A stretch of DNA of 64,000 bases, taken from assembly GCA_903857825.1 (NCBI GenBank), contig CAIOGI010000006.1, positions 25,132-89,131 of the forward strand, in the 5' to 3' direction. The notes below the pieces were generated by a model. The model ran no database searches. It worked only from the letters and a program-made list of their open reading frames with translations, and was not told where the DNA came from. The translations under genes were made by a program, and so were the position numbers. This document shows, one piece after another, positions 1 through 64,000 of the stretch. The stretch's first letter is position 1. Each line of letters starts with the position of its first letter. This DNA comes from Candidatus Tayloriibacteriota bacterium. Lineage in GTDB: Bacteria; Patescibacteriota; Minisyncoccia; Phycocordibacterales; PALSA-1337.

Positions 1-661
1 CAAGCTTCATTATTGATATTTCGTCTTTTGCTGTAAAGATAATCAATCGTATAGTATTGAATGTAATTATTATTGCAACAATAACAAAAATTATTGCCAA
101 TATTGAGCCTGTTTTCTCAACCGCAGGAATTATACGGCCTAGTCTATCAATAACTAATTTATTTTGATTATAATTGACCTTTTCTACGATACTCACACCC
201 TCTTTTGAAAATGAACTTTTACTATCTAGAAAATTGGCAATGCCAGAATATTGTGAAGGTTCTTTTGCTTTTATATTTAGTACAGCAGGGAAAGGATTTT
301 CACCGATCTCATCTAGTCCCTGAAGAATAGAAGTATTGTCTTTCCATTTATCTCGAAAATCTGCAAGCGCTTTATCACGAGAAACGTATTCCACCTTATC
401 CACTTCTGACAAATTTTCTATTACCTTTTTTAGGGCGATAATATCTGTCTCGTTTGAATCAAGTACAAAATATACATTTATATCAACCTTGTCTTTTACC
501 TCTCTCAATAATGTTCTACCGAATGCACTACCAAATATTAATCCACCAAAAATAAGTAAAGAGAGTGTTATAACAACAATAGCAGAAAAAGAAAGAAAGC
601 CATTTCTCCAAAAGTTTACAAAACCTGCTTTAATTATTCTTTTTAAATTTGTGAATATCAT
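1..661 (-). CDS. ftsX: Cell division permease-like protein FtsX, partial (C-terminus runs off the left edge of the window)
   Basis: Hand translation of the minus strand from ATG at 661 gives MIFTNLKRIIKAGFVNFWRNGFLSFSAIVVITLSLLIF... with no stop before position 1. This is a typical FtsX N-terminus and sits immediately downstream of ftsE. The listed + ORF 336..671 is its antisense. Confidence 0.8.
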   Translation of the reverse strand, partial: MIFTNLKRIIKAGFVNFWRNGFLSFSAIVVITLSLLIFGGLIFGSAFGRTLLREVKDKVDINVYFVLDSNETDIIALKKVIENLSEVDKVEYVSRDKALADFRDKWKDNTSILQGLDEIGENPFPAVLNIKAKEPSQYSGIANFLDSKSSFSKEGVSIVEKVNYNQNKLVIDRLGRIIPAVEKTGSILAIIFVIVAIIITFNTIRLIIFTAKDEISIMKL

Positions 662-682
662 GATTATATAAATAATATATTT

Positions 683-1363
683 CTATAAAACGTATTTGCC
701 TGCCTTATCATCTCGTATTATTTTACCTTTTTCCATAGTCAATACTCTTCCACCAACTTCATCTACAACTCCTTTGTTGTGTGTAGTCAATAAAACTGTT
801 GTACCCATTTTATGAATTTTCTGTAGTATTTTTATTATTTCATAAGTATTTATAGGGTCAAGATTACCTGTAGGCTCGTCGGCTATTATTATATCTGGTT
901 GAGTAACAATTGCTCTAGCTATAGCTACTCTTTGCTTTTCTCCTCCAGAAAGCTCATGCGGAAAACTCCATATTTTCTTTCCAAGATCTACTAACTCTAA
1001 TACATGTGGTACATCAGAATGAATTTCTGCATCAGTTCTACCAGCTGCTTCCATTACAAAGGCGATATTTTCATATGCTGTTTTATTGGGTATAAGACGA
1101 AAGTCTTGAAAAACTGTTCCGATTCTTCTTCGAAGCTTATTTATCTCTCTTTTCTTTAATTTGTTAATATTTGCAGACTCAAAAAATACTGAACCCTCGG
1201 ACGGTCTTTCTTCTGCTATAAGCATCTTTATTAAAGTACTTTTCCCAGCTCCAGAGTGCCCCACAATTGTAAGAAATTCATTTGGCTGAACACCAAAACT
1301 GACTTGATCAAGAGCAATACTTTCATCCGCATATATCTTTGAGACTTTATCGAAATAAATCAT
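683..1363 (-). CDS. ftsE: Cell division ATP-binding protein FtsE (ABC ATPase)
   Basis: Walker A GHSGAGKST, ABC signature LSGGEKQRVAIARA and Walker B IIIADEPTGNLD. The N-terminus MIYFDKVSKIY aligns with the FtsE start MIRFEHVSKAY, so the upstream 30 codons of the listed ORF are probably not translated. Confidence 0.9.
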   Translation of the reverse strand: MIYFDKVSKIYADESIALDQVSFGVQPNEFLTIVGHSGAGKSTLIKMLIAEERPSEGSVFFESANINKLKKREINKLRRRIGTVFQDFRLIPNKTAYENIAFVMEAAGRTDAEIHSDVPHVLELVDLGKKIWSFPHELSGGEKQRVAIARAIVTQPDIIIADEPTGNLDPINTYEIIKILQKIHKMGTTVLLTTHNKGVVDEVGGRVLTMEKGKIIRDDKAGKYVL

Positions 1364-1364
1364 G

Positions 1365-1500
1365 AATAGATTATACCACAAGGGTACTTCTATTTCACTA
1401 ATTCGCTGGGTACAGCTCATGTGAAATAAGTCGTGCCACAGGAGTACTTCCATTTTCTAATCGCTTCGCTCAAGAAAATTAGGTCGTACCACAAGTAATA
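1365..1500. repeat. Degenerate tandem repeat of about 55-57 bp, roughly 2.5 units, in the prfB-ftsE intergenic region
   Basis: Units ...taccacaagggtacttctatttcactaattcgctg... / ...tgccacaggagtacttccattttctaatcgcttcg... / ...tcgtaccacaagtaatattt... are visibly related by eye. Confidence 0.5.
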
Positions 1501-1511
1501 TTTAAATATAC

Positions 1512-1679
1512 AAAATTGGACTCGTCGACTTGCGCTCGGAAGTTCCTCTTTTTTTCACAAGTTCAAAAAAGTAGGACTTCCTCCTTACAGGAGCTGTACA
1601 CCTTTCACTTTTTGATTACAAAATGTTCAAGGTCTTGCGAAAGCTCCGCTTTCTCACACCGTGCCGAGTCTCAATTTTG
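1512..1679. repeat. Palindromic intergenic repeat element, copy A (extended variant, about 168 bp)
   Basis: Starts AAAATTGGACTCGTCGACTTGCGCTCGGA and ends CACCGTGCCGAGTCTCAATTTT, the same termini as copies at 4690, 29332, 52129 and 52647. It has an internal GGAAGTTCCTC-T7...A6-GTAGGACTTCC hairpin and sits directly 3' of prfB. Confidence 0.8.
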
Positions 1680-1683
1680 TTTT

Positions 1684-2565
1684 CTATAACATTCTTTCCC
1701 CTTCTATAAACTCATCGATATGCCCTTCCAAAACCTTTTCTATTTGTGAAGTTTCAATATTTGTCCTATGATCCTTTACCATTTTGTAAGGATGCATAAC
1801 ATAAGAGCGAATCTGATTCCCCCATTCAATAGAAGTTGTCTTACTGATATACAGTCCCTTTTCCTTGGCTATTCTTTCATCCTCTCTTAATTTAAATAGC
1901 TTTCCACGCAGAATATCCATTGCTTTTTCTTTGTTTTGAGCTTGTGATCTCTCCGAGGTAACATGTACTGAAAGCCCAGTCTCTTTGTGTACAATCCTTA
2001 CAGCTGTTTCTCTTTTGTTCACATTTTGGCCACCAGGTCCGCCTGACTTTGCTATAGAAATCTCAATATCTTTTTCAGGAAGATCCATATCTGCACTATT
2101 TGTTTTTTCAAATTTTGGTATTACTTCGACCATTGAAAAAGAAGTGTGTCGAAGTTGTTTAGCATTAAAAGGTGAAATACGCACAAGACGATGTACACCT
2201 GACTCATTCTTCAGATCTCCATATACATTTTTTCCGCTTATCTCAATAGTTATATTTCTGAAACCACCATGATCATTTTCGTTTGAATGTACGAGCTCCA
2301 TTCCCCAACCTTTTTTTTCTGAATATTTTCTATACATTCTATAAAGAATTGCTGAGAAATCCTCTGAGTCGTCACCTCCCGCTCCAGAAAATATAGTCAA
2401 GATTGCATTACCTTTATCAAACTTTCCAACACCTTCCAGTGAATTTTTTAAATCTGCTATTTCTTTTATCACTGCCTGCGCTTTGTTCTTATCAGCCCAA
2501 AAGTCAGTGCTTTGCATAGACATTTCCAATTCGTCAATCTTTTTCTGAATTTCCTCTTTTTGCAT
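1684..2565 (-). CDS. prfB: Peptide chain release factor 2 (short form)
   Basis: GGQ motif (SGGPGGQNVNKRETAVR) and the RF2-specific SPF tripeptide (RISPFNAKQLRHTSF). The N-terminal domain is much shorter than in E. coli RF2. Confidence 0.85.
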   Translation of the reverse strand: MQKEEIQKKIDELEMSMQSTDFWADKNKAQAVIKEIADLKNSLEGVGKFDKGNAILTIFSGAGGDDSEDFSAILYRMYRKYSEKKGWGMELVHSNENDHGGFRNITIEISGKNVYGDLKNESGVHRLVRISPFNAKQLRHTSFSMVEVIPKFEKTNSADMDLPEKDIEISIAKSGGPGGQNVNKRETAVRIVHKETGLSVHVTSERSQAQNKEKAMDILRGKLFKLREDERIAKEKGLYISKTTSIEWGNQIRSYVMHPYKMVKDHRTNIETSQIEKVLEGHIDEFIEGERML

Positions 2566-2763
2566 TAGTTTAGTGTATAAGAAAAAAGGGCAAAAGAAAA
2601 GCCGAGAGGGTGAACTACCTTCACATTAAGATGGGGATGAATCTGTATTTTGAAGTGTTAGAGACGCAACACAACAACTACATCCATTCACGGGCTCAAG
2701 AGCCTAACCAGCCCCAAACTTACCTCTCGACTATTCATCTATCATATCATGTATTCATTCCTG

Positions 2764-2834
2764 AGCCAAATGTGAGAATCGGACTCACATTCCCGCTTTA
2801 CGAAAGCGGTGTTCTACCATTGAACTAATTTGGC
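2764..2834 (-). tRNA. tRNA-Thr (anticodon CGT), 71 nt, no encoded CCA
   Basis: Hand fold of the minus strand gives acceptor GCCAAAT/ATTTGGC (7 bp), D arm GTTC-AATGGTA-GAAC, anticodon stem CCGCT/AGCGG with loop TTCGTAA and T arm GTGAG-TCCGATT-CTCAC. The listed + ORF 2610..2828 overlaps it and is spurious. Confidence 0.85.
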
Positions 2835-3101
2835 AAAAGGTGCCACTGAAATCCGAGACAAGTACACCTCGTTATAGTTACGGGCACTCACTCCGGAGAC
2901 ATGGTATGTTTGGCCCATGCCAGAGTTACTTATGTCTCACAGCCTAGGTATTGTAACCAATTATGCCGAAAGACTTCAGTGGCTTTTTTATATTAACATT
3001 TTATATTCAATTTGCCATTAATCTTTTTACATCTCACCTCCCTGTCACCTCCCTAGCCAAAACTTCATTTTTCTGATACAGTAAAAAACACAAACACTAG
3101 T

Positions 3102-4640
3102 ATGACAAAGGTAATTAAGGACAATTCAGCTAAATTAATTAAACGACCCCCAGTTGTAGTTATTATGGGTCATATTGACCATGGTAAGTCAACACTTCTA
3201 GATTATATACGAAAAGCAAATATTGTTGACGGTGAAGCTGGAGGTATCACCCAACATCTCGGCGCATACGAAGTAAATCACAAAACCAGCGAAGGAAAAG
3301 AAGGTAGAATAACTTTTCTTGACACACCAGGCCACGAAGCCTTCTGCAGTATAAGAGAGCGAGGTGCTCAAGTTGCTGATGTTGCCATACTCGTTGTCTC
3401 TGCCGAGGATGGAGTGAAGCCACAGACTCTTGAAGCATTAAAATGCATTTTGCTAGAAAAAATTCCATATGTAGTAGCAATAAATAAAATTGATAAAGCC
3501 GGAGCAGATATAGAAAAAACAAAGCAGAGCCTTGCAGAGAATGAGGTATATGTTGAAGGTTATGGTGGAGATATTCCTGTATGTGCAATTTCTGCTTTAA
3601 ATGGTGAAGGAATCGCAAATTTATTGGATATAGTCCTACTAGTCACTGATATGCTAGATCTAAAAGCAGATACGAATGCTAAAGCAGAGGGTTCTATAAT
3701 AGAAGCAAAACTCGACAGCAAAAAAGGAATTTCAGCAACATTACTGATTAAAAATGGAACTTTAGAATCAGGTCAGTTCGTTGTTGCAGGAGATTCTCTA
3801 TCCCCAGTTAGAATATTCGAAGACTATCAAGGTAAAGCTATAAAAAAAGCTAGCTTTTCAAGTCCAGTGAAAGTTATTGGTTTTAATAAAATACCAATAG
3901 TTGGAAGTAGATTTGTCACCTGTCTTAATAAAAAAGAGGCTGAAGAAACTGCAAAGAACTTTACAGAAACACACAAAGCAAAAGCTAGCGTGAATAGCTC
4001 ATATACCAGAAGAGATGAAAACGACACAACTGTAATTATCCCAATTATCATTAAAGCTGATGTTGTGGGAAGTCTCGAAGGCATAAAGCATGAATTAGTA
4101 AAGATAAAAAATGAAAAAGTAAAGATAAAAATAGTTTCAGAAAGTATTGGTAATATAAATGAAAATGATGTAAAGACTGTTCAGGGCGATCCAAATATTA
4201 TAATAGTAAGTTTCAATACAAGAATAGACTCAAAAGCTCAAGGGACAATAGAAAGGTCAAATATTAAAATAAAATCCTTCGACATAATATACAATCTAGT
4301 TCAATTCTTAAAAGACGAAGTTACTTCAAAAATTCCAAAAGAATATATTGATGAAATATCAGGAACTGCCAAAATTTTAGCCATTTTCAACAAAAGTAAA
4401 GACAAACAAATACTAGGTGGAAAAGTACAAATTGGCACACTCAATATAGGTTCTGAAGTAAAAATACTTCGTCGAGATATGGAAATAGGCAGAGGAAGGA
4501 TAAAAGAGCTTCAATTACAAAAAGTTAAGGCAACTGAGGTAAATGAGGGCTATGAATTTGGTTGTATGATAGAGTCAAAGATCGAGATCGCTCTCGGTGA
4601 CAAGGTGCAGGGATTTGTCACTGTGGAGAAGAAAGTGTAA
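3102..4640 (+). CDS. infB: Translation initiation factor IF-2 (short form lacking a long N-terminal region)
   Basis: G domain motifs VVIMGHIDHGKSTLLD, DTPGHEAF and NKIDK; rbfA is directly downstream. Confidence 0.9.
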   Translation: MTKVIKDNSAKLIKRPPVVVIMGHIDHGKSTLLDYIRKANIVDGEAGGITQHLGAYEVNHKTSEGKEGRITFLDTPGHEAFCSIRERGAQVADVAILVVSAEDGVKPQTLEALKCILLEKIPYVVAINKIDKAGADIEKTKQSLAENEVYVEGYGGDIPVCAISALNGEGIANLLDIVLLVTDMLDLKADTNAKAEGSIIEAKLDSKKGISATLLIKNGTLESGQFVVAGDSLSPVRIFEDYQGKAIKKASFSSPVKVIGFNKIPIVGSRFVTCLNKKEAEETAKNFTETHKAKASVNSSYTRRDENDTTVIIPIIIKADVVGSLEGIKHELVKIKNEKVKIKIVSESIGNINENDVKTVQGDPNIIIVSFNTRIDSKAQGTIERSNIKIKSFDIIYNLVQFLKDEVTSKIPKEYIDEISGTAKILAIFNKSKDKQILGGKVQIGTLNIGSEVKILRRDMEIGRGRIKELQLQKVKATEVNEGYEFGCMIESKIEIALGDKVQGFVTVEKKV

Positions 4641-4689
4641 TATGAGTAATAAGAAAATTGGACTTGTCGAGAAATTGTATTGAGTAAAC

Positions 4690-4781
4690 AAAATTGAGAC
4701 TCGACGCGGTGAGGAAGTCTTTTATTTTAGCTCTGCTACAAATAAAAGAGCTTCCGAGCGCAAGCAAGCGAGTCCAATTTT
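4690..4781. repeat. Palindromic intergenic repeat element, copy B (reverse orientation)
   Basis: AAAATTGAGACTCGACGCGGTGAGGAAGTCTTTTATTTTAGCTCTGCTACAAATAAAAGAGCTTCCGAGCGCAAGCAAGCGAGTCCAATTTT is the reverse complement of the copy C/D consensus, with compensatory changes in the central stem. A partial half-copy lies at 4654..4677. Confidence 0.8.
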
Positions 4782-4796
4782 GTGAGATAAAATAAT

Positions 4797-5129
4797 ATGT
4801 CATCATCAAGAGAACAAAAATTAAAAGATATAATAAAAGAAGCAGCAGCTGAGTTCCTTCAGCGTGAATCAAATCACATTTCCCTATTAACAGTAACCGA
4901 TGTTTCTCTTTCAGATCGCTGCAATCAAGCCACAATATTCTTTACAGTCCTTCCTCAGGACAAGGAAAAAGGTGCATTAGATTTCGTAAAGAGAAAGCGT
5001 GCAGAATTTAGAGAATATTTTAAAAGCAAAGCAAGAATGCGTGCACTTCCCTTTTTTGATTTTGAAATTGATAATGGAGAGAAGAATCGTCAAAGAATAG
5101 ACGAAATAGCTAGAAATGTTATAGAATAG
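4797..5129 (+). CDS. rbfA: Ribosome-binding factor A
   Basis: About 110 aa, directly after infB (a conserved gene order); LLTVTDVSLSDRCNQATIFFTVL resembles the RbfA core. Confidence 0.75.
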   Translation: MSSSREQKLKDIIKEAAAEFLQRESNHISLLTVTDVSLSDRCNQATIFFTVLPQDKEKGALDFVKRKRAEFREYFKSKARMRALPFFDFEIDNGEKNRQRIDEIARNVIE

Positions 5130-5137
5130 CAAGAGTC

Positions 5138-5211
5138 GGCGTAGTGGCGAAGTTGGTTAACGCAGCAGTTTGCAAAACTGCCATTCACCGGTTCGAGCCC
5201 GGTCTACGCCT
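5138..5211 (+). tRNA. tRNA-Cys (anticodon GCA), 74 nt, no encoded CCA
   Basis: Acceptor GGCGTAG/CTACGCC, anticodon stem GCAGT/ACTGC with loop TTGCAAA and T arm ACCGG-TTCGAGC-CCGGT. Confidence 0.85.
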
Positions 5212-5226
5212 CCCAAATTATTAATT

Positions 5227-5913
5227 ATGAAAAATCAAGATGACATTGATCCAAATGTCTTTTGGTATATTGTTGGATACATCGCAACTGATGGTTCACT
5301 GAGCAAAGATGGAAGGCATGTATCGATCACGTCAAAAGACCATGAACATTTAGAAAAAATCAAGAAAGAGCTTGGTATTACTTCTAAAATTACAAAAAAA
5401 TGTCGTGCCCGAGGAAAAGAAAAAATATATTCGGTAATACAGATAGGTGGCATATCAAATTATCGTTTCCTTAATTCTATTGGTATGTATTCCAGAAAGA
5501 CATGGAATATGGGTCCAATCAAGATTGACGAAAAGTTATTTGGTGATTTTCTAAGAGGTGTTATAGATGGTGATGGATGTATTTATTCTTGGAAGAATAA
5601 GAGCAATAATCATAAACAATGGTCTTTGAGAATTTCTGGAACAGCACCAAAGTTTATTGAATGGTTATTTGAGCACATACAGACAACTTTTATGGTACAA
5701 GGTAGATTACATATTGACAAAAGAAATAATCGATCAGATACATACATAATTAAATTTGGTAAATTAGCCACTCAACGTATATTGAGAGACATTTATTATG
5801 AAGATTGTTTCTGTTTAGATAGAAAATTAGTTAAAGCGAATGAGTGCTTGCAAGATGAAGCAAAGATGATAAAGTATGGTGGAGTAATATGCTCGGGTGG
5901 CGAAACTGGTTAG
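5227..5913 (+). CDS. LAGLIDADG-family homing endonuclease (two-motif, monomeric type)
   Basis: Two LAGLIDADG motifs: FWYIVGYIATDGSLS and LRGVIDGDGCIY. The listed ORF start 5170 lies inside tRNA-Cys, so the start is more likely MKNQDD at 5227. The 3' end overlaps tRNA-Leu by about 23 nt. Confidence 0.75.
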   Translation: MKNQDDIDPNVFWYIVGYIATDGSLSKDGRHVSITSKDHEHLEKIKKELGITSKITKKCRARGKEKIYSVIQIGGISNYRFLNSIGMYSRKTWNMGPIKIDEKLFGDFLRGVIDGDGCIYSWKNKSNNHKQWSLRISGTAPKFIEWLFEHIQTTFMVQGRLHIDKRNNRSDTYIIKFGKLATQRILRDIYYEDCFCLDRKLVKANECLQDEAKMIKYGGVICSGGETG

Positions 5914-5975
5914 ACGCAAAAGACTTAAAATCTTTCGACCGAAAGGTTATGCGGGTTCGACTCCCGCCCCGAGCA
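5891..5975 (+). tRNA. tRNA-Leu (anticodon TAA), 85 nt with long variable arm
   Basis: Acceptor GCTCGGG/CCCGAGC, anticodon stem AAAGA/TCTTT with loop CTTAAAA, variable arm CGACCGAAAGGTTAT and T arm GCGGG-TTCGACT-CCCGC. Confidence 0.85.
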
Positions 5976-6121
5976 CTGATCTGTGCCCCATAAAAGTAAC
6001 CCCTATTTACCAGTTTTTTGCTGTTTTCTGCTTGTTTGTATTTGTTTTACATAGTAAAATATAGTGTAGTATTGATTTTGTATTTTAGATTCAATTTTAT
6101 TATTAGTTAATTTTATATACA

Positions 6122-8926
6122 ATGGAACATTTACCATTACTAGCAGAAAAGAAAAGATATGAGGAATTATCAGGTGCTGAAAAACTAAAAGTTTTACAAA
6201 AACTTTACCTTGAGCAAACGGGTAAAAAACTTATGAATGTTTCTAGCGCTAATGAACCTGAATATATGAATCCCGTAGGAAAAGCTCCGGGAAGGTATGT
6301 AAGAGTAAGACCATATGAAGGAAGAGAGGCATTAGTTATGTTACCATCTGAGAATGTAGATGAGATAGATGGAACTCCGCCAGAAAACCAAACTTCTGAA
6401 ACAACAGCAGAAGAACCTTCGACAGATACTGTTGCTAAAGATACTATACAAACGCAAGGAATACAGACACCCACTTCACCGTTTTCTGAAATAAACGAAC
6501 CTAAACCGGACGTTCAAAATGAACCCATACCAACAACCGCGACTGGAAAAGAAAATTTGCCATATCAAATGTTTGATAATATTGGTCTTGGCTTTAATTA
6601 CGGCAAAGCTGGTGAAGGTCAGCAAATGGCAGATGAAGACAAACTGGAACTAGCTAATACAAGATGGCAAGTAAAACCTGATATTGCTTTAACAGAATCA
6701 GGTTCGGCTGACAAAATAGAAGATCCAAAAGAAAAAGCAGAAACCAAAGAACAATCTCCAAATACAGAAAAATTTCTATCTCCAGAAGATATTGCTAAAG
6801 AAATAGATGCATTTGAAATCAAAGAAGGAAATTCTATTGTCTTTCACTATGCGGACAAAGACAGTAAAGTAAAAATTATAAGGATAGATGGTGGAAGCAT
6901 TATATATAAAAGCTTTCTTAATCGCAAAGGCACTAATGAAGAAACGGCGAGTAATGAAAAGTCCTATGATAAAGACGGGGAAAGTTTTAAACGCGAACTC
7001 AAAGATCTTTTAGTTAATAAAGATGAGAAAATTATAAGCATTACCATAACAACTGCTGATAATTCAGAAAAAATAGATGATGGGCAGACTACAGAAGAGG
7101 TGTCACCTAAAGAATTTACTGCGGAAAAACTTCATATTGAAGATATTGCTAATGGATCAAAAAGAGTAAAAATTGAAGGTATGAATAGTGCTGGTGTAAC
7201 TACAACTTACACTCTACACAAAGGCACTCGTGCTGGAAAACCATTTTACTCAATTAAGACAGTAAATAGAGTAGCTTCTGGTTCAATACACCATGATAGT
7301 ACAGATGAACTTTTGAAATATCTTAATAACGACAAACTTACAAATGTTGTGATTAGTAGTGAAGAAGTAGTAATGCTGGAACCTGAAAAAGAAAAAGAAG
7401 TGCCTGATGAACCAGGACCTACTCCATCATTGGCAGGAGACCAACCCGTTAAACCTACACCGCAAGCTCCAAGTGGTACAGTTCCATTATCATCATTGTT
7501 TCCTGGAGGGGCAGTAGACTTTGGAACATTCAAACAAGCAACAGCAAAGACCGAACCTGCTACATCATTACCAGGAGACCGACCCGTTAAACCTACACCG
7601 CAAGCTCCAAGTGGTACAGTTACATTATCATCAATGTTTCCTGGAGGAGGAGTAGTGGACTTTAAGAAAGAAGAAGGACTATACGAAAAAGCAACACTTG
7701 CAGATATCAGACTAAGCTCAAAAAATAAAAGCTTTTTTGGTAAAATGTCAAAATTTGCACAGTCAATAGCGTTAAAACTCTATGAAGGCTCGGGAGTTAG
7801 TGACTTAGTTGCTAAATTTAGTATATGGAATGAGCAAGGCGGGATAAACGCTTTTGAAAAAATAGCAGTAACAAGAAAGGAAGAGATTGATGAAATTGAA
7901 CTTTTAAGCAAAGCTTTAGACCAGTCAAGGATAGCTATAAACAGTTCGATAGCATCACTTAAAGCAAAAGGATTATCAGGCGCTGAATCTCTTCAGATTG
8001 AACTTAGAAATATAGATAATGAAAAGAAAAAAATAGAAACAAGAAAAGATAGAATTAAAACTAAATTTGATAAAGCATACAATACAGCAAAAGTTTATTC
8101 AAATGATCGTGATGCCATAGCAAATAGAGTCATTGATCGATACAATGAAAAACTAGCACCGATAGAAGAACACTTAGAAACTCTTCAGGAGCAAAGAGTA
8201 AAACTCGAGATTCTTACCGTAGCAAGTCAAGAAGAATATGCACTCAAGCAAGAAGAAATTGATAGTTTAGTAGCAGAAAGAAATAACGAGGTTGAAAGAT
8301 TAAAAAATGCATCTAAAATAGTGATAACTGGTGCCCTTAAGAGACTTGATGGGAACATCAATTCAATACGAGAAAGTATAAAACTAGGTAGAGAAAAGTT
8401 GGAGGAAGAAAAAGTTGAAATAAATCGTCAAATTGCCAAAGCTGAAGAAAGAGCAAATCCATACAGAACAAGGAGGAATGAATTTACAAGAATGAAATCC
8501 CCTCTTATTGATATAAATGTGCCACCGATTTCAATAGAAAAAGATAGCAGGAAATTAAATGATATAGGAATCAGAACGGGAGGTGTTGTTGATACTAGTT
8601 TGCAACCAGAAATAAGTGTGACGCCAGAAACTCCCCCTGATGTGAAAAGATATGGTAAAGAGTGGGTGTCTATATCTAGCCATATCGGAGGCTGGAACAA
8701 ATATATAGAAGGGATAAAAGACGCCAACATAAATAAAGACCTATTCAAAATAGATATTAAAGGGTTATATTTCAATCATCCCAGGATAACTGGTGATCAA
8801 CTAGTTAGACGTGAGGCATTCCTCAAAACTCTTCAGATTCATATGGAAGCAATAGCAAAAAAGAATAGGGGCAGCCTTACCACTGAGACGATAAAGAAGG
8901 TTATCGCCGATTTTCCTAAAAATTAA
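6122..8926 (+). CDS. Large hypothetical protein (934 aa) with an acidic, T/P/E-rich N-terminal half, an internal tandem repeat and a C-terminal coiled-coil region
   Basis: Long ORF. An approximately 85-bp direct DNA repeat at about 7426..7510 and 7561..7645 encodes ...GD(Q/R)PVKPTPQAPSGTV(P/T)LSS(L/M)FPGG.... Heptad-like K/E-rich segments follow. No recognisable catalytic motif. Confidence 0.5.
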   Translation: MEHLPLLAEKKRYEELSGAEKLKVLQKLYLEQTGKKLMNVSSANEPEYMNPVGKAPGRYVRVRPYEGREALVMLPSENVDEIDGTPPENQTSETTAEEPSTDTVAKDTIQTQGIQTPTSPFSEINEPKPDVQNEPIPTTATGKENLPYQMFDNIGLGFNYGKAGEGQQMADEDKLELANTRWQVKPDIALTESGSADKIEDPKEKAETKEQSPNTEKFLSPEDIAKEIDAFEIKEGNSIVFHYADKDSKVKIIRIDGGSIIYKSFLNRKGTNEETASNEKSYDKDGESFKRELKDLLVNKDEKIISITITTADNSEKIDDGQTTEEVSPKEFTAEKLHIEDIANGSKRVKIEGMNSAGVTTTYTLHKGTRAGKPFYSIKTVNRVASGSIHHDSTDELLKYLNNDKLTNVVISSEEVVMLEPEKEKEVPDEPGPTPSLAGDQPVKPTPQAPSGTVPLSSLFPGGAVDFGTFKQATAKTEPATSLPGDRPVKPTPQAPSGTVTLSSMFPGGGVVDFKKEEGLYEKATLADIRLSSKNKSFFGKMSKFAQSIALKLYEGSGVSDLVAKFSIWNEQGGINAFEKIAVTRKEEIDEIELLSKALDQSRIAINSSIASLKAKGLSGAESLQIELRNIDNEKKKIETRKDRIKTKFDKAYNTAKVYSNDRDAIANRVIDRYNEKLAPIEEHLETLQEQRVKLEILTVASQEEYALKQEEIDSLVAERNNEVERLKNASKIVITGALKRLDGNINSIRESIKLGREKLEEEKVEINRQIAKAEERANPYRTRRNEFTRMKSPLIDINVPPISIEKDSRKLNDIGIRTGGVVDTSLQPEISVTPETPPDVKRYGKEWVSISSHIGGWNKYIEGIKDANINKDLFKIDIKGLYFNHPRITGDQLVRREAFLKTLQIHMEAIAKKNRGSLTTETIKKVIADFPKN

Positions 8927-8950
8927 TCATTTATTAAAATAATCAATAAT

Positions 8951-9250
8951 ATGAATTCGACAACAAAACAAAGTGCAACAAATAGTGACGATGAAAAAGA
9001 TTTTGATAAAGAAATTGATAATCTTTTAGAAAAGTCAAAAACTTTAAAAAAAGAAGTGGATGACTTGAATAAAGATTCTAGCAAAATTACAAGTGATGCA
9101 AAAAATGCTGTTGAGAAAAATTCAAAAAGTATAGACAAACTATGCAACGACTTGGACAAAGTTGATGAAGATGCTAATAATGATATCGATCTATTAATAC
9201 TTAAACAGGCTGAGGATTTGTCAAAACTTAAGGAAGAGGATGCGGAATAG
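8951..9250 (+). CDS. Small hypothetical coiled-coil protein (99 aa, D/K/E-rich)
   Basis: The ORF directly follows the 934-aa gene and has low-complexity charged composition. Coding status is uncertain. Confidence 0.35.
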   Translation: MNSTTKQSATNSDDEKDFDKEIDNLLEKSKTLKKEVDDLNKDSSKITSDAKNAVEKNSKSIDKLCNDLDKVDEDANNDIDLLILKQAEDLSKLKEEDAE

Positions 9251-9346
9251 TAAAAATATATAGTCGATAAAAACTATTATATACGAGCAATAATTAGCAA
9301 TCATTTGAATGATTGCTAATTTGCTATATTTTTGCTATATTTTTCT

Positions 9347-9494
9347 GGTAAGTGCCCATAGATGTTTTGGTAGACTTAGACCATATGTAGATCTTAGTTT
9401 GATAATATACAATTAAATAAGTATTGCGCCCATAGCTGTTCTGGTAGGCCCAGAGCATATGGACATCTTAGCTCGACAAGATACAATTAAATAA
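9347..9494 (+). pseudogene. Two tandem degenerate copies (about 74 bp each) of the tRNA-Lys 5' region: pseudo-tRNA fragments
   Basis: Unit 1 is GTGCCCATAGATGTTTTGGTAGACTTAGACCATATG...ACAATTAAATAA. Unit 2 is GTATTGCGCCCATAGCTGTTCTGGTAGGCCCAGAGCATATGG...ACAATTAAATAA. Both align to the genuine GCATTGCGCCCATAGCTCAGTTGGTAGAGCAG. Confidence 0.6.
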
Positions 9495-9499
9495 GCATT

Positions 9500-9572
9500 G
9501 CGCCCATAGCTCAGTTGGTAGAGCAGATCCCTCTTAAGGATAAGGTCGTAGGTTCGATCCCTACTGGGCGCA
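9500..9572 (+). tRNA. tRNA-Lys (anticodon CTT), 73 nt
   Basis: Acceptor GCGCCCA/TGGGCGC, D arm GCTC-AGTTGGTA-GAGC, anticodon loop CTCTTAA and T arm GTAGG-TTCGATC-CCTAC. The 3' 20 nt (TACTGGGCGCACAAGTGAGG) are repeated at 9631..9652. Confidence 0.8.
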
Positions 9573-9698
9573 CAAGTGAGGAAAAAGAGGTTTACCTCTT
9601 TCATTCCGAACGCAGTCGCCCATCACGAAGTACTGGGCGCACAAGTGAGGGTTGGAGAATTTATCTTCTTTGATCCAAGCTTAATAGAATAGAAACAT

Positions 9699-9780
9699 GC
9701 GCGGGTGGCGAAATTGGCAGACGCACTTGCCTTAGGAGCAAGCGGGGTAACCCTTGGAGGTTCAAGTCCTCTCCCGCGCA
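9699..9780 (+). tRNA. tRNA-Leu (anticodon TAG), 82 nt with long variable arm
   Basis: Acceptor GCGCGGG/CCCGCGC, anticodon stem CTTGC/GCAAG with loop CTTAGGA, variable arm CGGGGTAACCCTTG and T loop TTCAAGT. The 3' 18 nt are repeated at 9914..9933. Confidence 0.85.
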
Positions 9781-9789
9781 CAGAATAAT

Positions 9790-9818
9790 AAAAGACTGGA
9801 TAAATCCAGTCTTTTATT
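9790..9818 (+). terminator. Rho-independent terminator after the tRNA pair
   Basis: AAAAGACTGGA-TAAA-TCCAGTCTTTT followed by ATTATT: perfect 11-bp stem flanked by an A-tract and a T-tract. Confidence 0.7.
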
Positions 9819-9840
9819 ATTACTAGTATTTGCGATTAGG

Positions 9841-9933
9841 ACTTGAAAGACGGAGGACACGGAGGTGTCCGAGTCGGGGTCGCAGGCGAGCCTAACAAGG
9901 CGAGACCTGTGACCAAGTCCTCTCCCGCGCACT
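9841..9933 (+). pseudogene. GC-rich tRNA-like remnant ending with a duplicate of the tRNA-Leu 3' end
   Basis: ...GGAGGTGTCCGAGTCGGGG... resembles a tRNA 5' half. The terminal CCAAGTCCTCTCCCGCGCAC matches the tRNA-Leu(TAG) 3' end at 9762..9781. No complete cloverleaf can be folded. Confidence 0.45.
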
Positions 9934-10208
9934 GATATGTAAAATAAGCATAACTTTAGTTATGCGTTTTTACATTTATGAGGGCTTGAAGGCTAAAGCT
10001 ATACCAAGTTACTCCATGATTTAAGCCATATTTTATGTGCTTTCTTTGGCTATAATTTTAAACCCCGTTTTGCTATTGACATCTATATCAATATATGCTA
10101 GTATAACTATCAGACAGTTCCCCAAAACAAACCTAGATGCCTGTGTTGGGTATCAAGGTAAATATAACAATTCAGTGTGGGGAGTTGCCAACGGAGAAAG
10201 AACACACC

Positions 10209-10844
10209 ATGACAGTAAATGAAATCTTTGCCACGACAGCGACGGTTGCAGCCAGCGTTGTCCTAATGCTGGCATCCCAGCGCTACCAATCGTGGGAGGC
10301 TGGGAGGTGGCAAAACAAAGGACTCGACATGGCTCGAGTGACAAACAGTCCTGTGGCGATGGCGCCTACAAGCGTAACTCCCCCAACGGTAACTTACGTC
10401 ACAAACACAATCACCACACCCGCAACGCCTGCCGTGGTGGTGCCAACACCCCCACCAGTGACGGTAACCAACACAATCTTTACGACAAACGTCGTGGTGG
10501 TTACCACAACAAACGTGGCATCGGTAGCCTCACCGGTTAGAACAGGAACAACACCGAGTGGTGTGACCTGGCCTAATGATCGCTTGTCTGACAGGGTTGT
10601 CAGTTACAACAGCGTCACGAATGATGTAGTAACTGTCCCCCCGGGAGAAACTTTTCTCCTCGAGCCAGCAACTAAGCTCGATCTCAGTACGGCCTTCAAC
10701 CGCCAACTCCGATTCGCAAAGGCGGGGCAAGAGTTAGTGGCTGGCATGAGTAGCCCATACTTTCGTTCGCTTCCGGGGCCAACGACAGTAATGAACCCCG
10801 GATCGACGCCGATCCAGCTGAAGGTTCGAGTTACCCGACGGTAG
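10209..10844 (+). CDS. Membrane-anchored Thr/Pro/Val-rich hypothetical protein encoded on a GC-rich (about 52%) island
   Basis: GGAG Shine-Dalgarno 9-12 nt upstream of ATG at 10209. N-terminal hydrophobic anchor ATTATVAASVVLMLA, then TPPTVTYVTNTITTPATPAVVVPTPPPVTVTNT.... The GC content is far above the roughly 33-37% background. The listed ORF starts at 10137, but there is no RBS there. Confidence 0.6.
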   Translation: MTVNEIFATTATVAASVVLMLASQRYQSWEAGRWQNKGLDMARVTNSPVAMAPTSVTPPTVTYVTNTITTPATPAVVVPTPPPVTVTNTIFTTNVVVVTTTNVASVASPVRTGTTPSGVTWPNDRLSDRVVSYNSVTNDVVTVPPGETFLLEPATKLDLSTAFNRQLRFAKAGQELVAGMSSPYFRSLPGPTTVMNPGSTPIQLKVRVTRR

Positions 10845-10883
10845 CCGAACCCTGCGCGAGAACACCTCGCGCTAAACCAAAAA

Positions 10884-10927
10884 AGGACAGGAGTGCCATC
10901 ACATGTGGCCCCTGTCCTCTTTCTTTT
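10884..10927 (+). terminator. Rho-independent terminator after the GC-rich island gene
   Basis: AGGACAGG...CCCCTGTCCT hairpin followed by CTTTCTTTT. A second hairpin GCGCGAGAACACCTCGCGC lies at 10854..10872. Confidence 0.55.
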
Positions 10928-10948
10928 ACATAAATTATATTTATAAAA

Positions 10949-11248
10949 CTAAAATGTTGCAGTCTGTCCCAAACTACTAAATACAAACCGAACAATGCCA
11001 TAAGCTGAAATCATTATTGCCATACCTACCAAACCCCATAATATGTGCGTTTGCCCGGTTTTTCTTCTTTCTGGATCTTCCCCACCCATAATATATCCGA
11101 TTATACCCCAGATGAACATAAAGGTTGCCAGTACGAACATGAACTGTACTATTGGAGAAATAATATTATCTACTATTTTTAGAATTATCAAATCTGTAGC
11201 TGCTGAGCTATTATTCGCCGCTTCTGCAACTTTAGAGAAGATATTCAT
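10949..11248 (-). CDS. Small two-helix membrane protein, VirB2/TrbC-like pilin paralog 1
   Basis: Core FMFIWGIIGYIMGGEDPERRKTGQTHILWGLVGMAIMISAYGIV: two hydrophobic helices split by a short charged loop, shared with the four ORFs upstream. Confidence 0.55.
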   Translation of the reverse strand: MNIFSKVAEAANNSSAATDLIILKIVDNIISPIVQFMFVLATFMFIWGIIGYIMGGEDPERRKTGQTHILWGLVGMAIMISAYGIVRFVFSSLGQTATF

Positions 11249-11278
11249 TAATATAGCAAAATATTAACTGTATTTGGA

Positions 11279-11659
11279 TTATCTAACAGTAGTTGGATCG
11301 ATAACTTTTGGAAATTGGTTTTCTGTTGGAGTATTATTGCCTGTACCAAATGAATTCTTTAGTATTGCGACTAGACCCCAGATAGAAAGGATTACGAATA
11401 GACCAACAACACCGTATAGAATACGCAACCCCCCCTCTTTTCTTTTATCTTCTGAACCAGCAATAAGATATACAAAAACATTTACAACAATCCATATAAC
11501 TGCTAGAGATATAACAATAGTTATAAATGAGTTTCCAAGAGAAGTAAATTTACCAAAGATACTGTCTTGACCAGTACCATCAATTTTAGTTATAGTATTT
11601 TGAGCAAACACTGCCACCGGAGCTAATAATGAAACCGCAATTGCAATTATTTTTTTCAT
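11279..11659 (-). CDS. Small secreted two-helix membrane protein, VirB2/TrbC-like pilin paralog 2
   Basis: Signal peptide MKKIIAIAVSLLAPVAVFA; core IVVNVFVYLIAGSEDKRKEGGLRILYGVVGLFVILSIWGLV. Confidence 0.6.
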   Translation of the reverse strand: MKKIIAIAVSLLAPVAVFAQNTITKIDGTGQDSIFGKFTSLGNSFITIVISLAVIWIVVNVFVYLIAGSEDKRKEGGLRILYGVVGLFVILSIWGLVAILKNSFGTGNNTPTENQFPKVIDPTTVR

Positions 11660-11748
11660 ATTTTTTATTTAATAATAATACTTTTATTTACTAATTGTAA
11701 CAACATATAGGACAAGAAGCAATCTATGAATTGTGGAAAAGAGATAAG

Positions 11749-12165
11749 CTATATCCAGTCTTCGTCTTCGTTGTCATCTGGTGGTGTAGTCTGATTAAAA
11801 TTCCCAAACGGTATTGTGGGTGGTGTATTCTGCAATTTAAATGTATTAGTCAATATGAATACCAAGCCCCATATAGATAGTATTACAAAGAAGCCGATAA
11901 GGCTGTACATAACATATAGACCAGCTTCTTTTTTTGCTGCAGGATCATCACTTCCATATATGAAATACTTGAATACATTCCATACGAACATCAGAACTGC
12001 AAAGCTAATAATCAAATATATAGCATATTGAAAATAACCTGTAATTAATTGCATTAGACTTCTGAGATCAGTCACAGAACTTGGGGTTATCGCTGCTACA
12101 GCAGAAGCAAATGCAGGTGCTGATAACAATATCACTGCCATAATTGTTTTTTTCATATTATTCAT
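11749..12165 (-). CDS. Small secreted two-helix membrane protein, VirB2/TrbC-like pilin paralog 3
   Basis: Signal peptide MKKTIMAVILLSAPAFASA; core LMFVWNVFKYFIYGSDDPAAKKEAGLYVMYSLIGFFVILSIWGLVFIL. Confidence 0.6.
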   Translation of the reverse strand: MNNMKKTIMAVILLSAPAFASAVAAITPSSVTDLRSLMQLITGYFQYAIYLIISFAVLMFVWNVFKYFIYGSDDPAAKKEAGLYVMYSLIGFFVILSIWGLVFILTNTFKLQNTPPTIPFGNFNQTTPPDDNEDEDWI

Positions 12166-12174
12166 ATTATATTA

Positions 12175-12543
12175 TTAATTTCGATTAAACACACTACTGT
12201 CCACAACTCCAGCCGAGGATAGAGTATTTTTTAATATTTCTACGATGACCCTGGCACTTATTAAAATGGCCAATCCCACAATTATATACAGTAGCCACAT
12301 CTTTGCTTCTTTTAATTTATCCGTATTACCTTGAGCCATAACAAATTGGAATCCAACATATATTAAGGCGAGTATAGAGAATGCAACACCGATATACATT
12401 GCTATATCAACCGCTAGGTAAATAACCCCCTGAACACTCTCAACCTTTAGTGGATTTGTTAATTTATTACTTTCAACAGCAAAACTAACAGAAAATACTG
12501 AAAGAAAAGTGATGAAAATGAATGATGTTATTATTTTTTTCAT
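12175..12543 (-). CDS. Small secreted two-helix membrane protein, VirB2/TrbC-like pilin paralog 4
   Basis: Signal peptide MKKIITSFIFITFLSVFSVSFA; core ALIYVGFQFVMAQGNTDKLKEAKMWLLYIIVGLAILI. Confidence 0.6.
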   Translation of the reverse strand: MKKIITSFIFITFLSVFSVSFAVESNKLTNPLKVESVQGVIYLAVDIAMYIGVAFSILALIYVGFQFVMAQGNTDKLKEAKMWLLYIIVGLAILISARVIVEILKNTLSSAGVVDSSVFNRN

Positions 12544-12549
12544 ATTATT

Positions 12550-13017
12550 TTATTGACCCACTAGTGTACCTGTAACAGACAGGAATTCAGGGGTAAGTAT
12601 CCATTTTAATAATGTAGTGACGATAAACCACGCCATGAGAGCCCAAACAAAACCTTTTACTGCACTGATCATGATTTTCTTCGCTTTGTCGATATTACCC
12701 TTTGAACCAGTCATGTATAGAAAACCAGCATAAGCGAGAAGTCCCACCATAACTGGAATTGATATACCAAATGCCCAATTTATCAAATACTTCACCATTG
12801 AGACGAGATTTGCGAAATTACAAACAACCTGACGTTTACTCTCTCCAGGAGTCACCACTCCATCACATTGAACCCAACCACTATAATCAAGGGTTGTTGA
12901 GGGTGCAGGTACTGCTGGTGGAGGTGAATTGACAGAATAAACCAAAGGTGACAATGAATAACTACCTAATATAAGAAGGACGAGTGCAGCAAACTTTAAT
13001 ATAAATCTTTTATTCAT
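12550..13017 (-). CDS. Small secreted two-helix membrane protein, VirB2/TrbC-like pilin paralog 5 (Pro-rich, two Cys in the N-terminal part)
   Basis: Signal peptide; SPPPAVPAPSTT...C...C; core GLLAYAGFLYMTGSKGNIDKAKKIMISAVKGFVWALMAWFIV. Overlaps the upstream SBP gene by 8 nt. Confidence 0.55.
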   Translation of the reverse strand: MNKRFILKFAALVLLILGSYSLSPLVYSVNSPPPAVPAPSTTLDYSGWVQCDGVVTPGESKRQVVCNFANLVSMVKYLINWAFGISIPVMVGLLAYAGFLYMTGSKGNIDKAKKIMISAVKGFVWALMAWFIVTTLLKWILTPEFLSVTGTLVGQ

Positions 13018-14308
13018 TTCTATTTAATAAAATATTAAATTCTTCACTTCCAGATTGTATTGCTTCTCTGGCGTTCTTTCTACCACTTGTTATCAATTCT
13101 GTAATATTTTGAAGAATTTTATTTGAATCAATTCTTCCTATATCCAACCAATTTCTAGATACTAATGCAGAATTGTTAAATATTGAAAGATAAGGATCTG
13201 TTGAACCGCTAGCTATTATATCCCTCCTAACTGATGGCAAATATGTCATAGAAACCAAAGTATTGAGTGAACTCGCTTCTATCAAAGAACTCAGTATGGT
13301 ATAAGTAGCATTTACATTTGCTGCGCTTCTTACAATTGAAATACCATACATATTTCCATAAACAACTCTGCCGGATGAATTCCTTATCTGTGGAAATGCT
13401 GTTACATCAAAATCAAGATTTGGATTCTTTCCTTTAATTTCACTTATTTCAGAAGCAAAACCAAAGTAAGTAGCGAGATTTCCAGAAAGGAAAGAATTTT
13501 TTGTATTTGTTAATGAACGATTCCAAGAATAATTTTCATTTGAAGGGTTTGAGAATTGTGTAAAGAAATCAAGAGCTTTTATTGATGAATTTGATCCTGA
13601 GTAACCCTGATCACCTAAAGCGCTGGCGATAAGGTAATCTTTGTCTCTAAATGTAACTGGATTTCCATATTGCATTAGTATTGTACCTAGTATCTCTCTT
13701 GCATGTACAATATTATTGAACTCTCCCAAAGCTATAGCACTTCTTTTTATATTAGAATTTACATCTTTTTTAGTTATCTTCTTATTAATTTCAGTAAATT
13801 CATCCCAATACTTTGGAGGTATTGCTATACCCGCATTAGTAAATGTATCTCTATTCCAATACATAATCAAAGGATCTTCTATAAAAGGAAGAGCTAGAAC
13901 TCCATTTTTCCCCAGATATAACTCCGCCTGTTGAATAAAAGTATCTCTGAAAGATCTTTCGGATAAGGCCTCATAAGGTATCGGAATTATTTTATCTTCA
14001 TATTTATAGACATAGTCTTGTGGTATAAGAATAGCATCAGGACCTTGTCCTCTAGCCAATGCTTCAATAAACTTTTTGTCAAAATTTGTCTCTTCTACCT
14101 TAACATAGGTAATTTTCAAAGCTTCAGCTCGAGTCTGATTAATTTTATTTATATAAGCATCAAAGGAAGAACTAGGATAAGTACCCCAAATAGTTATTGC
14201 TGGTAATTCATCTTTTGCAGATCCACCCCTAAATGTTGCAAAAGCTATAACGCCACCGACTATACAAACAACAAAAACAGCTGTTAATATTACTTGAAAT
14301 TTACTCAT
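13010..14308 (-). CDS. Extracellular solute-binding protein, family 1 (MalE/UgpB-like), membrane-anchored and orphan (no permease or ATPase nearby)
   Basis: N-terminal TM anchor, then ITIWGTYPSSSFDAYINKINQ...ITYVKVEETNFDKKFIEALARGQGPDAILIPQDYV...LPFIEDPLIMYWNRDTF...PPKYWDEF, the characteristic order of SBP_bac_1 motifs. ATGA overlap with the methyltransferase gene upstream. Confidence 0.7.
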   Translation of the reverse strand: MSKFQVILTAVFVVCIVGGVIAFATFRGGSAKDELPAITIWGTYPSSSFDAYINKINQTRAEALKITYVKVEETNFDKKFIEALARGQGPDAILIPQDYVYKYEDKIIPIPYEALSERSFRDTFIQQAELYLGKNGVLALPFIEDPLIMYWNRDTFTNAGIAIPPKYWDEFTEINKKITKKDVNSNIKRSAIALGEFNNIVHAREILGTILMQYGNPVTFRDKDYLIASALGDQGYSGSNSSIKALDFFTQFSNPSNENYSWNRSLTNTKNSFLSGNLATYFGFASEISEIKGKNPNLDFDVTAFPQIRNSSGRVVYGNMYGISIVRSAANVNATYTILSSLIEASSLNTLVSMTYLPSVRRDIIASGSTDPYLSIFNNSALVSRNWLDIGRIDSNKILQNITELITSGRKNAREAIQSGSEEFNILLNRNE

Positions 14309-14829
14309 GGTTTTTTAAATATAATACCATAATGATGATCCCCTGCATCAAATCCCTTTTCTAATTGAAATCCGTTTTTTTGAAAAATACCTTCTGCGAA
14401 TAGTCTAGGCACCAAAGTTTTTGGACTTAAAGGACTTCCCGCATCCCAATCAATAACCATTACCTTTCCTCCTGATTTTAATATTCTTTTAATTTCTAGA
14501 GCTAGATTATCTCTATCCTCGGCGGCTATTTGAAATAAGGTATTAGAAAGTATAACTCGATCTGCTATTGCTTCTCGAAGTTTAGTACCACCAATCTTTT
14601 CTATATTACCCCAAACAACTTCAATGTTATGCAGACCAACAAGCCCTGCAGAATTCTTTAACTTATTTAATAAATCTTGTTGTACATCTACAGCATATAC
14701 CCTACCAGATGGACCAGCACTCTTTGCTGCTTCTATAGAATAGAAACCACTTCCCGCTCCAAGATCAACAACTTTCATACCATTAGCTATTTCAAATAAT
14801 GCAATATTTTTTTGTGGGTCGGAGAACAT
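14305..14829 (-). CDS. Class I SAM-dependent methyltransferase
   Basis: Motif I VVDLGAGSGFYS; downstream acidic motif AVDVQQDLL. Confidence 0.75.
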   Translation of the reverse strand: MFSDPQKNIALFEIANGMKVVDLGAGSGFYSIEAAKSAGPSGRVYAVDVQQDLLNKLKNSAGLVGLHNIEVVWGNIEKIGGTKLREAIADRVILSNTLFQIAAEDRDNLALEIKRILKSGGKVMVIDWDAGSPLSPKTLVPRLFAEGIFQKNGFQLEKGFDAGDHHYGIIFKKP

Positions 14830-14924
14830 GAAATTATTATAACATATCTAAAAAATAGTAAACACATATAAGTTGTGGTTTGGTGGGGGCTAGCCAACAA
14901 ACATGTAGTTTACTATTTTCTAGT

Positions 14925-17408
14925 TTATAAACAGATAAGTGAAGCCAACGAATCCCCATCTCGGAGTTTCATCACTCTCACGCCCTGTGTTGAACGTCCA
15001 AGTGTAGGAATTTCAGAAAGATTTACACGGATAACCTGACTCTTCTTTGACATAGCTACCATTTCTTCTATCTCATCCGTAACAACCTTTGCAGCAATCA
15101 ATGGACCAGTCTTGTCAGTAACATTCATAGTTAGAATACCTGAACCACCACGGTTCTGAACTTTGTATTCATCAAGTTTCGTCTTCTTTCCATAGCCGTG
15201 CTCACCCATTACGAATAGTTGTGGATTCTTTGCATCCTTTGGCACAATATCGGCACTAATCACAGCATCATCCTTACCAAGCTTTATAACGCGTACACCA
15301 GCGGCATTTCTACCCATTTCGCGAACATCACTTTCCTCAAATCTGATGGACTGACCATCTCGTGTAGCTATAACAATATTATCATCCTTAGAGACGAATG
15401 AAGCTGACATAAGTTCATCTCCATCGTCTAGAGTAATAGCTATAAGACCAGAACGTCGTACATCGTGGAAATGCTTTGCTGAACTTTTCTTTCCTGTACC
15501 ATTCTTCGTAACCATCATAAGTGCAAGATTTTCTGCCTCCTTTTTATTCTTTGGCATTGGCAAAATAGAGGTGATCTTTTCCCCTTCAGCAAGCGACAAG
15601 AAATTCATAACTGACTTCCCTCTTGTTGACTTTTTTCCTTCTGGAATATCGTACATTTTTATCTGATATGCCTTTCCCTTATCAGTAAAGAACAAAATGT
15701 CATTGTGTGAACTAGCATATATAAGGTGTGTAATAAAATCCTCCTCCTTTGTATCTAGATCTACAACACCAACACCACCTCGCTTCTGCTGTTTGTATTC
15801 ATCAGGATTTGTACGCTTTATATATCCTCCTTTTGTAAGTACAAGCACGCTTTCTTCATCGGCGATTAGATCCTCAGGATTAAAGTCCTTGAGAGTATGT
15901 TTGATGAGTCTGGTTCTTCTTTCATCACCATATTTAGCCTTAATCTCAACAAGCTCATCTTTTATAATATTTCGTACCTTTCTATCACTTCCTAGAATTT
16001 CCTTTAGTTTTTCTATAAGTTCCTGAACTTCTTTTAATTCTTCTAATACTTTTTTTCTTTCAAGACCTGCAAGCTTTTGCAAACGCATTTCGAGAATAGC
16101 TGTAGCCTGCTTTTCTGAGAACCTAAACTTCTTCATCAAATTTGCATGTGCCTCAATAGCATCCTTTGATCCACGAATCAAAGTAATGATCTCATCGATA
16201 TGATCAAGCGCCTTCTTCAAACCAATAAGTATATGTTCTCTTTCTTCAGCCTTATTTAAATCAAACTTTGTACGTCGGCGTATAACCTCGATTCTGTGAG
16301 TTATGAATTCTTCAAGAAAAGTCTTGAGGGCAAGCGTCTGTGGTACACCATGCACAAGAGCAACCATGTTTACATGGAATGTTTCTTCTAATTGAGTGTG
16401 TTTATATATATAATTTAGAACCTTTTCTGGGTATGCTCCGTTCTTTAAATCTATAACAATCCTAAGTTCCTTGTCGGACTCATCTCTAAGGCCCTTTATG
16501 CCATCTACAAGCTTTTCTCGCACAAGATCAGCGATACGCATAATAAGCTCAGCTTTGTTAACACGATAAGGTATAGAGGAAATAATGATCTGGAATTGAC
16601 CCTTCTTGTCTTCAACTATCTCTGCCTCCCCACGTACTAGAATACCTCCGCGACCAGTAGAATATGCATGATGAATGTCTTTTTCACCATACATGATACC
16701 TCCAGTTGGAAAGTCCGGACCTTTTATAAACTGTAATAGATCGTTAGTTGTAGCGTCTTTGTTTTCAACAAGATGAACAGTGGCATCAATGACTTCTCCA
16801 AGATTGTTTGGTGGAATATTTGTCGCCATACCGACAGCAATACCTAGTGTTCCATTTAAAAGAAGATTCGGCACCGTAGTAGGAAGTACAGTAGGTTCAT
16901 TTCTAGTGCCTTCATAGTTTGGTCGGAAGTCTACAGTGTCCTTATCAATATCTCGAAGTGTTTCTTGAGCTATCTTTGACATCTTTGCTTCGGTATATCT
17001 ATCGGCTGCGGCATTGTCTCCATCAATAGAACCAAAGTTTCCCTGACCTATAACAAGCGGATAACGCATACGAAAATCCTGTGCCATGTTTACCATACTT
17101 TCATATACAGCAACAGTCCCGTGAGGGTGATAGTTACCTGTCACGTCTCCAACGATCTTTGCTGATTTTCTAGTCTTAGCACCAGCTGTTAGTCCGAGTT
17201 CATGAAGAGTAAAGAGTATTCTTCTGTGTACAGGCTTTAATCCATCTCGAACATCTGGAAGTGCACGGTTAGTGATAACTGACATTGCATAATCTAGATA
17301 AGACTCGCGCATTTCAGTGCTTATATTTCTCGCGATAATTCCCTCTCTTGGATCTCTCGGTGTGGGTTCCTGATTATTCTTATCTGATGCTTCGGGTTTT
17401 TTAGACAT
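14925..17408 (-). CDS. gyrA: DNA gyrase subunit A (type IIA topoisomerase A subunit)
   Basis: [26 protein letters not shown]; catalytic Tyr region [15 protein letters not shown]; C-terminal beta-pinwheel repeats. GyrA versus ParC cannot be separated with certainty. Confidence 0.85.
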
Positions 17409-17505
17409 GGTTTTCTAGTGATTTTCTATTAAATAATTCGGATTTTTATAAATTTTTATGTGTATATTATAGCAAATTTTAGCTTTTTTGTCGTGGGGAA
17501 AAGGG

Positions 17506-17535
17506 TTGACAATACTTAATTGTAATGATAGAAAT
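17506..17535 (+). promoter_or_regulatory. Candidate sigma70-type promoter driving the GC-rich segment
   Basis: TTGACA at 17506..17511, a 17-nt spacer, then a TAGAAA(T)-like -10 box. Confidence 0.4.
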
Positions 17536-17680
17536 ATCTGGAACACAGCGAACGTCTTGCTGTAAAAAGCACAAAGAAACACAGTACTGCATGCAAAAAG
17601 ATAAAGAGAGTTGGCCACCGCTTCCCGGTGATTTTCTTCAATTTCGTATTCCATCTCGCCCCAAAGGGAAATACTGGTAT

Positions 17681-17914
17681 ATGGATGTTGAACTCCTTCG
17701 GAATCACGAATTTGTTACCCTCCGTGGAAAGGAGGTGCACAAGCTCCCCTTACCCAAGAACAGACTTGAGATGGATCGTCTGGTCATGACTACTGCCAAA
17801 CTGCTCGTCGCTTCGGCTGGCTTGCGGATCATCAAATGGTCACACACCATTGACGACGGCGAGATCTATGTCTTCCGTCTCGGCCCAAAAGGAACACGTA
17901 GGAAAGTGAAGTGA
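17681..17914 (+). other. GC-rich (about 50%) segment spanning about 17560..17995, containing an ORF (77-129 aa depending on start) that may instead be a structured RNA
   Basis: Compositional contrast with flanks. The ORF ends ...LRIIKWSHTIDDGEIYVFRLGPKGTRRKVK, faintly RelE/ParE-like. There are also GC-rich hairpins (CCTCC-GTGGAAA-GGAGG), two CTTCGG motifs, and T-tracts at 17925 and 18000. Confidence 0.35.
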
Positions 17915-18114
17915 CGCCCTTGCTACCTTTTTTAATACATCACCTCGCCCCAGCAATCACCCCGCTCGTCGTAGCTCACAAGCTGCCACGGTGGGGTCTT
18001 TTTTTATTTAAATACTATTTACAACAACACAAGAGTTGTGTCGTAACTCAAATCTTTATCATTCCTTAATAATTTCTTTAGAACTTCTTAATAACTTTTT
18101 GCTAATCTAATGAA

Positions 18115-18540
18115 ATGAATGAAAAATATTTTAAAGATTTTGATAAATGGAATAATAAATCTAAAGAGATTGAATCAAAAGAGTTCGAGAACTTCTTTTA
18201 TGCTCGAGAAATCTGGTGGTGTGCTTTAGGCGTGAATATTGGCTCAGAACAAGATGGCAAAAATGATTCATTTGAAAGACCTGTATTGATTGTTCGACGA
18301 ATAAGTCGGGACTCGTGCATAATTTTACCATTCACAAGTAAAATTGTTGATAGTGACTATCGCGTAACTACAGAGAGCACCGGTATTCAAGCACAAGTCG
18401 TATTATCTCAAATAAAGACAATTAGCAGTAAGCGTCTATTAAGGAAAATAGGAAAAATTAAAACAATAATATTTTATGAGATACTAATAAAATTATCATT
18501 TATAATACTTGGTGTTTTGAAAGACGAAACCCCACCATAA
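18115..18540 (+). CDS. PemK/MazF-family endoribonuclease toxin (type II toxin-antitoxin toxin)
   Basis: EIWWCALGVNIGSEQDGKNDSFERPVLIVRRISRDSCIILPFTSKIVD...VLSQIKTISSKRLLRKIGKI matches the PemK/MazF pattern. No antitoxin-sized ORF is evident immediately upstream. Confidence 0.75.
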   Translation: MNEKYFKDFDKWNNKSKEIESKEFENFFYAREIWWCALGVNIGSEQDGKNDSFERPVLIVRRISRDSCIILPFTSKIVDSDYRVTTESTGIQAQVVLSQIKTISSKRLLRKIGKIKTIIFYEILIKLSFIILGVLKDETPP

Positions 18541-18548
18541 AGGTGGGG
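18530..18548. terminator. Stem-loop CCCCACC-ATAAA-GGTGGGG at convergent gene ends
   Basis: Perfect 7-bp GC-rich stem between the + gene ending at 18540 and the - gene ending at 18613. U-rich only on the minus-strand side. Confidence 0.45.
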
Positions 18549-18612
18549 AATCTCGGAGCCCGAAGGCGGCAGTGCTATTATTATATACCCTTAGAATATA
18601 CTGTCAACCACC

Positions 18613-18921
18613 CTATCTACTCCCCGCTTCGACAGTCACATTGTCCTTCGAATATTCTGCTTTATTTGATCCAAAAAGAAGATTCTTTATATCAGACCAA
18701 GCACCAAAGGCAGATGCGGTTAGAGAGGATACTGGTGTTTCAACTATTACCTCCTCACCATCTTTAATAACATTTTCAGCAATTACTGAAGAGGAATTAA
18801 AACCATAAGATGCCATCCAGCCAGCAAAAACTAAAAATGTAAATGAGAAAGAAACAATAAAAGCAAAACGCTTCTTTACGTGATGAGGTTTTGTTTTTAA
18901 ATTTTCTAAATAGTCATTCAT
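18613..18921 (-). CDS. Small hypothetical membrane protein (102 aa)
   Basis: One TM helix FAFIVSFSFTFLVFAGWMA; no motifs. Confidence 0.4.
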   Translation of the reverse strand: MNDYLENLKTKPHHVKKRFAFIVSFSFTFLVFAGWMASYGFNSSSVIAENVIKDGEEVIVETPVSSLTASAFGAWSDIKNLLFGSNKAEYSKDNVTVEAGSR

Positions 18922-18955
18922 GATGATATTTTATCACAAAACAACTTTCATTACA

Positions 18956-19594
18956 CTATTCCTTTGATGAATCAAGTAGCATGATATCCGCCTCCTTGCC
19001 TTCTAGATCCTTTTTCTTCAATGTTAGCTTGGCTTCTGCCTTTGGACTTTCTCCAGCCTCCTTCAAAAATACTTTTAGAGCTTCCTTTGCGCCGATATCA
19101 CCGTAATGCATAGGGATAATGATTTTTGGTTCTAGAGATACAGCAAGCTTATATGCCTTAACGGGATCGAGAACTCCCTCACCACCTATTGGTACAAAAA
19201 GGATATCTATCTCGTCTAATGCTTCAATAGTTTCATTTTTCAATTCAGGAGTATTGATAGCTCCAAGAAAACAAATGTTCATATTTTCGAGAGATACTGT
19301 ATATATAGTATTTATCAAATCTTTGCCACCGTACTTTGACTCTGAAGGAAGACCCTTTATAAAAACCTCCTTTACTTCGTATTCACCTGGACCACTTATA
19401 ACAAAGGGTGTCTTGTCTCCATGACTGACCTGATCTACGCCATTAAAATCCTCGTGATATGTAGTAGAGAGGACAATGTCTGCACCAAAGCGACTAGGCT
19501 TAAGCTTTGAATCCTTTGAAATAGGGTTAAAGGCAAGCGTGGTATCACCAAACTGAACTTTGAAAAACTCCGCTCCGAAATATGTAATAATCAT
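18956..19594 (-). CDS. Metallo-beta-lactamase-fold metal-dependent hydrolase (UPF0173-like)
   Basis: MIITYFGAEFFKVQFGDTTLAFNP...DIVLSTTYHEDF...IPMHYGD resembles the MBL-fold YtkL/UPF0173 family. Confidence 0.65.
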   Translation of the reverse strand: MIITYFGAEFFKVQFGDTTLAFNPISKDSKLKPSRFGADIVLSTTYHEDFNGVDQVSHGDKTPFVISGPGEYEVKEVFIKGLPSESKYGGKDLINTIYTVSLENMNICFLGAINTPELKNETIEALDEIDILFVPIGGEGVLDPVKAYKLAVSLEPKIIIPMHYGDIGAKEALKVFLKEAGESPKAEAKLTLKKKDLEGKEADIMLLDSSKE

Positions 19595-19635
19595 AGTATT
19601 GGCATTATATCATAGCGATATGATATCGTTAAGAG

Positions 19636-20316
19636 ATGCAAGAAGATGTATGGGAAGATGAATATAGGAATCCAAAACTCGTTAGTCTAAGTAATGAGCC
19701 AATAAAGGCTATCAAAGATTTTACACGTTTTCTACGTAAAGAGCGTGCCCTTGAACTTTCTAATTTAAATATACTTGATTTAGGCTGTGGAAATGCAAAA
19801 AACAGCTTTTACATAGCAGAGCAAGGTATCGAAAATAAAATAATTGGGATTGATGTGTCTGAAACAGCACTGAAATATGCGAAGGAACTCGCGCCACAAG
19901 GAAATTTTATAAAACATAGCATTGGCACTACCTGGCCCATCAATGATAATTCGCAAGATGTCGTACTCGACGTCACTTCCTCCAATTCCCTTTCAGAAAA
20001 TGAGCGTGAAATATATTTAAATGAAATTCAGCGTACATTGAAGCCTGGTGGATATCTTTTCATTCGTGCTTTATGTAAAGACGGTGATGCAAATGCAAAG
20101 AGTTTACTAAAATCAAATCCAGGAAAAGAAAAAGATACTTATATAATGCCAGAGTTTGGACTTGTTGAGCGAGTTTTCTCGCGTGAAGATTTACTTGCAA
20201 CATATGCACCAATTAGTGAAATGCTTTACTTAGACAAAGAGACACATTACTCGAAGTTTAAAGGCAGAATATACAAAAGAAACTTCTGGGTTGGGGTTTG
20301 GGAGAAAAATAGATAG
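19636..20316 (+). CDS. Class I SAM-dependent methyltransferase
   Basis: Motif I ILDLGCGNAKNSFYIAEQG; post-I acidic IGIDVSE; LKPGGYLFI. Confidence 0.75.
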   Translation: MQEDVWEDEYRNPKLVSLSNEPIKAIKDFTRFLRKERALELSNLNILDLGCGNAKNSFYIAEQGIENKIIGIDVSETALKYAKELAPQGNFIKHSIGTTWPINDNSQDVVLDVTSSNSLSENEREIYLNEIQRTLKPGGYLFIRALCKDGDANAKSLLKSNPGKEKDTYIMPEFGLVERVFSREDLLATYAPISEMLYLDKETHYSKFKGRIYKRNFWVGVWEKNR

Positions 20317-20351
20317 TTGGGATATACTGATATTTGAGGTAAAATATTGCA

Positions 20352-21353
20352 ATGGAAGAATTTAAAGTAAATCAAGAAAACTCTGGAATAAACCGCATTG
20401 TTGGTGTTGACGAAGACTTAGAAAAAGAGTTGTTGAAATATTTTGAGCGTGTTTTTGAGAATAACAGTACCGATGGAGAAGAAATAATAAAACCAGCTGA
20501 ACTAGAAAATATAATTGCGAGGATAAATAGTGTTTTAGTTGATTTCTTGGGAAGATACGGAATTAACGCGATTAATATACCTTCAAAAAATATTCATGTA
20601 ATTGATAGGACAAAATTTGATCCTGTCGGTTTGGCGAAGCTACAAGAAAAATTCAAAACTGATAATGGTTTTTTTATTGCCCTCAAACAGGCAATAGGAA
20701 TCCTGAAAGAATATAAGGAAGATGAAAAACTCTCATTCTTGCAGACATTAATTCATGAAATCATGCATTTCGAATCATTTCATTCACTTGAAGAGACAGA
20801 TAGTGAGTTTTCTGAAAGAAATCTTGAAAATGTGGACAAGAGAATTAGTCTAAAGACTCGCAGATCTGGCTTTTCAATTGCAAGCAAAGATGGTGAAATG
20901 ATGTATTTTCATTATATTGATGAGGTGGTAATAACGGAATTGGCAATTAGATTTGAACAACAATATTTTAATGGGTGGCCAGAAGTCAGGGACGAAATAA
21001 ATGAAAGAAATAGATATCTTGAAAGAATGTCAGTGAGAGAAAACATCCCATTAAGTAGATTGATGCTAGGGGCTGCAAGTCTAAGAAGAAAAGTTGACGA
21101 AGATGGAAATGCGAAATATGTAGCTATAACCCACAGTTATAATGACGATAGAATAATATTTCATCAGCTACTAAATCAGTTGTTTGTAAAAAACAAGGAT
21201 ACTTTTGATTCTGAGGAGCAAATATTTAATTTATTTGCAAAGGCGACCTTAACAGGAAAACTGTTGCCAGTAGCAAGATTGATCGAAAAAACATTTGGCA
21301 AGGGCTCTTTTAGAATCATGGGTATAAAGAGCTCCGACAAGTATTCAATTTAA
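20352..21353 (+). CDS. Hypothetical protein with an HExxH motif (possible zinc-dependent hydrolase)
   Basis: LQTLIHEIMHFESFH contains HEIMH. No further family assignment is possible by eye. Confidence 0.45.
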   Translation: MEEFKVNQENSGINRIVGVDEDLEKELLKYFERVFENNSTDGEEIIKPAELENIIARINSVLVDFLGRYGINAINIPSKNIHVIDRTKFDPVGLAKLQEKFKTDNGFFIALKQAIGILKEYKEDEKLSFLQTLIHEIMHFESFHSLEETDSEFSERNLENVDKRISLKTRRSGFSIASKDGEMMYFHYIDEVVITELAIRFEQQYFNGWPEVRDEINERNRYLERMSVRENIPLSRLMLGAASLRRKVDEDGNAKYVAITHSYNDDRIIFHQLLNQLFVKNKDTFDSEEQIFNLFAKATLTGKLLPVARLIEKTFGKGSFRIMGIKSSDKYSI

Positions 21354-21537
21354 AACCACCCCTCCTAAACGCAATCTATCTAGATCCCCTAGACTTTTCC
21401 CTCATTTTATACTATAGTATCCCCACGGCTTTTGTACTGCATTTATGGAGTATTTAGGCTATTTATTAACCAACTGCACACGTTAAACCCGCAAATTATC
21501 ATTATTATTAAAAAGCGGATCGTATGCACACAAAATT

Positions 21538-22695
21538 ATGATTAAAGACATTAAGGATGAGGTAAAGGAGGCTGGAGTTGCGGTAGTAAAAAAGGTTAAA
21601 AAGATAAAAGCAGTTGTAGAACCAAAGCTAGACACACTTATGGACAGACTTCTAAACGAGTCTGCAAATCCTCCATTAGTTGGAGAATTGGTTGAGGGTC
21701 CAGTTTTGAATGTAGAAAAGTCAGCAGTATATATTGATCTTGCACCATTTGGTACAGGTATCATTTTTGGTCGTGAATATATTACAGCTAGAGATATTAT
21801 AAAGAAGATAAACATCGGTGATGTTGTAGCGGCAAAGGTTGTTGATACAAATAACAAAGATGGCTATATCGAACTTTCTCTAAAGGAGGCTCGACAGGCA
21901 CTTATCTGGAGTGAGGCAGAAGCTGCTATTAACAATAAGTCAGTCTTGGAACTCCCTATCGTTGAAGCAAACAAGGGTGGTCTTATCATTCAATGGCAAG
22001 GCATTTCTGGTTTTCTACCAGCATCTCAGCTAAAGACTGAACACTATCCTAGAGTTCTAGATGGTGATAAGGACAAGATTCTAGAAGAGCTAAAGAAATT
22101 GATCGGTACAAAGATTTCAGTTTCAATTATTTCTGCTATCCCAAAGGAAGGTAAGCTTATCTTCTCAGAGAAGAGTCCAGAGACAAAGGAAAAGGAAAAG
22201 ATTATCGGCAAATACAAAGTTGACGATGTCATTTCTGGAACTGTTACTGGTATCGTAGACTTCGGCGTCTTCGTAAAGCTAGAAGATGGTCTAGAAGGTC
22301 TAGTCCACATATCAGAGATCGACTGGTCTCTAGTAGAAGATCCTCGTGCCCTATTCAAAGTTGGTCAAAAGCTACAAGTGAAGGTTATCGAGATCAAAGA
22401 AGGCAAGATTTCTCTTTCTCTAAAAGCACTTAAGGAAAATCCTTGGGTTGAAGCTTCAAAAAAATACAAGAAAGACATGGCGGTTCAGGGTGTTGTTATC
22501 AAATTCAACAAGCATGGTGCATTGGCATCTATTGAGGAAGGTATAGCAGGACTTGTGCATGTTTCAGAATTTGGCTCAGAAGAAAAACTAAGAAAGAATC
22601 TAGAGCTAGGAAAGTCATACAATTTCAAAATAACATTGTTTGATGTAAAGGAACAAAAGATGGCATTGTCTTTCACAGGAGAAAAGAAACCCTAA
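21538..22695 (+). CDS. rpsA: 30S ribosomal protein S1-like protein (multiple S1 RNA-binding domains)
   Basis: Repeated S1-domain signatures: GELVEGPVLNVEKSAVYIDL, DVISGTVTGIVDFGVFVKLEDGLEGLVHISEI and AVQGVVIKFNKHGALASIEEGIAGLVHVSE. Confidence 0.75.
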   Translation: MIKDIKDEVKEAGVAVVKKVKKIKAVVEPKLDTLMDRLLNESANPPLVGELVEGPVLNVEKSAVYIDLAPFGTGIIFGREYITARDIIKKINIGDVVAAKVVDTNNKDGYIELSLKEARQALIWSEAEAAINNKSVLELPIVEANKGGLIIQWQGISGFLPASQLKTEHYPRVLDGDKDKILEELKKLIGTKISVSIISAIPKEGKLIFSEKSPETKEKEKIIGKYKVDDVISGTVTGIVDFGVFVKLEDGLEGLVHISEIDWSLVEDPRALFKVGQKLQVKVIEIKEGKISLSLKALKENPWVEASKKYKKDMAVQGVVIKFNKHGALASIEEGIAGLVHVSEFGSEEKLRKNLELGKSYNFKITLFDVKEQKMALSFTGEKKP

Positions 22696-22774
22696 AACAA
22701 AGAGCGCAGCGACTATGTTTTAGGAGTTCGTCGAGTACTCTCGACGTTAAACAAGCTAAGATGAAAACAATCAA

Positions 22775-22806
22775 GAAAACACCCACGAAAGTGGGGTTTT
22801 CTTTTG
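22775..22806 (+). terminator. Rho-independent terminator after the S1 gene
   Basis: CCCAC-GAAA-GTGGG followed by GTTTTCTTTTGC. Confidence 0.65.
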
Positions 22807-22898
22807 CTTGACTGTAGTTAAATTTTTGCTAGTATATAGTAATGAAAGAAACTTTCGGCCGTGGTTTATACACCACACTTGGCGGAGGGTTTTTTTCT

Positions 22899-23327
22899 TT
22901 ATATAGACTTTATTGGAAATATTGATATGAGACTTTTTTCTCTTCTTTTAACGCTTTCCTTTATTTGTACACAAAATAGACTTTTATCTAATGTTCTCCC
23001 GTAAAACCGATGTAATATCTCTGATGATTTATTTGGGTTATTTTTTGAATCTTGCCTAATATTTGAATTTTTAATTAAATCTAGGCCGCAAGTATAGTAT
23101 TTCAATCTCCTTGCCCTATCCTTAGGATTCTTTTGCCTGATATGATCCCAGAAGTAATCAAGAAACACCTTCTCATTATTAAAATGTCTTGACCTAACAT
23201 ATGGTCTACGCCTAGTTTTAGATGCAATTTGTTTGTAGATAGAAATTGCCTGAGGGTACACCTCATTATAGCTAGTGCCTGATAGTTTTTTTATCTTAGT
23301 ATTATATATTTTAGAATCCATCCCCAC
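22899..23327 (-). CDS. Hypothetical basic protein (142 aa)
   Basis: K/R-rich ORF; no recognisable motif. Confidence 0.35.
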   Translation of the reverse strand: MGMDSKIYNTKIKKLSGTSYNEVYPQAISIYKQIASKTRRRPYVRSRHFNNEKVFLDYFWDHIRQKNPKDRARRLKYYTCGLDLIKNSNIRQDSKNNPNKSSEILHRFYGRTLDKSLFCVQIKESVKRREKSLISIFPIKSI

Positions 23328-23415
23328 ACCCTAACAAAAAGTTATTAAGAAGTTATAAAGAAAAGTGCTGTTTTTAGTAGTTCAAATACAGAAAATATAA
23401 AAAGTAAATAGTAAA

Positions 23416-24111
23416 TTAAGAAAATATCTTAGTCCTCCATATCCCCCACGCCAACGCCCCCACTCCTTCATCCTCCCCCATTCTTTTTGCCAGACTTCGC
23501 ATATATGTTCCGCTCGAGCATTTTACTTTTATTTTTAAAATAGAAAATTTCGTTTCAGACAGGCCTCGAGAAATCACTTCCTCCCATTTCCTCACTATTT
23601 CCTTTTGTCTAAAATCTCCTTTTACTAAAGCAATATTTTTTTTCACCTGATCCAATACTTCTGCGCCGGTCATTTCCCTCTTTCCTAAATCTTCAATAGA
23701 ATATACTTCAACTTCCTTTGTCGGCATATCTTCTGGAACTTCTTTCATTGCAATAATTCGAGATGAATATCTAGGATACTCCTGAACAAACCTCCCGATA
23801 TATTTATTCAAATCAATTTCCCCAACCTCTCCACTCTTTACCCCATCGATCATCCCCAAAACATCATGACTATCAGTAGAAATACCGAAAAGCACATCGA
23901 CTTCGTATTCTTTGTCAAAACCCAGATACTTTTCCTTGTTCTTGCACTCATCACCCACAAGTATTATAAGTTCCCCTTCAGCAAGGGGGTCCAAACGCCC
24001 AGCATAAGTCATGGGTACATCCGAGGTCATGCCATATTCAATACGAATCCTCTCGAGACATTCGAGTGGTGTTTCTCCTAGCTTTTTATATGTATTAATG
24101 ACTTTTTGCAT
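23416..24111 (-). CDS. truB: tRNA pseudouridine(55) synthase TruB
   Basis: GRLDPLAEGELIIL (catalytic Asp motif) and KEYEVDVLFGISTDSHDVLG. The start is more likely MQKVINTYKKL (24111) than the listed 24159, which would overlap hisS. Confidence 0.8.
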   Translation of the reverse strand: MQKVINTYKKLGETPLECLERIRIEYGMTSDVPMTYAGRLDPLAEGELIILVGDECKNKEKYLGFDKEYEVDVLFGISTDSHDVLGMIDGVKSGEVGEIDLNKYIGRFVQEYPRYSSRIIAMKEVPEDMPTKEVEVYSIEDLGKREMTGAEVLDQVKKNIALVKGDFRQKEIVRKWEEVISRGLSETKFSILKIKVKCSSGTYMRSLAKRMGEDEGVGALAWGIWRTKIFS

Positions 24112-24133
24112 AATTTTAGTATAATAAATAGAT

Positions 24134-25420
24134 ATGAAACTATCAACAGATCCATACAAGGGCGTGCGTGACTTTTATCCAGATGACATGGCGATTCAAA
24201 ATCAAATATTCGCCATTTGGAAAAGTGTAGCACATAAATACGGCTATCAGGAATATGCAGCCTCAGTTCTAGAGCCAGCAGACCTTTACAAGGCGAAGTC
24301 AGGCGAAGAAATAGTAAATGAGCAAACATATACTTTTACAGATCGTGGAGAACGAGAAGTCACTCTACGTCCAGAAATGACACCAACAGTAGCTAGAATG
24401 GTAGCGGCTAGAAAGCGAGAGCTTGGCTTTCCTTTACGTTGGTTTTCAATTCCTAATCTTTTCCGCTATGAGCAACCTCAGCGAGGCCGTTTGCGTGAAC
24501 ACTGGCAGCTTAATGTGGACATTTTCGGAGTTGAGAGTAATCAAGCAGAAATCGAGGTCATTCAAATAGCCTACGATATCACCTGTGCATATGGTCTAAA
24601 GCCTACAGATTTCGAGGTTCGCATCAACAACAGAAAACTGATGAACTATGTCACGAAGGAAGTCTTTGGACTTGATGATGATATGGCAAAGAAGATTTCA
24701 AAGCTGATAGACAAGAAAAGCAAAGTTCCAGCAGAAACATTCAATCTACTTGCGGAAGAGATACTAAATGAAAAAAGTCAGCAATTCCTCACTTTGATTG
24801 CCTCACAAAATTTCGAAGAATTTACAAAGAACTTGCCTCAGACCAAGGATGAGCACAAGGGTTTGAAGGAAATAAAAGAAGTTATAGAGGCATTAGAGAA
24901 ACTTGGCATTACAAATGCCCGCTTTGATCAGACTCTGATGCGTGGTTTTGATTATTATACTGGAATAGTGTTTGAAGTTTTTGACAAAAATCCTGCAAAC
25001 AGACGTTCTGTATTTGGTGGTGGACGTTATGATGATTTGCTCGACCTATTTGGAGGAGAAAAGGTTCCTGCCTTTGGCTTCGGTGCAGGAGATGTTATAG
25101 CACGTGATTTACTTGAGACTTATGACAAGCTTGCAAAGCCAGAGGCTGTGCATCCAGCTGACATATACATTTGTCTTATGAGCAAGGAGGTTTCAAGTTA
25201 TGGACAGGAACTTGCGCAAACCCTGCGCGAAAAAGGTATGCGAGTAGCCATAGATTTCTCATTCAGAAAACTCGGTGATCAAATAAAAAACGCTGACAGA
25301 ATACATATACCCTATGTAATATGTATAGGTGAAGAAGAAGTAAAAACTGGAAGTTTCAAATTAAAGAATTTAGCAACTGGTGAGCAGAAGGAATATACAG
25401 CTGACACTATTTCTATTTAA
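24134..25420 (+). CDS. hisS: Histidine--tRNA ligase
   Basis: Class II aaRS motifs: RPEMT motif 1 region, RGFDYYTGIVFE and GGGRYDDL, characteristic of HisRS. C-terminal anticodon-binding domain. Confidence 0.85.
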   Translation: MKLSTDPYKGVRDFYPDDMAIQNQIFAIWKSVAHKYGYQEYAASVLEPADLYKAKSGEEIVNEQTYTFTDRGEREVTLRPEMTPTVARMVAARKRELGFPLRWFSIPNLFRYEQPQRGRLREHWQLNVDIFGVESNQAEIEVIQIAYDITCAYGLKPTDFEVRINNRKLMNYVTKEVFGLDDDMAKKISKLIDKKSKVPAETFNLLAEEILNEKSQQFLTLIASQNFEEFTKNLPQTKDEHKGLKEIKEVIEALEKLGITNARFDQTLMRGFDYYTGIVFEVFDKNPANRRSVFGGGRYDDLLDLFGGEKVPAFGFGAGDVIARDLLETYDKLAKPEAVHPADIYICLMSKEVSSYGQELAQTLREKGMRVAIDFSFRKLGDQIKNADRIHIPYVICIGEEEVKTGSFKLKNLATGEQKEYTADTISI

Positions 25421-25426
25421 CTTCAT

Positions 25427-26011
25427 ATGAGAAAAATAACTTTTGACGTTGAAACACGCAACTTATTTCAAGATGTAAATTCCACAGAATCTACAGCTTT
25501 AGATATTTCTGTTGTCTGTATACATGACTCAGCCACCGACCAATACACCAGCTATCTCCAAGAGGATTTTGGTACGCTATGGCCAATACTCGAACAAGCA
25601 GATATGTTAGTAACCTTCAACGGAGATCATTTCGATATTCCCCTACTAAATAAATACTATTCTGGCGATTTAACAAAGATAAAAAGTCTAGATCTACTAG
25701 TAGAAGTCAGAAATGTACTCGGTAAAAGAATAAAGCTAGATACAATAGCTGAGGCAACACTTGGGATAAAGAAAAGCGGACATGGTCTAGAAGCGGTAAC
25801 TTGGTGGAAAACTGGAGAAATAGATAAAATAATAAAGTACTGTATAGATGATGTGAAAATCACCAAGGATGTTTATGACTATGCTATGAAAAATAGCAAA
25901 TTAAAATATAAAGATTTTGGTCCAAATGGACAAATACGAGATATTAAACTAGATACTTCAAATTGGGAAAAGAAAAACGATAGCGCAATGACATTTACAC
26001 TACCGTTTTAA
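25427..26011 (+). CDS. DEDD-family 3'-5' exonuclease (DnaQ/PolB-exonuclease-like)
   Basis: Exo I ITFDVET, Exo II LVTFNGDHFDIPLL and Exo III YCIDDV. Confidence 0.6.
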   Translation: MRKITFDVETRNLFQDVNSTESTALDISVVCIHDSATDQYTSYLQEDFGTLWPILEQADMLVTFNGDHFDIPLLNKYYSGDLTKIKSLDLLVEVRNVLGKRIKLDTIAEATLGIKKSGHGLEAVTWWKTGEIDKIIKYCIDDVKITKDVYDYAMKNSKLKYKDFGPNGQIRDIKLDTSNWEKKNDSAMTFTLPF

Positions 26012-26056
26012 TCTTTAATTTCCAAAATAAGGATTGAGAAATAGAGCTAAGAAATA

Positions 26057-27565
26057 TTATGGACCATAAGGATCAGCTGATTGTGATAATACAGTACCTG
26101 TTAGACCGCCTGGGATTGCATTTCCGCTATATGTCGGATCAACTCGCACGCAAGTCGTTTCACTTATGGCGGTATATATCGGTGGTTGATTCATTATGGT
26201 AACAGTCTCTATATAATTATTAGTTTCTTTTTGAATCCAGCCATTATTACATCCATTTTGATGTCGAATGAGTGCAAAGGTATTACTTTCTGAACCACCA
26301 GCTGCCACATTACGAACTGAGTATTTCACCCACTTGTCCCATCTTATAGTCTGTACTGTTTGTATACTCCAGCTAGCATTTCCACTTGCATCTGAAGTTA
26401 AAACTTTCCCAGTCAATGGGCCCGTGCCACCAGTTATTTGAAGTGAGGTTGCCTGAAGGCCTGTTGCCTTGACAGTTCCTACCACCTCTAGTTTAGTAGA
26501 TGGATTCGCAGTTCCAATTCCAACATCGCCAGTAATAGAAGCACTCCCTATTGTAGTTAAGTTACCAGAGACATATTGACTACCTACTGCCAAACCCTTA
26601 TAGGCGCCATTATCTGTTGCCAATAATCTTAGCCAACCATCATCTGTTCCTGAATAACCATTTCCATCAAAATAATAATTCCCAATCTTCATATTTCCTA
26701 CTACATCCAACTTTGCTGTTGGATTCATTGTGCCTATTCCAACATTACCACTCGGATTGACCACCAAACGGGCTTGGCCATTCACCCACATCATCATTGA
26801 ATTTGCTGCTCCACCAGTACCATCATGAGCATCACCTATAAATTGTGTATTCGCTGTATTTGTCCACAAACCTCCTGTATTTGCTGAATCACCAGATTGA
26901 ATTCTACCTCCGACTGTTGCGCCTACATTATTTGCAACTCCATTTCCTGATACAGCTAACTTTGTTGTCGGTGTTTGAGTACCAATTCCAACATTACCAG
27001 ACAGATTTCCATTATATATATCTGTTCCATTTGTACTAGTTGCCCATTTTGAAGAACCTCCTGAACCAGGTACTGAGGATGGAGTCGCCCAATATACAGT
27101 ACCTAGACTATCTGCAGAAGTAAGCACCTTGCCTGGTCCAGGAGCATAAACTACATTATTGAGTGTACGAGTTCCAGAAACCTTTATATTTCCTCTTATC
27201 CAAGAATCACCATTAACATCTAGAGTAACTGAAGGCCATTGTCCTGTAGCATAATTAGGTACACCAGCACCGATCTTTCCATACATGACTAGATCAGCAC
27301 TTCCAACTATAGTTTTAAAAAGAGATATCCCACTTGGAACAGCAAAAGAGTACCCGTCAATTAAATTCTGCAAAGAACTAGTTCCTACTGCCATACCTCC
27401 AACTTTTGCTTGTCTAGAAACCCCAACATTTATCGGTGCATCTGTATTACTATTTGGTGGGCTTGAAGGCGCTGGAGTCCATGCTGCAGATGCGTAACTT
27501 ATACCCAGTGCAAGTATTAGTGCCAAGGTTACTATTTTTATATTTTGAATGTTTATATTTTTCAT
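26057..27565 (-). CDS. Secreted Gly/Thr/Ser-rich surface protein with repeated N(V)GIGT..P(T/S)xKL(A/D/E)V(V/S)G motifs (fibre-like)
   Basis: Signal peptide MKNINIQNIKIVTLALILALGISYASA. Three copies of GNVGIGTQTPTTKLAVSG, GNVGIGTMNPTAKLDVVG and GDVGIGTANPSTKLEVVG. Confidence 0.55.
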   Translation of the reverse strand: MKNINIQNIKIVTLALILALGISYASAAWTPAPSSPPNSNTDAPINVGVSRQAKVGGMAVGTSSLQNLIDGYSFAVPSGISLFKTIVGSADLVMYGKIGAGVPNYATGQWPSVTLDVNGDSWIRGNIKVSGTRTLNNVVYAPGPGKVLTSADSLGTVYWATPSSVPGSGGSSKWATSTNGTDIYNGNLSGNVGIGTQTPTTKLAVSGNGVANNVGATVGGRIQSGDSANTGGLWTNTANTQFIGDAHDGTGGAANSMMMWVNGQARLVVNPSGNVGIGTMNPTAKLDVVGNMKIGNYYFDGNGYSGTDDGWLRLLATDNGAYKGLAVGSQYVSGNLTTIGSASITGDVGIGTANPSTKLEVVGTVKATGLQATSLQITGGTGPLTGKVLTSDASGNASWSIQTVQTIRWDKWVKYSVRNVAAGGSESNTFALIRHQNGCNNGWIQKETNNYIETVTIMNQPPIYTAISETTCVRVDPTYSGNAIPGGLTGTVLSQSADPYGP

Positions 27566-27688
27566 ATTAATTAATTTTTTAAAGAATAATTACCTAAAAG
27601 ATTAACTTTATATTAATAATACAACAGAAAGCATATAAATGATAAGGATATTTTACGTATCTGTGGATAAGGACTAATATTATATTAA

Positions 27689-28411
27689 TTAAATTCCCGC
27701 CAGTCTTACAGCAATAAACATAACAACAACACCAAGCACAGTCATTAAAGTAGTCCAAAAAGTAGGGTGCTGATGATGACTTTCTGGTAAAAGATCGCTA
27801 GCACCAAGATATAAGAAGAATCCACAGAAGAGTGCCAAAACTATACCCAACACTGATTCGGAAAAGGAAATAATAGTAGATGCTAATATACCAATAACCG
27901 GAGCAAGTGAATTAACAAAAAGCCATCTCAATGCCCTCTTTTTATCCCCACCATTTTTAAGTATTAGACCAATTGTATTAATACCATCAAGGAACTTGTG
28001 TAGTAATACAGCAATAGACACCATTATACCAACGGACACCGAAACCTGAAAAGCAATGCCCACCGCCAAACCATCTAAAAAACTATGGAATGACAAGCTA
28101 CCAGCACCCAAATGCCCCCGATGATTTGTATTTTCACAGTGTTCATCGGCATTGTGATGAGGAGCCACGAAACGATCGATAATCATAAATATAACAAAAC
28201 CCAACACAAGAAACGAGGTAACGGTAGAGATCTCGAATCTTGAGCCTGCAAGTTCAATAGCTTCCGGCAATATATCAAAAAATGCAACACCTATAAGCGC
28301 CCCGGCACTAAAGCCCAAAAGTAGATGCAGTCTATCTTTGAATTTTAAAGCGATAAGACCCCCAAGAAAAGTAGCTAGAAATGACCCTATTGATATCAAA
28401 ATAATAATCAT
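27689..28411 (-). CDS. ZIP-family divalent metal (zinc) transporter
   Basis: His-rich loop HHNADEHCENTNHRGH, then HSFLDGLAVGIAFQVS (ZIP signature) and eight predicted TM helices. The start is probably MIIILISIGSF (28411) rather than 28507. Confidence 0.75.
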   Translation of the reverse strand: MIIILISIGSFLATFLGGLIALKFKDRLHLLLGFSAGALIGVAFFDILPEAIELAGSRFEISTVTSFLVLGFVIFMIIDRFVAPHHNADEHCENTNHRGHLGAGSLSFHSFLDGLAVGIAFQVSVSVGIMVSIAVLLHKFLDGINTIGLILKNGGDKKRALRWLFVNSLAPVIGILASTIISFSESVLGIVLALFCGFFLYLGASDLLPESHHQHPTFWTTLMTVLGVVVMFIAVRLAGI

Positions 28412-28449
28412 ATGGTATAATTTAGTAATTAATATAAACATAACATAAA

Positions 28450-29295
28450 ATGGAATCAACACAAGAAACAAGAAAAATGTCAGGTGGTTTGAATATACCG
28501 ACTGCAATAGTTATTGCTGGAGCAATTATTGCTATAGCTGTCATATATACAAAAGCTCCAAGTGTTCAGAAACCACCAAATCAACAAGCTGATACCTTTG
28601 AACAGAAGATGAAACCGATTACTGATGCAGATTATATTATTGGTAATCCAAAGGCAAAGATAAAGATAGTGGAGTATTCAGACGCATCTTGTCCTTATTG
28701 TAAGGTATTCCACAATACAATGAGAAAAGTTATGTCAGATTACGGAACTTCAGGAAATGTAGCTTGGCTATATCGTCATTACACTCTTGATAAACCAGAT
28801 CCAAATGGCAACATTCTTCATCCAAATGCTGGTAGAGAAGCTCAAGCTATGGAATGTGCTGGATCTTTGGGCGGTAATGAAAAATTCTGGACATTTACAA
28901 ATAGACTTTATGAAGTAACACCTTCAGTTACAGGAGCAACACCAAATGGTCTAGATCCTAAGGAACTTCCAAAGATTGCTGAATTTTCTGGAATAAATGT
29001 TACTGACTTCAATAATTGTCTTTCAACAAGTAAATTTAAAGAAAAAGTAGAGGCCGATTTTGTTGATGGAGTAAATATAGGTATAAATGGAACTCCATCT
29101 AGTATAATTGTTCTAGAAAAAGCATTCCCAGCTTCAGTAAAAGAAAAACTTATGCAAATCTATGATCCTTACAAGAATCCTCAAACTGGTGAATATCCAA
29201 TTAAAATAAGCAGTGATTCGAAGATGGTTCTTCTGGGTGGAGCAATGCCAATCGAAGCAGTAAAAGCTACAATAGACCTATTCTTTACTTACTAA
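28450..29295 (+). CDS. DsbA-family thiol-disulfide oxidoreductase, membrane-anchored
   Basis: N-terminal TM anchor; CPYC active site in a thioredoxin fold (VEYSDASCPYCKVFH). Confidence 0.75.
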   Translation: MESTQETRKMSGGLNIPTAIVIAGAIIAIAVIYTKAPSVQKPPNQQADTFEQKMKPITDADYIIGNPKAKIKIVEYSDASCPYCKVFHNTMRKVMSDYGTSGNVAWLYRHYTLDKPDPNGNILHPNAGREAQAMECAGSLGGNEKFWTFTNRLYEVTPSVTGATPNGLDPKELPKIAEFSGINVTDFNNCLSTSKFKEKVEADFVDGVNIGINGTPSSIIVLEKAFPASVKEKLMQIYDPYKNPQTGEYPIKISSDSKMVLLGGAMPIEAVKATIDLFFTY

Positions 29296-29331
29296 GTAAA
29301 TTATTAGCAGAATGAGTTCATGTCACTTAGT

Positions 29332-29423
29332 AAAATTGGACTCGTCGACTTGCGCTCGAGAGTACTTTTATTTGTAGCAGAGCTAAAATAAAAGTCTCTC
29401 TCACCGTGCCGAGTCTCAATTTT
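29332..29423. repeat. Palindromic intergenic repeat element, copy C
   Basis: AAAATTGGACTCGTCGACTTGCGCTCGAGAGTACTTTTATTTGTAGCAGAGCTAAAATAAAAGTCTCTCTCACCGTGCCGAGTCTCAATTTT, between the convergent gene ends at 29295 and 29440. Confidence 0.85.
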
Positions 29424-29439
29424 ACAAAGTAATATAAAC

Positions 29440-32421
29440 TTATTTTGTCAAAGACTTACCCAACTTACAGTACTCACAATCCTTCTCTCCACATACCTTA
29501 TCCCAGAAATTTAAATTGTAAATTTCACCAACTTTCTCTTGTAAAAGTTTTTTGAGCTCCTCCACCTCTTCATCTGTAACCTCAAATCTCTCTTTAGTAA
29601 ACTTTCCTTTAGCATCGGGCTCGATAAAATCAAGTTCGCCAGAAAGCATATTGTATTTTTTCTTGTCGTCTAAACTTAAAAGTAATTTGTAGAATATAAG
29701 CTGTCTATGATAATTCTCTTTATTATCTGACTTTTTCTTGCCAGTTTTGTAATCAACTACATTCACATCATGCTCATTTATAAACTCAATCTTGTCTAAT
29801 TGTCCCTTCAAAAGCAGGTCAAAAGTACCCACATTTAGATGAACTCCACGGATACTGAATTCTGTTAGTAAATTGCGACTCCAGAGGCCTTTATAAGCCT
29901 CAAAATAGGCTTCTAGGGCTTGTTTTCCCTTCTTTAGGCTATCTATGTAATCAGATGGTGAAAGCAGGGTTTTATTCAAATTAAACTCGAATAATTCAAC
30001 CAAGTCCTTCTTACTCATATCCTGCTCTTCTCTGTATTTATCAAAGAAAACTTTCAGAGTTTCGTGCACGGCAGTACCATACATTTGATGTTTACTCTGG
30101 GCGCTTGGAAGGCGGATAAGGTTAATGAAAAAATACTGCCAAGGACATTTCAAATAATTATTCAATGCGGTCACAGATAGGCCCTGCTCTAGGAATAGCT
30201 TTTGCAAGTATTCTTTATTATGAATTTCATGATGTTCGTGAACGACTGATTCTTTGAAGGCAAAGGCCTTATCTGCAAGCACATCAGCAACTTCTACTTT
30301 TTTAAATTCATCTGAAATTTCACTTATAAATTGAGTAGGTAGCTGCTCCCTTCCCTCACTACTTTCTTTTGCATAAGAAATATATACGGCTTTTCTAGCT
30401 CTTGTAAGTGCCACATAGAAAAGTCGTCTTTCATCATCTATATTTCCACCAGCATCAGATGCTGAGTCTGCCATTATCATGGTATGGAAAAATGTTCTTC
30501 GAGTTTTATTCCCCCAATGCCCATCGAATGCGCCAACGACATAAACATAGTCAAATTCCAAACCCTTTGATCTGTGTGCAGTCATAAGTCTTACTCCTTC
30601 TTTCATAATTCCCTTTCCTGTTTTTGTAAGAATCCCATGTTCGCGCACGCGCTCTAGGTGCTCTATAAAATCCTTTAGAAAATATTCTTTTTTCGCACCT
30701 GCCATTTTCTTTAATTCACCAAAGAAAGCCTCAAGTGTCGCCATCATCTCTAGTGAGTTTGTATTGGACAGAGCATATTCTAAATATCCAGATTCTCTAA
30801 CAATTATTTCAAATAGCTCAATAAATGATTTATTATGAGCATAACTGGCCCATGAAGAAATCCTCCTAGCCATCTCTGGAAAATCTCTTTCTATCACATC
30901 TATTAATTTCATCTTTTCCCTTCTCGCATTATCAAAAGTCTTGTAAATATCTATAGTCGGCAATTTAAAGAAATCAATGAATAAAACCTTACCAAGCTTC
31001 TCCTCATCAGAAAGATTATTAATTGATTCAAAGATGATGAGGAGCTTGCGTACATTTTCATCTTTCAAAATATCATTATCACTTTCTATACGGAAAGGTA
31101 TACCAGCTTTTTCAAAAGCATGAGCCACAGGAAAGGCGTCTTTATTGTCTCTATATAAAACTGCAATTTCTTCTGAAGCTACGCCTGCTTTTACTTTTGC
31201 CTGTATTTCTTTAATCAAAAATGCATTCTCAGTGTCTTGATTTGCACATTCAATAATATGAATAGGTTCTTTGCCTTCTACTGCTCTCGCCTGAAGCTCT
31301 ACGTGCTTATGACCTTCGGGCATATGATTATTCAAAATCAAAGAGTGTGAAGCGTCTAGTATGGACTGTGTTGATCTGTAATTTTCCTCAAGATGTATTA
31401 GCTTAGCCTCTGGATACAGCTTTTTGAAGTATAGAAAATTTTCCATAGATGCCCCTTGGAATCTAAATATAGCCTGCTTGTCATCACCAACAATGAAGAG
31501 ATTTGGACTAGAATGGAAATTTGAAAGTAATTCAAGCACGGCGTTCTGAGCATTATTTGCATCCTGATGTTCATCTGCGAGGATGTACTGATATGACTCC
31601 TGAAGCATGAGTAGTAGATCATTGTCTTTTCTCAAAGTTTTTATAACCTCTACTATCATGTCTTCGAAGTCATAAAACTTTTGCTTTATTAATGCCTTTT
31701 CATAAGCATCATAAAGTTTCAGTAACTCCTTATTCTTCTCAATTCTTTCTTTAAGCTTTATGAATTCACCCTTCATCTTGCCATTATGTGCACCTTTAAC
31801 ATGAACCTTTTCAGGAATATCTTCAAAATCTTTTTCTTGCTTCTTTATAGCTTGTTCAAAGTCTTCTACACCGACAGCTTCCCTCTTTAAATTTTTAATT
31901 TCTGTAAGTGCTGGTTTTACATAAAAGAAAATATCACCGTATGGCTTCAATAGCTTAAAGTCAAAAGAACTATCATTCCCACTATTTTCAATAATCTTCT
32001 CCATTATTGCGATCTGATCTATGTCTGTGATAGCTGTTGAGCCAATAATGCGCGGAAATCTTTCTGGATACTGCTTTATAACTTCATTACAAAATCCATG
32101 AAAAGTACTTATATTTACCTTATAGCCAGCTGTTCCTATTATGGTCACCAACTTTTTTCTCATAGCATAAGCACCCGACTCTGTGAAAGTCAGAGCGAGA
32201 ACATTTTCTGGAGAAATATCCGTTTGTTTTATTATATTTGCAATACGTAAAGTCAAAATGGAAGTCTTACCAGTACCCGGTCCAGCCACCACCATAACAG
32301 GCCCATCGATAGTGTCGACAGCTTCCTTCTGCGCCTTGTTTAGTCTTTTATAGAGAGTTTCGAATTCAGAATTACTGTCCTGATTTTGACCATTGACATT
32401 GTTTTTTGTTTTGTTTATCAT
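29440..32421 (-). CDS. ATP-dependent UvrD/PcrA-type helicase fused to a C-terminal PD-(D/E)xK (RecB/AddA-like) nuclease domain
   Basis: Walker A AGPGTGKTSIL; helicase motifs DEHQDAN, VGDDKQAIFRFQGA and YRS. The C-terminus has DLLLKGQLDKIEFI...VVDYKTGKK (nuclease motifs II/III) and CGEKDCEYCKLGK. Confidence 0.75.
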   Translation of the reverse strand: MINKTKNNVNGQNQDSNSEFETLYKRLNKAQKEAVDTIDGPVMVVAGPGTGKTSILTLRIANIIKQTDISPENVLALTFTESGAYAMRKKLVTIIGTAGYKVNISTFHGFCNEVIKQYPERFPRIIGSTAITDIDQIAIMEKIIENSGNDSSFDFKLLKPYGDIFFYVKPALTEIKNLKREAVGVEDFEQAIKKQEKDFEDIPEKVHVKGAHNGKMKGEFIKLKERIEKNKELLKLYDAYEKALIKQKFYDFEDMIVEVIKTLRKDNDLLLMLQESYQYILADEHQDANNAQNAVLELLSNFHSSPNLFIVGDDKQAIFRFQGASMENFLYFKKLYPEAKLIHLEENYRSTQSILDASHSLILNNHMPEGHKHVELQARAVEGKEPIHIIECANQDTENAFLIKEIQAKVKAGVASEEIAVLYRDNKDAFPVAHAFEKAGIPFRIESDNDILKDENVRKLLIIFESINNLSDEEKLGKVLFIDFFKLPTIDIYKTFDNARREKMKLIDVIERDFPEMARRISSWASYAHNKSFIELFEIIVRESGYLEYALSNTNSLEMMATLEAFFGELKKMAGAKKEYFLKDFIEHLERVREHGILTKTGKGIMKEGVRLMTAHRSKGLEFDYVYVVGAFDGHWGNKTRRTFFHTMIMADSASDAGGNIDDERRLFYVALTRARKAVYISYAKESSEGREQLPTQFISEISDEFKKVEVADVLADKAFAFKESVVHEHHEIHNKEYLQKLFLEQGLSVTALNNYLKCPWQYFFINLIRLPSAQSKHQMYGTAVHETLKVFFDKYREEQDMSKKDLVELFEFNLNKTLLSPSDYIDSLKKGKQALEAYFEAYKGLWSRNLLTEFSIRGVHLNVGTFDLLLKGQLDKIEFINEHDVNVVDYKTGKKKSDNKENYHRQLIFYKLLLSLDDKKKYNMLSGELDFIEPDAKGKFTKERFEVTDEEVEELKKLLQEKVGEIYNLNFWDKVCGEKDCEYCKLGKSLTK

Positions 32422-32466
32422 AGTATTTGTACTAATACGATTAAGGTTCCGAAAGGTGCAAGTGCC

Positions 32467-32994
32467 TTAGGACCCTTTTTCATTTATATTCTCTAATTGA
32501 ATATAGCTTTTAAGATTTTCTAAACAATCGAAAGATCGTGCTCTTAAATAGTAATATAGTGATGAGGCAAACTTTCTATTTGGGAAAAGAATCTTTTCAA
32601 ATTTATCTTTTCTAATTAAATAGTTAATCGTTCTTTTATAATCACCATCTCCAGAAACAATAATAATTTTGTTAAAGCTATTATTATCAATAAGATTTTT
32701 CATTATCTCGAATACTAGATCTGTATCTACATTTCCTTTCTTCTTGGTCGCAAGATCTGAACCATGTTCTTTAAAAATGGTTATGAAACCAGCTTGTCTT
32801 AAATTATTATATAAATCATTTTGAGCTTCGATTTTACATCCTAGAAAATAATATGCATCTGTTACTTTATATTTATCTTTCAAATAAATCCTAAATTTAG
32901 CAAAATCAACCTTCCAGCCACATTCCTTTGTGCCCATGTGTAGATTTTGTCCATCTATAAAAGCCAGATTGTTTATTTTAACTTTTTCTTCCAT
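32467..32994 (-). CDS. NYN-domain (LabA-like) protein
   Basis: LAFIDGQNLHMG...VDFAKF...DAYYF...DTDLVFEIM...IIIVSGDGDY matches the NYN/LabA nuclease-fold pattern. Confidence 0.65.
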   Translation of the reverse strand: MEEKVKINNLAFIDGQNLHMGTKECGWKVDFAKFRIYLKDKYKVTDAYYFLGCKIEAQNDLYNNLRQAGFITIFKEHGSDLATKKKGNVDTDLVFEIMKNLIDNNSFNKIIIVSGDGDYKRTINYLIRKDKFEKILFPNRKFASSLYYYLRARSFDCLENLKSYIQLENINEKGS

Positions 32995-33082
32995 ATATAT
33001 TATACATGACATTATACCCCTCCCATTTTCCATGGGAAGTTCCATAACTCAAATATTTATGTCACATCTGAAACTAGATAAC

Positions 33083-34291
33083 CTAGTAATTCTTCAATCT
33101 ATTGATCTTGTCATGCTGTCGTATCTTGTCATGAGCCTTTGCCTCGATTTGTCGTATACGCTCTCGAGTTACACCGAATTCCTTCCCTACTTCCTCCAAG
33201 GTATGAGTGATGCCGTCGTTTAGTCCATGACGCATTTCGAGAATTTTCTTTTCTTTTTCAGAAAGATCGTCGAGGATTTCATTAACCTGATCTCGCAAGA
33301 TTCTGCGTGAACTTTCTTGATCTGGAGAAAGGATTTTGTCATCTGCGATAAAGTCACCTAGTGTAGACTTTCCGTCATCACTATCGTCACCGATTTGATC
33401 ATCTAGAGATGCGACATTTTGATCAATCTTTTCTATATTATAAATTTTCTCTACATCAAGACCCATTTCTGTAGCTACTTCCTCTGGTAATGGATCACGA
33501 CCTAAGTCCTGAGTTAGACGACGGACGACTTGTTTGTACTTTGCGATTGTCTCCACCATATGCACTGGAACACGAATAGTTCTACTCTGATCTGCTAGTG
33601 CACGAGTAATAGCCTGACGTATCCACCACGTAGCATAAGTTGAAAACTTATAACCCTTTGTCCAGTCGAACTTATCAACTGCCTTGAATAGACCTAGGTT
33701 TCCCTCTTGAATAAGATCTAGGAGAGTAAGGTCTGGTGAACGGCCAACATATTTCTTTGCAATAGAAACCACTAGACGAAGGTTTGCACGAGCAAGAAGA
33801 TTCTTTGCCTCCTTGTCACCTGCTTGTATCCTTTTTGCCAATTCCTTTTCATTTGAAGCAGAGATAAGAGAATATTGTCCAATCTCCTTCAAATACATTT
33901 GAATAGAATCGTAAGATGAATCGGAACTTCTACTACTTCCATACGAATATTTCTTTGGGGCATGATGAACTTCTGGCTCCATCTCCAACAGACCTCCTCC
34001 TTCGAGCACATCAATACCAGCAACTGAGAACTTCGAATACAAATCATCTAGGAAAATGATATCTGTCTCGATATTTGGAAATTCCTTCAAAATTTCATCG
34101 TAGGTGACGAAACCTCTTTCACGTCCTTTTGTAGTAAGCTTTGATGCTTTTAATTCAAACTCTTTATTCTTATTCTGCTTTGCTGGAGATGATTTCTTTA
34201 CAACTTTCTTTAAAACTTTTTTTGCTTTTGTCTTAACTTTTGTCTTTAATTTTTTGACAACCTTCTTTACAACTTTTTTATTTTTTTTCAT
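33083..34291 (-). CDS. rpoD: RNA polymerase sigma factor, sigma-70 family (primary sigma type)
   Basis: Region 2 [34 protein letters not shown]; region 4 [22 protein letters not shown]. Directly downstream of dnaG (the dnaG-rpoD operon). Confidence 0.9.
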
Positions 34292-34297
34292 ATATTA

Positions 34298-36082
34298 TTA
34301 AATTTTTTGCTTTCTCTTTGATAATTCTGAGAGTCTAAGACTCAGAACCTGACACTTTTTCATAAGCTCCTGCCCTTTCATTTCATCCTTTTCTCTTTCA
34401 GATCTGGCGAGTTCTGACATGGCCTCTGAAAATTCCTGTCTCACAATGTCTTCTTCAAAATTGAGTAATAATTCATCAAGGTCTCTTATTAAGTCCTTAT
34501 TATTCTCATTTATGTTTTTTGAACCAAAGGTTACTTCCGCTTCCAAAAGTAATTGATCTTTGTATGGTTCAATATTTTTTATTAAATTGTCATACCTTTC
34601 CGCGGAGATATTTTTGATGTTAGTTTTATAACTATTTACATCCACTCCGGGTATTGTATTTTTATCCAAATAATGGATAAGACCAAATAACTTTCTAGTT
34701 ATCGAGTCCAGTCTGGTAGATGCAGTTCTAAGCTTTTCAGCAATTTGAACTTCGGCAACCAAACCCTTCAAAGAGGCTTCTGTTTTCTTTAGATCCTCTC
34801 GAATAGACTCTTCTGAAAGCCCAGTCTTTTCCTTTATTAACTTTATATAGTGTGCTTTTTCCATCGCTCCTGTAAGAGGGGCTATAAATGGAAGGACATT
34901 GTCCCACAATGCCTGTGGCAATTTGCGCGGGTCAAGCTGTTGTTTAAGCACAGTATCAATTTGAAATTCTACCACAGGTTTCGAATTACGCAAGACGTTC
35001 CTCCAAGATTCGGCGTCTGCTAACACAAGATCGGCTGGGTCCTTTCCTTCTGGAAGATCTGCTATTTTTACGTCCATTCCCAAACTCAAGGCAATTGCCG
35101 AGGAGCGCATTGCCGCTTTTCTTCCCGCATTATCGGAGTCAAAGGCCAAAATAATATTGTTTGAAAGCCTTTTTATTATTCCTAAATTGTTTACAACATT
35201 ATCTTTAGAAATAAGTGAATCCGCAAGAGCTGTTCCTGAAACAGCTACAGTGTTTTTTATACCAGCTTGATGAGAGAGGACCAAATCCATTTGTCCTTCT
35301 ACCAAAATTGAATAGTCTTTTATACGTATTGCTTGCTTGGCCTTATCTATACCATAAAGTACGGTCGACTTATTAAACAAGATGGTATCTGGACTATTTA
35401 GATACTTTGCAGACTTTCCATCATCTACCAAAATTCTGCCAGAGAAAGCTATTACTCGCCCGCTCGAATCAGAAATAGGAAACATCACACGTCCGCGAAA
35501 ACGATCATAGTATTCTTTCTTTACACTACCAGCCTCATCTGGACGCTTTATCAATCCCGCCTTTTCTATATCATTATCTGTATATTTTTTATTTTTTAAA
35601 TATGTATAAATGAGTCTCCAGTCTGCTGGTATATATCCTATACGAAAGTTTTTCGCCGTCTCGGAAGTTATCCCTCTTTTCTTCAAGTATTCTTGTGCTT
35701 CTTTCGAATGTTTCAATCCTCCTTCAAAAAACTTCGTAGCATCCTCCATTATTGCCAACAACTTTTCCTTTTCTGTTTTATGTTCATTATTTACCTTATC
35801 AAATTCAAGTTGAATTCCAGCTCTTTCCGCAAGCATTTTTAATGCGCCCATGAAGTCTAGACCTTCGAATTGTTCGACGAAGCTAAACACGTCGCCTTTG
35901 GATCCGCAACCAAAACAAAAATAACTTCCCCTATCAGGCGACACGAAAAATGACGGTGTCTTTTCATTGTGAAATGGACATTTACCCTTCAGGTTCTTCC
36001 CTGCCTTGTCTAGCTTGATATATGAACTAATAACCTCCTCAATCCCAAGCCTTTCCTTGATTTTTTCGACATTAGATGACAT
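34298..36082 (-). CDS. dnaG: DNA primase
   Basis: CHC2 zinc finger CPFHNEKTPSFFVSPDRGSYFCFGCGSKGD; TOPRIM region ILVEGQMD...DSDNAGRKAA. Confidence 0.9.
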   Translation of the reverse strand: MSSNVEKIKERLGIEEVISSYIKLDKAGKNLKGKCPFHNEKTPSFFVSPDRGSYFCFGCGSKGDVFSFVEQFEGLDFMGALKMLAERAGIQLEFDKVNNEHKTEKEKLLAIMEDATKFFEGGLKHSKEAQEYLKKRGITSETAKNFRIGYIPADWRLIYTYLKNKKYTDNDIEKAGLIKRPDEAGSVKKEYYDRFRGRVMFPISDSSGRVIAFSGRILVDDGKSAKYLNSPDTILFNKSTVLYGIDKAKQAIRIKDYSILVEGQMDLVLSHQAGIKNTVAVSGTALADSLISKDNVVNNLGIIKRLSNNIILAFDSDNAGRKAAMRSSAIALSLGMDVKIADLPEGKDPADLVLADAESWRNVLRNSKPVVEFQIDTVLKQQLDPRKLPQALWDNVLPFIAPLTGAMEKAHYIKLIKEKTGLSEESIREDLKKTEASLKGLVAEVQIAEKLRTASTRLDSITRKLFGLIHYLDKNTIPGVDVNSYKTNIKNISAERYDNLIKNIEPYKDQLLLEAEVTFGSKNINENNKDLIRDLDELLLNFEEDIVRQEFSEAMSELARSEREKDEMKGQELMKKCQVLSLRLSELSKRKQKI

Positions 36083-36104
36083 TGGGTACAGTATATATCA
36101 TTTA

Positions 36105-36200
36105 ATGGGTTGACTACAAGAAGGGGCTTGATATGATATGAGTACAGTCGTCCTTAATTGGACTGCCGAGATTCCCCGCCATTTGGCGGGGTTTCGCTTT
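36105..36200 (+). ncRNA. Candidate small transcript: promoter-like TTGACT-16nt-TATGAT followed about 60 nt later by an intrinsic terminator
   Basis: TTGACT at 36105, TATGAT about 16 nt downstream, and hairpin CCCCGCC-ATTT-GGCGGGG followed by TTTCGCTTTTTTT at 36170..36200. This could equally be just the bidirectional terminator for the KilA-N gene. Confidence 0.25.
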
Positions 36201-36206
36201 TTTTGT

Positions 36207-37049
36207 TTACTTATTATTTTTTAATGTTTCAAATCTCTTTGAAACACTACTACTGGTTAATACTCTCATTTGAAAAATACATATACTGTTTAGCTTAACA
36301 AGTCTTTCTTCTTGTGACATATTAGTTCGAATATATTCAGCATTAATACTTTCAATATTTGATAGCACAAGTAGTTGCTCAATAGTCGCATAATCTCGAA
36401 CATTTCCTTCTTTGTCCTTATTTTCGTTACGCCATTGTTTTGCTGTTTTTCCAAATAGAGCAACATTCAAGATATCTGCTTCATCAGCATAAATATAGTT
36501 AATTTGTTCCTTTGTAATATTGGTTGGAATAATATTTTCCTTAATTGCTTGTGTTTGTAGTTTGTAATTCAATTTTGATAAAATACGATTTATATTCCAA
36601 TTAAGTGACAATGCTTGATTTTCACCATCTTTTAATCTTTGAAATTCTTTTATTAAGTACATTTTAAAACCTGGACTAAGCCATGTACCAAACTCGAAAG
36701 CTATATCTTTGTGTGCATATGTTCCTCCCCCATATCTTCCAGCTTTTGACTTAATGCCAATTGCCTTTGTTGCGGTAATCCATTTTTTAGGAGTTAAACG
36801 GAAACTATTGAGTCCAGCCTCCTTCCTAAAGGTGTCGAATTCGACACCTTTAAAATCTAAATTGTGTATTTGCTCCCAAATACCAAGGAACTCCAGTGTA
36901 TTTCGATTTCGCATCCACCCATAAATCAAATCCTCACCACCAAACTTTTTAGCCATATCTGTGAGACATATATAATCCCCAAAACTATCGGATATTATTG
37001 TTATCTCAGAGCCCTGCACGTTTATATGCGATTTTGTATCTTTTTTCAT
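36207..37049 (-). CDS. KilA-N domain-containing protein (phage antirepressor-like N-terminal DNA-binding domain)
   Basis: ITIISDSFGDYICLTDMAKKFGG...LIYGWMRNRNTLEFLGIWE matches the KilA-N/APSES-type fold pattern, followed by a C-terminal domain of unknown function. Confidence 0.6.
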   Translation of the reverse strand: MKKDTKSHINVQGSEITIISDSFGDYICLTDMAKKFGGEDLIYGWMRNRNTLEFLGIWEQIHNLDFKGVEFDTFRKEAGLNSFRLTPKKWITATKAIGIKSKAGRYGGGTYAHKDIAFEFGTWLSPGFKMYLIKEFQRLKDGENQALSLNWNINRILSKLNYKLQTQAIKENIIPTNITKEQINYIYADEADILNVALFGKTAKQWRNENKDKEGNVRDYATIEQLLVLSNIESINAEYIRTNMSQEERLVKLNSICIFQMRVLTSSSVSKRFETLKNNK

Positions 37050-37188
37050 ATTTTGTTTAATTATCTTAATAATTTGCATACTTTAACAAAAAGTTCTTAA
37101 GAAGTTTTAAAGAAATTATTAAGAAATGATAAAGATTTGAGTTAGAAAATGAAATACGAGAACTGTAAATATTTTTTAGTATAAAAAT

Positions 37189-37692
37189 ATGATAGATTTT
37201 ACATCAATGATTATTGGATTGCATAAAAAATATATTAAAGGCAGTGAGAAAAATGCTATTGTTCAAATAGTTCAAGCGTTTATGTGTAATTTAACTGCGG
37301 CCGTCGTAAAAGGTATATCGTGTCCTAGTAATAAGGTTTATATCAGTACTCGCGTATTAAAACATGTATATGACAAGAGGCCTGCAGAAGAATTTGATTT
37401 TCTGATCGAAAACCTACATTTGATTATTAAGTTCCCAGATTTAATTTTTAAAAATAAAAGTGGCAAGCGTGGTGAATTTTGCTTTGTAAAAGAAATTAAA
37501 GGCAAAAAATACTTATGCTCAATAGAAATTATAAACAAAGTGGACATAGTCCAATGTGAAATAGCTACCTTTTTCCGTGTAGATAGTGATTATTTAAAAA
37601 ATTACGAACTCTTATGGGAGTGGAAGGGCGGCGGCCTTCATCGTAGTGCGTTCGATGCTGATATTACTCAGCCTAATAGCACCCTGCAGTAG
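37189..37692 (+). CDS. Hypothetical protein (167 aa), possibly a phage-associated nuclease-like domain
   Basis: ORF divergent from the KilA-N gene. There are no secure motifs, and the PBECR-like guess is weak. Confidence 0.35.
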   Translation: MIDFTSMIIGLHKKYIKGSEKNAIVQIVQAFMCNLTAAVVKGISCPSNKVYISTRVLKHVYDKRPAEEFDFLIENLHLIIKFPDLIFKNKSGKRGEFCFVKEIKGKKYLCSIEIINKVDIVQCEIATFFRVDSDYLKNYELLWEWKGGGLHRSAFDADITQPNSTLQ

Positions 37693-37852
37693 AGCCTTTC
37701 TGACTTTCACCCCCGTAAGAATCAATAATTCACTTATAAGCATATTATACCTAACTTCTATTTTTTTGCCAATTTTTTAGTAAATTTGGAAATAATATAA
37801 AAAACTGGCGGCCCCAAGTAAATGAGGTCGCCAGCGCGAAAGTGATGCTTGA

Positions 37853-38479
37853 TCACATCTGTCGTGATCGATGCTCGGCTCTTATCATGAGCCAAATCAG
37901 TAGCCCGACACCAAATGTGGTCCTACTGGCGAAGATAATAGATAGAGTGTTCCGGCTTACGATACCGGTATACATTGCTATCAATGAAGCCACAAGCACA
38001 AACCACCAAGCGGACAATGGTTCAGTATTTTTCTTGGCGCTCAATAGCCTTTCAGCGGTGATGAGATATCCAATCAGCATCAACACTTGAATGAGAATAT
38101 TGGGGACAATTCCAGTTCCTCCCAATCCCCAGACAAGCACTGCCCAGAATATCGCAATGACCGTCGAAACCATCAGACACACCTTTTGGAAAGTGTTGAA
38201 ACTCAATTTAACCCCATTCGCCCGATTTTTGATGGCGACGGAAATCAGAATTGAGTTGATAGTAACAATACTGATCGCGTTGTACGCGTTACTCACCAAG
38301 CTGTGGTGAGGGCTTGTCCAGTACGTTGCAAAGGACAAAACCGTCCCGAAACTGGTCACAATCCACGTTGCCAACACGGGCTTAACCGCATCGTTCTTTG
38401 CAACCTGAATAATGTACCAGATTGACCCAATGACCAGAATGATCGTCGAAGTCAATGCCGACATTTCTCTCGGTGTCAT
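37853..38479 (-). CDS. Integral membrane protein (about 6 TM helices), hypothetical, in a mildly GC-elevated (about 44%) segment
   Basis: Hydrophobic helices throughout; no family motif. Confidence 0.45.
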   Translation of the reverse strand: MTPREMSALTSTIILVIGSIWYIIQVAKNDAVKPVLATWIVTSFGTVLSFATYWTSPHHSLVSNAYNAISIVTINSILISVAIKNRANGVKLSFNTFQKVCLMVSTVIAIFWAVLVWGLGGTGIVPNILIQVLMLIGYLITAERLLSAKKNTEPLSAWWFVLVASLIAMYTGIVSRNTLSIIFASRTTFGVGLLIWLMIRAEHRSRQM

Positions 38480-38652
38480 AAACTTAAATCAAATTTTCAA
38501 GGTCCAGTTGTGCAACATGCACCCTTTGAACATCATATATTATAACATACTGTATCTATATAAGTCAATGCCTACATAGAAAAAGCCCCATTTCTAGGGC
38601 TCTTTCTTCAAATGCTTACTTTTATCTATTCCCCACCTTCTATTTATTCCTT

Positions 38653-39018
38653 CTACTCTAGAATACCTAATACCTTTTGTAACCTGCCAATCAACTCTTG
38701 CTTTACTTCGTCAGAAGGGACTCCTTCTTCAAAAACACTTGGCGTTCCACTTTCTATTTCATATTCTCCAGCTTTATCAAGTATGTTCGAAATTTCTTTT
38801 TGAGCTGATTCTTCTTGTTCGCTACTAATTTCTTTTTTAAGTTTTGCTGTGCTAAGTAGGGTTGGTATAACTTTCCACACCGTTGTCCTAAAACAAGGAA
38901 ACCAGCTCTGCCCCGTGCGCTGAACTTCAAGACTAATATTTTTTTCTACTGCTTCAACACATTCTTTTATTTTACCCAATGTAGTGATTTCTTTTGGTTG
39001 TTCTAATCCTTCATTCAT
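38653..39018 (-). CDS. Hypothetical acidic protein (121 aa) immediately downstream of rpoC
   Basis: ORF only. Confidence 0.35.
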   Translation of the reverse strand: MNEGLEQPKEITTLGKIKECVEAVEKNISLEVQRTGQSWFPCFRTTVWKVIPTLLSTAKLKKEISSEQEESAQKEISNILDKAGEYEIESGTPSVFEEGVPSDEVKQELIGRLQKVLGILE

Positions 39019-39030
39019 ACAATGATTTAA

Positions 39031-42000
39031 TTAATACCCATATTCCTCCTCCTTTGGCTGTACTGCCTCTATCATTTTCTGCTTTGGACTTCCCGCAAAT
39101 CCTGAACCCGCTGGGATCAAGCGACCGATGATAACATTTTCCATTAGACCAACTAGATCATCCTCACTTCCTCGAACTGCACTGTTTATAAGTACACGAG
39201 TAGTGTGCTGGAATGAAGCTGCTGATAGGAAACTCTTTCTAGATAGAGAAACTTCTGTGATACCCATCACAACAGCTTCTACCTTTGCTGGAGAACCATC
39301 AGTTTCCTTTGCCTTATCATTTTCTTCTCGTAGATATGTATCGTCAACTATCATGCCCTCTGCAAAGTTTGTATTTCCAGCCTCAGTAACTTTTCTTCTT
39401 GAGAACATTTGCTTTACGATAATTTCGATATGCTTTCTAGCAACTGTTTCTCCTTGAAGTTCGTAAATCTTTCCAACTTCTGAAATAACATAATCCTTTG
39501 CCTTCTCTGCCCCACCGAATTCAAATACTTCGTCAATATCAGCAGAACCATCTGTGATAAGGTCACCCTTCTTTACATTATCTCCCATTTTTACGAAAGG
39601 CATACGCTTTGGATTGAATAGATATTCAACTTCACTTGCTTTATGACCCTTTGCTCTATCCTCAAGCTCTGGCATTATTCTTATGACCTTTTCCTTTCCG
39701 AGATCCTTAACTTCTGTAACTGTTCCACTAACTGTGGCAACAACGGCAGGATTCTTTGGACGTCGCTTCTCGAAGATTTCCTCAACACGAGGAAGACCCT
39801 GAGTAATATCTCCACCAACAGACGCTGTACCTCCGGCGTGGAATGTACGCATTGTTAGCTGTGTTCCTGGTTCACCGATAGCCTGACCAGCAACTGTACC
39901 AACTGCTTCTCCAAGTTCTACGAGTTTATTCTTTCCAAGATCAGCACCATAACATTGTGCACATACGCCTCTCACACTCTTACATGAAAGTGGAGAACGA
40001 ACGCGAACAGAAGTAATACCCGCCTCCTCGATTTGAACTGCCTCTAGCTTTGAAAGAAGATGATTCTTCTTGAACAAGCTCTTCCCATCTGCAGTTACTA
40101 AATCCTCTGCAAGTACACGGCCTCTAATGTTCTTTGAAAGTGGAATGTTAATTCCTGAAGCTGTTTGCTTCTTTATGGTGATTGACTCCTTTGTCCCGCA
40201 ATCATCTTCATTGACCATCACATCCTGTGCAACAACGAATAGCTTTCGAGTGAGGTAACCTGCCTTTGCTGTGTTAAGAGCGGTATCTGTAAGACCCTTT
40301 CTTGAACCGTGAGTAGTAATGAAATACTCGATAGGAGTAAGACCTTCCTTTGAACAAGAAATAATTGGGAATTCAATAGTCTCTCCAGATGTAGATGCGA
40401 TAAGACCCTTCATACCAGCCATCTGAGTAATCTGTGAAAGAGAACCTCGGGCTCCAGAAGTAACCATGTCGTAGACAGATCCCATCTTGTTTAGAGAAGC
40501 TGGAATAAGTTTTTCAACTTCGTTCTTTGCCTTGTGCCAGATTTCTATATTCTTTCTCAATCTCTCTTCTTCAGTTAGAAGACCTTCATTGAATTGATCC
40601 ATTACCAATTCTGAATTTGCCTTCGCCTTTGATATAACTTCTATTTTACCCTTTGGAATGACAACATCATCAATACCCCATGTAGTTCCTGAGTGTGTAG
40701 CGTATTTGAATCCGAATGTCTTGATCTGGTCTAGGATAATAGGTATATCCTTCATATCATGAGTAATGATCAAATCATCCATAATTCCAGAAAGTTTCTT
40801 TCTATCGATTTCCTTGTTTATAAAAGGATAATCTGAAGGAAGAATGTCATTGAATAGAATACGTCCGACAGTTGTTTCGAAAAGCTTACCTTCAAACTGT
40901 GCATATTTCTTATCATCTCTTGGTAGAACCTTTATCTTTGCTCTGTATGTTACTGCACCATAGTTGTGTGCTGTAAGAGCGGCTTCAGGACTTTCAAAAA
41001 TCTTTCCTTCTCCTGTATCACCATCAACAATTTTTGTAATCCAGAAACAACCAAGCACAATATCAAGAAGCTTAGCTACAACCGTAGGATCTCCGTTTCC
41101 AGGCTTTAAGATGTTCTTGTCAGCAGCCATAATTTCCTTTGCTTCAAGCTGAGCCTCAACTCCCAATGGAACGTGAACAGCCATCTGGTCACCGTCGAAG
41201 TCAGCGTTGAAAGCTGTACATACAAGTGGGTGAACTTGAATAGCGTTTCCTTCAATAAGGATAGGACGAAATGCCTGTATACCAAGTCTGTGTAGAGTAG
41301 GTGCTCGGTTTAGAAGCACGTACTTTCCTTCAATAACTTCTTCTAGGATTTCCCAGACTTCCTTTGCACCATCATCAATAAGTCTACCAGCACCACGAAT
41401 ATTAAATGCCAATTCCCTCTTCAATAGTCCAGAAATAACGAATGGTCGGAATAGTTCTAGTGCCATGTGCTTTGGAAGACCACATTGATCAAGAGCTAGG
41501 GTAGGACCGACAACGATCACAGAACGTCCTGAATAGTCCACACGCTTTCCAAGAAGATTTTGTCGGAACAGACCTCTCTTACTCTTCAAATTGTCTGAAA
41601 GAGATTTCAATGCACGCTTCTGAGCCTGAATAGCAGCAGCTCCCGTAGCTGCACCATGACGAATAGAATTATCTATAAGCGCATCAACTGCCTCTTGTAG
41701 AATTCTTTTTTCATTTCGAAGAATAACATCTGGAGCATCGATTTCCTTTAGCTTCAAAAGACGATTATTTCGGTTTATAACTCTTCGATACAAATCGTTT
41801 ACATCTGAAGTAGCATAACGTCCTCCATCAAGAGCAACCATAGGTCGAAGTGCAGGTGGAATAACTGGAATTCTTGTAAGGAACATCCACTCTGGTCTTG
41901 TCTCTGATTTTATCATTGACTTGATAAGAGAAATTCTCTTTGAAAGTTTTTCTTTCTCAAGTGAACCTGCCTTATCGATTTCTGCATTTAATGCCAAAAG

Positions 42001-42711
42001 AAGCTTATTCATGTCTGTCTTCTTCAATATTTCAAAAATTGCCTCAGCACCAATGCCAGCTTCAAATAGAGCACCATATTTCATTGAATATCTGTGAAAT
42101 TGAACTTCATCCATTACGAAACCAGGTACTAGGCTCTCGATTTCTCTTCTAGCTGTAAGTACAAGTTCTTTCAAAGCCTCCTTTGTCTTTTCATCCTGAG
42201 CTGCTTTTACCTTTGTCTTGAATTCAGAATCAAGCTCCTTCAAGAATGCATCTTTTTCTGACTGATGAATCTTTGTAACTATATATCCAGCAAAGTAAAC
42301 AACCTTCTCTAGATCAGAAGTTGTCATTCCAAGTACTAGACCAATACGAGATGGCATAGATCGTAGGAACCATATATGTGATACGGGTGTAGCTAGCTCG
42401 ATATGTCCCATTCTGTCTCTTCGAACTATTGAACGGGTGATCTCAACTCCACATTTTTCACAAACAATTCCCTTATATCTTATTCCGCGATATTTTCCAC
42501 AATAACATTCGAAATCACGATCTGGACCAAATATCTTCTCATCAAAAAGTCCATTCTTTTCTGAACGCTGTGTTCTGTAGTTAATGGTTTCTGGCTTAGT
42601 AATTTCACCAAATGACCATTCCAAGATTTTCTCAGGCGAAGCAACACCAAGCTTCACTGCATCGAAGTCTGTTGGGTCATTTTGTCTTTTGTACATATTT
42701 TTATTTTCCAT
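39031..42711 (-). CDS. rpoC: DNA-directed RNA polymerase subunit beta'
   Basis: Catalytic NADFDGDQMAVH. N-terminal zinc-binding CYCGKYRGIRYKGIVCEKCGVEI. 1226 aa. Confidence 0.95.
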   Translation of the reverse strand: MENKNMYKRQNDPTDFDAVKLGVASPEKILEWSFGEITKPETINYRTQRSEKNGLFDEKIFGPDRDFECYCGKYRGIRYKGIVCEKCGVEITRSIVRRDRMGHIELATPVSHIWFLRSMPSRIGLVLGMTTSDLEKVVYFAGYIVTKIHQSEKDAFLKELDSEFKTKVKAAQDEKTKEALKELVLTARREIESLVPGFVMDEVQFHRYSMKYGALFEAGIGAEAIFEILKKTDMNKLLLALNAEIDKAGSLEKEKLSKRISLIKSMIKSETRPEWMFLTRIPVIPPALRPMVALDGGRYATSDVNDLYRRVINRNNRLLKLKEIDAPDVILRNEKRILQEAVDALIDNSIRHGAATGAAAIQAQKRALKSLSDNLKSKRGLFRQNLLGKRVDYSGRSVIVVGPTLALDQCGLPKHMALELFRPFVISGLLKRELAFNIRGAGRLIDDGAKEVWEILEEVIEGKYVLLNRAPTLHRLGIQAFRPILIEGNAIQVHPLVCTAFNADFDGDQMAVHVPLGVEAQLEAKEIMAADKNILKPGNGDPTVVAKLLDIVLGCFWITKIVDGDTGEGKIFESPEAALTAHNYGAVTYRAKIKVLPRDDKKYAQFEGKLFETTVGRILFNDILPSDYPFINKEIDRKKLSGIMDDLIITHDMKDIPIILDQIKTFGFKYATHSGTTWGIDDVVIPKGKIEVISKAKANSELVMDQFNEGLLTEEERLRKNIEIWHKAKNEVEKLIPASLNKMGSVYDMVTSGARGSLSQITQMAGMKGLIASTSGETIEFPIISCSKEGLTPIEYFITTHGSRKGLTDTALNTAKAGYLTRKLFVVAQDVMVNEDDCGTKESITIKKQTASGINIPLSKNIRGRVLAEDLVTADGKSLFKKNHLLSKLEAVQIEEAGITSVRVRSPLSCKSVRGVCAQCYGADLGKNKLVELGEAVGTVAGQAIGEPGTQLTMRTFHAGGTASVGGDITQGLPRVEEIFEKRRPKNPAVVATVSGTVTEVKDLGKEKVIRIMPELEDRAKGHKASEVEYLFNPKRMPFVKMGDNVKKGDLITDGSADIDEVFEFGGAEKAKDYVISEVGKIYELQGETVARKHIEIIVKQMFSRRKVTEAGNTNFAEGMIVDDTYLREENDKAKETDGSPAKVEAVVMGITEVSLSRKSFLSAASFQHTTRVLINSAVRGSEDDLVGLMENVIIGRLIPAGSGFAGSPKQKMIEAVQPKEEEYGY

Positions 42712-42735
42712 GGTTTTTATAATTATTTGATGAAA

Positions 42736-44112
42736 TTAATTGGTAATGGTGAAGTAATTATCGCTTACATCACAAGGATTACTTGAACGGACTCTTGATT
42801 CGTCAAATACATTTGGACAAATAGTTATTTTATATAATCCTGCTTTTGGTATAGTCTGACTATTTCCTCCTAATGAATACTGACCAACTGTCCACTCAAA
42901 TATGCCGGAATTACTAACAGCCTTTGCTATTATTGGACTAAAACTGGTTGTTGGCATATTTGTACCAGGCGCTGGAGGAGCTAAGCAAGGCTCAAGAACA
43001 CAATTTTCTTTTGATTCAATTTTTATATCAACAATTTTACCTTGAATTGGTTTCCAACCAATAACCTGTTTACTTCCCATCTTCCAAACTTCCCCTCCAT
43101 TTGGTGAAAGAACGGTGATGGAGGGTTGGGTGTTTGAGGTAGATGTAAATTTAAAATTATTTAATAAATCATTAATTTCATTATCGGTAAAGTTAGCTGC
43201 GTAAAAGTGGTACATGATCCCATTGTGGTAAACATAGAACCATCTTTTATCGTTTAATGACCATAATACTTTTTCACCCCCAATTGCAGAAACACGTCCT
43301 AATAAATTAGAAACAAGATTGGGTATATATGAGGTACACGATTCGACAGAATTACAACCTTTCACAACGGTTTGATCAAGACGCGACTTATCTCTTGTTT
43401 CAATACTAAATTCTTGTTTTTTATTCTCATTCACCAAAGTTAGAGTTGCTACAGTATTTGCCTTTTCACATGATGAAGGAGCGTATCCTCCTGAGATAAC
43501 TTCCATTACTCTATAATTACTTGGGTATTTAATCGTATAATTATATTTAGTGATCGCACATGAAATCAATTTATTAACTTCTAACAAGTTTTGATCTACT
43601 GAAGTCTGAGAAGTAAATTTAAGAGTTGATATAATTTGACTCATAATGCTTTTTGCAATGTTATCACCAGCAGTCATTGTTATTGATATATCATTTTTAG
43701 GTCCCATACAGATGGTTTTGTAAAAAACTAATCCAAAACCCTGTTCCCAGTCAGAATTAACACAAGCTGATCCCGTCTTCTTAATAACTAATTGCTCAAT
43801 AGGAAGATCTGTATCTGGTTTACCTTGTTTGTCTGGATTCACAATTCTAACAATATTATTGTCATCTTCTTTTATTAGCCAATTTGGAAGATATTTAATT
43901 TCAAATCCATGTTTCTCATTTATATACGTCTTCCAATCTGAAGTTACTACTGTAGACGTCGCATTTACTACCACATCATCAACCTTGGGTTCTAGAGGAG
44001 CTACCACATCCCTTGTCCCAAAGTAATATACAGCACCAGCAGCCACTGCAATAGCGACTATTATAACCATCCCCTGCGCTGCAAACCCTTTTTTATAATT
44101 TATTTTATTCAT
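42736..44112 (-). CDS. Hypothetical membrane-anchored secreted protein (458 aa) inserted between rpoB and rpoC
   Basis: N-terminal TM anchor GMVIIVAIAVAAGAVYYF. C-terminal SITVLSPNGGEVWKMGSKQVIGWKP beta-sandwich-like repeat. Confidence 0.5.
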   Translation of the reverse strand: MNKINYKKGFAAQGMVIIVAIAVAAGAVYYFGTRDVVAPLEPKVDDVVVNATSTVVTSDWKTYINEKHGFEIKYLPNWLIKEDDNNIVRIVNPDKQGKPDTDLPIEQLVIKKTGSACVNSDWEQGFGLVFYKTICMGPKNDISITMTAGDNIAKSIMSQIISTLKFTSQTSVDQNLLEVNKLISCAITKYNYTIKYPSNYRVMEVISGGYAPSSCEKANTVATLTLVNENKKQEFSIETRDKSRLDQTVVKGCNSVESCTSYIPNLVSNLLGRVSAIGGEKVLWSLNDKRWFYVYHNGIMYHFYAANFTDNEINDLLNNFKFTSTSNTQPSITVLSPNGGEVWKMGSKQVIGWKPIQGKIVDIKIESKENCVLEPCLAPPAPGTNMPTTSFSPIIAKAVSNSGIFEWTVGQYSLGGNSQTIPKAGLYKITICPNVFDESRVRSSNPCDVSDNYFTITN

Positions 44113-44277
44113 ATATTTTTTATGATTTTAGAATCTTATTTTCTCCTTTGTAAATAAAATTCTTAACATACTGAATTGCAATAGACTTCAAGGATATCCC
44201 AAAACCCTTAGCTAGTTTTTGAGCTTTTTCTTTTATCCTCTTATTTATTTTTATATTTAGTGTTGTTTTCATATATT

Positions 44278-45342
44278 TTATTTCAATTTCTTAATACTAT
44301 CTCCAACCACCTTATTTGTCTCCTTGATAAATTGATCGAAGTCACTTTCAAATATTCTATCCTGAACTATTCTATACTTTTCAAATTCACTTTCTGCGAA
44401 ACTTTTTGCTATCTCTGCAGATACTTTACCAGGATTATCCAGTACTTTTCTTTTATTAAATTGTAGAAAAGCATCCAGTCTTTCTGCCCAGTCCTTCATA
44501 GTCATAGGTATTTTTTGTTCTGCTTGATCTTCCGCATAGTCAAGGTACATGGATACAATACGATCAAGAGATTTTATCTCTTTAGCGTCTAAATAATTTT
44601 TAGCAATGATCACATCAGTCTTTAAAATTTTTCCTTTTGGTGCTTTTTCCCAACTAGTTAGACCCATAAAAGGTTTCTTCGCGTCTGCTCTCTTTATAAT
44701 TACCTCAGCAGCTGTGAATCCATGTATAGCGTAGTGTAATTTATTCTGTACAGTTTTGAAAAATTTCTGGGTTAATGGTGAATCTACATCATAATCCAAT
44801 GCTGTAGTATAAATATCAGTAATTTTTTGATAGAATTTTCTTTCACTGTTTCGTATTTCACGAATTTCTTGTATAAGAGAATCATAATAATTTTGACCAA
44901 GATATGTACCATTTTCTAGTCTATCTTTATCTAATACATATCCACGGACAGCAAAAGTTTTTAGAATTCTCGTAGCCCAACGACGAAATGCAGTGGCTTT
45001 CTCTGAATTTACACGATAACCAATAGCGATAATTGTATCAAGGTTATAGTGTTCGACTTCTCTAGAAACAGAACGACTACCCTCTTTTTGAACTATTAGG
45101 AAATTCCTAATAGTTGCTTCTTTATTTAATTCATTTGATTGATATATAACTTTCAAATGTTCATTTATTGTCGGTATTCTAACTTCAAAGAGTTCAGCAA
45201 TAAGCTTTTGTGTAAGCCATAAATTTTCATTCTCGAATCGAACCTCTATTCCACTCTCTTTAGAATCAGAAGTAAACATCAGAAATTCTGCTGTACTATT
45301 ACGAATTATTAGTTTTTTTGATTCTAAATTATCTTTTTTCAT
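44278..45342 (-). CDS. RhuM-family protein, full-length (354 aa), inserted between rpoB and rpoC
   Basis: HYNLDTIIAIGYRVNSEKATAFRRWATRILKTFAVRGYVLDKDRLEN matches the conserved RhuM core (YNLDAII.VGYRVNS..ATQFRIWAT). A paralog lies at 61739..62251. Confidence 0.65.
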   Translation of the reverse strand: MKKDNLESKKLIIRNSTAEFLMFTSDSKESGIEVRFENENLWLTQKLIAELFEVRIPTINEHLKVIYQSNELNKEATIRNFLIVQKEGSRSVSREVEHYNLDTIIAIGYRVNSEKATAFRRWATRILKTFAVRGYVLDKDRLENGTYLGQNYYDSLIQEIREIRNSERKFYQKITDIYTTALDYDVDSPLTQKFFKTVQNKLHYAIHGFTAAEVIIKRADAKKPFMGLTSWEKAPKGKILKTDVIIAKNYLDAKEIKSLDRIVSMYLDYAEDQAEQKIPMTMKDWAERLDAFLQFNKRKVLDNPGKVSAEIAKSFAESEFEKYRIVQDRIFESDFDQFIKETNKVVGDSIKKLK

Positions 45343-45389
45343 GCTTTTAGTATCTTAAACTGGTCGAATTCTACCAGTTTAGTTTCCTA

Positions 45390-48300
45390 TTACTCTGTCT
45401 CCTCTTCATCACGACCCTTTTTAATCAATTCGACATCCAATGCCAAACCACGTAGTGATTTTAGAAGCACATTGAAAGATGCTGGAAGGTTTGGTTGCTT
45501 CAATGGCTCACCCTTAACAATAGAATCGAATGCCTGAGAACGACCTTGTATATCATCAGACTTTATAGTTAGAATTTCGCGTAGTGTATAAGCTGCACCG
45601 TGACCGAGAAGAGCCCAGACTTCCATTTCTCCAAATCTCTGTCCTCCACCCTGTGCTTTTCCTCCTAGAGGCTGCTGTGTGATAAGAGAGTAAGGTCCGA
45701 TAGAACGCATGTGTATCTTATCCTCAACCATGTGATGAAGTTTCAAGATATACATATATCCGACTGCAATAGGTTGATCGAAATGATCTCCTGTTCGTCC
45801 ATCGCGTAGTTTCATTTTTCCACTTGCATCAAAGCCTGCCTTCACAAGCTCTTCTTTTATTTCAACATCTGTAGCTCCTGTGAATGGAGGGACGATAGCT
45901 TGGTAACCAAGTGTATGTGCTGCTAGTCCAAGGTGAAGTTCTAGTATCTGTCCAAGGTTCATACGTGAAGGCACACCTAATGGGGTTAGAATAACATCGA
46001 CAGGTGTTCCATCTTCCATGTATGGCATATCTTCCTCTGGAAGAATTCTAGAAATAACTCCCTTGTTTCCGTGTCGTCCAGCTAGCTTGTCTCCAACTGA
46101 AACGTTTCTTAGCTCTGCAACTTCTATGTAAATTTTCTTTATGATTCCTGACTCTAGCTTGTCACCTTTTTCTCGTGAGAATATCTTTACAGAAATAACA
46201 CGACCTCTCTTTCCTCCTTCCATTCTCTTTGATGTATCCTTTACATCACGAGCCTTCTCTCCGAAAATAGATCTAAGTAGTCTCTCTTCTGGTGTTAGCT
46301 GAGTCTCACCTCTTGGTGAAATCTTTCCAACTAGAATATCTCCAGGTCGTACTTCTGCTCCGATTCTAACGATTCCATCTTCTGCTAGATTCTTCAATTT
46401 TGCCTCTCCAACGTTTGGAATATCGCATGTAGTAACTTCTGGACCTAGTTTTGTATCACGAACATTTACTACGAATTCTTCTATGTTTATAGAACTGAAT
46501 TTACTATTCTTTACAACTCTTTCTGAAAGAATAATGGCATCTTCGTAGTTATTACCAGACCATGACATGAATGCTACTAGCATGTTTTGTCCAAGAGCGA
46601 TTTCTCCATTGTCTGAAGTAGATGTATCTACCAGCACATCTCCTTTCTTTACCTTATCTCCAACACTTACTATTGGACGTTGATGGAATGATGTGAATCC
46701 ATTTGTTCGAGAGAAATGAATAAGATCGTATTGTTTCTTTCCAACTTTCTTACCTTCAAAAATAACTTTTTTTGAATCAACATAAGTTATCTCGCCATCT
46801 TCTGGTGCAAGCACAATTCTTCCTGTATCGATAACTGCTTGCTTTTCAATACCAGTAGCAACTAAAGGAGCTTCAGGAATAAGACAAGGAGTTGCCTGCT
46901 TTTGCATGTTTGATCCCATGAGTGCTCGGTTCGCATCATCGTGGTTTAGGAATGGAATAAGAGATGTAGCAATAGAAAATGCTTGATTTGTAGATACATC
47001 TATATAGTCGACATCATCTGCCTTTGCTAGACCAGGCTTTCCATTTATACGTACCTCGACTTCTGCTGCTGTGATAGTTCCACTTTTATCATAAGGTATT
47101 GCACCGTGAGCGATTCTAAAACCTTCTTCTTCAAGTGCATTCAAATATACAATGTCCTTTGTAACCTTTCCATTCTTTACCTTTGCATAAGGAGTTTCGA
47201 TCATTCCAAAATCATTTATACGAGCATAAGTAGCAAGGTTTAGAATAAGACCAATGTTTGGACCTTCTGGTGTGTGAATAGGACAAATTCTTCCGTAGTG
47301 AGATGGGTGAACGTCTCGAACTTCGAAACCTGCTCGCTCTCGTGTTAGACCTCCAGGACCAAGTGCTGTTAGTTTTCTAAGGTTTTCGATTTCTGATAGA
47401 ACGTTTTCCTGACCCATGAACTGTGACAATTGGTTTGTAGTAAAGAACTCCTTTATACGTGCCTGAAGTGGTCTTGGGAAAACGAAATTTACAGGAAGAG
47501 TAACATCTGGCTCTACCGTAGACATCTTGTCCTGAATATTTCTCTTCATCTGTGTCATACCGACACGTAGCTTCTGCTGTAGAAGTTCACCTACATATCG
47601 AACACGTCTTGATCCTAGATGATCAATATCGTCTTCAACGGCCTCTGGAGTATTATTTAGAAGAGTAATATGAGAAATTATTGTTGAAAGGTCATCTGTT
47701 GATACTGTCTTGTGTTCAAGATCTTTTTCCTCCATTGACTTTCCGAAACGCTTGTTAAAACGGAATCTTCCAACACGAGATAGGTCATATCTTTCTGGAT
47801 TAAATATATTTCCAAGAAATTCACGAGCATTATCAGCTGTAGCCAAATCTCCATCACGAAGTCGCTTGTGTATTTCAACATATGCTTCATCTACTGTCTT
47901 TGCATGATCCTTGGCAAGAGTTTGTTCAATAGCCTTTTTTGCAAGTGCCTCCTTATCAAATAGTGCTAGTATTTCTTCATTTGTCTTTGCTCCAAGAATT
48001 CTAAGTAAAGATGTAATAGGAAACTTTCTCTTTCTGTCTATACGTGTGTAGATTGTCCCATCTGAATCTGATTCGATTTCCATCCATACTCCGCGGGCAG
48101 GAATAACCTTGGCACCAAAAAATGTCTTACCCTTTATCTCATTTGCAGTAAAAAATATACCAAAGGATCTAGCTAATTGAGGAACTATAACTCTCTCAAT
48201 CCCATTTATAATAAATGTACCGTGATTTGTCATCAAAGGAAGGTCTGCAAGAAACATTTCTTGTTCTTTGACTGCATCAAGAAGTTTATTCTTCAGCTTT

Positions 48301-48566
48301 ACCTTAACCTTTATTTGTCCTTCATATGAAAGTTTATTGTTTTTAGCATAATGCTCGTCGTACTTTGGCTTTGAAAGCTCAAAACCAGTAAAAGACAGCT
48401 CGAACTTCTTCTTGGCATAATCCTCAATTGGTGAGAATTCTTTCAACACTTCTGATATACCATTATCTAAAAATGTATCGAAAGAAATCGTCTGTGACTC
48501 AACCAAATTTGGCATAGCTGTCAATGGCTCTTTGAATCTACTGAAATACTTTTTGGTTATATGCAT
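45390..48566 (-). CDS. rpoB: DNA-directed RNA polymerase subunit beta (short, 1058 aa)
   Basis: N-terminus SFDTFLDNGISEV; C-terminal catalytic region GGQRFGEMEVWAL; conserved blocks throughout. Confidence 0.95.
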   Translation of the reverse strand: MHITKKYFSRFKEPLTAMPNLVESQTISFDTFLDNGISEVLKEFSPIEDYAKKKFELSFTGFELSKPKYDEHYAKNNKLSYEGQIKVKVKLKNKLLDAVKEQEMFLADLPLMTNHGTFIINGIERVIVPQLARSFGIFFTANEIKGKTFFGAKVIPARGVWMEIESDSDGTIYTRIDRKRKFPITSLLRILGAKTNEEILALFDKEALAKKAIEQTLAKDHAKTVDEAYVEIHKRLRDGDLATADNAREFLGNIFNPERYDLSRVGRFRFNKRFGKSMEEKDLEHKTVSTDDLSTIISHITLLNNTPEAVEDDIDHLGSRRVRYVGELLQQKLRVGMTQMKRNIQDKMSTVEPDVTLPVNFVFPRPLQARIKEFFTTNQLSQFMGQENVLSEIENLRKLTALGPGGLTRERAGFEVRDVHPSHYGRICPIHTPEGPNIGLILNLATYARINDFGMIETPYAKVKNGKVTKDIVYLNALEEEGFRIAHGAIPYDKSGTITAAEVEVRINGKPGLAKADDVDYIDVSTNQAFSIATSLIPFLNHDDANRALMGSNMQKQATPCLIPEAPLVATGIEKQAVIDTGRIVLAPEDGEITYVDSKKVIFEGKKVGKKQYDLIHFSRTNGFTSFHQRPIVSVGDKVKKGDVLVDTSTSDNGEIALGQNMLVAFMSWSGNNYEDAIILSERVVKNSKFSSINIEEFVVNVRDTKLGPEVTTCDIPNVGEAKLKNLAEDGIVRIGAEVRPGDILVGKISPRGETQLTPEERLLRSIFGEKARDVKDTSKRMEGGKRGRVISVKIFSREKGDKLESGIIKKIYIEVAELRNVSVGDKLAGRHGNKGVISRILPEEDMPYMEDGTPVDVILTPLGVPSRMNLGQILELHLGLAAHTLGYQAIVPPFTGATDVEIKEELVKAGFDASGKMKLRDGRTGDHFDQPIAVGYMYILKLHHMVEDKIHMRSIGPYSLITQQPLGGKAQGGGQRFGEMEVWALLGHGAAYTLREILTIKSDDIQGRSQAFDSIVKGEPLKQPNLPASFNVLLKSLRGLALDVELIKKGRDEEETE

Positions 48567-48667
48567 GTTTTTTATTAATAAAACTTTTGCTAATAAAATT
48601 ACTAAAATCTACACTACACTTTAAACAATAAACTCCATAAAATGATTCACTCTACACAACGAAAAAT

Positions 48668-48694
48668 AACGCCTGTAAAGGGCGTTCCTTATAC
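48668..48694 (-). terminator. Rho-independent terminator for the membrane-protein gene upstream of rpoB
   Basis: On the minus strand, AACGCCCTTTACAGGCGTT is followed by ATTTTTCG. Confidence 0.5.
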
Positions 48695-48836
48695 TAAAAA
48701 AGTATTTTAGGTAGAAGTTGCAAGATGAGGATCAATTTATAGCCTTGTAATCCTTCATATTTTAGTCGCAACACAATCGATGAAGTTGGTTATGAGCTTA
48801 TCAGAATACGAGAAATAGTCAAGGGTTTGTAGCTTT

Positions 48837-49805
48837 TTACTTAGAAATATAGTTTTTGTTAATATTAATCGAAATATAACCAAGTCCAATAAACAAGAAG
48901 CCAAGAAATACTAGAGAGACCGGCCATCCAACTGAATTTGCAAAATATTCACTAGTAATATACGAAAGAAAAGTAATCAAAAAGATTGTAGACATTATCA
49001 AAATGATTCTATTTTTTAGACTAACCGAAAGGAAAAAACAAGCAATAAGAATAACAAAATATATCAACTGATATATACCAGAATCAAATATTAAAGAAAA
49101 TGCAGAACCGAGTAAACCAGTTATACCGACAAAATATATAACTCCAATGAGAAAACTATTCCACTTACCTTCAAAGAAACGTCCGAGCTGTAAATAACTC
49201 ATACCAATTACAACTGTAAGGTATTGATAAATATCGCCAGAATTAAACCACATATCATATGGATTGCTTATAATTGCATTGACTAATAGGTAAACAAAGG
49301 CTGTGCCATTCGCTATTGCAAAAAAAGCTAGTATGGAATTTTTGTTTATCCAATTTAGTAATAGATAAAATGCAAATAATGAACCAAATGTACCTGCAAC
49401 AATCCATGAATGATACCCTCCCGTACTAAGCTCATACAAAGTAACCAAAGCTCCACTTGGCACCAAAATTCCACCAATAAAATAAAATACTGTGCCGATT
49501 TTGTCTTCTGGCTTATTCTTGATCAACATAGCACCTATTCCAGTCATCAAGAAACCTAAACCAAATGTAACCAGTATTCTTCCGAAAGATTGAATGTCGT
49601 TCCAAATTTGAGATACAAAAGTAATCAAACCAATAATTACTATTACAGCGCCCAGTGCATAAAAGATCTTTGTTAAAGAAAAAATGCTCGGTTTATTTTG
49701 GGGAATAGTCGTTTCGGTCTTTAAACTATTTATTATTTCATCTCTAGTTATTTCTCCTGTACTAATTTTATTCTTAATCTCATTTAGTAATTGTTCTTTA
49801 TTCAT
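48837..49805 (-). CDS. Polytopic integral membrane protein, hypothetical (322 aa, about 9 TM helices)
   Basis: Hydropathy only. Confidence 0.45.
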   Translation of the reverse strand: MNKEQLLNEIKNKISTGEITRDEIINSLKTETTIPQNKPSIFSLTKIFYALGAVIVIIGLITFVSQIWNDIQSFGRILVTFGLGFLMTGIGAMLIKNKPEDKIGTVFYFIGGILVPSGALVTLYELSTGGYHSWIVAGTFGSLFAFYLLLNWINKNSILAFFAIANGTAFVYLLVNAIISNPYDMWFNSGDIYQYLTVVIGMSYLQLGRFFEGKWNSFLIGVIYFVGITGLLGSAFSLIFDSGIYQLIYFVILIACFFLSVSLKNRIILIMSTIFLITFLSYITSEYFANSVGWPVSLVFLGFLFIGLGYISININKNYISK

Positions 49806-49809
49806 AAAA

Positions 49810-50391
49810 TTAATTATTTTTAATTATCCAACCCAAAAATTCAAAGTTGCTGGCATAATAATAGCTATTCAAGTTATTGACCAAATTTATCTTACTTTTA
49901 AAATTCCCTTTTGTTAGATAAAATCCATATGACGATGAACCTCCGAAAATAGAAAATATGCCATTATTTGTATTATCATAGTGACTAGAAACGGTAATAC
50001 CATCAGGTGAGGTTAGAAGATTACTCAGGACAAGCGATTGTGCTTCATCTATAGATATTTCCTTGCTTTCATTATTTTTTGTATCATGTAAAAATATTCT
50101 ATCTGAATACTTTTCTTTATAATCTGGCACACCATTTTTATCCAGATCAACATCTTTATCAATAGGTTTTATTATAAGCTTTCCATCATTTACAACATAA
50201 CGGTCCTGTAAATATTTATTACAAGGGAATTGGTAGTAATTTGCACCATCTGTACAAGAAGCATATATAAAATTGTAATTTGTGGAAATAAATAGTGATG
50301 GTAAATATGTTGCCATAGCAACGCAAATAATCAATATCAATGGTAATACAAAAGCTGATAAAACCAAAAAGTTTTTCTTAATAAAATTCAT
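49810..50391 (-). CDS. Hypothetical membrane-anchored protein (193 aa)
   Basis: N-terminal TM helix; no motifs. Confidence 0.4.
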   Translation of the reverse strand: MNFIKKNFLVLSAFVLPLILIICVAMATYLPSLFISTNYNFIYASCTDGANYYQFPCNKYLQDRYVVNDGKLIIKPIDKDVDLDKNGVPDYKEKYSDRIFLHDTKNNESKEISIDEAQSLVLSNLLTSPDGITVSSHYDNTNNGIFSIFGGSSSYGFYLTKGNFKSKINLVNNLNSYYYASNFEFLGWIIKNN

Positions 50392-50426
50392 AATATAAAT
50401 TATAGCACTAATATGGTCAATGTAAT

Positions 50427-51398
50427 CTATTTATTAACAACTCTAACTCCGTCCCTATCAATTTCAAAGGTAATCTCTTTATAATTTAGATTTACAATAT
50501 TATCACCCTCTTTTTTTACTTCTACACACAAACCCATACCTGTCATGGTCTCCCTTGAAAAAAATTGATCAAATGCAAAATTACCTAATGAATAAAAAAT
50601 CTTCTTTCCCTTATATTCTTCAATATCACCTATTACATGCGAATGCGTACCTACTACAGCATCTGCACCACTATCAATAAATTCCTTTGCCCATTTTTTT
50701 TGCTTCTCTGTCGGTGTCTTATCATATTCAATTCCCCAGTGAGGAGTTACTATTAAAATATCAACTTCTGGTCTGAGTTTTTCTATTTCAACGAATACTT
50801 TATCAAAATTCATATAGCTGAATTCATGAAAACCAATTATTCCAACTCGTATTCCATTTTTAACCTTTACTATACTTATTTCATCTTTATTATTTGGATC
50901 ACCATAGTAAAGCATACTAGTACTATCAATATATCTTCTCGTTGACTCTAAACCTTCTATACCAAAATTAGAAGTATGATTATTTGCAAGTCCAAGAATA
51001 TCAAAACCTAGGTCAGTAAGTGAATTTACCAAACTTGGATCAAAAGTAAACTGAAGTGCTTTATTTTTTAAATTTTTTGTTATTGAAGGATTTTTTGTAA
51101 ATGGACCTTCAAGATTTGCAATAGAAATATCAGCATCATTTATTAAATTTCTTACTCCCGCAAAATATGATTCAAATCCTTTTTTATCTATAATATTTGA
51201 AACCTCTCTGTCCAACATCATATCTCCAACGAAAAGAATACTCATTGAATTAATATTAGTATCTGTATAATTCTTTGTATTTGTTAATGAAAATTGATGA
51301 GATATTGAATTGCCAATAATAAATAAAAAGATAAAAAATGTAATGGAAAAACCAAATATCAATAATATTTTTTTACTTTTTATTTTTTCTCCATTCAT
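50427..51398 (-). CDS. CapA/PgsA-family metallophosphatase (poly-gamma-glutamate capsule synthesis protein-like)
   Basis: N-terminal TM anchor; ILFVGDMMLDREV, NLEGPF, GLANNHTSNFG and GTHSHV are calcineurin-like phosphoesterase motifs in CapA order. Confidence 0.65.
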   Translation of the reverse strand: MNGEKIKSKKILLIFGFSITFFIFLFIIGNSISHQFSLTNTKNYTDTNINSMSILFVGDMMLDREVSNIIDKKGFESYFAGVRNLINDADISIANLEGPFTKNPSITKNLKNKALQFTFDPSLVNSLTDLGFDILGLANNHTSNFGIEGLESTRRYIDSTSMLYYGDPNNKDEISIVKVKNGIRVGIIGFHEFSYMNFDKVFVEIEKLRPEVDILIVTPHWGIEYDKTPTEKQKKWAKEFIDSGADAVVGTHSHVIGDIEEYKGKKIFYSLGNFAFDQFFSRETMTGMGLCVEVKKEGDNIVNLNYKEITFEIDRDGVRVVNK

Positions 51399-52068
51399 CT
51401 ATTAATTTGTGATTTCCAGAAAGAAGAACTTTCGGCACTCTGTATTTCTTTCCTTTATATTCTAACACTTCTGGCCGAGTATATACATCTGGTGATGCGA
51501 TACGACTTTCCTCAAGTGAACAATGGTCACCCAAGACACCTTCTATTTGACGTGATATCGAATCTATCAAAATCATTGCGGGAAGCTCCCCACCAGTTAA
51601 TACAAATGGCCCAACTGATATTTCATCCATTTTAAATGCGGACTTAACCCGAGCATCTATGCCCTCGTATCGTCCGCAAATAAACACGATATCTGTATAC
51701 TTTATCGCAACATCTTTCGCATAAGTAGTGTCAAACTGTTTTCCAGATGGTGTAAACCAAATAACTTTTACTTTTTTCTGAGGAGTTTTCTTGCCTAGCT
51801 TTTTGCTGGACAGGCCCACAGCTTTTGCAATAGCCTTTATCACAGGCAAAGCTTCTATAACCATGCCAGGTCCTCCGCCATAAGGTTTGTCATCCACTCT
51901 TCTATCAGCATAACTTTGTTCCCCACCTTTTTTAGAAGAAACTGTGAAATCGCGAGGATTGTAGAACTTCACCTTTATTTTTTTATCCTCTTGGGCACGT
52001 TTAAGAATAGACTCGGATAGATATGAGTCGAAGGACTGTGGAAATAGTGAAATGATGTGATATGTCAT
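51373..52068 (-). CDS. trmD: tRNA (guanine37-N1)-methyltransferase
   Basis: MTYHIISLFP...YGGGPGMVIEALPV...IFICGRYEGIDAR...VLTGGELPAMILIDSISR; SPOUT-fold TrmD. Confidence 0.9.
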   Translation of the reverse strand: MTYHIISLFPQSFDSYLSESILKRAQEDKKIKVKFYNPRDFTVSSKKGGEQSYADRRVDDKPYGGGPGMVIEALPVIKAIAKAVGLSSKKLGKKTPQKKVKVIWFTPSGKQFDTTYAKDVAIKYTDIVFICGRYEGIDARVKSAFKMDEISVGPFVLTGGELPAMILIDSISRQIEGVLGDHCSLEESRIASPDVYTRPEVLEYKGKKYRVPKVLLSGNHKLIDEWRKNKK

Positions 52069-52082
52069 GTGTTTTTATAAAC

Positions 52083-52118
52083 AAAAAAGCGTGGTATTAC
52101 ATTACCACACTTTTTTAT
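52083..52118 (-). terminator. A-tract/hairpin/T-tract bidirectional terminator
   Basis: AAAAAAGC-GTGGTATTACATTACCAC-ACTTTTTTAT. Confidence 0.5.
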
Positions 52119-52128
52119 AGCTGTACAC

Positions 52129-52221
52129 AAAATTGGACTCGTCGACTTGCGCTCGGAGGCTCCTCTTTTTTTCGTAAACTCAAAAAAGTAGGACCTCCTC
52201 ACCGTGCCGAGTCTCAATTTT
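52129..52221. repeat. Palindromic intergenic repeat element, copy D
   Basis: AAAATTGGACTCGTCGACTTGCGCTCGGAGGCTCCTCTTTTTTTCGTAAACTCAAAAAAGTAGGACCTCCTCACCGTGCCGAGTCTCAATTTT, directly 3' of the KH-domain gene. Confidence 0.85.
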
Positions 52222-52222
52222 G

Positions 52223-52546
52223 TTAAATCTTCAAATCTGCCATTGCTTCATCTACTGTCTTTGAAGCCTTCTCAACCATTGGTACTGACTTTAGTCCTCC
52301 TTCTGGCTCATTGATCTTCAAATTCACTCTTGAGTTATTCTTCATTCCAACAACTCTTAGAAGAGTTCTGATGGCCTTTGCAGTGTTTCCTGCTCGACCG
52401 ATAACCTTACCCATATCTGCTGCGTTTACCTCTAATGTCATAAGCACACCCATCTCATCTACTGTTCTCGCTATCTTAACGTCATTTGGATTCTCTACCA
52501 ATGACTTAACTACAAATTCCAAAAACTGCTGGTCCGTATTATTCAT
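52223..52546 (-). CDS. KH-domain RNA-binding protein (YlqC/UPF0109-like)
   Basis: GKVIGRAGNTAKAIRTLLRV is the KH GxxG loop region. Sits between rpsP and trmD in the conserved neighbourhood. Confidence 0.75.
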   Translation of the reverse strand: MNNTDQQFLEFVVKSLVENPNDVKIARTVDEMGVLMTLEVNAADMGKVIGRAGNTAKAIRTLLRVVGMKNNSRVNLKINEPEGGLKSVPMVEKASKTVDEAMADLKI

Positions 52547-52646
52547 ATATATTTTCTTATTATCTTATAATCAAACAAATACAGTACATATTGTACCTTG
52601 CTAATGACAAGAGTCAAAATTAGTTTTACACAGTTTGGCATAAAGT

Positions 52647-52742
52647 AAAATGGACTCGCCTGCTTGCGCTCGGAAGCACTTTATTTTTTTACGCTTTCGC
52701 TAGAAAAAATAAAGTCTCCCTCACCGCGTCGAGTCTCATTTT
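52647..52742. repeat. Palindromic intergenic repeat element, copy E (diverged)
   Basis: AAAATGGACTCGCCTGCTTGCGCTCGGAAGCACTTTATTTTTTACGCTTTCGCTAGAAAAAATAAAGTCTCCCTCACCGCGTCGAGTCTCATTTT, directly 3' of rpsP. Confidence 0.8.
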
Positions 52743-52743
52743 A

Positions 52744-53082
52744 CTAAGCAGCAACTGGAGCATCCGCCTTCTTTTCCTCAGCCTTAGCCTCTTCCTTCTT
52801 TACAGGAGTTCTCTTTGGCAATGCATTAACCTTCTTTCCTTCAATCACCTTCTTGTTTACAAGAAAATTGTGAACTGTATTTGAAAGTTTAGCACCCTTT
52901 GAAATGTGTTCCTTTATTTTAACAATATTAAAGTTTTCTATCTTGTTATCTAAACGTGGATCAAAAGAACCAAGTACTTCTAAATATCTACCACTCTTTG
53001 GTCCATTCTTTGAATCAGTCAAAACAAGACGAAATACGGGTTCGTGCTTTCTTCCTACGCGTTGTAATCGAATCATTAACAT
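52744..53082 (-). CDS. rpsP: 30S ribosomal protein S16 with a K/E/A-rich C-terminal extension
   Basis: MLMIRLQRVGRKHEPVFRLVLTDSKNGPKSGRYLEVLGSFDP. The start is at MLMIRLQ (53082), not the listed 53118. Confidence 0.85.
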   Translation of the reverse strand: MLMIRLQRVGRKHEPVFRLVLTDSKNGPKSGRYLEVLGSFDPRLDNKIENFNIVKIKEHISKGAKLSNTVHNFLVNKKVIEGKKVNALPKRTPVKKEEAKAEEKKADAPVAA

Positions 53083-53143
53083 AGGGGCTATACTACCAGA
53101 CCCATTAAAAAAAGGCAATACTCTGGTTGGTTCCTAGTATTTC

Positions 53144-55135
53144 ATGGACTTTAGCCCCATTTTCTGTTATAGTGTATTTTCACAAATGACTCATAAAAAA
53201 CAAAAAACAGGGGCCAATACACTGATTGGAACGATAATGACCAATCGCAAAGGTATGGGCTTTGTTAAAGACCCAAAGAACGATGAAAAGGACATCATGA
53301 TAGACGTCGGGTTTTTAAATACGGCATTAAATGGCGATACGGTGGAAATTAAGATTGGAAAAAAGAATTCTTATGGACAACTTTCTGCAGAGGTCTTACG
53401 TGTTATAGAAAGGGCACGAAATTCATTTGTATGCACAATAGACAGCCGAGAAGGCATTCTAACAGCTTATCCAGATGATAAAAAAGCATATGCTTCTATT
53501 GTACTTTCATCAACTGATAAGGATCGGGTTACTATCGGCGATAAAGTTTTCGTAAAAATGAATGAATGGAAAGATGCGAAACAAAATCCTACAGGAAATA
53601 TAATAAAAGTAATTGGAAAGAAAGGTAATAATAATGTAGAAATGGAAAGTATAGTACTCGAAAGAGGATTTGAAATCGGCTTCCCTTCTGCTGTTGAAAA
53701 TGAGGCATCAGAAATAGAAAAAAACAAAATTAATGATATTAATTCTGAAATTCCAAAACGCAAGGACTTCCGTGGAACTTTGACTTTCACCATTGACCCC
53801 TTTGATGCAAAAGACTTTGATGATGCAATATCGTACAAAAATCTTGGTTCCGGCAAGTATGAAATCGGCGTACATATCGCCGATGTAAGTCATTATGTCA
53901 TAGAGGGTTCAGCTCTGGACAAGGAGGCATTGAAGCGTGGTTGTTCTATATATTTAGTCGACCGAACTATACCCATGCTTCCAGAAGTCCTATCAAATGA
54001 CGTATGTAGTCTTAATCCACATGAAGACAAGCTCACCTTCTCTGCTTGGTTTGTAATGAATGATAGAGGAGAGGTTTTAGAACGAGGCTTTGGGAAAACT
54101 ATTATAAATTCTGATCACAGATTTACTTACGAAAATGCTCAGGAAGTTTTGAATGCCAAATCAGGACAGTATTTTACTGAGCTAAATAAGCTAAATGAAA
54201 TAGCAAAGATTCTGCAAAAAGAAAAGTTCAAAAAAGGTGCAATAGAATTTGAACAAGAAGAAATCAAATTCAAATTAGATGAAAATGGAAAGCCAATAGG
54301 AGTATATAAAAAAGCTCGACTAGATACACACAAACTAGTTGAGGAATACATGCTACTAGCAAATCGTGAAGTTGCTAAACATATTTTTGACTCAATAAAA
54401 AAGAAAGGTAAAAAGGATACGGGTTCAATATACCGAATACACGACATTCCAGATCAAGAAAGAATGCTTGATTTATCAACCTTCGTAAAGGCCCTAGGAT
54501 ACAAATTGAATACGAAAGAAGGTAAAGTTACTGCTCACGATATAAAGTCGCTATTAAAGCAAATTGAGGGCACTACACATGAAGCCTTGATCAGTACTGC
54601 GGTTATAAGGTCAATGCAAAAAGCGGTTTACTCTACGAAGAACATAGGTCACTTCGGCCTAGCTTTTGAATATTACACACACTTCACTTCCCCTATTCGT
54701 CGTTATCCAGATCTGTTGATACAAAGAATTCTTCAGAGACATCTTCACAATGAACCTTTTGGTGATACAGAAATAAATTCATTTCAAAACATTGCAGAGA
54801 AATCTACAGCTAGAGAAATAGACGCAGCTGGAGCAGAAAGAGAATCAAAGAAACTCAAGCAAGTTGAGTACATGTCAGACAAAGTCGGACAAGTCTTTGA
54901 AGGTACTATTTCCGGAGTTACAGAGTGGGGTATGTATGTAGAGGAAAATGAAACTAAGTCCGAAGGAATGATCAAGATCCGAGATATCGGTGATGACTAT
55001 TTTGAATTTGATAAAAAGACTTACTCGATCTTTGGTCAAAAGACAAAGAAAAGATTTACTCTAGGAGATCCTATAAAGTTTAAGGTTGCAGGTGCTGATT
55101 TGGATAAAAAAACACTGGATTTCTTACCAGCTTAG
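53144..55135 (+). CDS. rnr: RNase II/R-family 3'-5' exoribonuclease
   Basis: RNB domain RKDFRGTLTFTIDPFDAKDFDDAIS and HFGLAFEYYTHFTSPIRRYPDLLIQRIL; C-terminal S1 domain. The true start is probably downstream of 53144, for example MTHKK at 53186. Confidence 0.8.
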   Translation: MDFSPIFCYSVFSQMTHKKQKTGANTLIGTIMTNRKGMGFVKDPKNDEKDIMIDVGFLNTALNGDTVEIKIGKKNSYGQLSAEVLRVIERARNSFVCTIDSREGILTAYPDDKKAYASIVLSSTDKDRVTIGDKVFVKMNEWKDAKQNPTGNIIKVIGKKGNNNVEMESIVLERGFEIGFPSAVENEASEIEKNKINDINSEIPKRKDFRGTLTFTIDPFDAKDFDDAISYKNLGSGKYEIGVHIADVSHYVIEGSALDKEALKRGCSIYLVDRTIPMLPEVLSNDVCSLNPHEDKLTFSAWFVMNDRGEVLERGFGKTIINSDHRFTYENAQEVLNAKSGQYFTELNKLNEIAKILQKEKFKKGAIEFEQEEIKFKLDENGKPIGVYKKARLDTHKLVEEYMLLANREVAKHIFDSIKKKGKKDTGSIYRIHDIPDQERMLDLSTFVKALGYKLNTKEGKVTAHDIKSLLKQIEGTTHEALISTAVIRSMQKAVYSTKNIGHFGLAFEYYTHFTSPIRRYPDLLIQRILQRHLHNEPFGDTEINSFQNIAEKSTAREIDAAGAERESKKLKQVEYMSDKVGQVFEGTISGVTEWGMYVEENETKSEGMIKIRDIGDDYFEFDKKTYSIFGQKTKKRFTLGDPIKFKVAGADLDKKTLDFLPA

Positions 55136-55443
55136 TTTCTACTTCTTTCAAATATAACTTTTCCAAATTCATCTATATGCTTTTTTAGTTCAAGATTTGA
55201 AATAACATTATAATCAAGTACGTCTACTTTGTATGCAAATGGTGACGCATTATTTAAAAAGTTCAAAAGACTACCCGCAGTAGTATCTTTCAAATTTCCT
55301 TTTATAGAAATATCAATATCAGATGTACTTTTATAATTACCCATAGCTCTTGAGCCAAATATAGAAGCAGAATCAATATCGGCATAATTACCAATTGCTT
55401 GAGTTATAAAATCCAAATTTTCTTGACTTATCCCAAAATTCAT
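55132..55443 (-). CDS. Nucleotidyltransferase-domain protein (MNT/HI0073-like)
   Basis: SIFGSRAMGNYKSTSDIDISI is the GS...D.D motif of minimal nucleotidyltransferases. Confidence 0.7.
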   Translation of the reverse strand: MNFGISQENLDFITQAIGNYADIDSASIFGSRAMGNYKSTSDIDISIKGNLKDTTAGSLLNFLNNASPFAYKVDVLDYNVISNLELKKHIDEFGKVIFERSRN

Positions 55444-55838
55444 AAAGATTTTTTTAAAGAAATATAAAGATCATCAAAGATAGGTGCAAATGATATTCTA
55501 ATCAATTCTTCTGTCTTCTTTGTCATTACATTATCATATAAGTGTGACATTTCATTGCGTCTTTTTAAAGCCTCTAGCCAAACTTCACCATTAATTATCA
55601 TCTTAGCTTGAAAAGCTTCTTGAATGACTTCTCTAGGCAAATTGACTTCCACACCACCAGCTTCTAACTTATCTTTCATTGTTTTCCATGCAAGTTCAAA
55701 GGTAAATTCAAATGATTGAATAAGGCCAGCTCTAAGAAGCTCGTTATTCACTGTGTCTGATTCAAGTGCTTTTTTAAAAAATAAATAAGCATTCTCAAAG
55801 TTAGCAAATCTTTGTTTCCATCTATTTTCATTTTTCAT
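55440..55838 (-). CDS. HI0074-family nucleotidyltransferase substrate-binding (HEPN-like) protein
   Basis: About 130 aa, all-helical, LIQSFEFTFELAWKTMKD...EVWLEALKRRNEMSHLYD. 4-nt overlap with the downstream MNT gene (the classic HI0073/HI0074 pair). Confidence 0.65.
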   Translation of the reverse strand: MKNENRWKQRFANFENAYLFFKKALESDTVNNELLRAGLIQSFEFTFELAWKTMKDKLEAGGVEVNLPREVIQEAFQAKMIINGEVWLEALKRRNEMSHLYDNVMTKKTEELIRISFAPIFDDLYISLKKSL

Positions 55839-55882
55839 ATTCTAAGTATATATTAATGTTTGAAATAATCAATAAAATCTAT

Positions 55883-58105
55883 CTATTTCGCTACCTGCAC
55901 TGCCTCTTCAAACTGTATAGAAAGTAATTTTGATGCTCCATCTCCACCCATTGTCACTCCATAAAGTACGCCAGCTCGAGACATTGTCTCACGATTGTGA
56001 GTAATAAGGATAAGCTGAGAATAAGTAGAAAGATTCGCTATCATATCGCCATATTTTCTTGAATTTGCCTCATCTAGAGCCGCGTCTGTCTCATCTAAAA
56101 TAATAAATGGAGGTGGGTTAACTTGAGATATAGCAAAAAGTAGGGCAATGGAAGTCAGAGCTCTTTCCCCACCAGAAAGCATCATAAGTCCTTTTACTTT
56201 TTTTCTTGGTAAACTTACATTTATTTCAATACCCTCTTCACCCTCTTCTTCAGTGGCATCAGCTATATCAGCAATATCTGCGTCATCAGACAAAACTGAA
56301 GACAAATCCGTATCAGCCTTCTTTTTTCGTTTCTTTTCTCTAATCACATTCAACCCCGCATTTCCACCACCAAACATAAGTGAAAAATACTGCTGAAACT
56401 GAGCATTTATTTTCAAAATTCCCTCTTTGAATTCAATATCTATACGTGCATCGAGATCAGCTATCATATTATTGAGATTAGTTCTTGAGCTTTCCAGATC
56501 CACAAGTTCTCTTTCTAAAAATGCATCTCTATCCTCAACTTCTTTATATTCCTTCAGAATATCTATGTTATTTCCCGCTCCAGAATCCTCTATTCGAATT
56601 TTTATCTTTTCAATCAACTTAATACGATCATGTTGCTTTATTCTGTCCTCTTCTATAAGAATTAAATCAGCATAGTCAACAGCTTCTCTACCCACTATCA
56701 CATATGCTTCCTGCATCTCTCTTTTGAATGAATCTTCTTCTATAACTAATCTACTCTCAATATTTTTAATACCGTTCAATACACCTCGTACTTCATTTTG
56801 TCTTGCAATTATCCTGAACACATTCTTTTCTGCATCACGATTTGAGTCCTTTTCTCTTTCAATTCTTTGGCGCAGTTCATTGTATTCGAGCGTTCTAGAC
56901 CTCTCTGATTCATCTAGAGTCTTCAAAGTCTTTTCAGATTCATTCTTCTTGTTTTTTAACTCAGCAAGTTCTCTTTCAACTTCTGCTATCAGTGCCGAAT
57001 CTTCCTTGTTTTTGTGTGAAGAAATAAAGCCAAATAACATTTGCTTTATTTCAGCCAAACTTTCTAACAAACTCACCCTGTTTACAACTTCCTCAACATC
57101 CTTCAAATATATCGTCTTGAACTCATCTTTTGTTTGCTTTTCCTTTTCTTTAACGATTGTTCTTTGCCCAGCATAAATCTCTCCGTCAATTTTTCCAGCC
57201 TCACGCATAACTGCATCTTTTTCCATGCGTATCTTATGCAATACACTCTCGAGATTTATAAGCTCATCACTCTTGGCATCGCGATTTTTTGAACCCTCCA
57301 GTATTTTTCTTGCATCCGCTATCTCTATATCTAATCGAGCCAACTCTTCTACCAAGGGTACTTTTTCTACTTCTATTTTTGCCCTTTCAAGTTTTAGATA
57401 TGTTTCTTCTCTTTTTAAATATTCCTTATACAGCTTCCTAAGTTCTTCTCTTAATTCTTGTACTTTTTCAACCTTTTCTACCTGCTTTTTCAAAAACTTT
57501 AAATGTGGAGCGATCTCTCGTCTAAGTGACTCCACAGACTTCATATTTTCCTCGGTCTTCTCTAACTTTCTTTGACTTTCAAGTTTTTTGTATTGATATA
57601 TCTTCAAACCTAGGGCGTCCTCTATCATTTCTCTTCTTTCACGAATATTAGCATTGAGAATTCTGTCAGCCTCTCCTTGAGAAATGATATGGTGTCCAGA
57701 GGCTCCGATATGTGCATGTGCCAGTAATTCTACGATGTCCTTTAAACGCACTGGGGAGCCGTTTATAAAATATTCATTTGAATTGTCACGATGAACAACA
57801 CGCTCCAGTGTAACTTCATCAAAATCAACATTGAGCATTCTTTTTCTATTATCGAAAATCACCTTCACTCCTGCTCTATTTACCCTAGCACCTTCTCCGC
57901 CACCATTAAAAATGAGATCCTCGCCTCGCTTTCCGCGCATAGACTTTATACTTTGTTCACCAAGTACAAAACGAAATGCCTCTGCAACATTTGATTTACC
58001 CGAGCCATTTGGACCAACTATAGATGAGATGGGTGAAGTAAAATTTAAAGTCGCTTTTTTAGCGAATGATTTAAAACCTGAAATCTCGAGTGATTTGAGA
58101 TACAT
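55883..58105 (-). CDS. smc: SMC-family chromosome segregation ATPase (short, 740 aa)
   Basis: N-terminal LEISGFKSF...IVGPNGSGKSNVAEAFRFVLGEQS; long coiled coil; C-terminal LSGGERALTSIALLFA...ILDETDAALD. Confidence 0.75.
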   Translation of the reverse strand: MYLKSLEISGFKSFAKKATLNFTSPISSIVGPNGSGKSNVAEAFRFVLGEQSIKSMRGKRGEDLIFNGGGEGARVNRAGVKVIFDNRKRMLNVDFDEVTLERVVHRDNSNEYFINGSPVRLKDIVELLAHAHIGASGHHIISQGEADRILNANIRERREMIEDALGLKIYQYKKLESQRKLEKTEENMKSVESLRREIAPHLKFLKKQVEKVEKVQELREELRKLYKEYLKREETYLKLERAKIEVEKVPLVEELARLDIEIADARKILEGSKNRDAKSDELINLESVLHKIRMEKDAVMREAGKIDGEIYAGQRTIVKEKEKQTKDEFKTIYLKDVEEVVNRVSLLESLAEIKQMLFGFISSHKNKEDSALIAEVERELAELKNKKNESEKTLKTLDESERSRTLEYNELRQRIEREKDSNRDAEKNVFRIIARQNEVRGVLNGIKNIESRLVIEEDSFKREMQEAYVIVGREAVDYADLILIEEDRIKQHDRIKLIEKIKIRIEDSGAGNNIDILKEYKEVEDRDAFLERELVDLESSRTNLNNMIADLDARIDIEFKEGILKINAQFQQYFSLMFGGGNAGLNVIREKKRKKKADTDLSSVLSDDADIADIADATEEEGEEGIEINVSLPRKKVKGLMMLSGGERALTSIALLFAISQVNPPPFIILDETDAALDEANSRKYGDMIANLSTYSQLILITHNRETMSRAGVLYGVTMGGDGASKLLSIQFEEAVQVAK

Positions 58106-58232
58106 AGGTATATTTTAGCATATTTTGGCTCTGTGGATATAACTTTGCATATATACTATATGTATGGTATATATAATACATGGATTGGGGTGTCCCCGAT
58201 CGGCACGAGGTCCCGTAAGGGACTTTTTGCAT

Positions 58233-58970
58233 TTATGGAAAAACCTTTAAACCATAACCCTTGAATGATCCTAGATTATTTCTTCTGAATTTCCTCTCAA
58301 CTATGTCATATAGAGGGTAAGGTTCATTTGGATTTATTATATGTCTTGCTACTGGATGTGCACATAGATCTGCTACCTGTAAACCACAATCATTTTCTAT
58401 TTTTCTTCTAAATTCCATTTTCTCAAATCTTTTTTTAAATCTTTCTGGTGTAATATGCTGGCTTCCTTTATCTAATAAACGATTATGTCTTTTTTGTATG
58501 ATTTCATCTTCTACCCTACCTCTTGCCTCTAACATAAGATGTATCACGTCATCTTTACCATTATCTATTTCCATAACTGCTCGTTCAAGTAAGAAAGACA
58601 ATGAAATCTCATATGGATCATCAGCAATCTTTCCATACTTTTCAATAAATTCTTGTTTCTTAATACCAACAGCAATTACAGTAAATTTAGCATTATCAAG
58701 AATAGAATTTAATTGTCTATGAAATCTCGCCTTTATATCTAGATCAAAAAGCTTAGTAAAGATTCCTTCACATTTTCTAATCTCTCGGCTATGTAAAATA
58801 GCATGTTCACTATTGAAAAACTCCTTCTTCATTTTTACAAGCTCAGAACACACTCTCACATATTCAGAACCCTCAAATATACATCCAAGTAAAGTAAAAA
58901 CAGGAAAATTAAGGTTAATTGAGCTTAAACTTGGGTCTCCAGATTCATCTATAAAAAGGTGGTATTGCAT
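58233..58970 (-). CDS. DUF3800-domain protein
   Basis: MQYHLFIDESGD...FTVIAVGIKK matches the DUF3800 N-terminal signature (yiDESG). Confidence 0.55.
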   Translation of the reverse strand: MQYHLFIDESGDPSLSSINLNFPVFTLLGCIFEGSEYVRVCSELVKMKKEFFNSEHAILHSREIRKCEGIFTKLFDLDIKARFHRQLNSILDNAKFTVIAVGIKKQEFIEKYGKIADDPYEISLSFLLERAVMEIDNGKDDVIHLMLEARGRVEDEIIQKRHNRLLDKGSQHITPERFKKRFEKMEFRRKIENDCGLQVADLCAHPVARHIINPNEPYPLYDIVERKFRRNNLGSFKGYGLKVFP

Positions 58971-59227
58971 ATTGTGCACATTCTAGCACACTCTAAATAG
59001 GTTTTTATAACTATCGCAGCAACCTCAATACAAGCCAAAAAGGATAGGTAGCTAATAACATTTAGCACTTGTAGAATTTATGAATCAAACAAAAGTCATT
59101 TATTTCTGTATTTCCAGAATAATAGATGCAAAAAGAAAAAGCCCAGACCTCCTTGTGGTGTATGAACCACGGTCTTAAGACCTTTTCATTACTATATATT
59201 ATCACAATCAATAACCCAGTCAACTAC

Positions 59228-59923
59228 TTACCACCCCTTCACCTCCAGCGCTTTTTCCGCAGCCTTTTGTTCTGCTTCTTGTTTTGAAAGTCCTGAACCA
59301 AGCGCGACCTGAACATCTCCAATGAAAACTCCCAATGTAAACAATTTATTATGATCTGGGCCAGTTTCTTTCATTGTCTTATAGGAAGGAGTGAGCCCTG
59401 TTAACTCTTGAGCCTTTTCCTGGAAACGACTCTTGGCATCTAACCAAGATTTATTTTTTATAATCTCATCAATATCAATAATTTCAAGTAATTGTTCAGA
59501 AATAAAATTCGCAGCACCGTCATATCCTTTATCAATATAAACTGCTCCTATTATCGCTTCTATAGTATCAGCATGAATGATTGACCTTGCACGACCAGTA
59601 TCTTTTGATTCTCCCCTGGAAAGCAAAATGTATTCACCAACACCTATGTGAAGCGCAACTTTAGAGAGGCTATGAGTATTCACTAAAGCAGAACGATATG
59701 AGGTCATATCACCTTCATTTCTATCTGGAAACTTTCTAAATAGGAAACTTGTTATAACCAATTCCAAAACAGCATCGCCAAGAAATTCTAGACGTTCATT
59801 GTGTTCTAATCCAGCCCCTTTGTTTTCATTTAAATATGAACGATGTGTACATGCCTTCTTTAGCAGGCTAATATCATTAAATTTAATATTCATTTTTTCT
59901 GCGAATTTTAAATAGTCGGGCAT
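59228..59923 (-). CDS. rnc: Ribonuclease III
   Basis: RNase III signature ERLEFLGDAVLELVI; C-terminal dsRBD. Confidence 0.9.
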   Translation of the reverse strand: MPDYLKFAEKMNIKFNDISLLKKACTHRSYLNENKGAGLEHNERLEFLGDAVLELVITSFLFRKFPDRNEGDMTSYRSALVNTHSLSKVALHIGVGEYILLSRGESKDTGRARSIIHADTIEAIIGAVYIDKGYDGAANFISEQLLEIIDIDEIIKNKSWLDAKSRFQEKAQELTGLTPSYKTMKETGPDHNKLFTLGVFIGDVQVALGSGLSKQEAEQKAAEKALEVKGW

Positions 59924-59937
59924 AGATTTTCTTTTTC

Positions 59938-60831
59938 TTACTTATTTAATAGGGTAATCGCCTTTGTAACAATTGGCAATATATCATTATAAAAATTCAA
60001 TTCAAGTATATCGTCTATTTTAAACCACTTTCCATCATCAAGACCTGGTTTCTCTGCTAACTTAATATTTTCAAAATCTGATTCGGCTAGGAAATAGTGT
60101 ACTTGTTTTCTTATTTTACCCAATTCTGGATCACTTGCTATGTATTCATTATTTCCAAGATCCTCAACTATCTTAATATTCAAGCCCATTTCTTCTTTAA
60201 CTTTATTTATTGTACCCTCTCTAACATCTCCTTCTGGAATTTTGCCTTTTGACAAAGTCCAATGTCCAAATATATCGTGTACAAAGGCTAAATATATTTC
60301 TCCCTCATGTCGAGAATACACAACTGCCCCACCAAGATTTTGTACTGGCATTTGTTCGTAAGGAACACTTGCAATCTTTTTCTTTTTTGTAGAAACAGAG
60401 TCCTTACCAGGCTCACCTAATTCCTTATAAACAGAACCGAGCACTCCATTTACAAATTTTCCACTATTCTCACCACCAAAACTTTTTGCAAGTTCTATTG
60501 ATTCATTTATAGCAACCTTGGCTGGAACCTCATCTCTATTTGAAAAAAGTAATTCATATAGACCAATTCTTAGAATATTCCTATCAATGATTGAAATCTT
60601 TTCTATAGGCCAATCAGGTGCAGCTTTTCCGATAATCATATCTAAATCATTTCTCTTTGCCAAAATGTTTTTTACTAGTTCTTCGATAAAAGAAAAATCA
60701 CTCATACCAGGAGCAAACTCCTTAGAAATACGAATGATTGTTTCTTTCATCTCTTCATTATGACAACCTCGAAAGTCCCACTCAAAGAGTGATTGGAGTG
60801 CTACTGATCTTGATAGGTGTCTGTTTGCCAT
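59938..60831 (-). CDS. nusB: NusB-family antitermination domain fused to a C-terminal Nudix hydrolase domain
   Basis: Residues 1-140 are NusB-like (LSRSVALQSLFEWDF...AINESIELAKSFGGENSGKFVNGVLGSV). Residues about 160-297 are Nudix-like (GGAVVYSRHEGEIYLAFVHDIFGHWTLSKGKIPEGDVREGTINKVKEEMGL). One uninterrupted 297-codon ORF. Confidence 0.65.
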   Translation of the reverse strand: MANRHLSRSVALQSLFEWDFRGCHNEEMKETIIRISKEFAPGMSDFSFIEELVKNILAKRNDLDMIIGKAAPDWPIEKISIIDRNILRIGLYELLFSNRDEVPAKVAINESIELAKSFGGENSGKFVNGVLGSVYKELGEPGKDSVSTKKKKIASVPYEQMPVQNLGGAVVYSRHEGEIYLAFVHDIFGHWTLSKGKIPEGDVREGTINKVKEEMGLNIKIVEDLGNNEYIASDPELGKIRKQVHYFLAESDFENIKLAEKPGLDDGKWFKIDDILELNFYNDILPIVTKAITLLNK

Positions 60832-60862
60832 ATTTTATAAAGAACGAACTCTAATGCTTAAA

Positions 60863-61075
60863 TTACTTTTTTACTTCTTTCTTTTGTTTCTTTTCTGTCT
60901 TTTTTGCGACTATTGCTGTCATATCTATCACCTTTTTTCCTCTGTATGTTCCACATTTATCGCACATTGTGTGGCGTACATGCTGTGATCCGCAGTTTGT
61001 GCACTTAGAAAGTCGCACATCATCTAAAGCGTGATGTGAACGTCTGTTTCCTGTATGCGACCTATTTGCCCTCAT
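60863..61075 (-). CDS. rpmF: 50S ribosomal protein L32 with a lysine-rich C-terminal tail
   Basis: RRSHHALDDVRLSKCTNCGSQHVRHTMCDKCGTYRGKKV (L32 zinc-ribbon type). Confidence 0.8.
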   Translation of the reverse strand: MRANRSHTGNRRSHHALDDVRLSKCTNCGSQHVRHTMCDKCGTYRGKKVIDMTAIVAKKTEKKQKKEVKK

Positions 61076-61099
61076 TCGGTTTACCATAGTTTTATTATA

Positions 61100-61738
61100 T
61101 TAGCTTATATTGGGGTTTTTTGCAAATTCAAAAATACTTTTACAGAAACTTCTCCTATGCAGGCTAATCAAGCCAAACTTCTTTACCGCCTCATAATGCT
61201 TCCTTGTCCCATACCCCTTATTTACATCAAAACTATACTCTGGATACTTCTTTGCTAAAACCCTCATTTTTCTATCTCGGGTCACTTTTGCACATATTGA
61301 GGCGAGAGCAATGACTTGCTCTTTTACATCGCCCTTTATAATTGTTTTTTGATTTTCATATTCAATGGGAGCTTTCAGACCTCCGTCGAGCAGTACTCGA
61401 GCTTCATCAGGTTTTATTTTAAGTTTGGCAATTGACATAGCAAGCGCTTTTTTTATTGCGAATGAAATCCCCTTTTTGTCTATAACTTTCTCGCTTTGAA
61501 AGATCACCACAAAATCAATCAGTCCATCTTTCCTTGCTTTTTCTATCTTTTCAAACCAAATTTCCCTTTTTTCTTCGGTTAATTGTTTTGATTCCTTGAC
61601 CCCTCGAAAATACTTTTTTGCCTCCGGTTCTAAGTACACGAAAGCCCCCACAGCCACTGGTCCAGCTATGGGCCCACGACCAACTTCGTCGATGCCTATA
61701 AGGTATTTAATATTTATATTTTTTAAATCTTTTTTCAT
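61100..61738 (-). CDS. rnhB: Ribonuclease HII
   Basis: IGIDEVGRGPIAGPVAVGAF is the RNase HII active-site DE motif; 212 aa. Confidence 0.85.
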   Translation of the reverse strand: MKKDLKNINIKYLIGIDEVGRGPIAGPVAVGAFVYLEPEAKKYFRGVKESKQLTEEKREIWFEKIEKARKDGLIDFVVIFQSEKVIDKKGISFAIKKALAMSIAKLKIKPDEARVLLDGGLKAPIEYENQKTIIKGDVKEQVIALASICAKVTRDRKMRVLAKKYPEYSFDVNKGYGTRKHYEAVKKFGLISLHRRSFCKSIFEFAKNPNIS

Positions 61739-62251
61739 TTAAGTTTTATCATTCCCCTCCATATTCTTTGTAATTTTTAAAGTAAGTTTACCTTTCAATT
61801 TGCCCTTATATTTATTCGAAGTAATCAATGCCAATGTTTCCTGCAAACCCTCTATTACTTCTGGATTCTTCTTTAATTTATACTCTTGTAAAACATAACC
61901 ATTTTTTAAATATTCTCTCAATACTCCAGTCGCCCAAATACGAAATTGAGTCGCTTTCTTTGAATTTACACGATAACCGACTGCGATAATAGCGTCGAGA
62001 TTATAGAACTTAGTTTCATATGACTTCCCATCAGCTCCAGTATTCCGGAATTTCCGGATAACTGAATTAATGTCTAATTCCTCAGTTTTGAAAATATTCT
62101 GCAGATGCTCACTAATAGTTCTTACATTAATTTCAAACAATTCAGCAATTTGTGCTTGTGTAGCCCAAATTGTGTCTTCCTTAATGTCTGCCCTTAGCTC
62201 AATGACCCCGCCCTTTCCTTGATAAATGATTATATTATTCTTTTTATCCAT
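61739..62251 (-). CDS. RhuM-family protein, short or truncated paralog (170 aa)
   Basis: FYNLDAIIAVGYRVNSKKATQFRIWATGVLREYLKNGYVLQE. Lacks the C-terminal half present in the 44278..45342 paralog. Confidence 0.6.
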   Translation of the reverse strand: MDKKNNIIIYQGKGGVIELRADIKEDTIWATQAQIAELFEINVRTISEHLQNIFKTEELDINSVIRKFRNTGADGKSYETKFYNLDAIIAVGYRVNSKKATQFRIWATGVLREYLKNGYVLQEYKLKKNPEVIEGLQETLALITSNKYKGKLKGKLTLKITKNMEGNDKT

Positions 62252-62464
62252 ATTTATATATCAGATTAATTATTAATAAAAATAGAATTATTGGTTCAAT
62301 GATATCAACTGAAAAGACATTGTCTATAGTCAAAATCGCAAAAACTTTATCATTTCTTAAGAACCTGGGGATAATTAGATTGATTTTTAAAACAAATTTA
62401 AATTTTAAAATAAAAAAGGCCATGAACATTACTCCACAGCCTGATCCGATGACCATTCGATTAT

Positions 62465-63238
62465 TTACAAACAGCGAGTAGCCATCCTGTCCACATAAGC
62501 TTGAAAAAGAGCCGGCTCAAAATATTGCCCCCCGATCAATCCTGGCGCCCAAGTGATTGCATGAGGAGTTTTCTTCCGAATTTCTTCATACTCATTTCGG
62601 GTGAGGATTTTTTCAGGTTTTGACCTTTCTTGTCCATACTGTTCGTCAGCGTTGGGGTAAGCAACCCCTTTTTGCATATTGACATAGCAAATCATTGAAC
62701 CCATCTTTGAGTCACGTGGTTCGAGAGTTTTCCATACTTCGATCAGAAGACTCCGGTCCAGACATGCGATAACTCTCTTCTCGGCATCAATTACCGCCGG
62801 ATAAAATGCCATGAGTCCGTGAGTAAGTTGTAGAAAGAAAACTTTATCCAGCCGATAACCTTGCTCTTTTGGGTCCTTCTTGAACAACTCGAACAGGTTG
62901 GAGGGGATACCTTCTCCGTTAAAACGCTGTTCTAAACTTTTTCTGGATTGTTCAACTGCAACCTCCTCCTGTTTTCTTTTGTCGGTCTGTTCCTTGTAGA
63001 CCGCTCCCGTCACATGTCTGTCACCATCCAAAGAATGTTGACATGTTTCGCACAGAGGAGCTCCACAGATCAACGAGCTCCCATGATCACAGTCTTGAGT
63101 TGCTTTCGCCCCACAACTGCAACATTTCAGATTTTCATGCTTGCTGCACCATCCGTTTGTGCTTGGTTTGTCACACTTGCCTACCCATGAGACTTCGAGT
63201 AGACATGGTTTAGACTTCGGCATTTCAATGTCAGCCAT
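62465..63238 (-). CDS. Cys-rich hypothetical protein (zinc-ribbon-like N-terminus) on a GC-elevated (about 45-50%) segment
   Basis: C..KC..W...CSKH...CCSCG....DCDH....C....CETCQH cluster. The composition stands out from the flanks. Confidence 0.45.
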   Translation of the reverse strand: MADIEMPKSKPCLLEVSWVGKCDKPSTNGWCSKHENLKCCSCGAKATQDCDHGSSLICGAPLCETCQHSLDGDRHVTGAVYKEQTDKRKQEEVAVEQSRKSLEQRFNGEGIPSNLFELFKKDPKEQGYRLDKVFFLQLTHGLMAFYPAVIDAEKRVIACLDRSLLIEVWKTLEPRDSKMGSMICYVNMQKGVAYPNADEQYGQERSKPEKILTRNEYEEIRKKTPHAITWAPGLIGGQYFEPALFQAYVDRMATRCL

Positions 63239-63431
63239 ATTGTGCTCCTTTCAACGAACAATTTGCTTATGCTCTGTTGAGCAGATTTTAGTGAAGCGAT
63301 ACACCACTAATTAATATTACTAATAGTAGCTAATCATTAAAACATAAAACTGTCAATGTGTCGTAATGGTTCAGTAGCTTGGAATCACCTAATGAGTGGA
63401 TATCATATTGATTATTGGTATAATACCCTCA

Positions 63432-64000
63432 TGAACCCCCCCGAGAAAAAACCCAAATTCATCCACCTCCACACCCACAGTCACTATTCCTTGCTGAACG
63501 CCCTACCAAAGATAGATGATCTAGTAGATGAGGTTATAAAGCTCGGTATGCCTGCAGTGGCCCTTACTGACGCTGGGAACCTTTATGGGGCTATAGAGTT
63601 CTATCAGAGGTGCAAGAAGAAAGGAATAAAAGCAATAATCGGCGTCGATTTCTATGTAGCCGTTCGCACAAGGAAAGACATGCAGGCCGGCATTGATAAT
63701 CGCCGAACCAGACTTGTTCTCCTTGCGAAAAATCATGATGGTTTTAAAAACTTAATTAAGCTAGTTACGGATTCAAACCTTGAAGGATTTTACTACAAGC
63801 CACGTATTGATAAGGAACTTATAGAAAAATACTATCAAAATTTGGTATGCATTGCCCCATCTTTTTCAAGTGATATTTCGATGGCTGTAAAAAACAAGAA
63901 TATTGATAAAGCAAAGGAAGCGATAGAATTCTACAAAAAAGTCTATGGAGATGAAAACTTTTTTATAGAGATTACACGACATCCAGAAATTCAGGGTCAT
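63432..64000 (+). CDS. dnaE: DNA polymerase III alpha subunit, N-terminal PHP domain; partial (continues past the window end)
   Basis: Hand translation from ATG at 63432: MNPPEKKPKFIHLHTHSHYSLLNALPKIDDLVDEVIKLGMPAVALTDAGNLYGAIEFY...RLVLLAKNHDGFKNLIKL. No stop before 64000. Not in the ORF track because it is open-ended. Confidence 0.8.

Follow-up and report, generated by a model that had tools for sequence, protein, structure and literature searches.

A conserved operon of Taylorbacteria-like bacteria joins an oligosaccharide-type solute-binding protein to five VirB2-like pilin paralogs

We hold with moderate confidence that seven genes from an ultra-small CPR bacterium (Candidatus Tayloriibacteriota, Patescibacteria) are a core-genome operon of a large, Taylorbacteria-like lineage of Paceibacteria, and that they encode a heteromeric VirB2-like surface or membrane assembly that carries an oligosaccharide-type solute-binding protein (SBP). 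In several lineages, the SBP is fused to the first of the pilins, and therefore these two proteins very probably act as one surface device.

The seven open reading frames are co-directional, on the minus strand of the window (the whole 64-kb stretch of DNA that we analyzed). The gene positions, the two overlaps, and the upstream gyrA are exactly as in the original prediction:

14925..17408, minus strand: gyrA, the conserved upstream neighbor (Pfam)
14305..14829, minus strand: small cytoplasmic class-I SAM-dependent methyltransferase (174 aa; Pfam)
13010..14308, minus strand: SBP of family 1 (MalE/oligosaccharide type; 432 aa; Pfam SBP_bac_1/8)
12550..13017, minus strand: pilin paralog, position 1 (155 aa; PF18895, 29.6 bits)
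12175..12543, minus strand: pilin paralog, position 2 (122 aa; PF18895, 37.6 bits)
11749..12165, minus strand: pilin paralog, position 3 (138 aa; PF18895, 35.4 bits)
11279..11659, minus strand: pilin paralog, position 4 (126 aa; PF18895, 32.9 bits)
10949..11248, minus strand: pilin paralog, position 5 (99 aa; PF18895, 31.1 bits)

The stop codon of the methyltransferase overlaps the start codon of the SBP by 4 nt (ATGA), and the end of the SBP overlaps the start of pilin 1 by 8 nt (ATGAATAA). GyrA is part of a conserved syntenic block and lies outside the functional unit. The operon has these regulatory elements:

14836..14879, minus strand: predicted promoter P1 (ACCACA at 14874-14879; -10 box TATAAT at 14836-14841)
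11694..11737, minus strand: predicted internal promoter P2 (TCCACA at 11732-11737; -10 box TACAAT at 11694-11699)
10879..10917, minus strand: intrinsic terminator closing the operon (hairpin GGACAGG...CCTGTCC, then TTTTTT)

The -10 box of P1 ends 6 nt before the ATG of the methyltransferase, so the mRNA from P1 is probably leaderless; it would encode the methyltransferase, the SBP, and pilins 1-3, with coupled translation. (TATAAT-N6-8-ATG is kept upstream of the methyltransferase in relatives.) P2, which has a -35-like TTGCTT and a 17-nt spacer, lies in the 89-nt gap that precedes the penultimate pilin and would boost pilins 4 and 5. The strong terminator that would end the unit lies 32 nt past the last stop codon, and its RNA fold is at -24.6 kcal/mol (z = -4.3 relative to shuffles). 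A consensus scan missed this terminator because its loop is long.

P1, before the methyltransferase, and P2, before pilin 4, have an upstream element in common, TCC(A/C)CA. We scanned 81 loci (2.3 Mb) for the module motif TCC[AC]CA-N28-32-TAnA[AC]T and found it concentrated at the P1 and P2 sites; 46 of the 77 gene-proximal matches fall at the P2 site, and P2 is the sole match in the 64-kb window. Of 60 arrays, 49 have CCACA in the gap that P2 occupies here, as compared to a background of 0.077, and its spacing to the -10 box is 34-37 nt in 44 of 47. The P2 motif was also found at 35% SBP identity. Since the common motif is almost confined to these two sites, co-regulation appears to take in the methyltransferase as well.

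This layout is kept across hundreds of related species. Searches with the SBP gave at least 589 related stretches among the GTDB species genomes, and 1065 clusters at 50% identity (E ≤ 1e-30). Pilin genes follow the SBP in all 56 of the related loci that have at least 3 kb downstream, and the modal count is five; all 56 loci with enough flank keep the methyltransferase-SBP-pilin order. In 75 of 80 loci, the gene immediately preceding the SBP is the methyltransferase, with the 4-nt overlap in 25 of 65, and gyrA is upstream in 54 loci. Among the four distant representatives that we sampled (35-37% SBP identity), the methyltransferase is present and the methyltransferase-SBP-pilin order is kept in all four, and gyrA is upstream in three. 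The methyltransferase matches the Pfam families Methyltransf_31/25/11, as expected for the small SAM-dependent enzyme that had been proposed. It matches no NCBIfam family at or above the cut-off, and its best PDB sequence match is 3dh0, an uncharacterized SAM methyltransferase.

In-frame fusions of the SBP to pilin 1 are found in at least four lineages (L013/L018/L022; L060; L054/P0241; and P0258). The C-terminus of the SBP is joined to the mature N-terminus of pilin 1: fusion proteins P0086, P0241, P0258, L060, and L054 keep the position-1 signature, and the position-1 signal peptide is gone. P0086 was found in independent assemblies. The fusions arose independently, because each fused group is closer to its nearest unfused relatives than to the other fused groups. 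The suggestion that an SBP was recruited to a pilin module is thus strongly backed. This link appears to be undescribed, as the literature that we searched on PF18895 arrays does not mention it. We propose that the SBP domain would lie outside the membrane, held by pilin 1, and the two-helix hairpin of pilin 1 would give the same topology whether the SBP is fused or separate.

The AF2 model of the SBP (pLDDT 86) has the same two-lobe fold as family-1 (MalE/UgpB-type, cluster B/D) ABC SBPs such as CpMnBP1 (PDB 4r9f, which is also the best HMM match). The closest PDB folds are SBPs for manno-, malto-, and sophoro-oligosaccharides (TM 0.65-0.72), so by its model this fold is of the sugar-binder type, but it is only 12-18% identical to solved SBPs. 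It falls in the same Pfam families as family-1 ABC SBPs and, like them, is rich in conserved aromatic residues, many of them invariant. Residues 6-24 form a conserved N-terminal hydrophobic segment that is a putative anchor or cleaved signal peptide, with a candidate cleavage site (A-F-A/T) at residues 22-25. Conservation is 0.54 in this segment versus 0.52 in the globular domain and 0.18-0.48 in the signal peptides of the pilins.

Given its standard MalE-like fold and conserved aromatic residues, this protein might be an ordinary ABC-importer SBP, with a canonical sugar ABC transporter elsewhere, that merely has its transcript in common with an unrelated pilin array. Sources that annotate it as an ABC binding protein for sugar or glycerol-3-phosphate fit as well. 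However, as had been noted for this locus, a cognate permease or ATPase is missing: we saw no recurrent family of either kind within ±10 kb, at this locus or at 80 related loci. Unlike family-1 ABC SBPs, this one has a pilin-like hairpin as its coupled or fused partner; the stop and start codons of the SBP and the pilin overlap or nearly abut, their adjacency is kept in the distant representatives, and the fusions arose in at least four lineages. An ordinary importer SBP is already strongly disfavored, and we consider it quite improbable.

All five small proteins exceed the Pfam gathering cut-off for PF18895 (T4SS_pilin; 29.6-37.6 bits versus 26.6 bits), which upholds their identification as VirB2/TrbC-like pilin paralogs. 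Only position 2 has a weak match to TrbC/VirB2 itself (PF04956, 23.4 bits, below the cut-off of 27.9). All five match NCBIfam NF045849 weakly (14.7-26.6 bits); the cut-off is 40, so they are not members. A profile search against PDB sequences and a fold search did not link them to the solved VirB2, TraA, or TrbC pilins, and the structure model of the pilin is poor (pLDDT 60). Small proteins with two transmembrane helices could instead be holins, bacteriocin immunity proteins, or another such family, but this is extremely unlikely: besides the PF18895 scores, Pfam gave no holin or immunity family, PHROGs matched just one of the proteins, to two families whose function is unknown, and the context is a housekeeping chromosome rather than a prophage.

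Some details of the original description do not hold, although the operon and its coordinates do. Each small protein has two hydrophobic helices with a short charged loop between them, as described, but the signal peptide is present in only four of the five (position 5 and its orthologs have no hydrophobic leader), and the loop motif G(S/G)(E/D)D is in three paralogs and not in the other two. Position 1 has an extracytoplasmic N-domain with a conserved cysteine pair (C51...C66, CDG...C-F), followed by the two-helix PF18895 core. Position 3 has an acidic C-terminal tail in addition to its signal peptide and two helices. In every paralog, the second transmembrane helix is the most conserved part. 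Position 4 is the most conserved paralog (mean ortholog identity 52%, reaching 99% where the SBP is at 94%; column identity 0.72 in the second helix), and because it also has its own promoter, it is our candidate for the major subunit.

It was also claimed that the five sequences had diverged almost completely, which is overstated, as pairwise identity is 21-44%. This low identity would fit an array for antigenic or host-range variation, in which a single pilin exists in several interchangeable versions, diversified to evade or to match different hosts. PMC12102498 also suggests this idea, and cites the VirB2 paralogs of Bartonella and Anaplasma, which offer a precedent. However, orthologs in other species are specific to each position: the best match is at the same array position in 177 of 180 cases (35/36 for position 2, and 36/36 for both position 3 and position 5). 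The order is fixed (1-2-3-4-5), and some conserved features are specific to a position, such as the cysteine pair in 1 and the missing signal peptide in 5. The dN/dS of the pilins is 0.09-0.16, versus 0.05 for the SBP, which indicates purifying selection. In Southlakia epibionticum, six PF18895 genes lie in an essential T4SS cluster and each is essential (PMC10633639). Judging from these comparisons, the five paralogs are ancient, non-redundant, and under purifying selection rather than a diversifying family. A variation array is largely refuted for this clade, and we think it very improbable.

Consistent with the original prediction, no VirB4, VirB6, or VirD4 was found among the open reading frames of the window that were scanned with Pfam, or in the 10 kb past either end. 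The same holds for VirB3/PrgI and TrsD, and none of these T4SS components is among the recurrent families sampled within ±10 kb in 80 relatives. A window of 64 kb that lacks T4SS genes is weak evidence as to the whole genome. That such genes are missing around the module in over 80 genomes could point to a VirB4-independent membrane complex of five two-helix proteins (ten transmembrane helices) that never forms a filament. It would be the membrane partner of the SBP (a translocator or receptor), and the two would make up a device for uptake or sensing that depends on the SBP and stands in for the missing ABC permease. OpuA and GlnPQ are SBP-TMD (permease) fusions of Gram-positive ABC importers, and the SBP-pilin fusions resemble them; the strong conservation of the second transmembrane helix fits too. 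Against the assembly that we prefer, a 45-kDa domain fused to a pilin would be hard to pack tightly into a filament, unless it were at the tip or the base or were present at low stoichiometry. Finally, VirB4 is reported missing from a sizeable share of Taylorbacteria (about 10 of 26 assemblies in a published survey), but these scores derive from incomplete MAGs. Also, the operon has no energizing ATPase or other transporter component, there is no known transporter made of PF18895-type two-helix hairpins, and the PF18895 proteins of other genomes are found within T4SS clusters, where they are co-essential with VirB4 and VirB6 (PMC12102498). We consider the VirB4-independent complex unlikely.

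In the heteromeric VirB2-like assembly that we prefer, pilin 4 would be the major subunit, with pilins 1-3 and 5 in minor or adaptor roles, by analogy with sets of major and minor (pseudo)pilins. A putative VirB4-type T4SS, encoded at another place in the genome, would probably polymerize or energize the assembly. The SBP may capture a host-derived glycan or oligosaccharide (the putative ligand), for adhesion or uptake, and the cytoplasmic methyltransferase may modify the cytoplasmic loops of the pilins or the captured ligand (putative substrates).

Tandem divergent arrays of VirB2-like PF18895 pilins in Patescibacteria have been published (Wang 2023, PMC10633639; Quinonero-Coronel 2025, PMC12102498; and PMC12857230), so this kind of array is known and the label "uncharacterized" is not supported. 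The original interpretation is supported as to the identity of the pilins and the recruitment of the SBP, but not as to diversification or novelty. A published survey of patescibacterial arrays lists 441 of them, with 2-11 genes each, and in cultures of Paceibacteria, PF18895 pilins belong to the most highly expressed of the secreted proteins. The array of S. epibionticum (SEML1_0014-0019) is similar to ours in that both lie on the chromosome of a monoderm CPR bacterium and consist of small PF18895 proteins in tandem; these have a signal peptide and a two-helix core, and the paralogs are about 25% identical to one another. But the S. epibionticum array adjoins VirB6 and VirB4, while the module has no T4SS gene within tens of kb, is tied to an SBP (with recurrent fusion to a pilin) and a methyltransferase, and has five positions in a fixed order and a motif of its own at two promoters.

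Like VirB2, TrbC, and TraA (PF04956), the module pilins have a signal peptide, followed by two hydrophobic helices that form a hairpin with a short basic loop. In the canonical case, one pilin gene lies in a T4SS operon together with VirB3-B11, whereas the module has five distinct paralogs that fall below the PF04956 cut-off, with one sub-threshold match and no match to solved pilins. Mbov_0395 and ICE_MMCAP2_0565 of mycoplasma ICEs (NF045849) are also small two-helix proteins of monoderm T4SSs.

Two analogies involve unrelated families. T2SS and type IV pili use sets of major and minor (pseudo)pilins (GspG-K; PilA with FimU/PilVWXE). As in the module, these are about five non-redundant paralogs in a conserved order, with one member more conserved or more highly expressed, but their (type IV) pilin fold and assembly machine are different. 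FimH is a two-domain pilus tip adhesin, with lectin and pilin domains. In FimH, as in OpuA, GlnPQ, and the SBP-pilin fusions, a ligand-binding domain is covalently joined to a subunit that inserts into a filament or a membrane machine, although in most genomes with the module the two parts are separate, translationally coupled polypeptides.

The seven-gene minus-strand operon of the original prediction is real, far beyond chance: its genes lie at the coordinates listed here, and their order is conserved across relatives. We number the pilins in transcription order.

Genes of the module and the preceding gene (whole-protein PF18895 scores)
14925-17408, minus strand: gyrA, directly upstream of the methyltransferase gene
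14305-14829, minus strand: methyltransferase (MTase), 174 aa; class-I SAM methyltransferase (Pfam)
13010-14308, minus strand: solute-binding protein (SBP), 432 aa; SBP_bac_1/SBP_bac_8 (Pfam)
12550-13017, minus strand: pilin 1, 155 aa; PF18895, 29.6 bits
12175-12543, minus strand: pilin 2, 122 aa; PF18895, 37.6 bits
11749-12165, minus strand: pilin 3, 138 aa; PF18895, 35.4 bits
11279-11659, minus strand: pilin 4, 126 aa; PF18895, 32.9 bits
10949-11248, minus strand: pilin 5, 99 aa; PF18895, 31.1 bits

The stop codon of the MTase overlaps the start codon of the SBP (ATGA), and the SBP overlaps pilin 1 by 8 nt (ATGAATAA). The SBP scores 52.9 bits against SBP_bac_1 and 51.5 bits against SBP_bac_8 (Pfam cut-offs of 26 and 27). 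The MTase exceeds the Pfam cut-offs for Methyltransf_31, 25, and 11, so it belongs to the class-I SAM superfamily. Its matches in NCBIfam are all far under the cut-off (for instance, 72 versus 263 for the arsenite MTase), and the nearest solved protein in PDB, 3dh0, is itself uncharacterized.

All five small proteins pass the curated gathering cut-off of 26.6 bits for PF18895 (T4SS_pilin), with scores of 29.6-37.6 bits, and this Pfam check upholds the assignment to a VirB2-like pilin family. PF04956 (TrbC/VirB2) matches pilin 2 alone, at 23.4 bits, which is under its 27.9-bit gathering cut-off; Pfam gave no match to PF04956 for the other four. NCBIfam gave sub-threshold matches only, to a mycoplasma ICE pilin-like family. 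That these are really members of some different small-protein family is disfavored by the profile searches. We also tried holins and other phage families, and PHROGs gave none.

Hydropathy and alignment support two hydrophobic helices in all five proteins, as predicted, but a signal peptide in only four: pilin 5 has both helices and no leader. Similarly, the charged loop motif that was ascribed to all five is present in three but not in the other two. "Diverged almost completely" was an overstatement, as the paralogs are 21-44% identical to each other. Five tandem PF18895 genes with low mutual identity do make this a pilin array as defined in PMC12102498 (at least two PF18895/VirB2-like genes, in tandem or one gene apart, with low identity). 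A profile of 56 pilin sequences, compared to the sequences in PDB, gave only spurious matches to membrane proteins and no conjugative pilin. An AlphaFold2 (AF2) model, whose alignment held just the five window paralogs, is a helical hairpin (H33-66 and H70-104) with pLDDT of 60, and Foldseek found nothing at E < 1 with it. Because we see no link to solved VirB2-type pilins and the structure model is poor, the putative relationship to VirB2 rests on the Pfam family definition, the one sub-threshold match to PF04956, and the literature on PF18895.

To ask whether the module is conserved, we scanned one genome per GTDB species and found at least 589 related stretches of SBP. The close homologs are full-length, all of about 430 aa, and from Patescibacteria. 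From these we retained 80 loci plus flanks of 10 kb on both sides (SBP identity to the window of 46-63%), which are labeled as Taylorbacteria, Nomurabacteria, Parcubacteria, Paceibacterota, or Minisyncoccia, and used a pilin HMM built from the window's genes. The synteny comparison that had been proposed as a check came out in favor of the operon: pilins lie directly 3' of the SBP in all 56 loci with at least 3 kb downstream (five pilins in 38 and six in 14), and the array starts after the SBP in 17 of 17 loci that are shorter but extend at least 450 nt past it. (In six loci the pilin HMM also matched the opposite strand, about 2-2.4 kb upstream; those matches were left out of these counts.) The MTase is directly 5' of the SBP in 75/80 loci, and gyrA precedes the MTase in 54. 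MTase and SBP overlap by 4 nt in 25 of 65 loci; between SBP and pilin 1 the median gap is 2.5 nt. A conserved gap of about 84 nt precedes the penultimate pilin; the other intergenic gaps are tiny.

An exhaustive search of cluster representatives (50% identity) identified 1,065 SBP clusters at E ≤ 1e-30. Nearly all of the best 150 of the 1,065 are full-length and colinear from about residue 1, with 35-53% identity. We sampled four distant representatives (35-37% SBP identity), and all four have the order MTase-SBP-PF18895. Three have sufficient upstream DNA, and in these gyrA and Lactamase_B_3 are present too; the array is complete in two, both of which have the gap before the penultimate pilin. 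Our evidence for the SBP-pilin association thus extends down to about 35% SBP identity. The module is thus an old block of the core genome in a large lineage and not an island.

In the window, two more minus-strand genes lie upstream of gyrA: a 102-aa single-pass membrane protein without a family (18613-18921) and Lactamase_B_3 (18956-19594). Both belong to the conserved syntenic block; they recur in 26-30 of the 80 loci, as well as in distant representatives. Many of the MAGs that carry the module are titled "uncultured Candidatus Saccharibacteria" and one (locus L004) "Burkholderiaceae." These titles are probably generic or wrong, as the SBP and gyrA context fits Taylorbacteria-like Paceibacteria.

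In five of the 80 loci (L013, L018, L022, L060, and L054) and in two cluster representatives (P0241 and P0258), the SBP and pilin 1 are a single polypeptide of 560-696 aa. In it, the full SBP is followed by a short linker, which replaces the pilin's signal peptide, and by mature pilin 1 with its Cys-loop motif and both helices. There are four groups of fused forms, and each is closer to its nearest unfused relative than to the other fused groups, so the fusion arose repeatedly. For instance, fused L060 is 84% identical to unfused L058, and its identity to the other fused forms does not exceed 60%. The fusion cluster P0086 also includes P0394, likewise 560 aa long, which comes from another contig and from other databases. 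(Apparent MTase-SBP fusions in L070 and L057 are artefacts that reflect the choice of the longest ORF: the N-terminal extensions show no similarity to the MTase.) The topology of the fusion is consistent, with the SBP outside, helix 1 running out-to-in, a cytoplasmic loop, and helix 2 running in-to-out. We take the fusions as classical gene-fusion evidence that the SBP and pilin 1 probably interact directly, and they bear out the idea of a repurposed SBP.

The fusions also disfavor the view that the SBP is an ordinary ABC receptor. An ABC importer should have a BPD_transp_1 permease and an ATPase nearby, and apart from the SBP this operon encodes nothing but the MTase and the pilins. The window's sole ABC ATPase is at 683-1453, and the next gene, just past the window's end, is of the FtsX family.

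What might the SBP bind? Its AF2 model is confident (pLDDT of 86) and shows the two-lobe fold of periplasmic binding proteins, and the top folds in PDB are manno-, malto-, and sophoro-oligosaccharide SBPs (TM of 0.65-0.72, 12-18% identity). By sequence profile, the nearest solved relative is the mannobiose-binding CpMnBP1. Conservation across the SBP is 0.80 in the N-terminal tail, 0.54 in the hydrophobic segment, and 0.52 in the globular domain, as compared to 0.18-0.48 for the signal peptides of the pilins. The N-terminal segment could anchor the SBP permanently, or it could be a signal peptide that is cleaved at a conserved G-x-x-x-F-A/T site. In either case a monoderm cell must retain the SBP, and pilin 1 is the obvious candidate for holding it.

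By comparing orthologous intergenic regions, we found that 49 of 60 arrays carry a motif, TCC(A/C)CA, in the gap that precedes the penultimate pilin (versus 0.077 in the background), where it lies 34-37 nt upstream of a TAnAAT -10 box. It is kept there at 35% SBP identity. In the window, this site (P2, 11694-11737) combines the motif with a -35-like TTGCTT and a 17-nt spacer; the motif has no other match in the 64 kb. The same motif (consensus TTGTCCCCA) also lies in front of a TATAAT box whose end is 6-8 nt from the ATG of the MTase (P1), so the message there is probably leaderless. Of 77 gene-proximal matches to the motif in 2.3 Mb of related loci, 71 are at P1 or P2 sites. The last pilin is followed by a strong hairpin and a T-run (-24.6 kcal/mol, z = -4.3). 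A generic scan for promoters and terminators found no more sites than in shuffled sequence and missed both this terminator and the motif; both were found from the orthologous intergenic regions. Given the shared motif at P1 and P2 and the terminator after the last pilin, the unit is P1, MTase, SBP, pilins 1-3, P2, pilins 4-5, and terminator, and the MTase is part of the pilin unit and not of gyrA.

Convergent with this operon is a 235-aa Thr/Pro/Val-rich ORF (10137-10844, plus strand) that is locally GC-richer (0.41 versus about 0.35) and has no match in Pfam, NCBIfam, or PHROGs. In 42 related loci, its place is taken by an unrelated convergent protein of about 335 aa with no Pfam match.

The pilins were originally described as a diversifying family, but our data do not fit this. 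Across 36 five-gene arrays, the best BLAST match in other genomes was at the same position for 177 of 180 pilins. Orthologs average 39-52% identity, as compared to 27-37% between positions. With position-specific HMMs, arrays read 1-2-3-4-5 in 34 loci and 1-2-3-4-4-5 in 12, so the order is fixed. Pilin 1 has an invariant Cys pair within its N-terminal extracytoplasmic domain; pilin 5 has no evident signal peptide (in the window's protein); and pilin 4 is the most conserved position, at times more conserved than the SBP. In the closest pair with unsaturated dS (0.75), the pilins have a dN/dS of 0.09-0.16 and the SBP 0.05; dS is saturated in most pairs, so these ratios rest on a few close pairs. 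Positional orthology, dN/dS, and the essentiality of all six paralogs in Southlakia epibionticum (6/6 in a Tn-seq table, PMC10633639) argue for a heteromeric assembly and against antigenic or host-range diversification. In particular, antigenic variation of the pilins is disfavored by their positional orthology. The published view of these arrays as possible cassettes for antigenic variation needs to be revised: the arrays of this clade are fixed sets of distinct subunits.

No match to the VirB4, VirB6, or VirD4 families was found among the window's ORFs that we scanned with Pfam, as originally reported. The 10 kb past each end of the window contains housekeeping genes only (gyrB is at the edge of this flank), with no VirB4 or core T4SS components. 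Neither T4SS nor ABC-permease families were among the recurrent neighbor families that we scanned within 10 kb of the 80 related loci, and in two related gyrB contexts we saw neither dnaA nor T4SS genes. Overall, the genes that would mark a T4SS pilus locus (VirB4, VirB3/PrgI, VirB6, and TrsD near the pilins) are absent from the scanned neighborhood.

Outside the operon, the window is housekeeping chromosome from a CPR bacterium with low GC content (infB, rbfA, hisS, dnaG, rpoD, rpoB, rpoC, smc, and an RNB-domain ribonuclease, among others). rpoB and rpoC are normally an adjacent pair. Here, rpoB (45390-48566) and rpoC (39031-42711) are separated by two minus-strand genes (42736-45342): a RhuM-family gene (PF13310, 44278-45342) and one for a 458-aa protein (42736-44112) that is membrane-anchored or secreted and matches nothing in Pfam. 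Toxin-antitoxin or mobile-type genes are scattered through the window (18115-18540, 36207-37079, 44278-45342, 55440-55838, 58233-58979, and 61739-62251): a PemK toxin, KilA-N, two of the RhuM family, a nucleotidyltransferase substrate-binding/Pol-beta pair, and DUF3800. A free-standing LAGLIDADG_3 homing-endonuclease-like ORF (5170-5913, plus strand) lies between tRNA-Cys (5138-5213) and tRNA-Leu (5891-5976), and as called by longest ORF it overlaps both tRNA genes. A 934-aa protein with no Pfam family (6122-8926, plus strand) has a duplicated segment of about 26 residues, GD(Q/R)PVKPTPQAPSGTV(P/T)LSS(L/M)FPGG, and a long charged C-terminal half that is probably coiled-coil; a highly charged 99-aa ORF (8951-9250) follows it. 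A 502-aa secreted protein with no Pfam family (26057-27565, minus strand) has repeated GNVGIGT..P..KL.V.G motifs and may be a repetitive surface or fibre-like protein.

We are confident that the SBP and the pilins are coupled and that the paralogs are not redundant. We give roughly even chances to a fuller model, in which pilin 4 would be the major subunit, as suggested by its having the highest conservation and its own promoter, and the other pilins would be minor subunits or adaptors. Pilin 1 would hold or present the SBP on the cell surface, where the SBP would bind a glycan or oligosaccharide, plausibly from the surface of a host cell, for adhesion or capture. Assembly would be by a VirB4-type T4SS that is encoded elsewhere in the genome, since most Patescibacteria have one (PMC12102498).

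The main alternative is that the hairpins never leave the membrane and serve as the SBP's membrane partner, without any T4SS. The complete absence of T4SS genes from the neighborhood and the bulk of the fused SBP would fit with this, and about 40% of the "Taylorbacteria" assemblies in Table S1 of PMC12102498 are scored as VirB4-negative. However, these are incomplete MAGs, and VirB4 is scored as present in about 16 of the table's 26 such assemblies. C7867-002, which carries the module, is scored there as VirB4-negative with only 206 annotated CDS, so its score carries no information. We consider a purely membrane role unlikely. Another idea is a self-contained organelle for import or docking, with VirB2-like hairpins that are detached from any T4SS serving as a conduit or stalk for an SBP that captures host oligosaccharides. 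This is a long shot. If true, it would be the missing route by which these Paceibacteria, poor in permeases, take up nutrients, and conjugative-pilin proteins would for the first time be seen repurposed as partners of a solute-binding protein.

The array itself is of a known kind, so "uncharacterized" was not accurate. VirB2-like pilins were reported in 1,948 assemblies of Patescibacteria, with 441 tandem arrays of 2-11 genes that average 25% identity (Quinonero-Coronel et al. 2025, PMC12102498), and S. epibionticum has six such genes (SEML1_0014-0019) in an essential T4SS cluster (Wang et al. 2023, PMC10633639). A tandem run of divergent pilins of the VirB2 type is therefore nothing new for a CPR genome. 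In metatranscriptomes of Paceibacteria cultures, T4SS pilins are among the most highly expressed secreted proteins. A 2025 review describes the system as unique among monoderm T4SSs and speculates that it is a conduit for uptake from the host. In the sole genetically tractable Patescibacterium, the T4SS and its VirB2-like array are essential; the function is "completely unknown," and uptake from the host has been speculated (PMC11665869, PMC12857230). The papers that we searched are silent on an SBP, and when we searched the literature on VirB2 or pilins and solute- or substrate-binding proteins in Patescibacteria and Parcubacteria, we found no link to an SBP. What appears to be new is a pilin array that lies away from the T4SS locus and is genetically joined to an oligosaccharide-type SBP and a MTase. 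A sugar-type SBP that is apparently co-transcribed, translationally coupled, co-regulated, and repeatedly fused with this pilin family offers a concrete and testable route to the function of the essential pilin arrays.

Follow-up and report, generated by a model that had tools for sequence, protein, structure and literature searches.

The GC-rich block upstream of gyrA is, on balance, probably a recently acquired orphan gene unit, which encodes a small basic protein and combines an ancestral slot promoter with a terminator of its own. We analyzed it within a stretch of 64 kb, referred to here as the window. In the same interval lies a MazF-like gene, and comparison of its relatives indicates that a conserved small RNA of about 55 nt, convergent in orientation, accompanies this apparently solitary gene. 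The convergent small RNA is a better lead than the GC-rich block itself. For the block, we propose that a promoter already present upstream of gyrA in the ancestor would now transcribe about 465 nt of foreign DNA with a GC content of about 50%. The transcript would consist of an A-rich leader lacking a Shine-Dalgarno sequence, an ORF of 107 residues starting at 17591, and a 3'UTR of 90 nt, the strong terminator of which may also insulate the MazF-like cassette downstream.

Predicted anatomy of the GC-rich block

The block is contained in a gap of 1204 nt between the start of gyrA and a gene for a 102-aa protein (Table 1). The closest relatives of the gyrA gene of the window come from genomes that carry the label Candidatus Taylorbacteria, Paceibacteria or Patescibacteria, with at most 94% identity over the first 400 residues. 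The GC content of the block is 0.50 (17560-17995) or 0.52 (17608-17998), compared to an average of 0.36 for the window and 0.24-0.25 for the two flanks (17409-17540 and 18006-18114). GC islands are few in the window, and the others correspond to tRNAs, to parts of coding genes, and to a second GC-rich orphan ORF.

Judged by its sequence elements, the region of about 17541-18005 represents a single putative transcription unit, in which a promoter is followed by an A-rich leader, an ORF of 107 codons, and a 3'UTR with a terminator. Transcription is predicted to start at about 17541, and the promoter is divergent from that of gyrA (17494..17466, minus strand). A simple consensus promoter scan missed the block promoter because its -10 element lacks a T at position 6. 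The missing Shine-Dalgarno sequence of the ORF is uninformative and normal for this genome, since a Shine-Dalgarno-like match of any kind precedes only 6 of the 45 genes in the window; the A-rich start context of the ORF is similar to that of native genes. The frame is open from 17525 to 17914 (129 aa); ATG codons in the same frame also occur at 17591 and 17681, which would give products of 107 and 77 aa, respectively. As the ATG at 17525 lies inside the promoter, 17591 would be the first usable start codon.

The terminator is located 45-90 nt 3' of the stop codon, and its hairpin (17959-17997) has a predicted energy of -24.7 kcal/mol (RNAfold); a weaker T6 tract is found at 17928-17933. The block also contains direct repeats of CNYCTCGSCCCA, a pattern that was defined post hoc. 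The first two copies extend to 22 nt, of which 19 are identical, and lie in different codon phases. With lengths of 12-22 nt, the copies are dispersed, being 224 and 65 nt apart, and neither the window nor the related loci (1.4 Mb) contain any more. A transcript of the block would carry three CNYCUCGSCCCA repeats ahead of both terminator and toxin gene. The main elements had been picked out by a first-pass annotation of the same DNA, and we confirmed the promoter TTGACA-17nt-TAGAAA(T), the block of about 50% GC at 17560-17995 with its AT-rich flanks, the T-tracts at its end (17928-17933 and 17999-18005), and an ORF of 77-129 aa, depending on which of the three ATGs is chosen.

Table 1. Coordinates of features in and around the GC-rich block; positions are those of the 64-kb window.
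Feature	Position	Strand	Details
gyrA	14925..17408	-	
Sigma-70-type promoter (predicted)	17506..17535	+	-35 TTGACA 17506-17511, 17-nt spacer, -10 TAGAAA(T) 17529-17535
A-rich leader (predicted)	17541..17590	+	about 50 nt, GC 0.39, no Shine-Dalgarno sequence; window-specific (foreign) DNA starts here
ORF for a 107-residue basic protein	17591..17914	+	taken from the ORF list; pI 10.2, 12.6 kDa
Three short direct repeats CNYCTCGSCCCA	17652..17952	+	copies start at 17652, 17876 and 17941
3'UTR with intrinsic terminator (predicted)	17915..18005	+	about 90 nt; 16-bp interrupted hairpin 17959-17997, then T7 at 17999-18005
Promoter/operator region of the MazF-like cassette (predicted)	18050..18114	+	TCTTTA-type repeats, extended -10 TGCTAATCT (18100-18108)
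MazF/PemK-like endoribonuclease gene	18115..18540	+	141 aa, GC 0.31; adjoins the block, lies outside it
Convergent small-RNA gene (predicted)	18519..18607	-	promoter TTGACA-16-TATAAT 18607..18580; RNA of about 58 nt, 18576..18519
Gene for 102-aa protein	18613..18921	-	

Coding potential and RNA structure

We found a compositional signal of coding type in the ORF. Its GC contents at the three codon positions are 0.57/0.37/0.52 and T is scarce at codon position 1, which is roughly what genes of genomes with a GC content of about 50% would show. The 3-nt periodicity in the phase of the ORF is significant (chi-square P = 0.017, GC2 dip P = 0.002; 20,000 shuffles), at a level below that of native genes (chi-square of 15 compared to a median of 35). 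On its own, the open frame is not significantly long (P = 0.074 against dinucleotide shuffles). Between contigs of the species, we counted 0-1 base differences within the block, and population variation therefore gives no dN/dS information. Since the ORF protein has no homologue in the protein collections searched, conservation cannot confirm coding either, and for the same reason the coding call rests on periodicity, gene-like anatomy, and a single-sequence fold of moderate confidence rather than on homology. Two further observations count against a gene unit: the 22-nt direct repeat occurs in two codon phases, which is unexpected from a duplication at the protein level, and the -10 hexamer is imperfect.

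Searches for an RNA gene were negative. Rfam 15, including RNase P, tmRNA, SRP and 6S, gave no match to the block at gathering scores in a scan of the whole window, and no match within the block at E values up to 10 with permissive filters over 17300-18800; ARAGORN detected no tmRNA in the block. The region as a whole folds with z = -2.1 on the plus strand, which is due entirely to the terminator region, as only 17915-18008 folds better than shuffles (z = -3.67). The ORF body (17541-17914, 374 nt) reaches z = -0.66 on the plus strand and -0.39 on the minus strand against dinucleotide-preserving shuffles, and six 120-nt windows inside it range from -0.82 to +0.91 on the plus strand. AAGGAGGTG is present at 17729-17737, where it adjoins a CCTCC (17719-17723)/GGAGG (17731-17735) pair, and CTTCGG occurs at 17696-17701 and 17811-17816. 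These motifs had been regarded as features of a stable RNA. They need no RNA explanation because they are ordinary in-frame codons: GGA-AAG-GAG-GTG reads G-K-E-V, CTT-CGG reads L-R, and GCT-TCG-GCT reads A-S-A.

The block as a known structured RNA is thus not supported. The first-pass annotation had left the choice between a horizontally acquired small gene and a structured RNA. The former part is supported by the insertion, the composition, the periodicity, and the absence from relatives, whereas the latter is not supported, given the empty Rfam and ARAGORN searches and an ORF body lacking excess folding energy. Among the checks that it had also proposed, the codon-periodicity test turned out positive in the ORF frame, while the Rfam search, the search for a protein homologue, and the folding analysis of the body came back without support for a known RNA, a known protein, or excess structure outside the terminator region, respectively.

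The predicted protein and its candidate relatives

The protein encoded by the ORF appears to belong to no known family. A word-indexed search of 5.8 billion clustered proteins and a full HMMER search over 1.84 billion representative proteins each matched only the ORF itself, and no match or domain was obtained with Pfam (E up to 10), NCBIfam, PHROGs or PADLOC. The ORF is found on 33 contigs, evidently from one species, and its sequence is identical across contigs from many samples; ERZ1426739, ERZ27313523 and ERZ18659942 are among the samples with such contigs.

Several candidate relationships were considered and rejected. A phmmer search against all PDB sequences (E up to 10) returned a single chain, the multicopper oxidase 3g5w_A (E = 0.18, 15 bits). 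Other multicopper-oxidase structures are also present in the PDB and would presumably have been matched if the likeness were real. We treated the match as a chance one, and rejected a multicopper oxidase or cupredoxin fragment, because no other member of the family appeared at E = 10 and neither a Pfam profile nor a tblastn match in plasmids backs it. The idea of a fragment of a GyrA C-terminal blade arose from weak tblastn and BLASTP matches, the latter covering 15 residues of the GyrA of the window (E = 0.024), and from Foldseek matches to GyrA. It was discarded because, against a profile of the GyrA C-terminal domain built from 72 domains (71 from relatives and that of the window), the ORF reached 0.1 bits, no better than shuffled sequence and less than several of 1000 shuffled copies.

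AlphaFold2, run without an alignment, gave a poor model for the 107-aa form (pLDDT 48). For the C-terminal 77 residues, it predicted a beta-beta-alpha-beta-beta arrangement with a pLDDT of 65.8 and 38 residues at 70-90, a model that may be taken as weak support for a foldable protein. Foldseek searches of the PDB and of viral structures gave no significant match with these models, which are of low to moderate confidence. A faint resemblance of the C-terminus to RelE/ParE toxins had been suggested earlier. The ORF protein is indeed of similar size, and its C-terminus shows two beta strands with hydrophobic residues at alternating positions, after which basic residues follow; however, its predicted element order is beta-beta-alpha-beta-beta. 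The suggestion failed in every search: RelE, ParE, HigB and YoeB were matched neither in Pfam or the PDB at E up to 10 nor in NCBIfam, PADLOC or the Foldseek comparison with the PDB. A MazE/AbrB/PemI antitoxin, an idea derived from the same predicted arrangement, was rejected as well on finding no support in Pfam, the PDB or Foldseek. The charge of the protein (22 K+R compared to 12 D+E), together with the predicted small alpha/beta fold, suggests that it could be a nucleic-acid-binding accessory protein.

An insertion slot upstream of gyrA

In order to place the block in its genomic context, we compared the gyrA-upstream region with that of related loci. In six of them (L003, L005, L008, L010, L017, L019), the distance between the end of the 102-aa gene and the start codon of gyrA is 79-162 nt. 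The same gap measures 446-678 nt and holds a different small gene in six others: a three-helix membrane protein of about 90 aa in L012, L014, L015 and L018, an ORF of 177 aa on the opposite strand, taken to be NYN-like, in L021, and an unrelated ORF of 138 aa in L013. The block and its ORF are absent from all 162 related or MazF-bearing loci examined (1.4 Mb), and we found no related sequence of the block beyond near-identical copies from the same species. Because gyrA and the 102-aa gene are adjacent in related Taylorbacteria, the block and the MazF-like gene appear to lie in species-specific inserted DNA. The differing slots of the relatives and the lack of the block in all 162 loci further indicate that the site upstream of gyrA is an insertion hot spot and that the block is species-specific.

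The promoter seems to have a different history from the DNA that it precedes. On the strand opposite gyrA, TTGAC is invariant in eight aligned genomes, and the counterpart of the TAGAAA of the window in the alignment is TAGAGT/TAGAAT in L015/L018, which precedes the start codon of the membrane-protein gene by 9 nt; in these two relatives, the orthologous promoter drives that gene. Similarity to the relatives stops just past the -10 element. Based on these alignments, the block promoter is in all probability ancestral to the slot and not foreign. At the other end, the promoter/operator region of the MazF-like cassette resembles, by blastn, stretches that immediately precede candidate ORFs in L003, L008 and L016, several of these ORFs being on the same strand. 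As similarity to relatives ends after the -10 element and resumes at about 18050, the foreign block would extend from about 17541 to 18045.

We obtained nothing relevant from blastn against phages and plasmids, from tblastn against plasmids, or from a viral-contig scan, and detected no integrase or significant terminal repeats at the block. Two terminal inverted-repeat arms of 27 nt (17543-17569 and 18015-18041) are 70% complementary. We do not regard them as a mobile-element signature, because, as we estimate, chance would yield about four such pairs in 1.3 kb.

The MazF-like gene and its convergent small RNA

The product of the gene downstream of the block matches PemK_toxin with 49.6 bits (Pfam gathering cut-off 23.1; E = 5e-13) and the PHROG "MazF-like growth inhibitor" (E = 6e-17). 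We gathered 97 tblastn matches to this protein from related genomes and metagenomes. The upstream neighbours of these homologues are unrelated to each other and were read as dprA, uvrB, rpoB, rpoC, ligA, pth, SMC, and others. No recurrent small partner ORF was found upstream among 72 non-redundant homologues, none of which has the block, and a GC-rich upstream segment is not general at the loci of the 97 matches. Both MazF-like paralogues of the relative L019 have GC-rich orphan ORFs upstream.

The gene had been described as a solo MazF-like toxin; its assignment to MazF was confirmed, but it is not alone, since a predicted small-RNA gene lies convergent to it. The promoter of the latter agrees with the consensus at 12 of 12 positions and is located just past the stop codon of the MazF-like ORF; the RNA overlaps the final seven codons of this ORF. 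Its predicted parts are a short GCC-UUCG-GGC hairpin, a long hairpin with bulges, and a U-tract. Of 94 MazF-like loci, 42 have a strict promoter pattern, compared to 1.7% of random 260-nt windows. We built a covariance model, R1, from eight of the small RNAs. It scores the RNA of the window with 26.3 bits (E = 1e-6). Among the 85 evaluable homologues, 63-67 (about 75-80%) have a match to the model on the convergent strand at their 3' end, with E values down to 3e-27. Only three matches occurred in 1.03 Mb of gyrA-centred loci, two of which adjoin MazF-like genes. In twelve of the 14 modelled base pairs, both partners vary, and pairing is seen in 96.7% of cells; the alignment was fitted to the model, which favours such counts.

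No Rfam family matches the small RNA, and a literature search found no description of it. To our knowledge, an RNA-controlled MazF-family toxin module of this layout, which the small RNA would form if it is the antitoxin, has not been described. The covariance model detected no copy of the small RNA inside the GC-rich block. Elsewhere in the window, a related element (36110-36205, plus strand), which has the motif CCGAGAUUCCCCGCC...GGCGGGGUUUCG in common with it, faces a KilA-N-domain gene in convergent orientation.

Comparison with known systems and alternative explanations

Moron-type accessory units, known from phage and genomic-island biology, are orphan genes of atypical composition that bring a promoter and a terminator of their own. 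The block shares with them a single small ORF between a promoter and an intrinsic terminator, a composition far from that of the host, restriction to one lineage with absence from the same site in close relatives, and the lack of detectable homologues. It differs in having no phage or mobile context in the phage, plasmid and viral-contig collections searched, and in a promoter that appears to be that of the ancestral slot instead of being imported.

While we lean towards an acquired gene unit, the block might instead be inert or decaying foreign DNA that was caught at the insertion hot spot, the open frame and the periodicity being left from a donor gene. Accidental transcription from the ancestral promoter might then occur without a function in the organism. 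We consider this possible, although rather unlikely. It would account for the restriction of the block to one species-level lineage with almost no diversity, for a composition that has not drifted towards that of the host, for a periodicity below that of native genes, and for a frame that, like that of a 5'-truncated gene, is open as far as the left-hand edge of the foreign DNA; the hot spot gathers other unrelated inserts, too. However, a real fragment of a donor gene should have relatives among the 1.84 billion representative proteins, and none was found. Furthermore, the unit looks complete, with a native-like A-rich leader, a stop codon, and a matching strong terminator, and the sequence is identical on contigs from many samples. 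We regard it as improbable that the product is a non-coding RNA of about 465 nt with an incidental ORF. A GC-rich island with promoter and terminator in an AT-rich genome is the classic signature in searches for structured RNAs, and the z of -2.1 for the whole region on the plus strand, an ORF without a protein homologue, and internal nucleotide repeats in different codon phases all fit such an RNA. Against it stand the lack of any Rfam family even at E up to 10 and of a tmRNA, the origin of the z-score in the terminator region, with the body at -0.66 and its 120-nt windows above -0.9, the agreement of the 3-nt compositional phase with the ORF, and the ordinary in-frame codons formed by AAGGAGGTG and CTTCGG.

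The position of the block also raises the question of whether it belongs to the toxin gene. In the plan that type III toxin-antitoxin loci follow, a promoter, tandem repeats, and a terminator precede the toxin gene (PMC3401426). Like ToxIN, CptIN and TenpIN (PMC3401426), the locus analyzed here has a promoter (17506-17535), a non-toxin segment with short repeats, a palindromic terminator (17959-18005), and a toxin gene of the Kid/MazF superfamily (from 18115). In contrast to these systems, there is no tandem array in the block according to Tandem Repeats Finder (minimum score 30), which reported only 18065-18097; the repeats of the block are dispersed and embedded in an ORF with codon periodicity, and the toxin matches PemK/MazF and not ToxN, its homologues lacking such an upstream segment. 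In the type II systems mazEF and pemIK, as here, a small ORF on the same strand lies directly upstream of a MazF/PemK-family gene. Unlike in those systems, the upstream protein is basic and without a match to MazE/AbrB/PemI, the two genes are 200 nt apart with a strong terminator and a separate promoter between them, their compositions differ, and homologous toxins have no upstream antitoxin gene. That the block is a partner of the toxin, either as a new upstream protein antitoxin in the manner of mazEF or as a type III-like RNA antitoxin, therefore seems very unlikely to us, even though both layouts agree with its location directly upstream of a Kid/MazF-superfamily gene, the order of promoter, RNA with three short repeats, terminator and toxin resembles the type III plan (PMC3401426), and the two MazF-like paralogues of L019 have upstream GC-rich orphan ORFs as well. 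Unrelated housekeeping genes, and never the block, are found upstream of the 72 non-redundant homologues, and the conserved partner appears to be the convergent small RNA instead. In addition, the block has no tandem array, its GC content of 0.50 differs from the 0.31 of the toxin gene, the toxin gene has a predicted promoter of its own past the terminator, and the energy of a duplex between the small RNA and the block is no better than that of shuffles (P = 0.79). The MazE-type antitoxins known to us are acidic, whereas the ORF protein is basic (pI 10.2) and shows no match to MazE/AbrB. By analogy with type III antitoxins or with a new protein antitoxin, the block might also act as a third, lineage-specific component in a MazF-like module under RNA control, where either the transcript or the basic 107-aa product would bind or decoy the endoribonuclease; we give this idea equally little credence.

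Implications for Taylorbacteria

By itself, the block is of little weight, as it adds one more orphan gene to the accessory genome of a bacterium of the candidate phyla radiation (CPR). It does call for caution, as in an AT-rich genome the presence of a promoter and a terminator around a GC-rich island does not suffice to infer a structured RNA. Coding and structured-RNA cases are told apart by codon-phase composition and by folding tests from which the terminator is excluded. The surroundings of the block define what appears to be an insertion hot spot upstream of gyrA in Taylorbacteria, which would be served by an ancestral divergent promoter. Overall, our results suggest that the apparently antitoxin-less MazF-like genes of Taylorbacteria are accompanied by a conserved convergent small RNA in about 75-80% of homologues. 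If this small RNA is the antitoxin, it would make up an RNA-controlled toxin module of the MazF family.

A convergent small RNA at the 3' ends of MazF-like genes

A conserved small-RNA gene (see table below) converges on the MazF-like gene of the window from its 3' side, and the same gene recurs directly downstream of MazF-like genes in loci L083-L162. It has a TTGACA-16-TATAAT promoter, and its RNA of about 55-58 nt often overlaps the stop codon of the MazF-like gene. The RNA has two hairpins, GGC-UUCG-GCC and a long bulged one of the terminator type, as well as a U-tract. With R1, a covariance model built from eight of these convergent RNAs, we found matches beside 63-67 of the 85 MazF-like homologues. 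The background was only three matches in 1.03 Mb of other, gyrA-centred loci, two of which also adjoin MazF-like genes. Covariation was seen at 12 of 14 base pairs, in an alignment fitted to the model and hence favouring such counts. No Rfam family corresponds to this RNA, and no publication on it was found in a literature search. For MazF-family genes without a protein antitoxin, this RNA is a candidate antitoxin or regulator.

Another small-RNA-like element, related to the first, is likewise convergent with its neighbour, a KilA-N-domain gene, and directly adjoins the stop codon of that gene. It comprises, in this order, TTGACT-16-TATGAT, a GUCC...GGAC hairpin, CCGAGAUUCCCCGCC-AUUU-GGCGGGGUUUCG and U7. 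A similar match in another locus (L052, 6560-6618) abuts a 123-aa gene from a different family.

Coordinates of the features described here, in the window unless a related locus (L-number) is named
Feature	Position	Strand	Remarks
Small-RNA gene	18519-18607	minus	convergent with MazF-like gene, at its 3' end
Second small-RNA-like element	36110-36205	plus	related to MazF-associated RNA; R1 E = 0.07
KilA-N-domain gene	36207-37079	minus	KilA-N E = 6e-20
Gap between gyrA and 102-aa gene	17409-18612		same gap in L003-L021
CNYCTCGSCCCA, three copies within block	17652-17663, 17876-17887, 17941-17952		
Second GC-rich island	9430-10940		GC up to 0.6
Orphan ORF, 235 aa	10137-10844		in second GC-rich island
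L019 regions with GC-rich orphan ORFs	1-440, 2590-3240		
Promoter/operator layouts	18050-18114; L003 ~4220-4260; L008 ~2630-2690; L016 ~3470-3545; L019 540-596 and 3330-3387; L023; L039; L013		

Variable gene content upstream of gyrA

Taylorbacteria have an insertion hot spot between gyrA and the 102-aa gene. In six relatives the two genes are 79-162 nt apart. In six others the distance is 446-678 nt, and this longer gap contains a gene for a protein of about 90 aa with three transmembrane segments (L012, L014, L015 and L018), a 177-aa ORF (L021) or a 138-aa ORF (L013). A conserved promoter, divergent from that of gyrA, serves all of these ORFs except the one in L021. Inside the GC-rich block of the window, the direct repeat CNYCTCGSCCCA occurs three times; no further copy is present in the rest of the window or in the related loci (1.4 Mb). 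Of the three copies, two extend to 22 nt, in different codon phases.

Comparison of the window with L002, which represents the same species in another sample, revealed only four differing positions in 9 kb. One of these (G to A at 18215) turns the conserved Trp of the EIWW motif of the MazF-like protein into a stop codon, and another (C to A at 16703) is located within gyrA; on the L002 contig, gyrA is called as two separate ORFs. Each of the two changes is either a genuine inactivating variant or an error of assembly.

Further GC-rich orphans and shared upstream layouts

The window harbors a second GC-rich island with an orphan ORF, the T/P/V-rich product of which has one predicted transmembrane segment and no match in Pfam or PHROG. 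This ORF has a TTGACA promoter of its own and a terminator. The island adjoins tRNA-Lys and tRNA-Leu. Duplicated tRNA 3' fragments (~9430-9470, 9610-9650 and 9840-9930) look like integration scars.

In L019, a related Taylorbacteria genome, GC-rich (0.45-0.57) orphan ORFs are located directly upstream of both MazF-like paralogues. None of these ORFs matches Pfam; a terminator follows one of them, as it does in the window. The arrangement may be coincidence, or such toxin cassettes and GC-rich orphans may accumulate at the same sites.

Upstream of unrelated candidate ORFs in the window genome and its relatives, two promoter/operator layouts recur, one with TCTTTA-type repeats and the final element TTTTGCTAnnnT, the other with GATTTTATC repeats and the final element GGATTTTATCTCGGTTTGGTAGG. 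Both layouts suggest that a pool of gene cassettes is under common regulation.

What the first reader, a model, noticed from the sequence alone, without database searches (positions are those of the whole stretch)
42736..45342. rpoB and rpoC are split by a RhuM-family gene and a 458-aa secreted protein gene
rpoB-rpoC adjacency is one of the most conserved gene pairs in bacteria. Here 2.6 kb encoding a full-length RhuM-family protein and a membrane-anchored secreted protein sit between them, all on the same strand, so they are presumably co-transcribed with the RNA polymerase genes. A second, shorter RhuM paralog lies at 61739-62251 next to another foreign-looking gene. RhuM-family genes are typical mobile or defence-island cargo, which suggests insertion of selfish or defence DNA into an essential operon.
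Basis: partly seen in the sequence, partly recalled or inferred. Interest (0 to 1): 0.65.

Follow-up and report, generated by a model that had tools for sequence, protein, structure and literature searches.

The report
Variable gene slot splitting rpoB–rpoC
In this ultra-small (CPR/Parcubacteria) bacterium the two big RNA polymerase genes, normally neighbours, are separated by a phage-defence-type gene (RhuM), a leftover piece of a toxin-antitoxin module and a cell-surface protein gene, and related genomes show that this spot is a recurring slot for swappable cargo rather than a one-off accident.

Summary
On the minus strand, rpoB (45390-48566) and rpoC (39031-42711) are 2,678 bp apart. Between them lie a full-length RhuM gene, an overlooked 50-aa ribbon-helix-helix ORF and a 458-aa membrane-anchored protein gene. 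Identical copies occur in at least 12 contigs from many samples, so this is not a misassembly.

The genome is a Parcubacteria/Paceibacterota (CPR) genome. Of 78 related genomes, 72 keep rpoB and rpoC within about 220 bp. Six carry other cargo at exactly this junction: RelB/DinJ–RelE/YafQ toxin-antitoxin modules, small anchored surface proteins, or both. Metagenome contigs add four or five more cases. The insert looks layered:
- The anchored-protein gene shares its 3' end with the one in the closest relative.
- The 50-aa ORF is the antitoxin's N-terminal domain, with the toxin lost.
- RhuM plus that remnant form a 1,257-bp block that only this lineage has.

RhuM matches the PADLOC candidate defence family PDC-S05, one member of which reportedly protected E. 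coli from phages. I found no integrase, target-site duplication or restriction-modification partner. Co-transcription with the RNA polymerase genes is likely but inferred. The parts are ordinary; the location, and the repeated reuse of this junction, are the unusual features.

The parts
45390..48566 (-). rpoB (RNA polymerase beta, 1058 aa), intact
   Evidence: Six Rpb2 Pfam domains. Aligns over residues 1-1058 with relatives. The last 100 aa are 98% identical to L062.
48668..48686 (-). Terminator-like hairpin upstream of rpoB. It implies that rpoB starts its own transcription unit.
   Evidence: Consensus scan only. Inference.
45356..45381 (-). 9-bp-stem hairpin just after the rpoB stop, at the left edge of the lineage-specific block. 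No U-tract follows it on the coding strand.
   Evidence: Inverted repeat I14. RNA fold -11.5 kcal/mol, z -3.4. Homology with L062 ends at 45376.
44119..45375 (-). 1,257-bp block found only in this lineage: leader with hairpin, RhuM, and the antitoxin remnant.
   Evidence: Edges come from comparison with L062. A 69-kb metagenome contig (L085) starts at 44117 and another contig ends inside the 50-aa ORF.
44278..45342 (-). RhuM-family gene (354 aa), full length
   Evidence: PF13310 E 3.9e-110. PADLOC PDC-S05 E 2.9e-153. It keeps every column that is invariant in a 50-sequence alignment.
44120..44272 (-). 50-aa ribbon-helix-helix ORF: the N-terminal domain of a RelB/DinJ-type antitoxin. The C-terminal half and the toxin gene are missing.
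   Evidence: 49-58% identical over 38-45 aa to the 90-aa antitoxins at the same junction in L006, L059, L089, L090, L092 and L093. DUF6364 and Arc-like hits. Called as a gene on other contigs.
44125..44154 (-). Promoter-like site (TTTACA-18-TAAAAT) inside the 3' end of the 50-aa ORF, upstream of the 458-aa gene
   Evidence: Consensus scan, 10 of 12 positions. The region has fewer such sites than shuffled sequence, so this is weak evidence.
42736..44112 (-). 458-aa N-terminally anchored surface protein: TM helix, two alpha/beta domains (weakly PsbP-like) and a C-terminal Ig-like (Kre9/KNH-type) domain
   Evidence: AF2 model with mean pLDDT 70; domain 60-165 scores above 90. PsbP_2 E 0.009. Homologues carry PF10342, PF18933 and PF01471. 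C-terminal domain is 29% identical, E 1e-7, to the L090 junction protein. PDB fold search gave only weak Ig/Fn3 hits.
39031..42711 (-). rpoC (RNA polymerase beta', 1226 aa), intact
   Evidence: Five Rpb1 domains. 85.6% identical to L062 rpoC over residues 4-1226.
61739..62251 (-). Separate short protein (170 aa) with only the RhuM N-terminal domain. Its stop codon abuts the ATG of rnhB.
   Evidence: PF13310 positions 1-81 of 252. Matches the short PDC-S05 profiles. 46% identical to the main RhuM over 118 aa. Sequence read directly.

Best explanation
The spacer between rpoB and rpoC in this Parcubacteria/Paceibacterota lineage is a variable cargo slot inside the RNA polymerase operon, and the window shows one three-layer occupant. 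Layer 1 is a fast-evolving, N-terminally anchored cell-surface protein gene (458 aa). By position it corresponds to the 180-aa gene in the closest reliable relative, and it belongs to a domain-shuffled set of anchored proteins found at this junction in other relatives. Layer 2 is the N-terminal DNA-binding domain of a RelB/DinJ-type antitoxin. Its RelE/YafQ-type toxin-antitoxin (TA) module is a recurrent resident of exactly this junction; here the toxin and the toxin-neutralising tail have been deleted. Layer 3 is a full-length RhuM (PADLOC PDC-S05) gene, which probably acts as a stand-alone anti-phage or conflict protein. It has an N-terminal winged-helix-like DNA-binding part and an all-helical C-terminal part that others have proposed to be a toxin/effector domain. 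Shown: gene content, intactness, patchy distribution, shared edges, and reuse of the junction. Inferred: all three genes are transcribed by read-through from the rpoB promoter on the way to rpoC, which would give constitutive expression. Also inferred: cargo enters and leaves by recombination anchored in the very conserved flanking RNA polymerase genes, not by an element-encoded recombinase. None of the three products is likely to be part of RNA polymerase.
For: Gene identities. Reproducibility on independent contigs. Synteny: 72 of 78 relatives have an empty junction. Six are occupied by a TA module (L006, L009), an anchored protein plus TA (L059), or a single anchored protein (L007, L008, L062). 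The metagenome scan for the toxin found that relatives at 60% identity or more lie at the junction in L089, L091, L092 and L093. L090 has the same gene set as L091, L094 lies elsewhere, and more distant relatives are not at the junction. L090/L091 carry anchored-329aa, antitoxin, toxin, anchored-238aa, then rpoC, which parallels the window's order. Window versus L062: colinear through rpoB plus 14 nt, and again from the last 30 nt of the anchored-protein gene through rpoC. TA proteins are as similar between distant lineages (toxin 70% with rpoC 60%, L006 vs L059) as between close ones (toxin 52% with rpoC 82%, L006 vs L009), which suggests horizontal exchange into the same site. RhuM is a solo gene in other CPR and non-CPR contexts, including between pheS and pheT. 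None of 35 other RhuM loci has the RHH partner. A PDC-S05 representative gave about a 1000-fold drop in efficiency of plating for phages T7 and T5 in E. coli (bioRxiv 10.1101/2024.09.26.614923). A toxin-domain role was proposed in PMC3710099. Spacers are 47, 5, 7 and 24 nt with no terminator-like site on the coding strand.
Against: There are no expression data, so co-transcription is inferred from spacing alone. A hairpin after rpoB and a promoter-like site before the 458-aa gene could partition transcription. No recombination tract was detected in the rpoB 3' end between TA-bearing lineages: L059-L006 identity is no higher than L049-L006. The recombination mechanism is therefore unproven, and ancient residency of the TA module with repeated loss remains possible. 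The defence role of RhuM rests on one heterologous test of a different family member. The AlphaFold2 model of this RhuM was poor (pLDDT 48), so no fold-based mechanism could be derived. GC3 of the inserted genes (0.20-0.24) lies within the host range (0.14-0.34), so composition gives no sign of recent foreign origin.
Confidence: 0.68

Rival explanations
1. RhuM and the 50-aa RHH protein form a functional two-gene module, with RhuM as toxin/effector and the small RHH as its repressor or antitoxin. On this view the pair was newly assembled at this site, and the RHH ORF is not a dead remnant.
For: The two ORFs are 5 nt apart on the same strand. The RHH domain is complete: one strand plus two helices, with Arc-like and DUF6364 hits. 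The ORF is called, and is identical, on many contigs. RhuM was proposed to be a toxin domain (PMC3710099). RhuM and the RHH ORF lie together inside the same 1,257-bp lineage-specific block.
Against: None of 35 other RhuM loci has an RHH homologue nearby, and close CPR RhuM genes are solo. The RHH is homologous to antitoxins of RelE/YafQ toxins at this same junction and lacks their C-terminal 40 aa.
Confidence: 0.12
2. The inserted proteins are lineage-specific RNA polymerase accessory factors or transcription regulators that were recruited into the operon for stoichiometric expression.
For: Operon position and tight spacing. RhuM has a DNA-binding-type N-terminal domain, modelled as helix-turn-helix plus a beta-hairpin wing with pLDDT 70-84.
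Against: The arrangement is absent from 72 of 78 relatives, and RhuM is absent from all 80 related loci. The closest RhuM homologues sit at unrelated loci in other genomes and on viral contigs. The 458-aa protein has a TM anchor and Ig-like/PsbP-like ectodomains typical of surface proteins.
Confidence: 0.04
3. A site-specific mobile or selfish element, or a toxin-antitoxin module with its own targeting, homes to the rpoB-rpoC spacer. RhuM and the surface protein genes are its passengers.
For: The same TA subfamily lies at the same junction in lineages whose rpoB is only about 67% identical. TA similarity does not track the rpoB/rpoC distance. Hairpins sit immediately after rpoB in the window and in L007.
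Against: No recombinase, transposase or nuclease gene lies in any occupied junction. There are no terminal or target-site repeats. Cargo order and content differ among junctions. One close TA relative (L094) is not near rpoB or rpoC.
Confidence: 0.12
4. The split is an assembly or binning artefact that joins unrelated DNA.
For: Metagenome-derived sequence. Two contigs break inside the junction. One relative (L001) is discordant across the junction, with rpoB 89% and rpoC 69% identical to the window.
Against: The identical arrangement is on at least 12 contigs of 10-120 kb from ENA, JGI and NCBI samples, and L081 is 100% identical over 13,065 bp. Both RNA polymerase genes are intact and colinear with L062.
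Confidence: 0.02

Closest known systems
RhuM family (Pfam PF13310; COG3943) = PADLOC phage-defence candidate PDC-S05
   Same: Full-length, high-scoring match that keeps all family-invariant residues. It is a solo gene, as in many other genomes, and is horizontally spread across phyla and on viral contigs.
   Different: Classically described inside type I restriction-modification / PrrC loci, pathogenicity islands or prophages (PMC3710099, PMC9881135). Here there is no R-M gene among the annotated ORFs of the window, and the gene sits inside the rpoB-rpoC operon of a CPR bacterium.
RelB/DinJ - RelE/YafQ type II toxin-antitoxin modules
   Same: The 50-aa ORF is homologous to the RHH domain of the 90-aa antitoxins paired with RelE/StbE-YafQ toxins at the same junction in relatives (TIGR02385 41.3 bits, above the 27.9 cutoff; PF15738 36 bits, above 30).
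   Different: Only the DNA-binding half of the antitoxin remains and there is no toxin gene. This is an orphan remnant, not a TA system.
Defence/variable-gene hotspots flanked by conserved core genes, as described for E. coli and Pseudomonas pan-genomes (own knowledge; see also PMC12629846 and bioRxiv 10.1101/2024.01.28.577318, listed but not read)
   Same: It is a fixed chromosomal position between conserved genes that carries different cargo in different lineages, including defence and TA genes.
   Different: The flanks are the two halves of one essential, normally contiguous operon. Cargo is tiny (0.6-2.7 kb), same-strand, without integrases or tRNA targets, and mixed with surface-protein genes. 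The host is a reduced CPR genome.
Kre9/KNH-type Ig-like ('Ser-Thr-rich GPI-anchored') and PsbP-like surface proteins of CPR bacteria
   Same: The 458-aa protein's homologues carry PF10342, PF18933/PF01789, PF01471 and PF18911. The model shows a TM anchor, alpha/beta domains and an Ig-like domain.
   Different: The protein itself reaches no Pfam gathering score. The domain combination and the position between rpoB and rpoC are specific to this lineage.

Membership tests
RhuM family (PF13310) | Whole-protein match to the family HMM above the gathering score, covering the model | tested here: met
   367.5 bits against a cutoff of 33.7, model positions 1-249 of 252.
RhuM family (PF13310) | Retention of residues invariant across homologues | tested here: met
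   More than 100 invariant columns in a 50-sequence alignment include the window protein.
RhuM family (PF13310) | Typical embedding in type I R-M / PrrC / DOC loci (a frequent context, not obligatory) | tested here: not met
   No R-M, PrrC or Fic/DOC domains were found among the 44 window ORFs scanned. Other close homologues are also solo.
PADLOC PDC-S05 (candidate single-gene phage defence) | Match to PDC-S05 profile HMMs over full length | tested here: met
   PDLC04851 E 2.9e-153, protein residues 9-344 against profile positions 4-336 of 342.
PADLOC PDC-S05 (candidate single-gene phage defence) | Confers protection against phage | not testable with these tools
   Only a report for another family member in E. 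coli B. No phage or host system is available for this organism.
Type II TA system (RelB/DinJ-RelE/YafQ) | Adjacent antitoxin and toxin genes | tested here: not met
   No RelE/YafQ-like ORF lies in 42712-45389. The antitoxin ORF stops after 50 of about 90 aa and is followed 7 nt later by the 458-aa gene.
Type II TA system (RelB/DinJ-RelE/YafQ) | Antitoxin N-terminal RHH DNA-binding domain | tested here: met
   49-58% identity to junction antitoxins over 38-45 aa. Arc-like repressor hit at E 2e-4.
Integrative mobile element (transposon, integron cassette or genomic island) | Recombinase/transposase gene and terminal or target-site repeats | tested here: not met
   No such gene lies in the insert. 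The repeat search shows only short AT-rich chance matches.
RNA polymerase accessory subunit | Conserved presence with rpoB/rpoC across the lineage | tested here: not met
   RhuM is absent from all 80 related loci, and 72 of 78 junctions are empty.
Core-gene-flanked variable hotspot | Same flanking genes with different cargo in different genomes | tested here: met
   At least five distinct contents occur at the rpoB-rpoC junction.
Core-gene-flanked variable hotspot | Evidence of horizontal exchange of cargo (recombination tracts in the flanks) | tested here: inconclusive
   TA similarity is discordant with the rpoB/rpoC distance, but the rpoB 3' end shows no elevated identity. L001 is discordant across the junction but may be a co-assembly chimera.

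The most novel reading that the evidence does not exclude
In Paceibacteria the rpoB-rpoC spacer is a dedicated exchange site. The near-invariant ends of the two RNA polymerase genes would serve as homology arms, letting very divergent CPR lineages, which lack conventional mobile elements, swap small cassettes (RelE-type TA modules, RhuM-type defence genes, variable surface proteins). These cassettes would then be expressed and stabilised by riding on an essential operon. The junction-resident TA module may hold the slot open.
Probability: 0.3. Interest if true: 0.7.

Novelty: new variant of a known kind. Interest (0 to 1): 0.5.

Why it matters
The rpoB-rpoC gene pair is used as a textbook example of conserved gene order, and both genes serve as phylogenetic markers. 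A lineage in which the pair is repeatedly pried apart by conflict genes and surface-protein genes shows that even this operon can act as a pan-genome hotspot. One paper notes that very few defence systems have been identified in Patescibacteria (PMC12366544). This window carries several candidates wedged singly between housekeeping genes: RhuM/PDC-S05, KilA-N/PDC-S22, HEPN-MNT and DUF3800. That placement suggests how reduced genomes without islands or integrases might hold and trade such genes. It also matters in practice: contigs break at this junction, and one relative (L001) is discordant across it, which can mislead marker-gene phylogenies.

Tried and rejected
- **Target-site duplications and terminal repeats.** Only short AT-rich matches turned up. 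The 41-nt, 71% 'repeat' merely reflects similar start regions of two genes.
- **Rfam.** Nothing in the junction at gathering thresholds, and nothing at E ≤ 1 in 37600-39050.
- **AlphaFold2 of RhuM.** Using 50 homologues gave a mean pLDDT of 48, too poor for a fold search, so I did not use it for mechanism.
- **PDB sequence search with RhuM.** No hit at E ≤ 1.
- **Foldseek of the 458-aa model against PDB.** Only weak Ig/Fn3 hits with E ≥ 1e-3. The afdb50 library was unavailable.
- **Compositional test for foreignness.** GC and GC3 were uninformative.
- **Recombination-tract test in the rpoB 3' end.** Negative between TA-bearing lineages.
- **L001 as the nearest 'empty site'.** I dropped it because its rpoC is only 69% identical while its rpoB is 89% identical.
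- **Literature.** A search for genes inserted between rpoB and rpoC found nothing relevant.
- **PHROGs and NCBIfam.** No hit for RhuM or the 458-aa protein.
Full report
**What is there**

All genes discussed lie on the minus strand. The ORF list and Pfam scan give:
- rpoB at 45390-48566 (1058 aa)
- a 354-aa RhuM-family protein at 44278-45342 (PF13310, E 3.9e-110, model positions 1-249 of 252)
- a 458-aa ORF at 42736-44112 with no Pfam hit
- rpoC at 39031-42711 (1226 aa)

Reading the sequence shows that the supposed 165-bp intergenic stretch is a 50-aa ORF, 44120-44272. It begins 5 nt after the RhuM stop and ends 7 nt before the 458-aa gene. The other spacers are 47 nt (rpoB to RhuM) and 24 nt (458-aa gene to rpoC). 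The same five-gene order, with identical proteins, is recorded on at least 12 contigs read out of 38-41 sample blocks, and L081 is 100% identical over 13,065 bp. The split is therefore real and not an assembly artefact.

**Organism and synteny**

The best rpoB matches (up to 89% identity) are metagenome-assembled genomes labelled Taylorbacteria, Paceibacterota or Parcubacteria. A few carry a 'Saccharibacteria' label, which appears to be generic. The short rpoB and rpoC fit a CPR genome.

Of 78 related loci that hold both genes, 72 have an rpoB-rpoC gap of no more than about 220 bp. Six have inserts at this junction:
- L006 and L009: a 90-94-aa antitoxin plus an 85-88-aa toxin
- L059: a 209-aa anchored protein plus the same toxin-antitoxin (TA) module
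- L007, L008 and L062: one anchored protein of 180-197 aa each

The toxin passes the thresholds for YafQ (PF15738) and RelE/StbE (TIGR02385). The antitoxin is RelB/DinJ-like, below threshold. The L062 protein has a Kre9/KNH Ig-like domain and the L008 protein has a TIG domain. None of the 80 loci has RhuM.

On an rpoB neighbour-joining tree, the window groups with L062 and L001. A sister clade (L005-L009) is mostly occupied, and L059 is a distant, isolated case. L001 should not be used as an 'empty nearest relative': its rpoB is 89% identical to the window's but its rpoC only 69%, so it is either a chimera or a recombinant at the junction.

**The junction is reused**

I scanned the metagenome collection with an alignment of the three toxins. 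Relatives at 60% identity or more sit at the same junction:
- between rpoB and rpoC in L089, L092 and L093
- just upstream of rpoC in L091
- L090 carries the same genes as L091 but on a contig too short to include rpoB or rpoC
- L094 lies elsewhere
- more distant relatives with adequate flanks are not near rpoB or rpoC

L090/L091 show a four-gene insert: an anchored 329-aa protein (TIG plus Ig-like domains), antitoxin, toxin, and an anchored 238-aa protein, followed by rpoC. This order parallels the window's RhuM, antitoxin remnant, 458-aa protein, rpoC.

TA similarity does not track host distance. L006 versus L059 gives toxin 70% with rpoC 60%, while L006 versus L009 gives toxin 52% with rpoC 82%. 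This hints at horizontal exchange into the same site. However, I saw no elevated identity in the rpoB 3' end, so ancient residency with repeated loss is not excluded.

**Anatomy of the window's insert**

blastn against L062 is colinear from 48567 to 45376 (rpoB plus 14 nt) and again from 42766 to 39025 (the last 30 nt of the anchored-protein gene, the spacer and rpoC). By eye, the L062 sequence 'AACTAAACT|AAATATATGAATAAA' is interrupted in the window between 45376 and 44118. That defines a 1,257-bp block, 44119-45375, which holds a leader with a 9-bp-stem hairpin, RhuM, and the 50-aa ORF. The hairpin folds at -11.5 kcal/mol (z -3.4) and has no U-tract.

Two observations suggest strain heterogeneity at the right edge of this block. 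A 69-kb JGI contig (L085) starts at window position 44117, and another contig ends inside the 50-aa ORF.

The 50-aa protein is 49-58% identical over 38-45 aa to the N-terminal RHH domain of the junction antitoxins. It lacks their C-terminal roughly 40 aa, and no toxin gene follows. None of 35 other RhuM loci has such a partner. I therefore read it as a remnant of the junction TA module rather than a RhuM partner, with about 0.12 probability left for a functional pairing.

**The 458-aa protein**

The AlphaFold2 model (57-sequence alignment, mean pLDDT 70) shows four parts:
- a TM helix at residues 11-32
- a confident alpha/beta domain at 60-165
- a weaker second alpha/beta domain at 190-322
- an Ig-like domain at 330-458

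The sequence evidence is weak but consistent: PsbP_2 at E 0.009, and homologues carrying PF10342, PF18933/PF01789, PF01471 and PF18911. The PDB fold search gave only weak Ig/Fn3 matches. The C-terminal domain is related to the L090 junction protein (E 1e-7), which in turn is related to the L062 and L008 proteins. This is a fast-evolving CPR surface protein, not an RNA polymerase factor.

**RhuM**

The protein matches PADLOC PDC-S05 over its full length (E 2.9e-153). It is 66-72% identical to homologues from Deltaproteobacteria, Geobacteraceae, Xanthomonadaceae and others. Relatives at 42-60% identity occur on 30 IMG/VR contigs.

The nearest homologues are from other CPR contigs, where RhuM is a solo gene among housekeeping genes. 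One (84% identical) lies between pheS and pheT, another conserved gene pair. DNA similarity to the nearest homologue with DNA available (79% protein identity, L082) covers only the ORF.

The literature offers two leads:
- RhuM was proposed to be a toxin domain in R-M/PrrC loci and is often fused to DOC (PMC3710099).
- RhuM is enriched next to invertible type I R-M genes (PMC9881135).
- One PDC-S05 representative reduced the efficiency of plating of T7 and T5 about 1000-fold in E. coli (bioRxiv 10.1101/2024.09.26.614923).

No R-M genes were found among the window ORFs scanned. My structure model of RhuM was too poor to use (pLDDT 48), and the PDB holds no sequence relative. The molecular mechanism therefore stays inferred: a DNA-binding N-terminal domain plus a helical effector domain, acting alone.

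**Expression**

A terminator-like hairpin lies upstream of rpoB at 48668-48686. No terminator-like site lies on the coding strand between rpoB and rpoC. One promoter-like site (44154-44125) precedes the 458-aa gene, although the region has fewer such sites than shuffled sequence. Given the 5-47-nt spacers, read-through from rpoB to rpoC across the cargo is the simplest model. It is untested.

**Mechanism of gain**

The insert has no recombinase and no repeats. GC3 of the cargo (0.20-0.24) lies within the host range. The most economical model is homologous recombination anchored in the conserved RNA polymerase genes, but this is inference.

**Second RhuM**

The 170-aa protein at 61739-62251 carries only the RhuM N-terminal domain (46% identity over 118 aa) and abuts rnhB. 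It is not a recent duplicate, and its downstream neighbour is a housekeeping gene.

**Verdict**

The components are known kinds of gene. The notable points are the location inside the rpoBC operon and the recurrent, lineage-wide reuse of that junction for TA modules, surface-protein genes and, here, a RhuM defence-type gene.

Noticed in passing
window 36207-37692: A KilA-N protein (36207-37079, minus strand) matches PADLOC candidate PDC-S22 at E 1.8e-125. It is divergently paired with a PBECR3 (Barnase/EndoU/RelE-like nuclease) ORF at 37189-37692 (plus strand). The pair is wedged between the genes downstream of rpoC and dnaG-rpoD.
   Followed up: partly
window 55132-55838: A HEPN (NTase_sub_bind, 55440-55838) plus minimal nucleotidyltransferase (Polbeta, 55132-55443) toxin-antitoxin-type pair lies between the RNase R and smc genes.
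   Followed up: no
window 58233-58979: A DUF3800 protein sits alone between smc and rnc. It is another single, possibly conflict-related gene between housekeeping genes.
   Followed up: no
window 59938-60831: NusB is fused to a C-terminal NUDIX hydrolase domain in one 297-aa ORF. To my knowledge this is an unusual architecture for NusB.
   Followed up: no
window 37853-38479: A 208-aa multi-pass membrane ORF has GC3 of 0.56, against 0.14-0.34 for every other gene checked. It has no Pfam hit, and Rfam found nothing in the region. It may be a recent acquisition.
   Followed up: partly
L001 (CAZVIO010000001.1) 713-3920 and onward: Its rpoB is 89% identical to the window's but the adjacent rpoC only 69%, and the last 100 aa of rpoB drop to 81%. 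This is either a co-assembly chimera or a real recombinant with a breakpoint at the rpoB-rpoC junction.
   Followed up: partly
contig of P0071 (ERZ1426856, 27.8 kb; no DNA held): The closest RhuM homologue (84% identical) lies between pheS and pheT, together with a DUF1653 gene and an ABC transporter gene. That is a second conserved gene pair split by RhuM in a CPR genome.
   Followed up: no
L090 78-2426 and L091 3-1002: The two anchored proteins flanking the toxin-antitoxin module share an identical first 22 aa (MKTNTQKGSVIPAVIAIVVLLI). L009 keeps a 38-aa remnant of the same leader just before rpoC. The K-G-[S/F] motif followed by a hydrophobic stretch, also present in the window's 458-aa protein (KKGFAAQG...), loosely resembles a class III (prepilin-type) signal but lacks Glu+5.
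   Followed up: no
L006 10070-10130 and L009 13180-13226: The junction toxin-antitoxin modules carry their own TTGACA / TATACT promoter-like boxes overlapping a palindrome (AAGTATATACTT), typical of autoregulated toxin-antitoxin operators. These inserts therefore bring a promoter into the RNA polymerase operon.
   Followed up: no
window 6122-8926 and 26057-27565: Two large ORFs (934 aa and 502 aa) have no Pfam hit at E ≤ 0.001.
   Followed up: no
L005 (CAZUII010000012.1) about 7968-8070: The sequence right after the rpoB stop codon is a run of N (masked), so the content of this relative's junction (104 bp or less) cannot be read.
   Followed up: no
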